Source: Geosiphon pyriformis uo1 (taxonomy: Eukaryota > Fungi > Glomeromycota). From it: 64,000 bases of DNA. Where the stretch lies: positions 435,386 through 499,385 of the forward strand of contig JAAOMT010000627.1 in assembly GCA_016748015.1 (NCBI GenBank). The letters run 5' to 3'. Within the stretch, counting starts at the first letter, position 1; each line of letters starts with the position of its first letter. The position numbers were made by a program, and so were the translations under genes. Under the pieces are notes generated by a model, which saw nothing but the letters and a program-made list of their open reading frames with translations, ran no database searches and was not told the DNA's origin. Shown here piece after piece: positions 1-64,000 of the stretch.

Positions 1-499
1 AAAATATGTATATATATAATAACTTTTTAATTAAAAAAAATACAAACTAACAAAAAGTTAATTAAACAAAAAAAAATTAAATTATAATTTCAAAAAAAGG
101 TAAAAAGCATGCCTTTTTAACTTTATATTATAAAATCTATTAATAACAAAATCAGTAAATCGAAAAAAATTTTTTATTATAAATTAGAGCCTTAATAAAA
201 ATCTAAAAGAAATTATTATCCTTTCATTATTGCTTTCTATTAGTAAAAACAATAATAAAAATATTCAACATAATAATAAAGCATAAATAAAATCTAAGCT
301 TAACAAAATTAAAAACATATTAGAAAAATATCAACTATATACAATTACATAAAATTTATTTGTAGTAATATTTTGGCCAAAATTAACAATTAACTTAAAA
401 ATTCAAAATAATTTTTTTATGTTTTGGAAAAATAATCTTTAATCAAAATTATTTTCAAATACTAATTTTATTAAATTCTGTTTTTTTTTAATTTTCTTT

Positions 500-3400
500 A
501 AATTTATTAAAAATAGAATACCATTTTATTACAAGTAAAAAAATACAGATATCTGATATTAATACAATATAAAAAAATATATCTGTAAGAGTCTTAAAGA
601 AAAACATAATTAAAAGTATAAAAATATAAAAAAATTCTTTTTAAAAAACTAATATAGTAGTAGTTACTAATAGCAATTTTAATGGAAACAATATACAAAA
701 CATTAAATTAAATAAAAAAACACTTACCAAAAAAATTATTCAATACTTGTTAAAAATTAAAAAAAACTTATTAAACTAATTTTTAAGTTTTTAAATAAGA
801 AAAATAGTAGTAATTTATTAAACAAAAATCTAACATAAATTAAAATAATATTTATTAAGACTAATATACTTATCTATATATTATAATTAGATAATTTTCA
901 ATATTATTATTTAATTTAAAACCATATTTAAAATTAATTATAATATAATTTTTAAAAAAACTACTTTATAACAATGCCAATATCTAAAGTCTCTAAAAAA
1001 AGAGTATCCAATACCAAAAATAATAAAAATAAGCAAGTTTTTACTAAAAATTTTCACAGTTTAACATGACCAAACAAGATTTTAAATTACATAAAAGCAT
1101 TTTTTGAATAGGTAAAAATATAATTAAATAATTTAATATTATTATATATTAAACATAAAATATTCAAATAATTTTTATTATAAAGTTTTTTCTTAATTAC
1201 AATTGGCAATTTTTATAAACAATTTTTATTAAATATATATAAAAAACAACCAAAAGTCTGTTAATAAATCTAAAACACATATGAGAGTTTAAATATTAAA
1301 CCAAGACAATACAAGCTTAGTTTATGTTTTAGATAAATCATTCACAATTTTTGCACTAAAATCTGTTTTTCATAGAGCATAACAAATTGTTTAATAAATA
1401 TTGCAAACAAAATAACAAGTTTTGTTTAATCTAACTGAATTATTAGTTAAGATAAATCTTTTATAAATCTTAACAGAAAAAATTAAACAAAATTATATTA
1501 TAATATACACAAAAGCATTTGTTTAATTATTGTTAACATTATTTAAATGATCTTTAATCTTTATTTACTTTACAAAAATATTTTTTAATTTAATTAAATT
1601 AACTATATAATAATATTCTATTCAATACTTATTTTAAAAATCAGACTAATTAAGCTTAAGCTTAAGCTCCAAAATACATGTATTAATTGCAGTCTGATAG
1701 TTTATATGCAAAATTATTAAGCAAAAAAAAAGAATATTTTAATACCAAAATAATTGTCTATAATTCTCTTATTATTAAAGACAATAACTCATATATCTTA
1801 ATATTTATATTTATTTTAACTTGAGAAAAGTAAGCTAGAATTTTATTAGTCACTTTTGTAGTATCCAATTTTTTTTAATAAACTATTGATATAAATATTT
1901 ATTATTTTTATCTATAACTTATACAAATGTTTTTAAATATCTAAAAAAATTTTTAAACTAAAAAAGTTCAAACAGTCAGAGCTAAAAATAATCCCATTAA
2001 ATTTAACAAAGAAATTGTTTATGTAAGTTAAAATTTTTTTAAATTATGATAAAACTGAATTCTTAAAACACAATTTTTTTCAATAATAAAAAGTTTTTTA
2101 ATCTATAACCAATGTTTTTATTTTTATTTTTATTAAAGTTTAATAAGTATAATTTAATTGCTATCTAGTATATAAAACCAAAGCTAAGAGTTCCAATTAA
2201 ATACAATTTACACTCTTTCTATATATAACCAGTTACTTGAACTAATTAAGAATACACTATGTTAATGCTTTAAAAAAAACTTACCCAAAAAAGACATTTT
2301 TTAAGCAACTTTAAATAATATAGTATTATTAAGAACCAATTTTACTAACCAACTAATTATTTTAAATATATTAGACTTGATATTAGTATATTTATGCTTC
2401 CAAAGTAACAGCAAATTAGAAAACATATTATTATTAATAACAAACAAATTTACATGAAAACTAAACATATTAATATTAATAAAACCACAATCATTTTTCA
2501 GCACAACTATATTATGTTTTAGCTTACTTATAGTTTTATTAAAAATATTTATATATATCAAAATTTTATTAATCTTGAAACCAAAAATACTGCTTAATAC
2601 AAAATCACTTTTTACAAACTGTTCAAACATAGTAATCAATATACTAACAATATTAACAATTAAATTAACCAAAGTTGACAACTTAACCAAATTAGATTTC
2701 AAAAATGCCAGCAAAAAAAAAACCAAAAAATTAACAACAACTATAAAAAAAAAAGCAGAAGCTACTAGAAAAAAAAGCATTAGAGAATTAAAAAAACAGA
2801 GACCTTAACATAAGACTTAGTACTCACAAAATATAGAACAAATATCTTAAAAGCCTTAAAAAAAAAAAATAAAGAAATTCTATAATCTATGGCCAAATAA
2901 CATATTTTTTAACACCTAAAACAGCATCAATAGTCAAAAGTTTTCTATTAAATATAATACTTCTTTAGTATACCAGTTTTGATTACAGCAGTATTCAAAT
3001 CAACTTAAGATTCAAACATAATTAGAACAAACTGAAAATAATAACTAGAATCAAAAAAGTAAAGAATAAAACATGTCTAATTTTTAACTTAAGAAATCAT
3101 ATTAATAATCTTAAAAACAATACAACCAGAGTAAAAATTAATTAACTTGGTCTTAAACTTATCATTAAATATAATAGTTTTATTTTAATTCACCAAAGAA
3201 AAGATTTTAATACTATTTTTATTTACTAAAACTGATTAATAATTCAAAGTAAATACAGCAAAGTCCAGTTTTTTAAAATGAATAATTATATATTGCCAAA
3301 TTTCAATAGGTTTTAGCACAACATAAGCAATTTTACTAAACATATTAAGAGCTGTTTTGATATCAGCAGCAAATATATTTAAAAACATATTATACAGTGT

Positions 3401-4400
3401 AATAGCAACAAAAAAAAAACCAGTTTTAGAAACCATCAAAAACTTGACAATTTTAAAAGTAGCCAAACAAATAAAACTTGTAAGCTTAACCTAAAAAGCT
3501 GTTTTCAAAAATTTCTAAAAAGCAAACTCTATACAAAAAGGTTTTATATTGTCCTTTAATACGAACTTTACATCCAAAAAACCATATACAGACTAAAAAA
3601 CAGTCTTAACATAAGCCAATTTAATTTTAAAAATAGCATTAGACACCAGAGTAAAGACCATCTATTCAGTAAATCTTTAATGACTAAAAATAGTTTTCTA
3701 AGCACTACTAATAACAGTACCAGAAACCAACAAAAAATAATTCAGTTTCTATTTGGTTAACCCAATTCTTAAGAACAGATAACTCTATAGGAGATAATTG
3801 TTTTGTTTCTAAAATTAATAATAATCTATTAAAAGACACCATATTTAACAATATATCTAGTAGTTGATTTTAGCCTATGTTAAACAATATACTAAATAAT
3901 ACAACAGAAATTAAATTTAAGATTTCATTAGAAACCATAAAAAAATTTAGTGTAATAATAGCAGAGATAAGCAATTGTTCTTACTTTTTTAAATCTTTAA
4001 TCTTTTTAACCATATTTTTTGAAAAGATAATGCTAGCAGCACCAAATATAAAAATTAAAAAAAGAAAAACCAGCTTGTTAACTAGTTTGTTATTAAAAAC
4101 TTTTGGGCTTTTAGATAGGGTAGAAGCAATATTAAAACTAATTTAAGAGTGTCTTTTTGAAGAAACTTTGATTGATAAAAAACCAGCCAAAGATAAAAAA
4201 AATGGTTTAATAACTACCAAAAGCAGCTTTTTATAATTATTAAGTAAAAGAAAGACTTTTAAAATGTTTTGTCTAACTGCTTTTACAACAGAAAGAACTT
4301 TTTTGGTTAAAACTTTATAAGATATCAGTTACAGTTTTTTTATTCTTTGCTCTAGTCATAATTATAAAATTAAGAAGACAAAAAGTTTTAATACCTTTTT
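500..4400 (-). mobile_element. Highly decayed, internally deleted LINE-like (non-LTR) retrotransposon relic
   Basis: Minus-strand remnants parallel the better-preserved LINE at 6600-9825. RNase H-like NIYINSLLKK (from IYTDGSL) lies near 1870-1900, and ORF1-like sequence at about 2800-4370 resembles 33400-33870. Boundaries are approximate. Confidence 0.55.
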
Positions 4401-6599
4401 ACCAAATTATTATTATTAAAATCTAAATTATTTAATTATATTTTTATTTATATTTAATTTAATATTAAAACTTAAAGTTTTTAAAAAATTATTATTTTAA
4501 CAAAAATATTTTTATTGACAAAAAAATTTGAATTTAATATTAAATATATTATTAAGTAAATTATTTATATTTTATTTTATTTTAAGATTAACAACTTGTT
4601 AACTTGAATTTTTTTCAAAATACTAATGTTTTTTTAATTAAAAAATTTTTTTTTGATTTTAATATTTAAAAAAAAAGAATATTTATTAATTTTATAACTA
4701 AAATAATTAAACCAATAAACTTAACAATAAATTTAATTAACAAAGTAAGTTTAATTAATTCAAATTTTAAAAAAACCAATTTAAAACTTATTATAAAATT
4801 AATATTAACAAAAAATAATAGTCTTTATATATAATTTTATATTAATAATATAACTTATAAAACATTTATAATATTTTTAATATTATTTACAATAATTACA
4901 AAAAACAATAACAATAAAAACAAACTAAACAGAAAACTTAATAATTTTAAAAGTAAAAAAAATAATTTAACAAACTTAATTTATATAGTAATATTTAAAA
5001 AAACTTAAAATATAAATTTTATACAAAAAAATTTAATATTTTTTTAATAAATAATTTTAATTTTAACTTTGTAGTTTTATTAAATACTAAAATAAAACTA
5101 TTTATTTATTTAAAAACTTTTAACAATTTATAATAGTTTTTTAGCTATTATTAAAAAAAATTTTAAAAAACAAATAATTTAGTTTTTATTTAATCTGTTT
5201 AATCTTTAAAATTAAGTAATTAATAAACAAATAAATTAAAATTGTATATAAAAACATAACTTTTTTTGTTTTTATAGTTAATTATAATTTAATAAATAAA
5301 CAAAATTAAATATTAATTTAATATAGATTTAATAAATATATTTTTATTATTATTTAAAACAAATAATTAATTATTATTTATAGTTAAAATACTAAGTATT
5401 ATAATAAATTTGGTAAAAAAATTTGAATAAAAAAAAAGTTGGTTTTAATATTATTAAAAACACTAATAATTAACTTAAAAAAAATTGGTTTTTTATTATT
5501 TGAATAATTAAAAAAAAGTTATAAAAAAAAATAACAATTTAATTACCAACTTAAAATTAAAAATTTTAAAGCTGTTTAAGATAATAATAACTATTTTTAA
5601 TATGTTATTTTAATAGAAAAAACTTTAATTAAAGCCAAAAAGATGTTTTAAAATTAGCAAAAAACCAATTTATTATAATATTATTTAAAAAAATGCTTTT
5701 ACAAAATACTATTAAACAGTTTTTATAATTGTAAATATATTTTTGATAAAAATATTATTAATAATTTTAAGTATTAAGATATTAGTAATTTTTTATTTTA
5801 AATATAATTTTTTTTGTTTAATTTATAAATTTAAATATTATTTAATATAATATATTAAATTAAGTAACTTAAATTAAATATAAATTATGTACTTTTTATA
5901 TATAATTAGATATTAATTTAATTTAATTTAAATTAAACTAAATTAAATTTAAAAAAGAAAATCTATATTAAAAAGATATTTTATGTATAATTATAATTAA
6001 AAAACTATTATTTACTAATTTACTTAATTATTTAATAGTTTTATCTAAATATTGTTTAATTTTAAAAAATTAATGTTCTTATAAAATTATTAATTAAAAA
6101 TAAATATTTTTATTTAATATATAGTTAATATTATTTATTAAATTAGTTTTATATTATATTTAGATTTAATTTTAATTATTTTAATATTAATTTTGCTTAA
6201 AATTTTATCAAAAATAGATAATTTATTATAAATAAATACAATTAAATTTTTAATTTTTATATATATAATAGAAAAAATATTTAAAATAATAATAATTAAT
6301 ATAATTAATAAATTAATTGGTTTAATAATAAATTTAATTAAAGCAGTTAAATTTAAGATCTGAAAATTTAAAAAATTTAATTTAAACTTAATAACTAAAT
6401 TAATAACAAAAATATTTAAAAAAACAACAAAAAAAAACAAAAATCTTAGCATAAGATTTTTTATTAATAAAAAATAATACAAAAAATTTAAAGTTAATAA
6501 CAAACTTAATAACATATTATTATAAACCAATAAATTTTAATTTAACTAAAATAACAATACTAAAAACACCAAAAACATTTTTAATATATATATATATTT

Positions 6600-9500
6600 T
6601 TTATTAATTAATGAATATAGTTTAATTACTATTTAATATACAGAAACAAACTAAATGAATCTAACCAAATGTGGCTCATGTATTTATTACATATAATCAA
6701 TTATTTGGGCCAATTAAGACAACATTATGCACTTATATATATTTTTACAATATTACAAATTCTTGAAAAAAAATAACAAATCTTATATAAGCCAAAACTT
6801 ATGGCAAAAAATTTAACAATACTAAACAAATAAACAATCTCTGTAGATAAACAACAAAATATTTTGCAAAAAAAGAAAAAACTACTTTCATATTACTTAC
6901 TAAATCATTCTTTTATATATTTATCCTAAATTTCACTCTAAATTACTATAGTTCACTTTAATGTTTTTTAGCCAAACATTGAGCAAAATTAATTACCATT
7001 AATATAACTTTCTCCCTATTGTCACAAATTAAAATCACTTTATTTGTCCAATCTTTGAAAACAAAATCTTTATATAAAGCCATATAAACACTAATATTTG
7101 ACATCTCAGAAAAAAGAGTTTATAACATTAAAAATGACAATAAAGAACATCCAACTGTCAAAGATTTTTATGAGTAATTTTTGTTATAAAGTCTTTTTCT
7201 AACAGCAATAGACAGTCTTTTGTGAACTATTTTTATTAAATATATATGAAAAGTAGTTAAAGCTTTGCTTATAAATCCTAAAAGCATATATAAGTCTAAA
7301 TGCCAAACTTTTGCAATACTAGCCCAATCTATATTACTAATTATTATTTTATCCATAATTTCAGCATTAGGACCAGCTTCTTATTAAGCATAAAAAACAG
7401 TCTAATAAATATCCCAAACAAAATAACAAGTATTTTTTAATATTATCTGGTTATTAATTACAATATATCTTTTATTAATCTCTTTAGAGAAAACAAAACC
7501 TGAATGTATTGCTTTACATATAATAACATTAGCTTTGTTATTATCTATATCTTTCAAATAATCTTTAATCTTTACTTATTTAACCAAAATATTCTTAATT
7601 TTAATCAAATTAACAATATAATATCTTTCTACTTAGCACTTGTTTTAAAAGTCCAGCAAATGCAGTTTAATTTCTAAAGTACATATATTCAAGACTGATT
7701 AACTGTTTATATATACAATTACCAAGCAAAATAAAGGCACATATTTCAATATCAAAGCAATTACTTGAAGTTTTATTAATGTAAAAGACAGCAATTTATA
7801 CATCTTAACATCTATACTCATCTTAATATTAGAAAAATAAGCCATTATCTCACCAGTAACTTTTATAGTATCTAAATATTTTAAAGATTTGTCTGTATAA
7901 ATATTAAAAACATCAGTTTACAGTCCATATAAATATTTTTTAATATTTCAAAAGCCTTTTGAACAAATAACATCTGAGCAGTTAGAAGCAAAAACAATTA
8001 CATTAGTACTAACAAAATAATTATTTATGTAGACTAAGACTTTTTTAAATTACAAAGACACTGAATTCTTAGAACTTAATTTCTTCTAGTGATAAAAAGT
8101 TTTTTAACTTACTACTAATCTATGCTTATCTAGTAATCTGTTATTAAAGACAATACCAAAATACTTCAAAAAAAGAATCACATTATAATAAAAGAAGTTC
8201 CCTAAAATCTTAAATATAGAAAAACAACCAGTATTACAAAATACACAAGAAAATTTGTTGGTTAAAAATATCTTATTATTCAAAAAAATTTTTACAATAT
8301 TTGCTAAAAAATTGTTTATAAAACTGACTTTTAATCTAATGAAATATTGCAAAAAATTCATTAGAGCTTATTCTAAGACTTGCAAATTCAGAAAACAATG
8401 TTTAAACAATTGACTAAAAATATCAGACATATTAAAAAATCCAATCAGTAAAACAATTTTGTTTTTTGCTTGTATCTGTTTAAATATTTTAAGTCCATAA
8501 AAATAAAGATAGTATAATGCCTTATTAAGAAAATCTCTTGGCAAGTTAGTCTTAAACTTTAACTCTTTTTTCAACATAATATTTCACTTTTGATATACAT
8601 TTTTAGATATAAAACCAAACTGTGTCTAATAACTAATAATGGGTTGTAGAATTGTTAAAACCAAATATAAAAACTGTTAATTAGATAATATTTTTTTGAG
8701 AACCAAATTAGAAAAAAACTTGATATTTAAATATGCTTTGCTTAAACAAACTCTCTGTTAACAAAAAAATATCCAAGTATCAGTAAGATTTACCATACCT
8801 AGCTATAAAAATTGGCCAATTACTAATGTGAAAAGAAGTATTTATGATCTTTTGATTAATAAAAATTTTATTTATTTTAAAAAACTTATTAACAATATTC
8901 AAAATATACTGTGTTAAAATCTGACTATTCTTCACTCAAATTATGTTATTAACAAATATATCTGTTGTAAAAAATAAAAATGTGTTTTTACTTACCTTTT
9001 CTTTGCCTATTTTTGCCACAAAGTTTGTATTAATTCTGTATTTATATAAATGCTTCTGTCTTTTAATTTTGCATAGCAAAAGATCATAAAAAATTCTTCA
9101 CAAGAGTAATAAGAAAACTTTATTTTAATTTAGTCTATTAAGCACTCTATATTCATCTAAAAGACCAAAATTGGTCATTATTTTGTTGATTCTATTTACA
9201 TGTATATTTTTAAAGAACTTAATAAACTTATTACACATTTTTATTTATTTCAAACTAGTTTCCAGATGTTACTACTTAATTGAATTATAGGTTTTATAAA
9301 TATTCTATAAAACCAGCCAAACTTTTTGATTCTTTTTCAAAACATCTTTTACTATAAATCCAATTACAAATACAAAAGATTGAGTAGAAGTGCTTTTTAA
9401 GACTAAAAAGTTATCATCACAAAAAACATTATACCTAATACAAACAAATGAAATATGGTCCAATAAAATCTTAAATGGTATTTTTTTAGCTGTTTTAATA

Positions 9501-9825
9501 AGTATAATAAACTATGTATTTGTTAAGATATTTTTCTATTTATATGGTTTAGAGATTATTAAAACTCATGCTTTTTTTTAAAAAGTTAAAACATTACCAA
9601 ACACCAAATAAAAATTCAGCAAACTTAATAAACAAGCTAATATTTAATTACTATAATACTTTTAAAGTTCATTTAATATGTCTAATAAACCAGCTGCTTT
9701 GCCATTAAACAAGTTATCAATTATCATAACTATTTTATACATATTGATTTCATCTATTACTTCAGAAAAAACATTTTTTTTTACATAATTCAACAATGTG
9801 TATTGTCAAAATTAAATGATAAACA
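6600..9825 (-). mobile_element. LINE ORF2, 3' part (RT, RNase H, 3' UTR), pseudogenised; continues the LINE at 29503-32900 that was split by element A
   Basis: The minus strand gives decayed RT motifs NGKAAGLLDILNEL*K (about 9660-9710), ILTNT*FIILIKTAKKI (about 9480-9530) and WLVL*NIYKTYNS (about 9280-9320). RNase H motifs are FNIYTDKSLK (about 7880-7910) and KIKDYLKDIDNNKAN (about 7530-7575). The frame reads through the empty insertion site of element A. Confidence 0.8.
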
Positions 9826-9829
9826 GCAT

Positions 9830-10654
9830 TGTTACTCATAGAAAGAAAACAGATATAGGGAAATAGTAAACCAATAAATGAATAGCATGTAGCATATGAG
9901 CATATTGCTTAGCAAGGTAGAGCAATGTCAGAAAACATAGCACATTGCTCAGCAATGTGGAGCAATGTTAAAAAATTAGGACATATTGCTCAAGAAATCA
10001 TAGCACATTGCTTGGGAATGTGAGCAATCTCATAGAACATTAATTATGTATATATAGTGGTAGCATTAGAAGTAGAAAGAGCAGAATCCTTTAATTAGAA
10101 ATTTTCTATCCACAAATATTAAATAAATAAATCATTCATCATCCAAAACCACTCTCCATTATCAACACTTCATGTTGATAGTAATTGATACTTAACCACA
10201 CTGGAACAATAGCTTTTGATCATGGCTATTGACGGAATACTAACTTGCAATTGCTTTTGTTTATTTGTTTATTTTCTTTTATTTTCTTTTATTTCTTTTT
10301 GTTATTTTTTTTGTTTTACTAATTGATTAAAGAGTTAAGCACTAAGTTATTGATGTCAAGAATAGCCTGATAAAAGACTCTAAAGGAAGGGTATCGAAAT
10401 TGAGAATTTAAAAATAGTTTATCAGAAAGACATCTCTGCCAAGATTACTGGCCACCACGCTGAGAAAAAAATTCAACAGAATTGCAATTCTGGGAGGTTA
10501 TAGGAAAGACAACAATTAAATCTCTGTCTATTATACAAAGAACTCCACAACAAAATCTTCAGATCATCATCATTATTACCAATGACAATAGCTCTTAAGC
10601 ACCAAGTTACAGGTTTGTTATTTGACTTGAGACCCCAAATAATCATTTGTAATA
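9830..10654 (+). repeat. 5' LTR of element A (825 bp)
   Basis: Direct repeat of 28688-29502. It starts TGTTAC and ends GTAATA (CA>TA). It contains palindromic TTGCTnAGCAA repeats, a TATATATA box near 10049 and AATAAA near 10122. Confidence 0.95.
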
Positions 10655-10656
10655 TT

Positions 10657-10673
10657 TGGTGCTTTCTGTGAGG
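10657..10673 (+). promoter_or_regulatory. Primer-binding site of element A (TGGTGCTTTCTGTGAGG)
   Basis: TGG starts 2 nt after the LTR end. The sequence is nearly identical to the PBS of element D. Confidence 0.8.
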
Positions 10674-13438
10674 TATAATCCTACAGAGAACCAGCACCAA
10701 CTACACCTATCCCAAAAGTGGCAGAATCAGAAAGTATAGGAGCAAACCATTTAGAATTCACAAAATTCTTATTTCAACATTACTGTCAACACTTGGGATT
10801 AAACCAAAATCATATATCAGCAGAATCAGCCTTCAATTTTTATGTCAATGAAAGAATTGCCTATTTGTTAGAAACACCAGTAAACACTAAATCAGCAAGA
10901 AAAACCTTTTACCACAAATTAATCCAAAACACCAGCTTACCAACAAATCATAATTTTGCATCCATCATTACTGAGATTAACAAAAAAATTGAACATCACA
11001 CACAACAAAGATACCTAATCACCTATGCAAGCAAAGACAAAAAAAAACTACAAATACCAACAGTAACACCTTAACAGATTTAACCACCCACTTGGAAGAA
11101 ACACAAAGTTGAATTATCCACAAATCTATCATATCATTATACTCTTGAAAGCACCATCAATATCACATCAGCAGACATGTTCACATTAAACGTAACCTCA
11201 ACATTTGGATGATTTGCATTCTAAAGTAAACAAAAGAAAACAAACCTACTAGGACCATATGATGAATACTTCAAGGGATTTAATTCATGATCACCAACCC
11301 CATCAGGACTTTAATCACTGTTATTACCACCAGATTTTGGAATTTCTGATCCATGAAAAATAACGGAATCAGAAGAAGAGCAAGAAAAAAAATCTAAGGA
11401 TCAAAAATTTACTTACCAAAACCTGATTCCAGAAAATCCAACAATTGAAACCCTGAATTTCTAAGCTCAGCAACATTTAGATTTAGAAAATCCGGAAATC
11501 AAAACCCCAAATATTCAGACACCATGAAATCAAAACAATCCAAACCCTGAATTAATTAATTAGCCAAATTTACCTTCAGTAATCGTCATTAATTAGCCAC
11601 TAATTGAACCAATCATTGAACCAATTCAACCTCCTCAACAATCTCAGCAGCTGCTTCAACAGCCACAACAACAACTTCAACAACCAAACTTAGATCCAAT
11701 AGTCTATGCTCCAATAGCAAAACTCAAAAAATTTACCAGCGAAGAAGACAATGCCCAAATCTGGCTCAATGACATTGAAAAAGCCATTACAGCCAATGGA
11801 TAGAATAATGTAAGAGCACTCCAAGCTATCTCCTATTTTCTGCAAGATACTACTGACTTGTGGTATCAAAGTTTAGTCATCAAACCTCAAACATTCCAAG
11901 AATTTAAAGTTGCATTTCTGGGATATTTTAGTAATAATAATAGTATCAACTGCCTAGCCAACACTTTCACCACCATCAAACAGAGAGAAAATGAAGCAGT
12001 TACCACTTACTTAGGATGTTTCTACAGAAATCTGTACCAAATCCAGGCCATACAGGCTGATTATTTTACAGCGCCACAGATTCTGAATTAATTTATTAGA
12101 GGTCTGTACAGTAGCATCCTTCAACGCATTCGTCCAATGCATCCAGTAGATCTTCAAGCTGCCATTACAAATGCCAGAAATTTTGAAGCTGCTGAACTCG
12201 AAGCCAACCATGCCCATACAGTAAATTTAGTAATGAATGAATCATCTGAACTGGATTCCAAATTAAAACAAATCAGCGAATCAATCAAAAATTAGAGGGA
12301 TACTTAGCTAACACCAATCAAGCCATTTATTAACTATCTCAATGACACAACAATCAGGGAAACAGAAATTACTCCCAAAATTAGTCATGTCTAGTATCAT
12401 CTTTGACCAATCAACAGTAGTAGCAAGAAATGTGTGCATGCCATTATTGTGGTAAACAAAGACATTTACAATTTGAATGTTGAAAAAAGATAAGTGACCA
12501 GAGATTAGCTAATCAGTATCGAAACTTTGATCGCCAACTACAAACTCAGAATTACATCAGTAATCAATCAAACTCAGCTCTATATCAACCAAATTACCTA
12601 CCTATGATACAGCCAATATATCAAACCCCAATAATGCAGCAATTATACTTACTTCCAATCTATTAGCCTTCAGCATCAATTTATTAACTGCAGTCTCAAC
12701 CCATTTATCAGCTGCAGTTTCAAGTAAATTATCTGCCCTAACAAAATTAGACACCACCATATAACTTACTTCAAAATGGAACTCAAAGACCAAGATTAAT
12801 ACAACAGAGCTGGAAATCATTGATGGTAGTTTATCAACCAATCTCCAGTTCCATAAACCTGCCATTAGGATCTTGACAATGAAATTTGGGCACTGAATAC
12901 AGCCAAAACCCGAATGCACAACACTATTTAAATCTTTTGGTTACCCCAAAAGATGCCTCACCCAACAACACAGCAACCAACCAAAAACAACTAATCACTA
13001 GCAACATACCTCCAGCCACTGTTACCAATGACAAATCACTAGCAGCAATCTTTCTATTCGAACTCGAGGAAACTACACCAGTCCTATTATTTAGTGGAGC
13101 TATTCTTGACACCAAACTAATTACTGCTATGTACATTGATGTGAAAGTTGATGGTCATGCTATTAAACAGATCCTAAATAGTGGATCAACTGACAGCATC
13201 ATTACAAAACAACTCATGGACCAATTAGGTTACCAAGTTGATTGCGCTGCCAACACCAGGATTATAACCACTGATGAAGCGACCAAAACTCCAATTGGCG
13301 AAATTGATAACTTCCCTATAGAAGTCAATAGCATCACCATTCCCATCAAAGTCTTAGTCATGGAAGCCACTTAATACCAAGCACTAGTTAGTAATGATTG
13401 GCTATCCAAAACCAACACATTACTTGACTGGAATACAC
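10672..13438 (+). pseudogene. Element A gag (extra N-terminal domain, Q/P linker, capsid, CCHC knuckle) and most of the aspartic protease
   Basis: Capsid-like ORF at 11858-12091, zinc knuckle CHYCGKQRHLQFEC at 12439-12480, and protease ILNSGS (from LDSGS) in ORF 12886-13374. Many CAA/CGA>stop changes. Cut at 13438 by element B. Confidence 0.85.
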
Positions 13439-14251
13439 TATTATGGAATGGTTTTCTTGGTATATTTTAATTGTTGATTTTCCATTTTAATTGCAATCAG
13501 TCTTTTGTAAGTTCTTCTATTATGTGTTGAATATTAATAATAATGTACTGAAGGTTTTTTTTTGATGTTGTAATGTAAGTCTTTTCTCTAGTTCTAGTTG
13601 TCTTTGTATGTTGTGTACTTCTTCCCAGAGACTAATCTGAAATCTACTTGTTGTCTGGAGTTTTCTCTGAGGCTATCCCTGCAATTGTTTAATGTGTTTC
13701 TCTAATCTAAAAACACGAAATGTTAATGGTTTTTTTGCGATTTCCCTAAGTATATAATAAGCTTTTTTCAATTTAATTAGTAGTCACATGAATAATCTTG
13801 ATCAGGGATTATTTTTCCAAAGAGTTTAAAGATGGAATGATAGTTTTATTCACTAAAGAGAGTATGTGAATTCTATTGTTAATCTTGTAATTGTGATGTT
13901 TATTCAATTTATTATTTTTATTAATTCTTTTTGAATAAGATTTTATTTAGATATTTGTTGCTTTTAGTTAAAGCTTGTTCTTTTTCATTATTAAAAACTA
14001 TTGTATATATATATAATTATTGTTTTACAAAATAATGTCTTGTAATACTCTATTTCCGTTATTTCTAAATAGTGCTTGTTGCTATTGTAAAATAGTGCTT
14101 GCTGCTATTGTACAATAGTGCTTGATGCTATTGTAAAATAGTGCTTGCTATTATTTGTAAATCATTTTTTTTTATAAATTGTTGCTATGCTATTTCATAA
14201 TTGGCTAATTTATATTATTTATAACTCCTATTAAATTCTTGAACTGTAACA
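13439..14251 (-). repeat. 3' LTR of element B (813 bp)
   Basis: Repeat of 22240-23029, carrying four copies of a 23-bp U3 unit. Confidence 0.95.
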
Positions 14252-14264
14252 TTATTCTCTCCTT

Positions 14265-14936
14265 TCAAGATTGAGTTCTGTCAAAATTGAAGTTAATTTT
14301 TTTATTGATTTCTATATTATTGTAATAATCTAATACTGTATTATTAATTTGTTGTTGTAAATTTTGAAATTGTAAATTGGTTAATCATTCAATACTATTA
14401 ATTGTTATAAGATTTATAGTTGGATTCAATAGTACTTTGTGACAGTTTTCGAAAGCCTTAAAAATTCTGTAAACAGCTTTTATATGAAGTATATTGTTGG
14501 TTTTTCCAATAAAACTTTCCAATTGTTGTATTATTGTTTTGCTAAATACTTTGACTGAATCTTTTGAGTATAATGTTTATATGTTTAATTGTTTTCCCAA
14601 TTGGTAATAACAATAATTAATGGGAAATTTTTTCTTTAGCTGTTCAAATATACTTGGTGTTAATTCTACTATGTTTATTTCTTCTGTTATCAATGTATTA
14701 TTCAATGCTATTCCTAAATTTTTAATGGTTTTGTCAATAAAGCTGTTACTGTTTTTGGCAATAGTAGTATATGATGCAAAACTAGATTTCTCATTTATTA
14801 TAGAATTTGGTATCATTTTTCTTTTATATGATATCTCAGAACTATTGATTGTAATTTCCAAATCTGAATTTGATTGTTGTAAGCTTTAACATAGTTGTTG
14901 GGTTAACTTACTAATGTTTTCTGGAATATATGTCAT
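14265..14936 (-). pseudogene. Element B ORF3 (about 223 aa, unknown function, internal stops)
   Basis: ATG at 14936: MTYIPENISKLTQQL...FPINYCYYQLGKQLNI...FIGKTNNILHIKAVY...FDRTQS*. Homologous to ORF3 of A and D. Confidence 0.8.
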
Positions 14937-15059
14937 TGTTTTAATTCCTGACTGCTTTTTGGGCTCTTTTGCATGCATTTTTATGCTTTTTTAACTGTTT
15001 CTTGGTGTAATTTAAGATTAATTATCTTTTTATATAATGTTTAATTAAAACTACTGGTT

Positions 15060-16400
15060 CTAAATTTTGCGAATCTGATCTGGTAATACTAGTAGTATTT
15101 GTGTTCCAATTCTAAGTGTTTGTGTTGTTATTACTAGTTTGTTGTAATATAATTTCAGCTGGTTGCCATGTGCTGTTTTTCTTAAAATTTTCTCATTTAG
15201 TCTTAACTTGTATGCTACATTGCCAAGTATTTTATGAATATAGAATAATCTATCCCACTTATGGTCAAACTTTTCACTCCATTGCTTTTCTGCTTTGGTA
15301 CAATGCAACAATACTTTGTCTTCTATTTTATAGCTAATTATATTATCTAGTAACTGGTTATCATGTCTTACTTTTTGTTGTGCTTGTGACTGTTCAATAT
15401 TTTGAGCTGCTTTTCTTCTTTTGTTCTCCAAAATTTTCATTAACTTATATGTTCTTCTAAGTATTGTTTCGTGAAATGTTGTTTCTGTAATAATTTCATT
15501 TGAATAAGTTGGAATAGTAAGTTCAATTGGTAATATGGCCTTTCTTCTATAAACCAATTCAAATGGTATAAATTGTATAGTATTTTGTTTTAATGTCCTA
15601 TATGCTAATAAAACTGCTAGTATGAACAAATTCTATTCTTTTTCATGTTCACTGCTGATTTTGGCTAATGTTTCACATAGTATATAGTTAAACCATTCAA
15701 CTAATCCATTTGTTTGGGAATGGTATAGTGATAATAGTGGTCGTTTAATTCCAAATTTTTGGCTGGGTTCATTTAGTGTACTGTTTACAAAATGTGTCCC
15801 TTGGTCTGACAACAATTCTTGTGGATATTCATGGCAGCAAATTAAATCTTCATGTACAAAGTGGGCTACAGATATAGCATTAACTGTTTGAATGGCTTTA
15901 GCTTCTGGCCATTTAGTAAGGTAATTTACTGCTACTGCAATATAATGATTGTTTCTTGCTGTTATTGATAATGGTCCAACTAAATCAATTCCAATTCTAT
16001 CAAATGGTTGTCCAACTTTTATGGATTTTAGTAGTTCTGTTGTTTTTGTTCCTTCTCTTTATTGGCATGGGTCACAATTTCTTATGTATTAGATAATATC
16101 TGAGTGCATTTTTGGCCAATAATAACAACTAGTTGTATGTTGAATATTTGCTTCTTTTCCAAAGTGACCTGAATGGATATTCGAATGCATGTTAAATAAG
16201 ATAGTTTCTTTTTCATTTTCAGTTATAACTCTCAATGAATTATTTGGATTTTGTTGATTCCAGTAATAAAGTATGTGGTTTTGAATAAAATAATGTTTTA
16301 ATAATTTCTGGAACTTAATTAGTTCTTTTATCGATGTATCTTTATCTAGCTGTAGTGTTCTCAAGTATTGGCTAAGATTTTTGTGAAGATAATTGTCCAT
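15060..16400 (-). pseudogene. Element B integrase as a stand-alone ORF (HHCC, DDE, GPY/F module)
   Basis: Has its own ATG at 16400 (MDNYLHKNL), in a different frame from RT-RH. Motifs: HSNIHSGHFG...CDPC, IGIDLVGPL, LLSDQGTHF, NGLVEWFN, KWDRLF. The 3' end is approximate. Confidence 0.85.
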
Positions 16401-16431
16401 TGTTTATGAATTGGTTGTTGTTTGATGGTTT

Positions 16432-19400
16432 TTATGTGTGTTTCATTTGCGACAAACAGTCAGCATTGGCATTTTTGGTATCTTCTTTGTATTTAATGAT
16501 ATAATTGTATGGTGCTAATATTTGTAACCATCTGGTGTATTTTCCTTTTAGCACTTTTTTGTTATTTAATCAAACCAAATCTCTATGATCTGTGGTAATA
16601 TTAAAGAGTTTGTACCATAAGTATGTGTCAAAGTGAACACAACTCCAGACTACTGTTAAGCATTCAAGTTCATGTGCTGTGTAGTTTTGCTCTGCCATAC
16701 TGAGACTTCTGCTGGCATAAGCAATTACATGTTCTCTTTCATTATCATCTTTTTGTGACAGAATGGCTCCAAGTCCTGTTCCAGAAGCATCTGTAGCCAA
16801 AATGAATTTTTTGTTGAAATCCAGATAGATTATTATAGGTGATTCAATGAGCTTTTGCCTAAGATACTCAAAAGCTTTTTGCTGTGTTTCAGTCCATTCA
16901 AATTTCACATTTTTGAATAGTAAATAATTAAGAAATTTGGCGATGTTTGAAAAGTTTTCTACAAAGTGGTGGTAGTAAGATGCGAGTTCTAAAAAGCTTC
17001 TAACTTCTGAAATGTTTCAAGGTACTAGAAAATTTTTTACTTTGTCTATTTTTGATAGATCTGGTTTTATTCCATCTTTTCCAACTACGTGTCCTAGAAA
17101 TGCTAGCTCATTTTTCCTAAAGAAACATTTTTTTAAATTTAATTTAAGTCTAGCATGTCTCAATCTCTCAAAAACTTGTTGTAAATGTTGGAGATGATCC
17201 ATGAATTTTGGCGAGAAAACATTTGTATTGTCCAAGTAGACAACAACAGATTGTCACAGAATTCCAGAGTAAATTACGTCCATTAGTCTTTGGAATGTTA
17301 CAGGAGCATTTGTCAATCCAAATGGCATTACATTGAACTCATAATTGTCATTTTGTGTTGTGAATGCTGTTTTATGCCTGTCTTTTGGGTCTATTTCTAC
17401 TTGTCAGTATCCACTGGTCAAGTCAAGTGTAAAAAACCATTTTGCTCCTCCAAAAACATCAAAGATTTTGTCAATTAATAGTATTGGGTATAAATCTTTA
17501 GTTGTTTTGCTGTTTAGTTTGCAATAGTTGATGCAAAATCTAATTTTTCCGTTTTTTTTCCTTACTAAAACAACTGGTAAGGACCATGGGCTCATTGATG
17601 GTTGAATTATTTCTTTTTTCAACATGTTTTGGACTTCTTCTCTGATAAAATTATGCTCTATTGGTGGAACATGGTAAGCACGTTGTTTTTCAGATCTGGC
17701 ATCTCCAGTGGAAATTTGGTGTTAAACCAAATTGGTTCTTCTAAATTTGCCATTTCATGAAAATATATCAGAGTATTTTAAAATTAATGCTTTTAATTGT
17801 CACTGTTGGTCTGGATCCATTGTTCCAATGTTTAATTTGGCCAATTCTTCTGGCATAAATTGATAGCATTCCAACAGTTGTTGCCAATTTATTGAAGTGA
17901 GTTCACAGTAAAGGGTGATTTCTGGGAAATTTAGAATTTTTTGTAGTGTTGATGCATTTTCTAGTTCTGTTCCAAGGTATTCCATGATAATGTTTTCTGG
18001 AATGTATATGAGCTCTTCTGTGGTATTCATAATAAGAATTTTTATCCATTGTGTTTTGTCAGCTGGAATAAAAAGGTTAGTAAGTCCTATGGAAAACTGT
18101 TGGCAAGTTTTTGGGTGGGGCTCGAATATTAAATTTATATCTTTTATTGTCCTTTTTATTTTAATTTCTGATTTTCCATAAGGTGTAAGCATAATTGACT
18201 ACTTAGTTTTAATTAATTCACCTTTTTCTTCTATTGTTTTAGCAAAATTTGCTTCAATTCCTTTTCCTGTTGATTCGAAACCAAAAGTTCCTCTTGTTGT
18301 TTGTATCAATTCCTCACAATTTTCCACTGGCACAAATTTCCCAATTTTTACCAATAGTAGAAAAATTGCTTGTGTAATCTTCTCCTTAAATTCAATGATA
18401 TAAGATTTTTCTGAATTGTTTTGTAGCAAAACCATCAAATTTTCAGTGTAGCTGGAGTTAATTACTCCTTCTTGAATGCTTATTCCTTTTTTCACGAGAC
18501 TTAATTGCGACACTATTTGGACCATTATTCCTGGCAGAATTTCAACCACTATTTTTAGGTTGATTTTAGTAATACTTCTGGGTGGCAATGTCATGGATTG
18601 GTTTTCCAGATACTGTAAATCAAATTTGGCGTCAGTTGGATGGGCTCTTTCAGGTACTATTCCTAAGTGCCCATTGTCATAGTACTGGATGCTGATCTCC
18701 TGATCTAGATCAGTATAGGCTAAAATATTTTCTGACTCAGAACTGTCAGATAAGTTTTGTTGATTTATTGATTGATTTTGGTACTGCTGATTCTTAATTT
18801 CCATTTTCTATTCTAAGTCTTTTTCATATTAACACTCTTCATATTGCTGACTTTGGCACAGAATAAGACAGTCTTCACAAAAGTAAGTGTTAATCTGAGT
18901 GAGATACTGTTCTTGCTCTTGATAAGTGGGGCATAGCTGTTGGTAGTTTTCCTGGAATTTGTCCACTGGGTCGAACATGTTGTAGTTGACAACTTCATTA
19001 GCTATTTTGGCTGACACTTTTCAACATCGTATTTTTTCGGTGGTTTCTCCTCTTACTTTGGCTTGTGTGGTGTTGTATAACTCATTCTCATCATGTGGGT
19101 AGTGCTGCAGTCTTCTTAATGCTCTATTAAACACTGCTTCGAATAGCATTCCTCCTCTTATCCAATCACAGATGAGGATCGTGTATTGGCAAGTTGTGTT
19201 ACATGTTCCTCTTCTGCCTGGTATGTTATTCCAGTCACATCCTCTTGGTAACAGTTCTTCACAAGCAAGGCACAGTTCTTTGTTTCATTTTCCATGTCTT
19301 TCTGGGTAATCGTATTTTTCTTTTTTATAACAGTTACAATAATAGTGGATGGGATTTCTTGGGTCTTTGTCTGGTGTACTGCATGCAATTATAGACAAGA

Positions 19401-22190
19401 GTTTTTTCTTGCAAACTGAGCATTCTAGCTTTGGTTTGTGTTGCTGGTGGTTTTTTCATAGACTTACTTGGTTCTATTCGGATCTTTCTTTGCTGGTCTA
19501 CTTTGGTACGGCTGGTAGTTCTGTTCTTTGGTCATCAGCCCAAAAGAGCTAATAGGTTTCGATGGCTGGTAGTGCTGGATTTTTCTCAAATTCAAAAGTA
19601 GATCTTTGGTTGGTGCTGGGTTTTTGAAAGTGGCCACAGGTGGCTGGAATTCTGGCCTGGTGACCATTATAATTGATTAGAAGCTCTTAGGTAGTCTAGT
19701 TTAGGGTGGCGTTGGCTTTTGTTAGCCAGTCATTCCTTACTAACACTTGATATTGTGTAGCGTTCATTACTAATACTTTTGTAGGTATTATTATACCATT
19801 AATTTCAAAAAAAAATGTGTCAATTTCACCATGAGGCAGCTTGGTACTTCCATCAGCTGTTATAATTTGGAACATCACTGTGTGATCAACTTTGAAACCC
19901 AGTTGGTTTATTAGTTGAAGCATTACAATACTTCTAACGGATCTACTGTCTAAGATGAGTTTAATTGGCATATTGTTTACTTTTGCTTCCATGTACATAG
20001 CAGTGATTGGGCATTCCTTATCCAATGCTGCTCCACTAAACATAACCTTTTTTTCCTCTAATTCAAAAAGAAAAATAGCTGTGAGACTGCTATCTTCTGT
20101 GACAACAACTGGTGGTATTGTTTAGATCAAGTTCTGGCTATTGGTGGTATTTTCAGTTCCAGGTATGTTACTATTAATAATTCTGAGATTTAAATTTTCT
20201 GATATATTAAAGTAAGTTGGCTGGAAATTTGGGTAGTTTAGATAGTTTGTGTTTGTTTGCTGATTAAGTCCTACATGATTAGGATTTCTAGTAATAATTG
20301 CATTTTGACCTAATACTGACTGGCTTCAAAACTCTAAATACCAGTTTGAATTTGGAATTGCTGGTCATTGCTGGTAAGTTTTTTGATTTTGGTACATAGT
20401 GAAGTATTGACATGGTATTGGTGTGTATTGATTTCTGAGCATTTGGGGGGGGTGCGTAATAATTATTTTCATGTGCCTTTTGTATTATTCACATTCGACA
20501 TTGGCTGATTAAATGTCCTACATGTTTGCAAAAATGGCAGGCACATGTTTCTGTTCTGAAGTCCTAATGCAACAAGCAATTATTTTGGCTGCTGCTGAAT
20601 TCCTGGTTGCATCTTTGAAGTGTTTGGTATGTGTTATTTTTTCCTGGGTCTGAGATGAGGTAACTTTCTATTTTTTTAGAGAGTTTCTCCCCTAATTGTG
20701 TTACTCTCTTTTCTAATGTTTTTGTCTTGTTTTCCTCTATTACTATGTTAACTATTTGACTATAATTAGCTTCTTTCTCAGCTAATTCAAGGGCTTTGGC
20801 AAGCATAACGGCTTCTGACAATAAATCAGGGTGGGCAGGGTGTACTCTTCCTAAAATACTGCTTTTTAATCCTCTAATAAATTGATTTAAAACCTGAGGA
20901 TTGATATAGTATCCTTGTTCAATTGCTTCAATCTGATGGCAAATTTGATTGAATCGAGCAAGATATTAGATAACAGTTTTACCAGTACCTTGCTTGATAG
21001 TATTGAATTCATTTTGTAGTTGGATTACAGTGTTTGGGTCGCTAAAATACTCCAGGAGTGCATTTTTAAATTCGGCAAAGCTCATGAGTTTTGTTTCCAG
21101 GCTTTGATACCATGAGTCAGCTGTGTCTTTCAGAAAAAAAGGTAATGTTTGAATTGCTCTTTGGTTATTTCAGTTATTTGCCTGGATGGCTTTTTGTGCT
21201 TTTTTAAGCCATGTGTGCACGTTTGTTTTTTCTTCCTCTCCTGAGAAATCTGTTAGTCTTGTGATGTATGATGTGGCCATTTTGTCGCCATTTTCTACTA
21301 GTGAGCTTATTGGTCTAAGAAGGGGGGATGATATTTCCTTGAGCATTTCTAAAGATGGCTTTTCTTATATTTGGTTCTTCCTCTTAATCATGAGTTTCTT
21401 GGTTTCTGGATTGGCTGCTTGTTCCAGTAACCAGTCTTGTAATTGTTTTTTTGCTGGTCTCTTTTTCGGATTCCGATTCAGACTTCTCTTCATGGTTTTC
21501 AAACTCTGTTCTGAATTTTGGCTGAAAAAGAGGGTTTTAAAATAGTGATGAATATCATCCTGTAATTGGTATGTCTCCCCAGTTATATTGTTTAATTTTA
21601 TCAGTATAACTAGGAGTCCTTGGCATTTGTGGAGTTGATATTAATGATGATGCAGCTTCTAATGAAATTTGTATCTTATTTTCTGGTGAAAAATGGTATG
21701 ATTTATTTTTTGGTAAATAAATATGTTGTTTCTTTATTGATTAAGTGACAGTTTTCTTTGGTGTTTGAACAGGTGTTCCTAGTTTTTGCTGGTTACTTTT
21801 CTGATTAGTTTCTAAATTTTCTTTGGTTTTGTTGACACATTCCCTAGTGTTTCCTGTGAATATTAGAAAATTTTTGTTGGTGTATTGCTCAATTTTTTGA
21901 TGGATTTTAACAATAGTTGTGGCTATTACTGCTACTTCCTTTGTAGTGTATTGTGATAATTCTCTATACAATCCAAGTTTTGCGTTATGTGGTTCTTCTT
22001 TCTTTCCTATGTGGTAATTTATTCTGGCATTGATATAATAAGTGGGAGCAAATTCTGCTGGACAACACCCTTCTGGTAATCTAAGATCACTTTGATTTTG
22101 TGTGTAAATAGCATGGCAGAATTCAAAAACAGTAAGAGTAGGGGTTTTTGTTACCACTTTTGTTTCTTTCTTTTTAGCAATAAATTATTG
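16432..22190 (-). pseudogene. Element B gag-PR-Cys-rich-dUTPase-RT-RNase H polyprotein relic
   Basis: ORF fragments at 21741-22157 (gag N-domain), 20564-20821 (gag), 19696-20043 (PR, LDSRS), 18199-18804 (dUTPase), 17404-17625 and 17017-17235 (RT) and 16570-16908 (RNase H, TDASGTGLGAIL). It ends NADCLSQMKHT* at 16432. Confidence 0.9.
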
Positions 22191-22239
22191 CTAATTATTA
22201 TTTTTTTTTTGATTTTTTTTTTTCATAGGGTTCATCAAA

Positions 22240-23029
22240 TGTTACAGGATAGTTTTCTTGGTATATTTTAATTGTTGATCTCCCGTTTTAATTGCAATCA
22301 GTCTCTCATAAGTTCTTTTATTATGTGTTGGATATTAATGATAATGTACTGAAGGTTTTCTTTTGATGTTGTGATGTAAGTTTTTTCTCTAGTTTTAGTT
22401 GTCTTTGTATGTTGTGTACTTCTTCCCAGAGGCTAATCTGAAATCTACTTGCTGTCTGGGGTTTTCTTTGAGGCTATCCCTGCAATTGTATGATGTGTTT
22501 TTTTAATCTAGAAACACGAAATGTTAATGGTCTTTTCACAATTTCCCTAAGTATATAATAAGCTTTTTTCAATTTAATTAGTAATTACGTAAATAATCTT
22601 AATCAGAGATTATTTTTCCAAAGAGTTTAAAGATGGAATAATAGTTTCATTTGCTAAAGAGAGTATGTGAATTCTATTGTTAATCTTGTAATTGTAATGT
22701 TTATTCAATTTATTATTTTTATTAATTCTTTTTAAATAAGATTTTATTTAGATATTTATTGCTTTTAGTTGAAGCTTGTTCTTTTTTATTATTAAAAATT
22801 ATTGTATATATATATAATTATTGTTTTACAAAATAATGTCTTGTAATATTCTATTTCTGTTATTTTTAAATAATGCTTGCTACTATTGTACAATAGTGCT
22901 TGATGCTATTGTAAAATAGTGCTTGCTGTTATTTGTAAATCATTTCTTTTTATAAATTGTTGCTGTGCTATTTCATGATTGGCTAATTTATATTATTTAT
23001 AATTCCTATTAAATTCTTGAACTGTAACA
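22240..23029 (-). repeat. 5' LTR of element B (790 bp)
   Basis: TGTTAC...GTAACA ends, three copies of the 23-bp unit, followed on the minus strand by the decayed PBS TTTGATGAACCCTATG. Confidence 0.95.
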
Positions 23030-23033
23030 ACAC

Positions 23034-26000
23034 AAAAGCTTCAAATCAGCTAGAACAGTCAACACACACATGTACTTGCCATGTGTGGCCACTTCAAGCC
23101 AATTACTATGCCAACAGCATCTCTTATCGAGTTCGAGAAAGAAGAAAAGAAACCTACTTGGGAAGCCTATCAAGTGTTATGGGCTAAAGCAGATCACAAT
23201 AAGTTACCACCAATACTCTCTTGGGATGATAACGGAAAAGAGAAACAAAAGGAAGGACTTACCTAGAATGCCAACCAAGACTGAGAAACTAACAATAACT
23301 CAAACAAATTACCAACCTGAGAATGGGAAGAAACCAATAAAGAAAAAGAGAAAAAAAAGGAAGAAAATATAACCAAAGAAACTACTGCCACAAAAAAAAT
23401 AACTAGGGGCTGGGAAAAAGAATACTTACAAGAACTGATCAAAGAGCCACCATGTATACTTCTCAAATGCAAGGACTGTGGGAAGAAACTTTCTTTCATG
23501 AGAGCTTGGATCACACCAAATGAAAATTACTGGATCCAAACCCACTATTATTACAAGTCTTGCCACTGCAAATACTATGGCTACCCAAAAAGACAAGACA
23601 AGTGAGACAACGAACTATGTCTTGCTTGTGGCGAACAACTATTGAATGAAGGAATATGGAACAACATTCCTGAATGAGGAGGAACATATGACACTTTGTG
23701 CCAATACACAATCTTCATCAGCAATTGGGTGAGCCATGATATGCCAATAACTGCTGCCTAGCACTGTGTAATATCTCACTTGGATGGTTACCCACACGAC
23801 GAAGACGAGATTTGGCAAATGGCAAACACCAAAGTAGAAGGTGCCACACCTAGCAAAATATTAGAAATCAAGAACAACTCTCTGAAGACAGTCAACATTG
23901 TTTTGATTCCCAACCCAGATGCTTTTCTGAATCTGGAAGCAGACCCAGAAGAATTCCATGAGCACTACCAAAATTTGGCACCAACAAGAGAAAAACAAGA
24001 GCAGTGTTTAGCCCAAATCAACACTTGACTATGTGACTATTGTTTAATTCTCTGTGACTTTCAATATTGTAATGAGTGTGACCTTATTTACAATCCACCC
24101 ATCCGCATAATCTACACAATCCCAGAAGAAAATGAACCAATAAGCAACTGCGCATTGGAATTGGAATCAGTTTTTAATCTCAATTCAAACTCTGACAGCA
24201 ACAATGACAAAAACACCAGTTCTAGCTTCACTCAAAACGGCAACAAAAATAACAATGATTTGGACCCCAATTCAAATTCCGAAACATATATCACTCTCCC
24301 TGACCTTACCAAGGAGCAAGAACTGAAATGGTTCAGCAATAATAATGAAGGTATTATGTCTGAATGTGTATATAATACTGATGCAAGATTTGATCTGAGA
24401 TATCCAGAGAAAAATTCCATCAAATTAGAACTTTACTCACACACTTGTATTGATCTGAAAATAGCATTGGAAATTTTAACAACAACAATAGTGCAATTAG
24501 CATCCAGAAATAGTTTAGCAAAAAAGAGAATCAATATTAGAAGAGAAATAATTAATGCAAAATACATAGAAAATATTATTGTTATGCTACAAAATGACTC
24601 AGAAAAAACATATACCATAGAGCCAAATGAAAAGATAACACAGGCAATATTTTTATCTCTGGTGAAAATAATTTAGTTAGTTTCAGTAGGAAATAAGGAA
24701 GAATTAGGGATTACTGTTAGAGAGATACAAGGATTCAGATCAATAGGTAGAATAGATATACTAATTAATATGACAGAGGAAAAAATTGTTGACAAAAAAG
24801 AAATTATCTCAATCCGTCAATCAATCTCCATTCCACCATATAACTAGTATATATTAGCTATAAAAAGAGAAATAAAGAATCAAGCTCAGTTGTTTGAAGC
24901 AGAAGCTGCCATTTGTGAATCAGGAGAAATTGGACTCACCAATCTCTACATATCAGCCAACAGCCCCAAGAATATCAAAATTTCCATCTACAATACAATA
25001 GGACATGTTATTGAAATACTAAAAGAAACCATCATTGGATATTTAACCACTGAAGTTGAGGACCAACCACCAAACCATATTCTAGATTTTCCACAGCTTT
25101 GTAGATATGTGGACATCACATTACAAACCATTTATGGACGAAACAAATGTTATCTACTTGAACCAGAACAATTGGAACAGATAAACATGGGGAATCTAGA
25201 CCCACTCCAACAGATACAACTAAAGACATTACTTAGCAACTTCAATGACATCTTTGCCAGTGAAAACGAATTTGGCAGAACCAACATCATCCAGCATCAG
25301 ATCAAAACTGGAGATGCAATGCCAATTAAACAAAGAGCATACAGAGTACCACCAGCTAGCCATAAGATCATTCATCAAAAAATTAATTGAATGCTTGACA
25401 ACAGGCTAATTCAGCCATTAATGAGCCCATAGTCATCACCAGTGGTATTAGTCCAGAAGAAAAATGGAAAAATCCACTTTTGTGTGGATTACTGGAAACT
25501 GAATAGAGTAACCAAAGGAGATAGCTATCCAACGCCCAAAATCCAAGAGCTGTTTGACACTTTTGAAGGAAATAAATGGTTCTTAATACTAAATTTGGAT
25601 AGTAGTTACTGGCAAGTAGCCATGGATCTAGCTGACAAAGAGAAAACAGCATTTACCACAAGAGAAAGAAATTTTGAATTTGAAGTCATGCCATTTGGAT
25701 TGATGAATGCACCAGCCATATTCCAATGGCTAATGGAAATTGTATACACTGGACTACTATGGAAGTCAGTAGTTGTATACTTGAATAATACCAATGTATT
25801 CTCAAAAACATTTGATGATCATCTGTATCATCTTCAACAAATGTTTGAAAGGTTAAGAAGAACCAAACTAAAATTAAATGCAACCAAATGTTTCTTTAGA
25901 AAAACTGAACTCAAGTTTTTGGGACATGTGGTGAGCAAAGATGGAATCAAAACAGATTCAGATAAGATTGCATTAATAAAGAACTTTCCAGTACCAGCAA

Positions 26001-26577
26001 ACTTGCCAGAACTGAGGGCATTTTTGGGATTTGCAGACTATTATCGCCGTTTTATTAAGGACTTTTCTAAACTAGCCCAGCCACTTTACCATTTACACAC
26101 CAAGAATGTGAAGTATAAATGGACTGAAATTCAACAAGAAGCGACACATTGAGAAAAAAGCTTATTCAAGCTCCAGTATTGATGTATCCAGACCATAGCA
26201 AACCATTCATCATCACTATGGATGCATCAGATCAAGCATTGGGAGCAGTACTATCACAGAAAAAACCAGATGGAAGAAAACATCCAGTAGCTTACACCAG
26301 TAGAAGCTTAAGTTCAGCCAAAAAGAACTATAGAACACCAGCACTAAAACATTTAGCAATCTATTGGGCAATCATAAAATGGAGAGAATACTTGAGCCAA
26401 AAGTTTGAAATATATATGGATCACAAAGGATTGACTTCAATCCAGAAACAAGAATTTGCAGACAATTGTCATGCCAGATAGAAAATAGAACTTTCACTAT
26501 TTAATTATACAATACATTATAAAAAAGAAAAAGACAATGGAAATGCTGACAAATTGTCGTGAATAAGACAAATCTAA
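23034..26577 (+). pseudogene. Element A pol: protease tail, Cys-rich domain, dUTPase, RT, RNase H
   Basis: dUTPase motifs DARFDL, SRNSL and ITQAI (24330-24750). RT ORF 25442-26152 (FCVDYWKLN, MPFGL, YLNN) and RNase H 26149-26481 (MDASDQALGAVL). It ends NADKLS*IRQI* at 26577. Confidence 0.9.
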
Positions 26578-26607
26578 AAACATTTCAACCCAAAAATATA
26601 ACAAAAC

Positions 26608-27980
26608 ATAAATACACAAAAATATTAACAACTTCAACATTATATAAATATGCAATCATTTAAAGAGAAATTATCTCAAAAAGAACAAAACAACATAAAA
26701 CAACAATCAAAATATTTTAAAATATACTTTACTGAAAGAACAAAAGAAATTCAGATCAACCAATCAGAGTAATCACAGAACCAGAGAAAGAGACAATATT
26801 ATTCAACATACACTCAGACCCAACAGCAGGACATTTTTATAAAGAAGCAACCATGGAAAGAACCAGAAAAAGATACTATTGGCCATCAATGTATTCAGAC
26901 ACCATTCAATATATTCAAAATTGTAATGCTTGTCAGAGAAGAGGAGGAACAAAACCCAGTAAACCATTAAGACCAATTAAAGTAGGACAATTATTCAATT
27001 GCATTGGAATTGACTTAGTCAGACCATTAACAATCACCAGCAGAGGCAACAGATATATTACAGTAGCTATGAATTATCTCACTAAATGGCCAAAAGCAAA
27101 AGCCATTCAAAGAACAGATGCAGAATTTGTTGCCAAATTTGTTCATCAAAATTTGATCTGTTAATATGAATGTCCAAAAAAACTACTATTAGATCAAAAA
27201 ACTCACTTTGTGAACAGAACACTGGCAGAATTAAGTCAAAGATTTGGAGTTAAAAGACCATTGTTATCACCATACCATCTACAAACCAATAAACTAGTTG
27301 AAAAATTTAACAAAACATTGTGTAAAGCAATCACCAAAATCAGTCAAGAAAACCAAAATGAATGAGATTTGTTCATACCATTAGTATTATTTGCTTATCA
27401 GACAATAAAACAAGACACTACACAAGCAACACTATTTGAATTAGTATATGGTAGAACAGCAATACTACCAGTGGAAATAGAAGTCAGCACATACCCAACT
27501 GAACCAATAACAAAAGAGAATTTCAAAAACACATTATTGAGAAAAACATATGACTTAATGGAAACATTAGAAGACAAATGATGAAAAGCAGCTGATAACA
27601 TACAAAAGTCACAAGAGAAACAAAAAAAATGACATGATAATCAACTACCAAATAAACCAGTTGAATTCAAGATTGGAGACAAAGTATTTTTATATCATAC
27701 CAAAGCAGAAAAACAATGGAGTAGAAAATTTGACCCCAAATGGGATGGACCATTTCACATAGAAGAAATTCTTGAGAATGGAGCTTATAAATTAAGATGA
27801 GACAACAAAATTTTAGCCAAAGCAGCACATGGTAATTGACTAAAACTATATTACCAGATAGCATCATCATTTACCAATAACATTCTACAACTAGAAATAC
27901 AAAGAATACTAGTTCAACCAGATGAGATTCCATAAGATCTAGAACCAATCATAATTATTGAACCAAACATGTCAAATTGA
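26608..27980 (+). pseudogene. Element A integrase as a stand-alone ORF
   Basis: Motifs HSDPTAGHF...CNAC, IGIDLVRPL and KWDGPF. The inferred start is ATA (probably a decayed ATG) at 26608, 30 nt after the RNase H stop. Confidence 0.8.
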
Positions 27981-28036
27981 ACAACCAAAAGAATATATAA
28001 GGGCACAATATACATGACAAAAGCAACCAAGATAAA

Positions 28037-28672
28037 ATGGAAATACCAGATCATATTCACATCATAGCTCAACAATTATTTCAGGCCTTAAGTCAACAAC
28101 TCCTGAACATAGAAATTATTGTTAACAACCAAACAATTTGCTATTGAAACACCAAAAGAAAAACAAAGAATACACCATATCAGCAATTACCAAAGAATAA
28201 TAAAAACTGGTCAGATAACATAATAGAAAAAGTAAAGAACACTTTTGGGAAAATACCTATTATGGCACCAACAGAAGAACTTACAAAAAAGAATTAGAAG
28301 CAATGGACAAAACAACTTCTAATATCATACTACTACTACCAGTTAGGTCAGAAGTTAAATATTTAGGAGTTGTATATTAACAAATTCAAGAAAATATTTA
28401 ACCAAAACATAATACAGCAAATTGAAGAATTTATTGGAAAGAAAACAAACTCAACACTACATATGAAAGCAATTTACCAACTGCACAACATATTTCAGAA
28501 CTATCCAGAATTACTGTTACACTCTAACATGGAAACCATAACTATTAACCAATGGGGAAAAATAAACAATGTACAAGTAGAAGACATGAAAAATAAAGTC
28601 GAACAAACAATACTAGAAAAAAAAGTATTAGAGCTAATTCAAAATAAAGATTTCAATGGAGCTCAATATTAA
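28037..28672 (+). pseudogene. Element A ORF3 (211 codons, unknown function)
   Basis: ATG at 28037: MEIPDHIHIIAQQLFQ...YYYQLGQKLNI...FIGKKTNSTLHMKAIYQL...DFNGAQY*. One frame with a few stops; the final stop abuts the PPT. Confidence 0.8.
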
Positions 28673-28687
28673 AAAAGAAGAAAATAA
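28673..28687 (+). promoter_or_regulatory. Polypurine tract of element A
   Basis: AAAAGAAGAAAATAA immediately before the 3' LTR; equivalent tracts are present in B and D. Confidence 0.75.
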
Positions 28688-29502
28688 TGTTACTCATAGA
28701 AAGAAAACAGATATAGAGAAATAGTAGACCAATAAGCAAATAGCATATAGCATATAAGCACATTGCTTAGCAAGGTGGAGCAATATCAGAAAACATGGCA
28801 CATTGCTTAGCAATATGGAGCAATGTTAGAAAATTAGTGTGCATTGCTCAAAAAATTATAGCACATTGCTTGGGAATGTGAGTGATTTCATAGAACATCA
28901 ATTATGTATATATAGTAGTAGCATTAAAAGTAAAAAGAGCAGAATCTTTTAGTTAGAAATCTTCTATCCACAAATATTAAATAAATAAATCATTCACCAT
29001 CCAAAACCACTCTTTACTATCAACACTTTATGTTGATAGTAATTGATACTTAACCACACTAGAACAATAGCTCTTGATCATGACTATTGATAGGATACTA
29101 ACTTGCAATTGCTTTTGTTTATTTCTTTATTTTTTTTTATTTTTTTTTGTTATTTTTTTTGTTTTACTAATTGATTAAAGAGTTAAGTGCTAAGTTATTA
29201 ATATCAAAAATAGTCTGGTAAAAGACTCCAAAGGAAGGGTATCAAAATTGAGAATTTAAGGATAGCTTACCAGAAGGGCATCTCTGCCAAGATTACCAGC
29301 CACCACACTGAAAAAAAAATTTGACGGAATTGCAATTCTGGAAGGCTATGGGAAAGACAACAATTGAATCTCTGTTTATTATACAAAAGACTCCACAACA
29401 AAACCTTCAGATCATCATCATCATTACTAATGACAATAACTCTTGAACACCAAGTTATGGGTTTGTTATTTGACTTGAGACCCCAAATAATCATCTGTAA
29501 CA
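28688..29502 (+). repeat. 3' LTR of element A (815 bp)
   Basis: Direct repeat of 9830-10654, TGTTAC...GTAACA, followed by TSD GCAT. Confidence 0.95.
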
Positions 29503-32500
29503 GCATTAAAAACACCTTGTATTTTTTTGTTTAATTTACTATAATCTTATCAACTTTGGGCTTTATTTTCTTTGGTTTTAGAATCAACTCTTTTCTAATT
29601 ACTAAATGGTTTAAAACTATCTTGTAAAAAAGTTGATTTAGAATGCTTCTAATTATGCTTCCTTTGTTAGAACTAAAATTTTCTATTTGTCTCTTAATTG
29701 CACTTTTAATGACTGTATTTTTAACAACTTTTAATTCATAATACTTGAACAATTTATATTTTTTTCTAATTAATGACAAATATTTAATAATATTTACCAA
29801 ATTTTTATTATTCCAAACCATAATTACAATTTTGAAAGTCTTTTTATTATTAATTATCAACTATTTTGTAAGAAGACAATCAAACTTAAATTTGTTGTCT
29901 GTACTTAATTCCTTTATAATTTTAGCAACCAGTAATTCAAGCCTAAAAAATCTTGATAATTGTTTATTTTTTAAACACTTGAATTTATTGAACTAATGTT
30001 TAGAAAAAGTAGTATCTGTTGAACTTATTATTACTTTTTTCAAAATATCTTACATATTATCTAATTTATCAAGAGCTTTTGTATTTGCAAACTTATTTAC
30101 TATCAACAATAACTTTAATAAAATACATTCCTTGAGCCAAATCTATTTGGCACTATTCATATTTTTAACATTAAATTTCTAGTGATTTTTATTTGTTTGC
30201 TTGTAAATACTATTCAAATATGCACTCAATAAACTCTTTAGACTAACTGAAACTACAATTACTTTATGATTTGTGTTAAAAAATTTAGAAATAGTGTTAA
30301 TTTTACATATTGTGATCATTGACAACAAATTTTCATTAACAAAAACATAATCAATAATTTTTTTGGCTTTTCTGGAATTATTTCAAGAAAAAACTTTTAC
30401 CAAAGAATGTCTTTTAAGTGAATTAACCAGACTTATATCTAAACATTTCTTTAAGCTAACATTTTTTTTAGAATCATTTTTATTGAAATTGCCACCCAAA
30501 ATCACAAAAAAGTTAGAGTTAACAGCTTTGAAAATAACAGAATTAATATTAAAAACTTAATTAAATTACATATTAGCAAATACACCAATATATAAACCCA
30601 AAATTATAATCAAAAGTTTGTCTTTAAACAAAAAACAGATTAAAATTAAATGACCCAAAATCTCATCCACTTTTAAAACATACTAAACCAAAAAATTGTT
30701 TATAAATACAGTCATATTTACTTCAAGAAAACTTATATTCAGACCAAAAGTAAAAATTCTAATTCAGTCAAACTTATTTATAATTCATAGTTTAATATTA
30801 GATCTCAATTTTGTTTTTGTAATAATTGAAACCATATTTTCCGATTTTATATGCCAATAAACAATGTTTTTCTGCTTGGCAAAGACATTGATACTCTAAA
30901 CATTGTACATAGCAAATTTTCAAACCAAATTACTTATTAAGATAAAAAAAATACCAGAAAACTTAAGCCAGTACACAACTGATTTAACTTTGTCAAAACT
31001 AAATTAACAGAAACTTCAAGAGCCACTATTTTAGATTTTAATTCATCTATCTTAGTGGTCAGAATTTTTGACCTATTTAAACCCAAATTTGAAACCATAT
31101 TATTTGTAATTAAAAGAGAAAGAATAAATAACACAGATGAGTTATCCAAAATTATATTCAAATCCAATTTTGAATTTGAAGAAACAAATTTTACAGAAGA
31201 CAAAAATTAAGAAACAAATATTAAGAGTATTAAATTCACAATATTTAATTTTTGTACAATACTTAATATTTGATTGGCCAAAAGCTTTAGGGAATATTTC
31301 AAGAAATTTAAGTAAACATTAATAAATAAATTATTTTGGGTAACTACAAGACTTGTTTTCATATATAATATATCAAAAAAAAGAATTTAGAGCCAGTACC
31401 AAAGTAAGTATTAGCAGAAAAAAAAAATGAGTAAAACTATCTGTGCTCAAGATTTGTTATTAAAGACAGCAGAACAAGAAATAAAAACACTTTTTTTGGT
31501 ATATAATTTAGCCAATTGAAGACAATTCTTTTCAGAAGCAATATTTTTATATATTTTTTTAGAAAACAAAACACAAAAATCTGATGTATCATATTCTAAA
31601 GCTAAGTGTCTAAAATACCCACACTTTTTACAATAAATCAGATCTATTTTAGTCTACAAAAGCTTAACACTATCTAAAATAGACTCTATTTAAAAAGCTA
31701 ATTTTAATTTTTTTTCTAATTTAAAGCCAATTACTACACAGTAACTCCTATTGCCAGTATTAAATAAATAATTTATAATGCAAGTTTTCTCACCAGTTTC
31801 TTTTAATAGAATACCAAGATATGAGCAGTTGTTTTTACAAACAACATAAACAAAAGTGCCTTAAACTGATTTTTTAACATTCAGACTTCATGATCTCTCA
31901 CAGTTTTTGTCATATGTACTGAGTTTTTTTGATAAGGAATGATCATTTTGTTACTATTTGATTAATCTAACTTGATTTAGCAAATTTTACTATAGTTTTC
32001 TGTCATAGTCTAATTAATTGTAATTAGATTAATACTATTTGACCAAACTCAAAAAAAGCTGTAATAATCATTTTTTTTAGTGTATTTATGAAAAATTTCT
32101 TAATAATTATAGCTTGATCTGAACAAATTTTTTGTCTTTTAATATTGTTGTTTACAATAATTCTCTTATTTTTAACCAATAATATGGCTTTTTTCATACT
32201 TTTTTTTAATGTAAACATCAATCAAATAATTTTTTTAAATTTTGAGGAAGTAGTAATCATCTTAAAATCATTGATTGATGAAAAAAGTTTTCTGATGAAT
32301 TGAGTTTTTACCATTACTGATTTGTTTTCTACTGTTAAAAAATTAATGTCCAAAACAAAAGACTTCTTAACAAATATTTTTACATAAGTTTTGGTTATTT
32401 TAAGATCAATTTATTTTTTGTTTAGAAATATAGATAAGTAAGAAGAGAAAAAATTTTATTATCATTTATGTTAAAATTAGACAAGCCAATTAAGAAATCA

Positions 32501-32900
32501 ACAATAGTACCAATATTAATTCACTTAGTCTTAAGAATATTTGTTTTAAAATCAAATCACTTTTTTTTTATTACTTGCTTTATAATTAGTATTACTATCT
32601 AAAAAGATTATTTTAGGAGTATTTTTATTTGTATTTATTTTAGCAAACTAACCAATAATATGTTCTAAATTAATAATACTTAAATCTGCGTTATTATCTA
32701 AGTGTTTTATTTTGTTAAAAAAAGTTTTTTGCTTCTGTGCCAAGCTTCTATTAATTGAATCAAAAGCCAAAATCCTGGCTGGTTTTTTCTTAGCTATAAA
32801 ACCACTCATAATAACAGTTAATTTAATAACAAAAGAATTTGTTTCTTAGAAAATTGTGAAATGTAAAAACAAAAAAAAAAACTTCTTTTACAAAAATTAT
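29503..32900 (-). mobile_element. LINE 5' part: ORF1 (CCHC knuckle) and ORF2 APE endonuclease domain, pseudogenised
   Basis: ORF2 begins near 30937 with (M)SNLV*KFAMYNV*SIN...IITKTKL (APE motifs T.NVRG and ETK) and has ILGGNFN near 30480-30505. The ORF1 knuckle remnant CKKCGYFRHLALE is near 31595-31635. The 5' boundary is approximate. Confidence 0.8.
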
Positions 32901-32999
32901 TCTTTGAAAAATTTGGATGTAGAAGAGAAAAAAGTTTTTTTTATTTTTTAATATTATTAAAAAATATACTATAAAATATAATAAAAATAAAAATAAAGA

Positions 33000-33900
33000 A
33001 ACCAAAAGTTATTACAAAAAATTTTGCAATTTTAAGTATAATTAAAAAAATTACCAATAGCAATTTTAATAATAACAACCAAAAAAATTTAAAAACATAG
33101 TTTACATAAACAACTTAATATTGTTTTTTAATATTAATTTGAGTCTAATAAAACCAAATAATAAGTAAAACAAAAAATTTACAAAAACCAATTTGATCTT
33201 AAAAGTAATATTAGATATTAGAATAAAAATTATTTATTTAAAGAATTTTTAACAATTAAAATTTGTTTTTTAAATACTATTAGGAACAACATTAAAAAAC
33301 AAAAAAAACAATTAATTTAATTTTTATTTAATTAGTTCAATTTTTAAGATTAAATAACTTAATAAATTGTTTTGTTTTTAAAACTAGTAACAATTTATTA
33401 AAAAACACCATATTTAATAATACAGTCAATAATTAATTTTAATTTATCTTGAAAAACATATTATTATTGTTATTGTTTACATTAAAAAAAGAATTAATTA
33501 CTATTAAAAAAATTTTATTTAAGATTTTATTTAAAACTACAAAAACGTTTGATGTAATAATAATAAAAATAAAAACCAAAAAAACCAAATAATTAATTAA
33601 TTTATTATTAAAAACTTTAAGACTTTTAAAAAAATAAAAACAATATTAAAACTAATTTGAATGTGTTTTTTGAAAAAATTTTGACTAAAAAAAAACATTA
33701 GCCAAAAGTAAAAAAAATGCTTCAAAAACTGTCAAAAACAGCTTTTTATTATTAATATTTAAGAAAAATATTACCAAAACATTTTGTTTAGCTGTTTTAA
33801 TAACAAAAAGCCTTTTTTTTGTTGTAATTTTTAAAACTTTTTTACTTTTTGCTTTAATTGTGGTCATAAAATTAAAAAAAAAAAAAGTATATTTAATTAT
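33000..33900 (-). mobile_element. Truncated LINE ORF1 5' fragment, same family as about 2800-4370
   Basis: Shared decayed segments, for example ACACCATATTTAAyAATA near 33405 and near 3836. Confidence 0.45.
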
Positions 33901-34663
33901 AAAAATAAGTTTTTATTTTATTTTTATTAATTTAATTACTAGTTTTCTTAAGAATTTTAGCCAGTTTTAATATATATAAAATTTATATTTTAAATATTTA
34001 TAATATAAAAAATTAAAGTATAAAAAATAATAAAATAAATTTTATGAAAAAATAAATATTTAATCATATTTTGTAATAAAAAATTGCTTAAATAAAATAA
34101 AAGCAATTTATTTATTTGGTTTGTTAAATATAATCCTAATAAAAATCTAAAAACCAATTATATATATAAGCTATATTTAATATAATATATATATGTTAAA
34201 TATAATTAAACTATACTTTGTTATAGCAAACCCAAAACATAAATATTGAGTTAATAAAAAAACAATTAAAACTATAGAAAAAATAAATGTAGCTTTTTTT
34301 TACTTTTTGATTCTAATAAAAATAATTAATTAAAGGTAAAACATAATCTACCTTTTCTATTTATGGCAGACGATTAAATATAATTGATCGCTGAGACATA
34401 GAAATATGTACCAATATCTTTGCGTCTCGGAGTTATTTATTTTCTAATATCTGATATCACATCCAACTTTTGCTTTTCTCTCTTTCACTCGTATTGCCCG
34501 TTAACTTCAAAAAACTTTCCTTCCTTCACGAACCTTTTAAACTACCATTAACTTAACTTTGCCACACTTTAAACCTTTCATTTTTCAGCCTAAAGAGATA
34601 CCCGTGCTTCATACCTTTGGCATCTAAAGACCTTTCTGATCACTTTTGATCCAGACAAAGGGC

Positions 34664-35424
34664 ATGAGTCATAACAGTGAACAAGTTGATGGGGTTACTG
34701 ATACTAATAATACTAACTTAGATACTTTCTCCTCTGACATTGCAACTTCAAATACTGAAAGTTCGGCAAGCGATCAGGAAAACACATTCCGTGGAGATCT
34801 GATTGTGTCGTTGCCCACGCCCTACACACACTCAGAGCAAGACTCAGCAGTAGTTATGGGAGGAGACAAACCAGATGAGGCTTTTACGGAGGTTAGGCTT
34901 ACCTTGTTGCTGGTTTCAGGCAAACGACACACCTTTAAGTGTAAGCCTACCGACATAGTAGGAACAGTAAAGAAGCGCGTATTTGATAACTGGCCTAAAG
35001 GTAACTTTTAATTGTAAAAGGCTTCCATTTTTTCGTCAACAACTAAGCCGATATAATGCCCGGAATTCTTATGTTCAACGATAGAGTGGGCTGATGAAAC
35101 TCCTGCAGCAGTCTCAAATCTTAAAATAGTTCATCTTGGGCGATTTTTGGAAGACGGATCGACGCTTGAATGTAAGCTTGAAAGTTATTAGCAGAATTAT
35201 AAAACAAATAATAACAATAACATCTTTTAAAGCAAATAAAATAGAGGCAGGACAAAATATAATTGCGCATTTGATAATTAAAAATGTATTATCACCGGAT
35301 GCAGATGGTATGAATTTTGGAGAATATTTTTCATACATTAAATTTTTTAATAAAAACCTTGAATTCGCTTACAGATCCAAAATCCACTGACAATGCTCCA
35401 AAGTGTCAGTGCACTATACTGTGA
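34664..35424 (+). CDS. UBL3: UBL3/MUB-like membrane-anchored ubiquitin-fold protein; exons 34664-35000, 35085-35171, 35233-35307, 35375-35424
   Basis: GT-AG introns keep the frame: VRLTLLLVSGKRHTF...VKKRVFDNWPKEW...LKIVHLGRFLED...AHLIIK. The C-terminus KCQCTIL* is a CaaX box with an upstream Cys. Confidence 0.88.
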
Positions 35425-35997
35425 TTACCCTGTGGGGAAGAAAGTGACAAATAGAACTCTTAGGGTTCGACTACAATTTTCCAACGCATTGCCAGCCCAG
35501 CCTTTTTTGTATTTCAAGGACTAGGGATATTTGAAATTGCATCAAGGGTCTGGCTAGTATAACAAGAACATTCGCCACCATCTTTCGTCATTGATTTTTA
35601 AAATCTCGGAAATATGATCAACATCATTTGAAGGTGTGTCGTTAATTAGCCTCTTTGTAGTCAGGAGAGAGGAATATTCATCCACCTAAAAAAAAACAAA
35701 TGCGACTGATCCCTAGCACGAATATTCTTGACGCATTTTATAATACAAGCAACTACTCATTTAATTTCGGCAATTTTCATTTTTCTTGCAATAGGCAGCT
35801 TTATAAGAATTTTACCAATCATGGACTCTATGATGTATTCTGAATCATTTACCAAAGTAAAGCCTTAATCTGTAAGTCCTCCAGAATTAAAAGCCCCTGT
35901 ACATTTTTCAATGCTTTAACTCCTCAAATATTTCAAAAAAAAGTATACTTGTTCTTTCATTGATTAAATATGGTCGATGCCCAAATTCATGGCTTTC

Positions 35998-37293
35998 TCA
36001 ATCACCGCTTGCCTGAATCTCGGCTTTCACGACTAGTCTATTTTTCGATTTTATAAATTTGGCCTTTGCTGTTGAGATATCAACAGTAAATGGCAAACTT
36101 TTATCCAGCTGATAATATGAAGGAGCATAGAATATAACTCGAGACGATTCTATTTCTAATGTTGAGCTTGAAATTGATTGCTAACAATTTAAAATTAAAA
36201 AAATTCGTTAGAACAAGGATTATCATAAGCTATTTTATTAATGTGTCATCAATCGAATTTACCATAGCTGGAATTTCAATGAAAATGAATGCGAGGGTTT
36301 TCCCGTTGATTTTTCGCTCTAAGAAGGAAACTGCTGGCTCAGGAGAGGAAGTCCCCATTTCCTTAATTTCAGTAATCATGGGTGATGGGCGATGAGATTC
36401 CGAAGATTTTGCTTTAACAGATTGAGTGGAAACCTCCTTAATAAAAGAAGGCTTCTTTTTCTCAAAATGAAGTGTAAAAATTTCCAGTTGGCCTTTGCAT
36501 CGAGATTTGGGGAATGAAATATCTAATTTTCGTTTCAAAGTTTATAACTTAAGTTAGAGGATTAAAAATTTAACCCGAACCAAGAAAAATTAAATACATA
36601 CTACGATCAAGCTGAAGGCCATGCTTTTCCTCAATATGTTCGATTGCGAGTTCAGTAACAAAAATCTTAAAGTCCGAATCCACTGTGGTTTTTTTGTATG
36701 GCTTCGTGTTCAACGCAGCATCACAAACGAGATAATCGTTTCCGCCTTTCATATATACTTAAACAGTCAGTCTGAAGGATTGTTTGTAAATATAGGCTTA
36801 GGAATACTCGCCTCAACAAACCTCTATCTTTATCTTTCTTAAGACTACCAATCATGAAAGGTATTTGATATGTTACACCCTGTTCTGCATTCAAAGCAGA
36901 TATGATTTCTTTCTCAGTTGCTGCTGGAGGTTCAGGAACCTTATCCGAATAGCAAACATTGATGAGGAATTTTAAACCGGCTGGAAATTGGTCCGTTTCC
37001 GCCTTTGAAACGCTAGTTTTCACTACATATCCTGGTTTAGGCTCGAATTTTAGGACTCCCTTCTCCTGCTCAGTAGTGTTTTTTTTCAGCTGTACTCCTA
37101 ATGATTCTGGATTTTGAGAAATTTGTGCAGAAAGCTCTTCCCAAAGACGAGCTTCTTCTGACAGTTTGGTTTCAGATTCTTTCAAAGAGTGAGCTTTGAG
37201 ATCAAATAACGAAGGTAAAGACGTTGATTCAGTGTTATCAAAATCTAAATCTAGTTTCGACGTTTTAATATTCATAGTTCTTGTGAAGGTCAT
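35998..37293 (-). CDS. PIH1: PIH1-domain protein (Pih1/PIH1D1-like R2TP co-chaperone) with C-terminal CS domain; exons 37293-36822, 36745-36602, 36522-36263, 36180-35998
   Basis: PIH1 motifs PKPGYVVKT, KFLINVCYSDKVPEP, YQIPF, KDKDRGG.DYLVCD and ELAIEHIEEKHGLQL; CS-like end LPFTVDISTAKAKF...LVVK. The start may be 37293 or 37275. Confidence 0.85.
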
Positions 37294-37599
37294 AATGGGT
37301 ACCGTTTGATTGGGTATTGTTTACCCTAGATACCCTCATTCTACTTCAAAATGTTAGTTTACAGAATTTTAAGACAAATTTGTTATATATTCATATTGTT
37401 TATAATTAGAAAAGTTTATTATGTGGTTTGTTTTCTAATAATTACATATCTATTTTGTAAACATCTTATTTATTTTATGATTTTTATATTTATTTTAGTT
37501 TTTTTAATTACTATATTTGTTTTAAATATTCAGAATTTTTGAATTATTTATTAATAATTTAAGTTTATAATTTTTAAAATCATGTTTTTTTTCATTATA

Positions 37600-39405
37600 A
37601 TTTTTAATCAAAACCAAATTTCTGAAAAAGCTGTATTTCAAAAAAAAAGTTTGTTGTTAAAGAAATAGTTTTTCTTATTTTTTTTTCCTTTTTTTTTGGT
37701 TATTTTATTTAACACACTTTTTTTCATTGTAATAAAACTAGTAAACTCTTTTACTGATGGTTTTGGTTCTGGTTTGGCTAGTTTAAAGACTTATTTAGGC
37801 ACTAAAAAGAAATATATAGAGAATATTTACTCTTATGATATATTTTATAAAAAGCCAAAAAAATTTGATGCTAGTTGTAATATAATTAATTCATCTGCTG
37901 GTTTTTGAGTTTGGAAAATATTGAGAGCTCTAATATGAAACTTATAATATCTTAAAAAAGCAAAATAGATAATAAAGCAATTAATATTAACAATTTGTTA
38001 AACATAGAGAATATAAAAAATATACTTATTAAAAATACTAATTATACAGATTTAGATATTTTAATAATTAATAAAAATATGAACAATATTATACTTAAAA
38101 AGACTTGTACTTAAATATATATATTGAATTATCTGTTAAAAGTTTTTTTATTTGATATTTAAGTAATAATAATAATATTTTAATGTTTTTATTACTTAAA
38201 TTTATTGGCTTTAAGCAATTGTTGTTGGTTAAATTATATGTTTTAAATAAATAAAATTTTAATTTAATAAAATTTTTCATGTTAAACATTGAATTATTTG
38301 TTGTATTTGACAAAACTTTTAGCAATAAGCTAATAATTATAAAAAAAATTTTTTATCATATTAATGATTTTAAAAAAACATTAACTCTTTTAAAATTCTC
38401 AAAAATCATTAAATTATTTTTTATATCTGAATTTAGTTTTAAAAAGATTAAAAAAATGGTTATTAATAAGAAAATTATAATAAATAATAATAATAAAAAG
38501 ATAAATATTCATACAGATTAAGAAATAATTATCAAAAAAAATTTTATCAATTTTTCTAAATTGGCTATAATATTGGTTTTTTTTAAATTTAATAAAATTA
38601 TATTAATTAAGATACAGCTTATTGATCTTTAATAAAAAACTCTAATTGAATTTAAATCTGCTAAAATTACCAATTTAATTACAATTAAATAATTAGTTTT
38701 TATAAGAAAAAATTTTGTGTATGTAGTTAAAACTGTTAATAATAAACAAATATGGATCTTTAAAAATTATTATTGAATCTTATTATACATATTGTTAGTT
38801 AATATAAGTGTTTATAATTTCTCTAAGCTGTTAATATTTTATGATAAAAAAATTTGTTTTATTAATTGTAATTCAAGTACATATAAGCAGAACAAATGTA
38901 TTGTTATTTGTTTTGCTAATAAAACATTAAAAAAGACTGTTATTAATTTTATTTTAGTTTTTATATATGTAAACTTGCACTAAATTAGTCTGTTCTTGGC
39001 TGTTTATGCTTAATGTAAACAATTTAATCATATTTTAAATATGTGTTTATCTGATAAAAATTCAGGTAATTGTAATAAAAAATTAGTTATCTTCTAAAAT
39101 CAAATATATTTGGTTAACATATATAAAAAGAAACAGACACCAATTGCTTATTTAGTTTTTTTTGGTAGCAAAACATAAGTAGAAGTTGTTAGTAGTCTTT
39201 TATTTTTTTTTTGTATAATAGTTTTCTGAAAATTGGTTTTTTTTGGAAATAAAGTTTTTTTTGTTAATTATAATAGAAGTATATAATAAGTTTACTATTT
39301 TTAAGTACAGTCTTATTAATTTCAAAAAGTAATTTAGTAAGTTGACTAAAAATTTGGATATATTTGAACTAATAATTTTTTAATCAAGCTCTAAATATTA
39401 GTTAT
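37600..39405 (+). mobile_element. Decayed LINE ORF1 relic (plus strand)
   Basis: Fragments are homologous to the minus-strand ORF1 relics, for example KKIFYHINDFKK...KIIK, KCIVICF and IYKKKQTPIA. Boundaries are approximate. Confidence 0.6.
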
Positions 39406-40270
39406 TGTTATAATTTAAAAATTTAGCAAAAGAATTATAAAATAATATAAATTATTCAATCATAATATAGCACAATAATAATTTTAGAAAGATAATGATT
39501 AACATAATAGCAAGTACCATCTTGCAATAATAGCAAGCACTAGTTTACAATAGTGACCAACATCAACTGATCATAATGGTAAACACCAGATTGAAATACC
39601 AAAAAAAAAGTATTATAATGTGTTTTTTCATAAAACTACAAACATATATATATATATAATAGCTTTAATATTAAGAAAAACAACAAAATCATAAAACAAA
39701 TCATAAAAACAAGTTTATTTAACAGTTTTATTTTAATTATCTTCTAATTTTTATTTTAAAAATAAATATTCACAAAAATAAATATTCAAAAACAAATAAA
39801 AAAAAAATTAAAAACTAAATAATCACAATTTAAAGTATTAAAAAACTTATTTGTATTATTTATTGAATAAAACTATTATTTATTAACTGAATTTCTTGAA
39901 AAAATAATCCTTAATTAAGATTATTTATGTTGTTACTAATTGATAAAAGCTTTATTGTAAAAATTAAGAAAAGTACTAAAGGCCATTAACATTCCATGTT
40001 TCTAGATTAAAAAAACACATTAAACAATTGTAAGAATAGTTTTAGAGAAGACTTCAAACAGTAGATAAATTTCAGTTTAATCTTTGAAAAGAAGTACATA
40101 AATATACACAACAATTAGGAATTGAAAAATAACTTATATTATAATATTAAAGAGAAAGTCTTTAGTATAACAGTAATATTATCACACAAATAGAATTAAG
40201 GAACTCATAAAAGACTAATTGCAATTAAAACAAAATATTGGCAATTAAATATACCAAAAAAATTATTTCA
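39406..40270 (+). repeat. Solo-like LTR of the element-B family, older and 3'-truncated
   Basis: Collinear with the reverse complement of 22240-23029, starting TGTTATA and sharing GGCCATTAACATTCCATGTTTCTAGATT and GCAATTAAAAC. The terminal GTAACA and a TSD are missing. Confidence 0.8.
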
Positions 40271-42620
40271 GACTTATTTTTATTGAAATCTCCACCCAAA
40301 ACCACAAAAGTGCTAAAGTTAATAGCTTTGGCAATAAAAAAGTTAATTATTGAAGTCTAATCAAATCTAGCTTCAGTGAAAACACCAGCATATAAACCTA
40401 AAATTGTAACTAAAAGCTTGCCCTTAAAGAGAAGTTGCACTAAAATAACACAATTAAGAATCTTTTTTATCTTAGAAACATAACAAGCCAATAAATCATT
40501 CATAATAATAGCAACCCCGATACCAAGAAAATTTTTTCCAAACCAGATGTAAAAATTTGTACTCACTTAAACTTATTTGCAATCCAAAGTTTAATATTAG
40601 ACTTCAACTTTGTTTTTGTTATAAAAAAACCATGATATTTAAATCTAAATACCAATAAACAATGTCTTTCTGCTTAACAGAAACATTTAAACCTCTAATA
40701 TTACAAGTAGTAAATTTCCATACCAGATTTGTTATTAAGAAAAAAAATCTTTTACACTTAAGCTAAAATTGTCTGCTTTGGCCATTAGATCTATAATAAT
40801 AACCAACAAATTGTTCATGTTTTTTTCAACTTTAAAACGACTAATTGATCAAAAACTACTACTTTCATAACAGTCTTATTACTAATAGCTGCATTCAAAC
40901 TCTCACTTATTACTATATTTATTCTTTGATTCTGTAATAAAAAAATTATTAACAGCTAATTTTCAGAATTAGGCTGAAAAACTATTGGTTTGAATGTGTC
41001 TTATTTCTTAACCAGCTTATTAACTTGCTCTGTAAGACTGTTAAAACTGTGCTCAAAGGTGGCAAACCTATTATTCATATCTACAAAAACCAGCAAAAAA
41101 GGCTTTATCTTTAAAAAGGAGCCAAAATTTAATAAATTGTTATGCATAAAAAGAAAAGAAAAAGACTTACCAGCAATCTTAGTCCAAAAAATACTACCAA
41201 AAGCTATTGGATAAACAACAAATACTAAGTGTTTGGCATAAATGATAGCCAATTTGTTTTTATCTAAGTCCAATAATGTCTTATGAGAAAAATGACCAGA
41301 AAAAAAATTTTCATTTACAAAACAGCCTAAAAATATATGACCTAAATTCTCATACTTTGTATATTTGGCAAATTTTAGATAAGACCAATGTAAATTGACA
41401 TTTCTTAATATTAGTGTAGTTATCATAACAACATCTAATAATTTGGCAAAGTTAAAACAAACAATTGCATATCTGGCTTAAATATATATAATCAGATAAC
41501 AATTGATGACACATGTTTTCTCACCTACCAAAATAATGTAATTCCAAATATTATGTGTATTAATTTCTACTGGCAGAATATATAGCAGTGCCCTATTATA
41601 GTTTTTTGTATTTTATAATTCTTTGTCTTTATTAGTTTTAGTAATATGTACAGTATCTTTCTCAATTAAAACAAACTATTTAGTTATGACTAAATCAGCA
41701 TAATCTAATTGCTTAAATTCTACTACAGTTTTTTGTTATAATTTCACCAATTGCATATTGACTGATTTAATTACTCCAAACTCAGATAGTACAATATATA
41801 CAGCCTTAGATAATGTCTTAATTGGAATTTTTTTTACAACCACAGCCCAATCTAAATGTTTAGCAGATTTTTTGAGATTGGTATTTACTAAGATTATCAC
41901 ATTTTTTGCTATATTAGAAGTTTGAACCAAGCTTAATTCAAAAGTAAACATTGTTTTAATAATTCCAGTAAATTTTAAAAAAATAGAGGCCTCTCCCAAA
42001 ACCATTGATTTTTGAAAACAATTTTTTAATTATTGTTAGCTTTTTCTAAGATAATTTCCTAACAACTTTATTCAGTTCAATATTTATAGTAAAAAATTTT
42101 CTAATAGAAATATTGGCCAAGTTTTTTAAAGAAAGAAAAAATATCAGAAGAACATTTAATAATATATCATCATCATTATTACTCAAAAAATCAATTTTTC
42201 TCAATGCTTTTTTGGTCTGTATTAATAAATTTTTAGATGTTTAATTAAAATCTCTTTCAGCAAAAACACCACCTTTATTATAATTAAAGCTGGTCTCTTT
42301 AATTAAACACTTCTCTTTTATGTTAATACTGTCAGATTTAGTAGTATCACCAGTCTTAGAACTTTATAAATGATCACTTAATTTCTTAGCAAAAATTTTT
42401 CTGTTATTGACATTATCTTTTAAAGCATCTTCTTTTTTTTTCTTTCTAAAAAAAGCAGGTTTAACACTAATACTAGAGCCAGAATCTTTAAGAGTCTTTT
42501 TTATAATAGCAATATTAAGACCAACAGTGGTCTTATAATTAAGCAAAAACAGTTTGAATTTATTGTACTGAATGTTAAAAACTTCTTTCAAAAAACTTTT
42601 TGACTTTTTTTGAAAATTTA
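40271..42620 (-). mobile_element. LINE relic: ORF1 plus the N-terminal APE endonuclease of ORF2, truncated at the solo LTR
   Basis: (M)TNLVWKFTTCNIRGLNV near 40735 and VLGGDFNK near 40280-40305; ORF1 knuckle remnant in ORF 41001-41426. Confidence 0.75.
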
Positions 42621-44119
42621 GGATAAAAAAGAGAAAAAAGTTTTTATATTTAGTTTTATAACTTAAAAAACTATTATATTAATTATTTTTAATAATTTAA
42701 ATAATAATTAAACCTTTTTTTTTTAAATTAAATAAATTATAAATTTTAATTATAATTACAATTAAAAAAAATAGATTTTTAATTTTATTAAATATTTTAT
42801 TTTAAATATTAATATTTTTTTTATTAATATTTAATGAGTATAACTTAATTATTATTTAGTATACAAAAACTAACTAAGTAAATCTAACTAAATATAGTTT
42901 ATATATTTATTATATATAATTAGTTACTTAAGTCAATTAAAACAATACTATGTATTTATATAAATCTTTATATTATCACTAATACTTAAAAAAAATAAGT
43001 CTTATATAGTCTAAAACTAATAATAAATAACTTAATAATATTAAGTAAACAAATAATTTTTACTAATATAAAACTAGATAAATTATAAAAAACTATAAAC
43101 AATTTCTATATTACCAATTAGACTACTTTTTTTATGTCTATTTTAAACTTTAATCTAAATAACTATAATTTATTATAATGTTTTTTAACCAATTAACAAA
43201 CAAAATTAACTATTAATATAGTTTTTTTTCTATTATCAAAAATTAAAACTGTCTTATTAGTTTAGTTTTTAAAAACAAAACTTTTGTACAAGATTGTATA
43301 AATACCAATAGCTAAAATTTTCAATAAAAAAATATATAATACCAAGGATAAAAAGAGAAAACAACTTCCTATTAATATTAATATTTTAATTATTACTGCA
43401 AAAAAAGTTAAATTTTATTAAAAAGCTTTTTTATTAAATAAATAATTTTATTTTAAAATTTAAAAATATTAAGAACATTAAATTTAAAATATTTTTAGTC
43501 AAAAGACCAACAAATAAGTTGATTATACTAGTATTTACAACTTGTTTTTTTGCTTTTTTATTAGTATAACCAAAGTTAAGAATTAAAAAAAACTGAATTT
43601 TTTTGTATTTAAGTAAATTTTTGTACTTATTTTGTCTGTATTTATATTAGTAACTAATTTTATAAGTATTAAAAAAAGATTATTAACAGAAATAGTTTAA
43701 TAAAAAATAATATAAGAAAAAAAAAGATATAATATTTTAGTTATTTTGCTATGGCCAAAAAGATTTTTTAACAGAAATTAAACATATATTTTAAAAAAAT
43801 AATATAAAAACATATTTTTAAGAATATAAATTTAATGATTATTTATTTTTTTATTGATTTAACTTTGATTTGTTATTATAAAGCTGTATAATAATTATTT
43901 TAATTCAAAAAATACATATGGATTTACTTTTACAAAAAAAAGTTTTTAAAAGTATTACCATTAAAGAAAGTTATAAAATATTTATGTATTAATTAATAAA
44001 ATAATATTTTCCTGTATCCAATCATATGATTTTTTATATATATATGGTCTGTTTATTAGAAACGAGAACAACGCCAAAAATTATATTTCCCTCGCACTAG
44101 CTTGAGCCATATCGTAATA

Positions 44120-47100
44120 ATGGGGCTGCCAAATCTCGTTGTTGTATATTTCAAACGCACAGAACGCATTGCTCTCACACGTATACTTCGTGAATACATT
44201 CAGTTTTCATACTCTGAACATCCTGACGCCTATACTGATGACTTCCGTGTCCTCGATGAGTTAAGAGGCGATTGTGTGAATTTGGAAGTGCATCACAATG
44301 CTTTGAACCGACTTCTTAAGTAAGTTCTTTTAAACTTTCATGATCGATTTATCACTAATTTCATAATTTAATTTTTTTCTCAACTTAGATATTATGGACA
44401 ATTGGTTTTTATAGGCTCGAAATTCCCTATTGACGTAGGTTCGACCTCGACAGATAGCATATTCGAGGTAGTTATGCTCTTCTTTTCATCTAGGTTGCTC
44501 TCCATCTTTTAGGTGGGAATCGAATTTCCTTGGTCACTTGCTTTTTCCGAGGACAAAAGGCTTAGTATGTTCTCGTGCATACGTTGATATCAAACACTCC
44601 CAAATCAAGGTTTTAACTTTCCTTCTTTCAGTTGCCCATAGAAATTTCTTTTACGAGAAAGCATGTGTTCTCTTCAACATTGGGGCTATGTACAGCCAAC
44701 TAGGAGTTGCCGAAAATAGATTTACTGCCGCTGGCGTCAAAAAAGCTAGTCAGCACTTTCAGGTGATTTCTGTAAATTTTTGCCTCATAAATTATTCCAT
44801 TTATTTTAAAACTTTTCTAATCCCTCTTAAAGTGTGCAGCTGGTTGTTTTACCTATTTGAATGAAGTGATCATACCGGAAATGAGAATTCCACCTACGGT
44901 AGACATGTCTATAACTACATTAAATGTATTAAGAAATGTTATGTTGGCACAAGCACAAGAATGTTTTTGGCAAAAGGCTGTAAATGGTTAGTAGACTATC
45001 GAGCAACATATTATCTATTTTCCTTGTACTTTTTCAATCAAAAGTTTCAATGTCACAATAGACAAGATGAAAGATGGGACCATCGCAAAATTGGCCGGTC
45101 AGGTTGCTGATTTTTACGAGACCGCCCATGAGCTGAGCGTCAATGATTCAAATGTTTCTCAATTATTAGGGCAGGTTAGTGGATGAATTACTTAATTAAT
45201 TTTCAAATTCATAGTTACAGTTTTTATATTGCAATTAATCATTCGATTTATTACAGCAATTTATCACACATCTTCAAGGTAAATCTTGGCATTTTCTAGC
45301 CGGCTCTGAATTTCGGAAGTCATCAGAAAATATCAGTCAAAATAAATATGGAGATGAGATTGCAAGATTAAAAGTAGCCGAATCTCTGATAAAAAGAGCA
45401 TTGGGCCTCCAGAAAAATTTACGAGACTCGGTCATTAACGATTTGAAGGTCCCTATATAATAGCTTTTCTATTTCGTTCAATATTAAATAACTTTAAATT
45501 TTGCTTGGCCCTTCAGTTTAACCATAAAATTTATTTTAGTCATTAGAAAAACCCATTAACGATAACCTTGTTCGCGCTGAGAAGGATAATGATCTCATAT
45601 ATCTTCACTCTATTCCCTCTGCGTCCTCATTACCTCCAATTGGGCGTGCCAAGATGGTAGAAGCCACTGTTCCACCAGAGGTCAAGGATCCAATTTCACT
45701 GATGAATGAGAGATCAATATTGGGTGAACCTTTATTTGTACAACTTGTACCTTTTGCAGTGCATCAGGCTATCAGCGTCTATTTTGATCGCAAAGATACC
45801 TTGGTGAGGGAAATTATTGGTCGCCTTTTGGAACTGACAAATACCTGCAAAAGGTAATTATCAGATTCCTGTTTTTTCCTTACTGCTTCTGAAAAGAGGG
45901 TATATCTCTTCATTCCTTTATTTTTTTAGCACACTCCAATCTCTGAAATTGCAAGGTGCTCTTGAGGCTCTAGAAGAACCCGTAGGCTTACCACCTACTT
46001 TAATCCAAAAATCCAATGAGGTACGGCAAGCTGGTGGATTAGAAGTCTTAAAAGAGAAGCTTGAGAGAGTGCAAGAACTAGAGCACAACGATACTACTAT
46101 CCTGGAGGAGGTAAATTAATGATGCCCTACAAACGTTGATTAGATGAATTCTAATATATTATACTGTGCCAGGCTTTTGCTTTATTAGACCAAGAAATAG
46201 CAGAGGATGAAGAAATACGAGAAAAGTATGCAGAAAAATGGCAGCTTCCTCCATCTGATTCTGTAAATCAAGAACTTGTACAGCAAGGTGTCAAGTATCG
46301 CGATGTCCTAAATGCTGCGCGTAATGGTGATCATATAATTGCGCGTAAACTAGAGGATTGGTCAACAATTATTGAATTGCTCAATGCTAGCCAGGTATCT
46401 AGTATATCGATTTTTCAAAAACAGGGTTAAACAGATGCCCTATTCTAACAGTTATATATGGAATTTGTAAACGATTTTTTAAGGATAAATTACTGCGTGC
46501 AGTGCCTGCAAGCACACAGACCTATGATGATTCTAATTCTTGCGTGAGTCAACTTCGTGGTTTATACAATCAAGCCCAGCGTTTAATGAATGATCGGGAG
46601 GAACGAATTGCAGAAGTGCAGAAATTTGGAAATTCTGATGATATAGGTAATTAATATTGAACGTGTAAAGATTTGAATCGACGGAACGTTTATAAACCCC
46701 TAATATTCATGTAATTCAGGGCCTGATCTTCGGAAAGAAGCCGCCAAAATCACGGCAAAGGGCATAGGAGTCAAGATCGAATCTGCGCACTTTGAAGACT
46801 TTTTCGCTCAACATTTGAATAAATATGATCCCTATTTACAGCTAGTGAAATCAGAGACTGACACTCAAGAGAAACTTATAACTTCAATAGTAGTAAGTTC
46901 AGCTATAAGTTATCATTGCCATTCTCTTCAGTTCCTTTTAATAAATTTCGAAATTTTTATATAGGAAATAAATCAGCGGCTTTTGGAAACACGTCAACGA
47001 TCAGATGCCGCCAATTTAGGACGTATAAAAGCTGTGCAAAACTTGGAGATCGGATATGAAAAATTCAAAGAAATTTTAAAAAACTTAAGAGAAGGAGAAC

Positions 47101-47672
47101 AGGTGCGAATAGCATGATTTATAAGAAGAATTTTAACGAACATAAGAGCTTAAAAACTATCTTATTTTTTAGTTTTACCGATCATTCGGAACTACGCTAA
47201 TCAAATGGAAAAATGATTGCAAAACTTTTGTCGAATCCCGGCGGCATTATTCCCAAAATCATCTTGAGTAAGTTTATTTCAAGCTTAATTTACTTATCCA
47301 GTCACAGAAACTATTACTGATATCTCGCTGGACCTTAGGCAATTGACCAAAACTTTTTCTGGAATGAGTATTTCAAATCCGCAACCATCTGCTCCTCCAG
47401 CATCACAGATTCCTCAATCTCACGACAGATTGAATAATTCAAATGAGTTGTGGAACAATGGTGTGGGTTTAGCTGTAAATTATGAAGAGCCTTCTCAATC
47501 AATGCTTTCATCTTCCCCTCATCCATCATCCCCTGTTCATCCAATTTGGACAAAAGGTATGCCTGTCTCCTTCGTATCTTCATCTGGACAACGATCGCCA
47601 ACTACTCCAAATCAAACTAGAGGAGCTACATGGACTAGGGGACGGGGCATCCATTTTAATGGGCGGAATTAA
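44120..47672 (+). CDS. RIM20: pH-response regulator PalA/Rim20 (BRO1 plus ALIX V domain), multi-exon
   Basis: The spliced product reads [13 protein letters not shown]|[72 protein letters not shown] and NLREGEQFY, with a Pro/Ser-rich tail. Short GT-AG introns occur throughout. KFPIDVGIEFPW favours PalA over Bro1. Confidence 0.88.
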
Positions 47673-49609
47673 TAAGCAAATATCCACCCTTATTGGATAT
47701 AATATTGGAAAAGTTTACACTAATTCAAATCAAGATTTAAACTCCCGAAAATTACTGATAAAGAAATAGGCTAATTAACTTAAAGGACAGCCGGACGCAG
47801 TTGAAATGTCAAAAAAAAAGTCAACCTTTATAATATTTTCTCTAACTATATAAAAATATTTTTCAAGAGTATTCAAGTGTTATAATATTTGAATAATGTT
47901 AATATGAAATTACGAATATTTGATAAAGAGTTAGAAATATAAATAAAAATTTTACTTTACATTAATAATTGTTTATTTTTTTGTTGTTTGTTTTAATATC
48001 AATTAAATTATGGTGCAATTAAGTATATGTACATATATATACACTTTATATATATTTTTTTATAAATTTTAAAATATGGTTGTAAAACCAAAGCTAATAT
48101 ATATATAAATAATGTTTTTTGTGTAATTTATACATTAATTTTTTTCTTATTTATATTTTTATATAATAAATTAAACACAAAATTTTTTGTTTTTTTTTAA
48201 CAATTTTAAAAAACTCATAAAGTAATAAAAATTATGTATAAAGTAATAAAAATATTAAAAATAAAAAATATATTAGTTTTAATAAATATAAAAAAAGAAT
48301 TAAATTTTTTATAATTATAATTTTGTATTTTAAAAATATAATAATATTATATTTAACACAAAAAAAACTTTTTTGTATTTTAATTTGTTATTATAAAATT
48401 ATTATATTTATAGTAAATTTTATGTTTACAATTAAAGAAAAAATTACAATTAAAACAACTTTTGTTATTTTTAATGTATTTAAAAATATTACTATTTAAA
48501 CAACTTTTTTTACAGTTAAAATACATAAATAGTATTTTAAAAAAACATTTTTTAAAATAAAACAAATTTAATTTTTTGTTAATTTAAAAACACTATTTTT
48601 AACTTTAAATAAAAGGTTAAATTTTTTTTAAACAGCTTGTAAGAACAGTTTTAATGTAGTTATGATTTTTATTTTTAAGAATTTTAAAGTTTTTAATAAT
48701 AAGTAAATATTAAAGCTGTTTTTTAATATTATGCTTTTTTTATTTGCTTAAATAATTTACAAAGTCAAACAAATTTTAAAGTTGTCTGTTTTATTACTGC
48801 CAAATTTGCTGTTAACTTTTTTAAAATATCTGAAAATATGATTTTTTTTGGTGTTTTTTAAAGTATTTTGGTTGTTTTAAAGTTAGCTTTTCTTTTTATA
48901 AAAATAAAGCTTTGGGTTTTTTAGTTTTGTTAGTGTTATTGTTAATATTATTTTATTTGTGTTAATTAAAATGTCTAATTTAATTATAACTATAGACCAA
49001 TTTTTTTTTTGTTTTAAATAATAATAATAAATACATATTTATTGGTTTTAATTTTAATTAATATTAAATTATACTATTTAAATTAAATAATTTTGATTAA
49101 TTATTACTAGTTTTAAAAACAAAACAAATTATATTTTAGAACATGTTTAATTTTAAGTATTTTATTGGATTATTAAATTATATTTGAATTAATAAAATAA
49201 ATATTAAAAATACTTCTTTTTTTATTTTAAAAAGTTTTTGATTTAATAATATTTAAGCTATTATTATAAGTTGTTAAAAGTTTTTTGAATAAATAGCTTC
49301 TATTTTAATGCAAATATTTTTGTTAAAATCAAGTTAAATTATGTTAAGTGTTTGTTTTAGTTTTTTTTAAGTATAATTCTTTATAATATTTTTTTAAAAG
49401 CTTTTTTTAATAATATTAAGACTGTTTTAAATATTTTTAATAAAGTTTTTTTTATTAAATTAAAGTCTATTAACTTGTAATAATATATTGTTATTTGTTT
49501 TAAAAACTTTTTTTATTGTTATTGTTTTTGTTTGCTAATTTATAATAGTAAAAAAAATAATATTAAAATTTTATTTTTTATTATTATTATTTTTTTATTA
49601 CAAGTTTAA

Positions 49610-49726
49610 CGAATAAAGCCCAACTACTATCTAGTACATAGAACCAAACTAAGAGGAACTAATTAAATACAGTTCATTTACTTACTACATGTAACCAGCC
49701 ATATAGATCAGATAAGACAACACTAT
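49610..49726 (-). repeat. LINE 3'-UTR-like fragment, the target of element D
   Basis: AGAACCAAACTAA...TAAGACAACACTATACA resembles 6642-6731 (AGAAACAAACTAA...TAAGACAACATTATGCA), which lies downstream of the LINE ORF2. Confidence 0.5.
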
Positions 49727-49730
49727 ACAT

Positions 49731-50583
49731 TATTACTCATAGAATATAAGAAATATAGTATTATTAGTTAATAGATATTAGCCAATCAGATGTAGACGTA
49801 GTAAATGTGGAATTTCAAGATTCTTTTTAGAGGAATTGCAGGATTCCAGAAATTTCAGAATTCTCTGACAAGAAATCACAGGATTCCAGAATTCCAAGAT
49901 TCCTCTTATCAAGAATTGCAGAATTCCAGAAATTCCAGGATTCTTGTCATAAGAAATTGAAGAATTGAGGAATCTCAGATATGTATATATAGCAGTAGCA
50001 TTAGAAGCAAAAAAGACAGAATAGACACCAAGAGTTCTTAGCTTAGTTACTACAATCCTCAAATAAATAATTATTCACTATATCAAATTCACTTTTCACT
50101 ATCAACACTTTATGTTGATAGTAATTAATACTTAACCACACTAGAACAATAGCTCTTAATCATGGCTATTGACAGGATACTAACTTGCAAATCACCTTGG
50201 CTTATTTCCTTATATTTCTTTATTTTCTTTATGTTTCTTTGATTTTGCTATTGTGTACTAACCAATTGATTCAAAGTGCTGATTACTGACATTAAAGATT
50301 GCCTGGTAAAAGACCCCTGCAAGTGGGTAGAACATGTACAGAAGATATGGATTACTTACCAGAGGATTGTCAGCCACCAAGCTGAGAAAAAAATTAACAG
50401 ACTTGCAAGTCTAAGAAGCTATAGATAAACAATTATTGAATCTCTGTCCATTATACAAAAGACTCATTTGGAAAACCTTTAGATACCAACTACTTAAAAA
50501 TATTATCCACAATGTGAATAGCTTTTGAGCACCAAGTTATGGGTTTAGTATTCACTCAACACTCCAAAGACACACCTGTAACA
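49731..50583 (+). repeat. 5' LTR of element D
   Basis: Direct repeat of 59138-59990, TATTAC...GTAACA, with a CCAAT box, GAATTCC-type repeats, TATA and AATAAA. Confidence 0.95.
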
Positions 50584-50585
50584 TT

Positions 50586-50602
50586 TGGTGCTCCCTGTGA
50601 GG
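50586..50602 (+). promoter_or_regulatory. Primer-binding site of element D (TGGTGCTCCCTGTGAGG)
   Basis: TGG starts 2 nt after the LTR; complementary to a tRNA 3' end ...CCTCACAGGGAGCA-CCA. Confidence 0.8.
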
Positions 50603-53600
50603 TATAATCTTACAGAGAACCAACACCAACAAACACTATCCAAAAGAGACAGAATCAGAAAATATAAGAGCAAACCATTTAGGATTTGTGAAATTCTTAT
50701 TTCAACATTATTGTCAACACTTAGGATTAAACCCCAATCATATATCTGCCAAATCAGTCTTTAATTTTTATGTCAACAAAAAAATTTTCTCTTTGTTAGG
50801 AACACTAGTGAATACGGAATCAGCAAAGAAAACTTTCTACAGAAAATTAATTCAAAACACCAACCTACCAACAAATCATAATTTCGCATCTATTATCACT
50901 GAGATCAACAAAGAAATTAAACATCACACCCAACAAAGATATCTGATTACATATGCTAGTAAAGACAAAAAAAAACTACAAACACCAGCAGTAACTCCCA
51001 GAAAAATACAACTACCTACTTGGAAGAAAACAAGAGTTGAATCACCAACCAATCTATCTTATCACTATACACCTGGAAGCACCATCAACATTTTATCAAC
51101 AGGCACATCCACATCAAACACAACATCAGCATTTGGACGATTCTCATTCCAAAGTAACCAAAGAAAAACAGAATTATTAGGACCATATGGCAAATACTTT
51201 GAAGGATTTAAATCGCAATCACCAACACCCTCAGGAATTTGATCACCACTGCCTCAACCAGACTTTGGAACCACTACCCCATGAGAACTATTTAAAGAAA
51301 AAGAAGAAGAAGAATCAGAAGATTAAGAATTTACTTGCCAGAACCTGATCACTAAAAACCCGGAAGTTGAAACACTGAATCTTCAAACTCAGCAAAATTT
51401 AAATTTAAAAAACCCAGAAATCAAAACTCCGAATATTCAACCACCACCAAATCAGAACAATTAGAACCCCAATCTAATTAATCAACCAGACTTATCTCCT
51501 ATTATTGTCATCTACCCACCACCAGTTGAACTGATTGGCCAGCCACCACAACAATCACACCAGCAGATTCAACAACCACTAGTACTACTTCAACAACCAC
51601 CACAACCCAACTTAGATCCAATGGCATATGCACTGATAGCCAAACTCGAGAAATTTACTGGCGAAGAGAACAACACTCAAGCCTGGATCAACGACATCGC
51701 CAAAACAATTACTGCCAATAACTGAGATAATGCCAGAACCATGCAAGTCATCCCCTATTTTCTCAAAGACATGGCAGACTCTTGGTATCACAGTCTAGCC
51801 CAGAAACCTCAAAACTTTAATGCCTTCAAATTAGAATTTTTGAGGTATTTTAATGATAACAACAGTATTAACCACTTGGCAAGTACTTTCACCACCATCA
51901 AACAAGAAGACACAGAAGCAGTCACTACTTACTTGAGATGCTTCCATAAAAATCTGCACCAAATTCAGGCAATTCAAGCTGACTACTTTATAGTGCCACA
52001 GATCTTGAACCAATTCATTCAAGGATTGCACAGTAACATTCTCCAGCAAGTATGTTCAATGCATCCAATTAATTTCCCAACCATCATAACTCATGCCAGA
52101 GATTTTGAAGCCACTGAATTAGAAGCTAATCATGCCCAAGCTGTGAATATAGTAATGAATAGATCATCTGACCTGGATTCCAAGCTAAAACAATTCAGTG
52201 ACAACATCAATCAAAAATTGGAGGGCTACTTAGCTGACAATTGTGCAATTTATCAGCCACCCCAATGATGTAATGATTTAGGAAGCGTGAATTGTTTCCA
52301 GAATCAATCATGTCCAGGATTGTCTACTAATCAGTCATGACAGCCAGAAATGCATGTCTGCTACAACTGTGGTAAACAAGAGCATATTAAGACCAACTGC
52401 CATACTTATAGCAACCCACAATCAGGAAACCATTATTGAAACCCCGATTGCCAGTTTTAGACTCCGAATTACCAATCCAATTAAGTGCAATATCAAAATG
52501 CTTACCTGCCTATGATGCAGCCACCAATTTATCAGCCACCAATATATCAACCACCAATTTATCAGCCACAGCCACCAACAATTTATTAACCGCAGCCACA
52601 AGTCATTTATCAGCTGCAGCCTTAAGTAATTTATCAACCCCAACAAGTTCAAATGCCACACCAAAATTCAGCTATGATGATGTCAGGAAACCTGAGATCC
52701 AGAACCACCCAAAACTGAAGATCAGCAATGGTCATTCATTAACCAATTTTCAGTTCATCAGGCCAACAATCAGGATCTTGTTAGCAAAATTCGGATATCA
52801 GTTTCACCCAAAACCCGAATTCCCAGAACTATTTAAGTCTCCTGGTTACTCCAGAAAATATTATCTCTAACAACCCAGAACTCGATTAACAACCAACAAT
52901 ACTTACCAACAACAATCTACCAGCAATCATCACCAATGATGAATTGTTAGCAGCCATCTTTTTGTTTGAACTTGAGGAAGTTATGTCAGTCCCCTTATTC
53001 AATGAAGCAGCTCTGGAAGAAAAACCCATCACTGCTATATACACTAATACAAAAGTTGATGGCTACTCCATCAAGTTAATTCTTGACAGTGGTTCAGCAG
53101 ACAGCATCATTACATGACAACTCATGGATCAATTAGGTCACTGAGTTGATCAAGCTGTCAGTGCTAGAATCATTACTGCTAATGGCACCACAAAAATGCC
53201 TATTGGTGAAATCGACGACTTCCCAATTGAAGTTAATGGCATCATTACTTCTATCAAAGTCTTAGTGATGGAGACAACCCAATACTAAGCACTAGTGGGC
53301 AATGATTGGTTGTCTAAAAACAATACTGTTCTCAACTGGATTACACAGGAGCTCCAGCTCAGCCAAAATGGCCAGCACATGCAAGTACCAGCAACGTGTA
53401 GCCATTTTAAACCTAATAACGTCACGACATCAGCACTGCTTATCAACCTTGAGAAAAAACAACTAAAGTCTACTTGGAAGACATACCAAGTATCGTGAGC
53501 TGACGTTGACCACAATGAACTGCTGTCAATACTCGCCTGGGATGACAATAACAATAAAAAGAAGGGACAAGAAAAAGAACCTACCAGTGGAACTACTATC

Positions 53601-56600
53601 GATACTTGGACTGATGACAATGACCACCACGAGCTAACACCAATACTATCATGGGACAACAACTCCAAGGGAAAGCAAAGAGAGGAATTTATTTGGGAAA
53701 TGGACGACCTGACCTAAACCGACAACAATGAAAGAGAACCAACACCAAGCTGAGAAGGGGAAGAAAGCAACAAAGGGAAAAGAAAAGTGAAAAAAGAAGA
53801 GCCACTGCCAACAAACCCGTATACCTCCTGTCAACACACAACACCACAACAATTCACCTATTGCCGACCCAAACTAGTGTGCATCAATTGTGGCAAAAAA
53901 TTGTTGTCAATGAGCGCATGCTGTGGCAACGACGAAGAGTATCAGACAGCAACCAAGTTTTATTGCTGCACATGTCTTGTCAAACACTTTGGAAGACCAA
54001 AATGAGTGGGAAAATAAGATAATACATTATGTTTAGCCTGTGGAGAAACTCTCCTCAATGAAGAAATGTGAAATGACATTCCTGGAAAAAGAGGAATGTG
54101 CGATGTTTTCTGCCAATACACAATCCTCATCAGCAATTGGATCAAGAAAGGAACACCAATAGAAGCTGCTTAGAGAAGAGCTGTACAGTGATTGGACAGC
54201 TGTCCACACAACAATAATGAATTATGGCAAATGGCAATCACCAAAATTGAAGGTGTGTCATCAGAAGAAATCAAGACAATTAAAAACAACCCATCAAAAC
54301 CCATCGAGCTTGACTGGGACACAGAGCCAGTCATAAATTTTCTGGAACCAAAAAAGTTCTATGAATACTACCAAAACTTGACACCCATTAGAGAGGAGCA
54401 AGAATAATGGCTAGCACAGTTGAATACAAGACTGTGTTATCATTGTTTAATTCTCAGTGACTTTGAATATTGTAACAATTGTGATCTCATTTACAATCCA
54501 CCACCATGCATGATCTACACAATTCCCAAAGAGGAAGAACCAATCAGCAGATGCGCATCGAAATCGGAATCACCATTCAATCCCAATTTAAACTCTGACA
54601 ATGACGACAATGAGAATAACAGTTCCAGTTCCATTCAAAATGACAATAACAATGACAATGATATTAACTCAGATTCAAATTCTAACTTAAACTATGAACA
54701 ATATATCGCGCTTCCTGACCTCACCAAAAAACAAGAGCTGAAATGGTTCAGCAATAATAATAAAAATATTATGCCAGAATGTGTGCATGATATTGATGCC
54801 AAATTTGACTTGAGGTATCCAGGAAAAGATGCCATCAAACTAGAACCACATTTGTGCACCTGCATTGATCTAAAAATAGTACTGGAAATCTCAGCAACAA
54901 CAATGGTTCAATTAGTATCCTAGAGTAGTTTAGCAAAAAGAGAGATTAATATAAAAGGAGGAATAATTGACACAGGATATGTAAGAAATATTATTGCCAT
55001 GCTACAAAATGACTCAGAAAAGGCCTATATAATAGAGCCAAACAAAAAAATAGCACAAGCAATATTTTTACCTTTGGTCAAGATAGCTCAGTTAGTACCA
55101 GTAGGAAATAGGGAAGAGTTAGGAATAACAGCAAGAGGGATACAAGAATTTGAGTTAACAGGTAAAATAGATGTATTAGTTAATATAGTGAAGAAAGAAA
55201 TTGTTGGCCAAGGAGAAATTATCTCAACTGGTCAAGCTATTTGTATTCCACCATATAGCCAGTACATGCTAGCAATAGAAAGGAAAAAAAAGGAACAAGA
55301 ACAGATTTTTGAGGCTGAAGCAAACCTTTGTAAATTAAAAGAGATTGGGCTGATCAATCTCTACATACTAGCCAAAAGCTATAGCTGCATAAAAATCCCC
55401 ATCTACAACAACACTGGCAATATCATCAACATACCAGAAAGAACCACCATCGGATATTTAACCACAGAAATAGAAGACCAAACCCCAAACCCCATTTCAA
55501 ACTTTCTACAACTTTGTGGATATGTCGATATCACATCACAAACAATCTATGGACAAAACAAATGTTATTTGCTCCAACCAGACCAATTAGAACAAATGAA
55601 CATGAGAAATCTGGACCCACTACAACATATGCAGCTCAAGATATTACTCAACAATTTTAATGACATTTTTGCCAGCGAAAATGAATTTGGTAGAACTGAC
55701 ATCATTCAACATCAAATTAAGACTGGAGATGCAATGCCAATCAAACAGCGAACATACAGGGTACCACCAGCCAGTCATGAAATCATTCATCAAGAGATCA
55801 ATCAAATGCTTGACAATGGGCTAATCCAGCTGTCTATGAGTCTATGGTCATCACCAGTAGTACTCATCCAGAAAAAAAATGGGAAAATCCGCTTTTGTGT
55901 GGATTATAGAAAACTCAATGGAGTAACTCATAGAGATAATTACCTCATTCCACAAATCCAAGAATTATTCGATGCTTTCGGTGAAAACAAATGGTTTTCA
56001 ACATTAGACCTGGACAGTAGTTACTGGCAAGTAGCCATGGATTCAGCCGACAAAGAAAAGACAGCATTTATCACTAAAAAAGGGAATTTTGAATTTAAAG
56101 TAATGCTATTTGGCTTAACCAACACACCAGCCACTTTCCAATGGTTAATGGAAATTGTTTATACTGGCTTATTATGAAAATCAGTAGTTGTATACTTGGA
56201 CAACACCAATGTATTCTTAAAAACATTTGATGATTATTTTCATCATCTTCAACAAGTGTTCGAAAGATTAAGAAGAGCAGAACTAAAGTTAAATGCAACA
56301 AAGTGTTTTTTTGACAAGACAGAACTAAAATTCTTGGGACACATAGTTAGCAAAGATGGCATCAAAACGGATCCAGAGAAAATAGAGATAGTAAAGAACT
56401 TTCCAGTGCTGACCAATATGACAGAACTGAAATCATTCTTGAGATTTGTCAGCTATTATCAATGTTTTATCAAGAACTTTTTCAAGATAGCACAGCCACT
56501 CAACCAACTGCAAACCAAGAATACAAAATATGAATAGACAGAAAGTCAGCAAGAAGCTTTTGATATTCTGAAAAGAAAGCTCATTCAAGCTCCAGTACTG

Positions 56601-56996
56601 ATCTATCCAGATCACAGCAAACCATTCATCATCACCACCGATGCATCCAGCCAAGTATTGGGAGTAGTACTATCTCAGAGAGGACCAGATGACAGAGAAC
56701 ATTCAGTAGCATAAGCCAGCAGAGGTTTAATACCAGCCAAAAAGAACTATAGAACACTAGAACAAGAACACTTAGCAATATACTGGGCAGTCATAAAATA
56801 GAAAGAATACTTGAGCCAGAAGTTTGAAGTATACACAGATCACAAAGGACTAACATCACTTCAAAAACAAGAATTTGGAGATGGAAGACAGTCAAAATAG
56901 AAAATGATACTTGTACCATATAATTATACTATACATTATAAAAAGGGAAAAGACAACGGAAATGCTGACAGTTTGTTGTGAATAAGACAAATTTAA
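50601..56996 (+). pseudogene. Element D single-frame gag-PR-Cys-rich-dUTPase-RT-RNase H polyprotein (about 2130 codons, many nonsense changes)
   Basis: ORF pieces starting at 50688, 51741, 53295, 53787, 54192, 54420, 54999 and 56196 all share one frame. Motifs: CYNCGKQEHIKTNC, LDSGS at 53082, dUTPase motifs, YLDN, TDASSQVLG. It ends NADSLL*IRQI* at 56996. Confidence 0.9.
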
Positions 56997-57059
56997 GAAC
57001 ATTTCAACCCAAAAATATAACAAAACCAGAACAATACCAATGAAAAATATAACAAAAAG

Positions 57060-58441
57060 ATAAACATACAAAAATATCAACAACTACAACATTATATAAA
57101 CACTCAACAGTTCAAGGGAATTTATCTCAAATGGAACAAAAGAGTATTGAACAACAATCAAAATATTTTATTATTCACCAAAATATACTTTATTGGAAAA
57201 ATAGAAGAGATCTAGAGCAACCAACCAGAGTAATTACAGAACTAGAAAAAGAGACAATATTATTCAACATGTACTCAAATCCAACAGCAGGATACTTTTA
57301 CAAAGAAGCAACCATGGAAAGAACCAGAAAAAAATACTATTGGCCATCAATGTATCCAGACATCATCCAATATGTTCAAAATTGTGATGCTTGTCAGTGA
57401 AAAGGAGGTATGAAATCCAGTAAACCATTAAGACCAATTAAAGTGGGACAACCATTTGACTATATTGGAATTGATTTAGTTGGACCATTAACAATCACCA
57501 ACAGAGGAAACAGGTACATAGCAGTAGCCATAGACTATCTCACTAAATGGCCAGAGGCGAAAGCAATTCAAAGAGCAGATGCAGAATCCGTTGCCAAATT
57601 TGTTTATTAAGATTTAATTTGTCGACATAGATGTCCAAAGGAATTATTATTAGACCAAAGAATTCATTTTGTGAACAAAACATTAACAGAATTGAGCCAA
57701 AGATTTGGAATTAAGAGACCACTATCATCACCATATCATTCACAAACCAATGGATTAGTCAAAAGATTCAACAGAACATTGTGTAAAGCAATAGCTAAGC
57801 TCAGCCAAAAAAACCAGAATGATTGGGATTTGTTGATACCATCAGTACTATTTGCTTATCAGACAATGAAGCAAGATACCACACAAGCAACACTATTTGA
57901 ATTAGTATATAGTAGAACAGCAACACTACTAGTGGAAATAGAAGTCAGCACATACCCAACTGAACCAATAACAAAAGAAAATTTCAAAAACACATTGTTG
58001 AGAAAAACATATAACTTAATAGAAACATTAGAAAATAAACAAAGAAGAGCAGCTAATAACATACAAAGATCACAAGAGAAACAAAAAGAAAGACATGATA
58101 ACCAACTACCAGATAAACCAGTTGAATTCAAGATTGAAGACAAAGTATTACTACATTATACCAAAGTAGAAAAACAATAGAGTGGAAAATTCGACCCTAA
58201 ATGGGACAGACCATTTCACATAAAAAAAATTCTAGGAAATAGAGCTTACAAATTAAGATTGAATAACAAAATCTTGACCAAAGCAGCACATGGAGATCGA
58301 CTGAAACCATACCACCATATAGTATTATCATCCACCAGTAATATTTCACAATTAAGAGTACAGAGAATACTAGTTTAACCAGATAAGATTCCATGAGATC
58401 TGGAACCAATCATTATCATTGACAACAACACATTCAATTGA
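57060..58441 (+). pseudogene. Element D integrase as a stand-alone ORF
   Basis: Inferred start ATA at 57060 and a 1-nt deletion near 57120. Motifs: CDAC, IGIDLVGPL, LLLDQRIHF, NGLVKRFN, KWDRPF. Confidence 0.8.
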
Positions 58442-58464
58442 TCGACAAAAGAATATATAAGAAC

Positions 58465-59124
58465 ATGGTCGACGCAACAGAAGAGATCAGAAAAATAGAA
58501 ATTACAGACAATATCTATTCACTAGCCCAATAAATTTTTCAATTAATACAACACTAGGAGATAGAAATTACAATCAATCAACAAACCATTTGTTACAAAA
58601 ATACGGCAAAGATACCACAAAACAAAACACAGAAAAAACTTAAAAATGTTGTTGACAAGATCATAACCAAGATAAAATTGGCCATAAAAGAACAACAAAT
58701 AGTCAGATTACACCAAAAACTTACCAGAGAAACTTGGACTTGGTGGACGCAACAATTTCCAAAAAACTATTGTCATTTTCACTTGGAACAACATGTAAAT
58801 ATCCAGAATTTGTACACCGATAAAACAAAATAGTTATTTGACACAACAATACTGAGACAACTGGAACAATTTGTGGGAAAGAACAATCTAACCACACAAG
58901 CTCAAGCTATTTACCAGCTATATATGAGATTTCAAGACTGACCAGAAATCTTACTCAACACAGCAATGGATACAGTTACAAGTAATCAATTAGGAAAAAT
59001 GACCAATGCTCAATTTGAAGAACTACAAACTAAAATAACACAAGTAATACTCGAAAAAGAAGTTCAAGAAATAATTCAAGAAGAAGAATTAAAGGAATTA
59101 GATTTTGATGGAGCTCAATATTAA
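58465..59124 (+). pseudogene. Element D ORF3 (about 210-219 aa, unknown function)
   Basis: Single frame: (I/M)EITDNIYSLAQ...FPKNYCHFHLEQHVNIQ...FVGKNNLTTQAQAIYQL...DFDGAQY*. The start aligned with A is 58495; an in-frame ATG is at 58465. Confidence 0.8.
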
Positions 59125-59137
59125 AAAAAGAGAATAA

Positions 59138-59990
59138 TATTACTTATAGAATATTGGAAATATAGTATTATTAGTCAGTAGATATTAGCCAATCAGATGT
59201 AAACATAGTAAATGTGGAATTCCAAGATTCTTCTCAAAGGAATTGCAGGATTCCAGGAATTTCAGGATTCTCCAACAAAGAATCACAGAATTTCAGAATT
59301 CCAAGATTCCTCTCATCAGGAATTACAGAATTCTAAGAATTCCAGGATTTCTGTCACAAGAAATTGAGGAATTGAAGAATCTCAGATATGTATATATAGC
59401 AGTAGTATTAGAAACAGAAAAGACAAAATGGACACCAAGAGTTCTTAGCTTAGTTATCACAATCTTCAAATAAATAATTATTCACTATATCAAATTCACT
59501 TTTCACTATCAACACTTCATGTTGATAGTAATTGATACTTAACCACACTAGAACAATAGCTCTTGATCATGGCTATTGACGGGATACTAACTTGCAAATC
59601 ACCTTGGCTTATTTCCTTATATTTCTTTATTTTCTTTATGTTTCTTTGATTTCGCTATCGTGCACTAACCAATTGATTCAAAGTGCTAATTACTGATGTC
59701 AAAAATTACCTGGTAAAAGACCCCTGCGAGTGGGTAGAACACATACAAAAGATATAGATTACTTACTAGAGGATTGCCGGCCACTAAGCTAAGAAAAAAA
59801 TTGACAGACTTGCGAGTTTGAGAAGTTACGGATAATCAACTATTGAATTTCTGTTCATTATACAAAGGACTCATTTGAAAAACCTTCAGATACCAACTAC
59901 TTAAAAATATTATCCACAATGCAAATAGCTTTTAAGCACTAAGTTACAGGTTTAGTATTTACTCAACATCCCAAAAACACACCTGTAACA
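59138..59990 (+). repeat. 3' LTR of element D
   Basis: Direct repeat of 49731-50583, followed by TSD ACAT. Confidence 0.95.
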
Positions 59991-60211
59991 ACATCTATGC
60001 TAACAAATACATTACCACTGTTACCAGCAGAATTTTAGCTATTAATTAGCATGAAATTACCCTTATAATTTCTATAATTCATTAGTATATTAATATCATT
60101 TCAAATTATCATTTATTATTTAATCAATTATCACATATCATGATTTAATTAAAATAATCTAATTAGTATAACAGAAAATAAGATGATCAAATTACACAAT
60201 ATCCTGAACTT

Positions 60212-60623
60212 TGTAACATTTAAAAATTCACCGAAATTTACAGAAATTTGCTGAAATTTATAAGAAATTCGCCGAAATTATGAATAGTTCACCCAAATTA
60301 ATCAATAGTTCAAAATAACTTATAGTTCATCAAAATGTATCTTTAGTTTGCCAGAATTTGGGCAAAGAGAAAAAGTGCAAGTTTATAAACTAGTACTACA
60401 ACAAGTTGTATAAAAGAAGAGCTTTTCTCTTCTGAAAAATGTATCTTACTTTAGATTTATCTCTTAAAGACTGTTCTTATACACAGAAAAAGAAATAAAA
60501 TATCAAATAATTTGAAAAACCAAATTCTTTAATTATTGTACTTGGAAAAACCCCCAAAAACCCAACTAACATTTCGAAATTGATTAGCTACCAATTTCAG
60601 TAAACTGTTAGTGACTCCAGGCC
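60212..60623 (+). repeat. Possible LTR/leader of element E
   Basis: TG start, short CCGAAATT-type repeats, TATAAAA near 60409 and a PBS-like TAGTGACTCCAGG just before the gap. No second copy is present in the window. Confidence 0.3.
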
Positions 60624-61598
60624 NNNNNNNNNNNNNNNNNNNNNNNNNNNNNNNNNNNNNNNNNNNNNNNNNNNNNNNNNNNNNNNNNNNNNNNNNNNNN
60701 NNNNNNNNNNNNNNNNNNNNNNNNNNNNNNNNNNNNNNNNNNNNNNNNNNNNNNNNNNNNNNNNNNNNNNNNNNNNNNNNNNNNNNNNNNNNNNNNNNNN
60801 NNNNNNNNNNNNNNNNNNNNNNNNNNNNNNNNNNNNNNNNNNNNNNNNNNNNNNNNNNNNNNNNNNNNNNNNNNNNNNNNNNNNNNNNNNNNNNNNNNNN
60901 NNNNNNNNNNNNNNNNNNNNNNNNNNNNNNNNNNNNNNNNNNNNNNNNNNNNNNNNNNNNNNNNNNNNNNNNNNNNNNNNNNNNNNNNNNNNNNNNNNNN
61001 NNNNNNNNNNNNNNNNNNNNNNNNNNNNNNNNNNNNNNNNNNNNNNNNNNNNNNNNNNNNNNNNNNNNNNNNNNNNNNNNNNNNNNNNNNNNNNNNNNNN
61101 NNNNNNNNNNNNNNNNNNNNNNNNNNNNNNNNNNNNNNNNNNNNNNNNNNNNNNNNNNNNNNNNNNNNNNNNNNNNNNNNNNNNNNNNNNNNNNNNNNNN
61201 NNNNNNNNNNNNNNNNNNNNNNNNNNNNNNNNNNNNNNNNNNNNNNNNNNNNNNNNNNNNNNNNNNNNNNNNNNNNNNNNNNNNNNNNNNNNNNNNNNNN
61301 NNNNNNNNNNNNNNNNNNNNNNNNNNNNNNNNNNNNNNNNNNNNNNNNNNNNNNNNNNNNNNNNNNNNNNNNNNNNNNNNNNNNNNNNNNNNNNNNNNNN
61401 NNNNNNNNNNNNNNNNNNNNNNNNNNNNNNNNNNNNNNNNNNNNNNNNNNNNNNNNNNNNNNNNNNNNNNNNNNNNNNNNNNNNNNNNNNNNNNNNNNNN
61501 NNNNNNNNNNNNNNNNNNNNNNNNNNNNNNNNNNNNNNNNNNNNNNNNNNNNNNNNNNNNNNNNNNNNNNNNNNNNNNNNNNNNNNNNNNNNNNNNNN
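60624..61598. other. Assembly gap (N run)
   Basis: 975 consecutive N. Confidence 1.
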
Positions 61599-64000
61599 TT
61601 TATAGCAGGGTTAAAAGACAAACTGATTAAGAAAGTCTGTCCACATGCTTCAGCAGACTTAGCAACTGCTATTAGACATGCAAAGAGCTATGAAATGGCA
61701 ATGGAAGAAGCAAATCACACCAAGCTTGTAAATCTTGCAATTGGAAAAACCAGCTCAGCAGCTGAAAAGAAGATAGACCAACTCACAAAAAAAGTTGAAA
61801 GCTACTTCACAAACCAACAACAACAGCAACAACAACCACAAAGATATCAACCCTCACAACGATGTAACCAAAACAATTTTGGATCATCATCCAACAACCA
61901 ATCTCAAACTTGTCATTATTGTGGAATTTTAGGGCACTGGAAATGAGATTGTAAGAAATTACAAAGAGACCAACAAAACAGGAGTAATCAACATTACTCT
62001 TCACCACAACAATCCTATTATCAATCTTTACCACCAACTTATTATTTACCAAGACCACAAAATCAAAACAGTTACTATCCACCAGCTCCACAATCAATGC
62101 AGCAACAATATCAGCAATCTTTACCAATTCAGCCATATCAGACACCACCCACTCAACAATATCAAGTACCAGCAAGAAGATTGGTTCTACATAACCAATC
62201 CACACCCCAAAATCAATTGCAGAATAACCACAACAGAATCAATTCAAATAACCAGTTGGTTCCCCGAAATTTGGGTCAGCAAAGACCCAATCACTATTAC
62301 ACTCAACCCAGTTATCTTACAATACCAGAGGAATCAGATTTTCAACAAACTGCACTTTTTGAAGATGAAGTTGCAGTGCTAAGATCAAACTCTTCCAACC
62401 ACACCATTCCACCAGCTCAAATTGCCAAAATGCTAATCTGTCAGATATATTTCCATTTGAATTTGAAGCAAATGAATCACCATTTCTGCTTAGTAATGCA
62501 GCAATCAATGAACAGAAAGCAATTACTGCCATGTACACAGAAGCTACAGTAGAAGGAAAACCCATTCGCTCAATTTTAAATAGTAGATTAGCTGGAAGTA
62601 TTATTACTTACCAGCTGATGCAACAACTCAAACAAAACGTAGACAGACCAGTTCAAACAGTTATTGTCACAGCTGATGGTATGAAAAAGACTCCAGTAGG
62701 AGAAATTGATGATTTCCCTTTTTCAATTAATAGAATTACCATTCCAGTTAAAGTTTTTGTTATGGATGCACCCCAATACTAAACTCTAGTCAGAAATAAT
62801 TGGCTTCTCAAGGCCAATGCAAACCTGAACTGGGAAACTCAAGAACTTAAAATCTTATATCAAGGACAATATACCATAGTACTTGTAACCTGTGGTATCT
62901 TTAACAAACAATCAGAAAAAGTTCCAGTATTTGAATTTGAAGAAGAGAAAGAAATGCTACTTACTGAAACCTACATGGCTCTTGGATCAACATCCAATTG
63001 GGCTGAAGAAACTGAACAAGAGATTTTCAAAGAATCAAGGGGATGGAAGAAAGTTAGATATTCTACACCAGAACCACAGAAACAACCACTCTATATTCCA
63101 CTCAAATGCAAAGAATGCAACAAAAAACTTTCATCAATGGGAGCATGTATTTCTTCAGAAGAGGAATATGAAACTCGTACCTATTACTTTTGCAAAGCAT
63201 GCCATAGAGAACGATTTGGATCTCCAAAAAGAAGTGGAAAATGGGACAACACACCTTGCCTTACATGTGGAGAAATACTACCAGAAGAATGCAATTGGAT
63301 TGATGTAGCAATGAGAGGAGGAGTATGTGATCAAACCTGTCAATATGCTCTATCAATTTCGGAAAAAGTCAGAAGAGGGACACCATTTGATGCAGCATAC
63401 AACAGTGCTCTCAATAAACTTTACTACTACCCTCATGATGCTGAAATGATTTTTGATCTAGCAATGGCATTAATCAATGGAGCCACTCAAAAAGACGTCC
63501 ACCAAATGAAAGAAGCTGAATATATTGAGTACACCATGGAATTAGCTGGATTTGATTATGAAGATGAAGTAGAAACCTACCACCAAATTGCAAGCCACAC
63601 ATATCCGACCAAAGAAGCTCAAATTCAATGATTAGAGCAAATGAACATTCAATTGTGTGAAGAATGTGTTATGTCTTGTAATGACCAATGGTGTTTAGAA
63701 TGTTATGCTCTTAGCATTCCTCTGCCAGATGAGAATGATGAAAATGAAATCGAATTTGGAGTATCTGAACAAGTAGAAGAACTACCAACCACTCCCATCT
63801 ATCTTCTTGAAAAGCAACCACCTCTACAACTTAAATATTTTGACAACCATGGCCAAGGAATCAGACCAGAAAAAGCACACGAAATTGATGCTGAATATGA
63901 CTTGAGATACCCAGGAAAAGATACTTTGATTCTCCAACCAAAGTCTTTGACAAAAATCAATATAAAAATTGCTCTTGAAATTCCACCAGGAGCAATGGTT
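61599..64000 (+). mobile_element. Element E (partial): gag C-terminus, CCHC, protease, Cys-rich domain and start of dUTPase from a fourth subfamily
   Basis: CHYCGILGHWK*DC, MYTEATVEGKPIRSILNSR, Cys-rich ORF 62954-63631 and DAEYDLRYP near 63890. It runs off the end of the window. Confidence 0.9.

Follow-up and report, generated by a model that had tools for sequence, protein, structure and literature searches.

In textbook LTR elements, integrase (IN) enters the particle as part of Gag-Pol. Two published accounts place the enzyme within Pol in canonical Ty3/Gypsy elements (PMC3248453, PMC12440569). Further sources describe enzymes made on their own: foamy virus Pol is made apart from Gag and needs another route into the particle (PMC3705302), and Ginger1 comprises a single transposase gene between 40-270 bp terminal inverted repeats (TIRs), with no reverse transcriptase (RT) (PMC2836005). 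Studies of ribosomes that restart after a stop codon report that fungal UAAUG coupling runs at 2.5-4.4% (PMC2699510), that TURBS-type reinitiation has a limit of ~30 nt and is reportedly independent of Kozak context (PMC10275272), and that LINE-1 crosses a 63-nt spacer while SART1 and CaMV also reinitiate, the CaMV restart working from a few to 700 nt (PMC5972666). In the literature that we searched, with most subscription papers, supplements and Repbase outside it, we found no LTR element whose integrase was described as a stand-alone gene.

We analysed a 64-kb stretch (the window) of the genome of Geosiphon pyriformis, 41% of which is LTR sequence (PMC11952901). An initial annotation had described three full-length elements here; full length they are, but one is nested in another and all are heavily decayed. 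Element A (9830..29502, + strand; LTRs 9830-10654 and 28688-29502, 88% identical; target duplication GCAT) has element B inserted inside it (13439..23029, - strand; LTRs 23029-22240 and 14251-13439, 90.5% identical; target duplication GTGT). Element D lies between a 5′ LTR at 49731..50583 (+), which starts TATTAC, a decayed TG end, and a 3′ LTR at 59138..59990 (+), which ends TGTAACA and is followed by ACAT; its 4-bp target duplication is completed by ACAT at 49727-49730, and its LTR pair is 90% identical. Direct LTRs, TG...CA ends and 4-bp target duplications make all three elements Ty3/Gypsy-like, the duplications indicate that they integrated normally, and the order of their genes (Gag, protease, RT, RNase H, integrase) matches Ty3/Gypsy. 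Within each of the three LTR pairs, nearly every difference is a transition, often at CpA or CpT and not just at CpG, a pattern that reflects a broad C-to-T process. Elsewhere in the window lie a solo LTR ~67% like those of B (39403-40270, +), a fourth gag-protease fragment that follows an N gap and runs off the window end (61700-64000, +), and host genes with ubiquitin-like, PIH1 and BRO1 domains and without CpG depletion (34640-37320, 44472-45857).

Behind the 5′ LTR of D, a primer-binding-site-like stretch with a TGG start (50584..50602, +) may resemble the end of an elongator tRNA-Met. ORF1 (50601..56996, +), for which 50601 is the extent of the frame and not a fixed start codon, encodes Gag, protease, dUTPase, RT and RNase H in a single frame of 2132 codons interrupted by decay stops (36 stops, counting the terminal TAA). 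Pfam matches were obtained to gag, dUTPase, RVT_1 and RT_RNaseH in D and to the protease in B. The dUTPase domain sits between protease and RT (54924-55127, 24368-24667 and 18807-18202 in the window, and also in the relative L072), with a cysteine-rich stretch ahead of it in A and D. An ancestral TAA after the RNase H end motif closes ORF1 (56994..56996, +); beyond an intercistronic spacer (56997..57059, +) lies the integrase ORF (57060..58441, +), with a YPYY-type N-terminus, H2C2, a DDE core and SH3/GPY-F, decayed by one frameshift near 57117 and 5 internal stops. ORF3 (58465..59124, +; 219 aa) starts 23 nt past the integrase stop and ends at the polypurine tract.

The three junctions had been annotated accurately: the TAA stands at 56994-56996 in D, 26575-26577 in A and 16434-16432 in B, and the spacers measure 63, 30 and 31 nt. 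Those of A (junction 26575..26610, +) and B (16398..16434, -) contain no G and that of D contains 4, in keeping with their description as nearly G-free. Also as described, A and D share a second in-frame TAA (26599-26601 and 57018-57020) and carry ATA at the aligned integrase start (26608 and 57060, both in frame with pol), and B has an ATG, at 16400, in a frame other than that of pol. This ATG has A at -3 and G at +4 and opens a decayed integrase ORF (15022..16400, -), with an ORF3 homologue ~43 nt beyond its stop. No structure is predicted in the spacers of A, B or D; that of D amounts to a 30-nt spacer plus an internal repeat with a period of ~33 nt, and contains an out-of-frame ATG at 57040.

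Comparison of 14 other D stops showed that A and D share 3 further stops at aligned, normally sense codons, so the TAA that they have in common is by itself weak evidence. These shared decay stops and the mostly transitional LTR divergence are what one would expect if the stops before integrase were convergent C-to-T decay of a formerly fused pol. We therefore turned to sister copies, placing on D the contigs of one DNA run, possibly the window's own sample; 31,255 contig pieces fell on 2.4 kb, so the copy number of D's family is very high. At 56994-6 and 57018-20 no other letter occurs at 2% or more (summed depth ~5e5-9e5), and the neighbours of the TAA vary, 56993 differing in 89% of the depth and 56997 in 47%. 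In a 121-base test on 920 contigs, six positions differ at ≥2%, both TAA flanks included and neither TAA among them. At 57062, one of the 40 best-supported of 703 differences, A>G accounts for 170,759 of 206,615 in summed depth (83%, 39 contigs), so that the ATA of D is ATG in most sister copies. The question of whether the TAA and a downstream ATG are ancestral thus receives a positive answer, from the retained TAA and the G in 83% of depth at 57062. Sense codons at this position or an open RNase H-integrase (RH-IN) frame, the outcome that the initial annotation had set against its own reading, did not appear: sister copies keep the TAA and the relatives described below are split. Together with the sister copies, 0/42 fused junctions among these relatives refute decay of a fused pol, as does the split in elements whose ORF1 of 1100-1600 codons and integrase are both open, and the probability that we leave to it is next to nil.

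Judged from the loci compared, the split occurs in a large Gypsy-type retrotransposon lineage of mycorrhizal fungi and soil. Among the best 120 of 534 near-length protein matches (41-52% identity to the D integrase; named relatives come from Rhizophagus irregularis, which has several intact integrase copies of 430 aa, and from Entrophospora), 118 start with M, at lengths of 359-453 aa; the methionine is both first residue and first profile position in 109, and the residue after it is always D, E or N (109/109). To avoid gene-caller bias we also read DNA directly, in the best 80 of 535 metagenome stretches: ATG stands at the aligned start in 57/57 integrase loci that reach profile position 1, and not one of the 42 loci with a visible RNase H end has RNase H fused to integrase. 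The base at -3 is A in 35 of 50 non-redundant integrase starts, compared with 107 of 318 internal in-frame ATGs (p=1.6e-6). Elements with an open ORF1 (1136-1621 codons) and an open integrase are split as well (L008, L014, L017). The H2C2, DDE and GPY/F features of Ty3/Gypsy integrases are present (catalytic D in 60/60, D in 59/60 and E in 58/60; GPY/F in 115/120), and no chromodomain was found in P0001 or among the listed domains of the 120 matches. Three integrases of the fungal lineage in bacterial or archaeal bins (P0326, P0489, P0559) are probably contamination, and 4 weak integrase matches in viral contigs were left out of the analysis. The search for intact copies in relatives thus found a split at 42/42 junctions and, with the sister copies, backs the annotation's inference of an ancestral split and an integrase expressed as an independent gene. 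As a matter of anatomy it is close to certain that both the stop and the AUG are ancestral and occur throughout the lineage.

For the geometry of the junctions, the 42 were reduced to 35 by removing 3 near-duplicates, 2 with premature stops and 2 lacking an automatically called ATG, whose start was placed manually afterwards. The distance from stop to start varies between -14 and +727 nt, and each of the three frames occurs: 10 junctions overlap (-1 TAATG, -4 ATGA, four of -8, two of -11 and two of -14), 19 lie at 24-97 nt, 3 at 136-163 nt and 3 at 365-727 nt. The frames are evenly used (15/10/10, p=0.49), and this spread of distances and frames disfavours readthrough or frameshifting as a means of still producing a fused RH-IN protein. 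Removal of a small intron would be a third such means, and a GT-AG intron able to fuse the two genes is possible at just 6 of the 35 junctions. A, D and L006 are indeed in frame, but A and D carry two in-frame stops, and a fused product would not need an invariant Met. The lineage does have a readthrough-type signal (UGA-CUA) elsewhere: an in-frame TGA-CTA precedes RT in 5 of the 12 loci with a closed RT frame. These sites lie between the Gag-protease gene and RT (L022:3290-3295, L028, L042, L058:3358-3363, L068:1585-1590), resemble a known readthrough signal, and probably act by stop-codon readthrough; a recognisable candidate recoding signal is thus present before RT, with none at the integrase junction.

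Fused production is also suggested by three annotated fungal gene models that bridge into integrase (P0122, P0123, P0125). They were among the best 120 of 1007 matches obtained when longer proteins were sought, which also included fused polyproteins and Ginger1-like proteins of lower identity. We set the three aside because each lacks different conserved junction residues; judged from protein alone, they are likely to be intron-bridged gene models. The sole clearly nested true fusion is P0124, which lacks the Met and lies in the split group with L010 at 100/99; forcing it out of that group was rejected (p=0.037) by a test that also held L072 in. Taken together, we consider it very improbable that a fused RH-IN protein is still produced.

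Termination-reinitiation on a polycistronic genomic RNA is the best mechanism that we can propose, and one that we hold to be modestly probable. The Gag-protease-RT-RNase H gene ends at a true stop, and integrase is a downstream gene possessing its own conserved AUG; ribosomes would terminate at the ORF1 stop and restart at the nearest AUG on the same genomic RNA, post-termination ribosomes shifting back by up to 14 nt or forward over an AUG-poor, G-poor spacer. Such a process would yield a low integrase-to-Gag ratio without a frameshift. Reinitiation is favoured by the stop/start overlaps at 10 of 35 junctions, with 19 more at 24-97 nt, and by the match of these overlaps to those that viruses use. 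All 10 overlap loci contain 3-7 upstream ATGs within 120 nt, which should impede ribosomes that scan from a remote cap. AUG-poor spacers also favour reinitiation: across 21 spacers (L061, with a gene inside, was dropped), ATG is the most depleted of the 64 triplets (4 vs 13.8, 0/1000 dinucleotide shuffles). Under single-base shuffles of 22 spacers, ATG occurs 6 times vs 19.4, and GTA, with 7 against ~19 expected, is equally scarce, which counts against reinitiation.

Other observations also weigh against it. Stop and start lie within ~20 nt of each other, the criterion for TURBS, in 10/35 relatives, and stand 30-63 nt apart in the window, where the spacers (30, 31 and 63 nt) are at or beyond the ~30-nt TURBS limit; the strong Kozak context at integrase starts further argues against a TURBS type. 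The out-of-frame ATG within the D spacer is unfavourable, and L058 (727 nt, 12 ATGs) and L072 (371 nt, 7 ATGs), which have no coupling gene near the integrase start, do not fit. No shared spacer word emerged (no 5- or 6-mer exceeds shuffles in 16 plain spacers), nor a general excess of structure upstream of stops (1/25 loci only), and both absences count against reinitiation; no required upstream element was found at the split-element junctions. The CAA-rich spacer named in the annotation does not generalise: among relatives, spacers may be T-rich, overlapping or structured. T-rich or CT-rich spacers were seen in several loci.

Several of these features suit what we regard as the main rival, in which integrase (and ORF3) would be translated from shorter capped mRNAs whose promoters lie inside the element, within the RNase H region or the spacer. 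A short capped leader would account just as well for the AUG depletion and the Kozak context, the strong -3 purine context occurs in all junction classes, and the T-rich or CT-rich spacers and the long ATG-rich gaps of L058 and L072 would be readily accommodated. Internal promoters do not, however, require overlaps at 10/35 junctions or abutting chains of three or four genes, and the upstream AUGs kept in overlap loci speak against them; we judge this rival to be rather unlikely. Of the two routes named in the annotation, reinitiation or a subgenomic RNA, the comparative evidence thus leans to reinitiation.

The abutting chains, and the similar spacing of the genes that follow integrase, are further points in favour of reinitiation. 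Past the integrase end, genes start at -8, -4, -1, +32, +34, +40, +41, +55 and 112-167 nt; of 20 loci checked, 13 have a long gene that begins between -8 and +167 nt, and its absence within 170 nt in the other 7 is a point against reinitiation. Long gaps often contain accessory genes that abut one another and integrase (L049, L044, L037, L047, L070), with spacings of +32, -13 and -8 in L049, -4 and -4 in L044, +28 and -4 in L037, and +19 and +2 in L047 (chains at L049:903-1399, L044:252-1237, L037:602-736 and L047:55-481). The 238-aa gene of L044, on a contig where RT is not visible, has an Mrr-like restriction endonuclease domain (E 5e-9). ORF3 is present at ~220 aa in all three elements (58465-59124 (+) in D, and near 28034-28669 (+) and 14927-14379 (-)); its 106 relatives are all annotated hypothetical genes of Geosiphon pyriformis, none was found among the 84 relative loci, and it showed neither a Pfam match above cut-off nor a membrane segment. 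As to a possible element-encoded reinitiation factor, neither ORF3 nor the accessory ORFs gave an informative match.

One subclade combines an extension of 216-315 aa after RNase H with a 40-nt motif just upstream of the integrase AUG. Extensions of 216-587 aa were observed in L014, L017, L021, L033, L045 and L058, and those of L014, L017 and L058 have no Pfam match. The motif folds as a hairpin that is closed by a stem of 3-4 bp and comprises a GUGAAAGC-N-AAG bulge and a 6-bp stem with a CANNGYGA loop, its 3′ end lying 0-33 nt upstream of the AUG. Across 17 sequences, 97% of cells are paired and 7 pairs show double changes, a covariation above 500/500 shuffles and all slid controls, with the proviso that kinship may inflate the shuffle test; a 2-bp pseudoknot is possible, in nearly invariant columns. 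The search gave 21 hits in 81 sources (L017:4464-4500 and 20 others, e.g. L011, L014, L026, L033 and L045), none of them in the window. There was no Rfam match and a single, sub-threshold hit elsewhere, and the exact pattern has no match in viral or prokaryotic genome collections. This conservation points to RNA-level control of integrase synthesis in the subclade, and the mechanism may differ between subclades.

Structure-directed, cap-independent internal initiation, or RNA processing that exposes the integrase AUG, is favoured by the covarying hairpin at this position, but the hairpin is missing from the window and from most other loci and the window spacers are predicted to be structureless; we judge this account distinctly improbable. 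The subclade also bears on splicing, whereby an mRNA resembling that of foamy virus Pol would join the 5′ leader to an acceptor just upstream of the integrase AUG: all 17 hairpin loci (17/17) have a CAG or TAG 1-17 nt upstream of the AUG, after a T-rich tract, and the hairpin could mask such an acceptor. GTA is, moreover, scarce in spacers. The AG is nevertheless replaced by GG, with a compensating change, in 2/17 hairpins, the G-free spacers of A and B contain no AG, and where junctions overlap or the spacer is plain the distance to the nearest YAG varies from 0 to 267 nt; splicing is accordingly an improbable route.

The integrase gene begins at a YPYY-type motif (Y12, P19, F/Y37, Y/F45), which has been recorded from Ginger1 and a few Gypsy groups, Athila/Tat-related elements among them (Bao 2010, PMC2836005). 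We built integrase trees from 105 rows with FastTree (5 short loci omitted) and from 36 hand-picked rows with IQ-TREE, the labels Ginger1-like, Gmr1-type and plant-type being our own, based on the content and order of domains and on placement in the tree, and not taken from database names. Split integrases, Ginger1-like proteins, a plant-type integrase and four fused proteins form one branch (99/98, IQ-TREE). Within it, the main split group has support of 96 in FastTree, 72/91 under LG+G4 and none with a mixture model; AU tests on the order inside the branch gave p=0.25 and 0.20, and a sister clade of split integrases and Ginger1 was neither recovered nor rejected by FastTree, IQ-TREE or the AU tests. 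By these trees the split integrases are akin to Ginger1 transposases, branching order aside. An RT-RNase H tree (72 rows, 16 short rows omitted, no named reference elements) groups 21/23 split elements at 86, nested with low support among fused Gypsy-like proteins.

A more far-reaching reading would join these strands into an old operon-like LTR lineage, with 3-5 genes per RNA expressed by serial stop-restart and with integrase as a free Ginger1-type gene never joined to Pol; fused relatives (P0124, possibly plant Athila/Tat) would be later re-fusions, and one subclade would control integrase through a new RNA structure. We think this combination unlikely. If true, a lineage with never-fused integrase would be a surviving connection between Gypsy elements and the DNA transposons of the Ginger1 group.

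A putative free integrase would, as a logical consequence, need a different packaging route. Speculatively, it might reach the cDNA by binding the RNA that encoded it, or meet the cDNA ends outside the particle, like free Ginger1 transposases. The split itself is real and sets the whole lineage apart from the gene plan of Gypsy elements, and the mechanism proposed for it is probable; a thriving lineage without a link between integrase and Pol shows that the fusion is dispensable, and reinitiation, if right, would be a new mode of gene expression for such elements. How integrase finds its cDNA becomes testable, as does the restart of eukaryotic ribosomes after long genes on nuclear-made RNA, and the lineage is a candidate intermediate for the open relationship between Gypsy and Ginger1. 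Pipelines that call the pre-integrase stop decayed, or bridge it with an intron, misjudge intact elements in symbiotic fungi.

Among the systems introduced above, foamy viruses resemble the split elements in making an enzyme apart from Gag, but they use splicing to detach Pol in its entirety from Gag, whereas here integrase alone is split off and RT stays with Gag. CHV1 (UAAUG), HvV190S, SART1 and LINE-1 likewise place a downstream start on or near an upstream stop, with overlaps of -1 and -4; these RNA viruses and non-LTR elements each couple a single junction, whereas the distances in the split elements vary widely and their chains reach four genes. CaMV is also reverse-transcribing and has several tightly spaced or overlapping long ORFs, but relies on TAV, and no TAV-like factor was identified in the split elements. 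Ginger1 shares a free-standing enzyme, TGTNR ends, 4-bp duplications and YPYY before the zinc finger (PMC2836005); in contrast to Ginger1, the split elements carry LTRs, Gag and RT, and have neither long TIRs, a Ulp1/OTU/PHD tail nor a CCGG target preference. Troyka was rejected as a match, since it has 3-bp duplications and CG ends (PMC12440569). With canonical Ty3/Gypsy the elements share LTRs with TG...CA ends, a 4-bp duplication, the order from Gag to integrase and the H2C2-DDE-GPY/F architecture, and they differ from it in an integrase outside Pol, extra abutting genes, a dUTPase and the lack of a chromodomain. By this comparison of gene plans, the split elements are a Gypsy-type variant and not a member of canonical Ty3/Gypsy.
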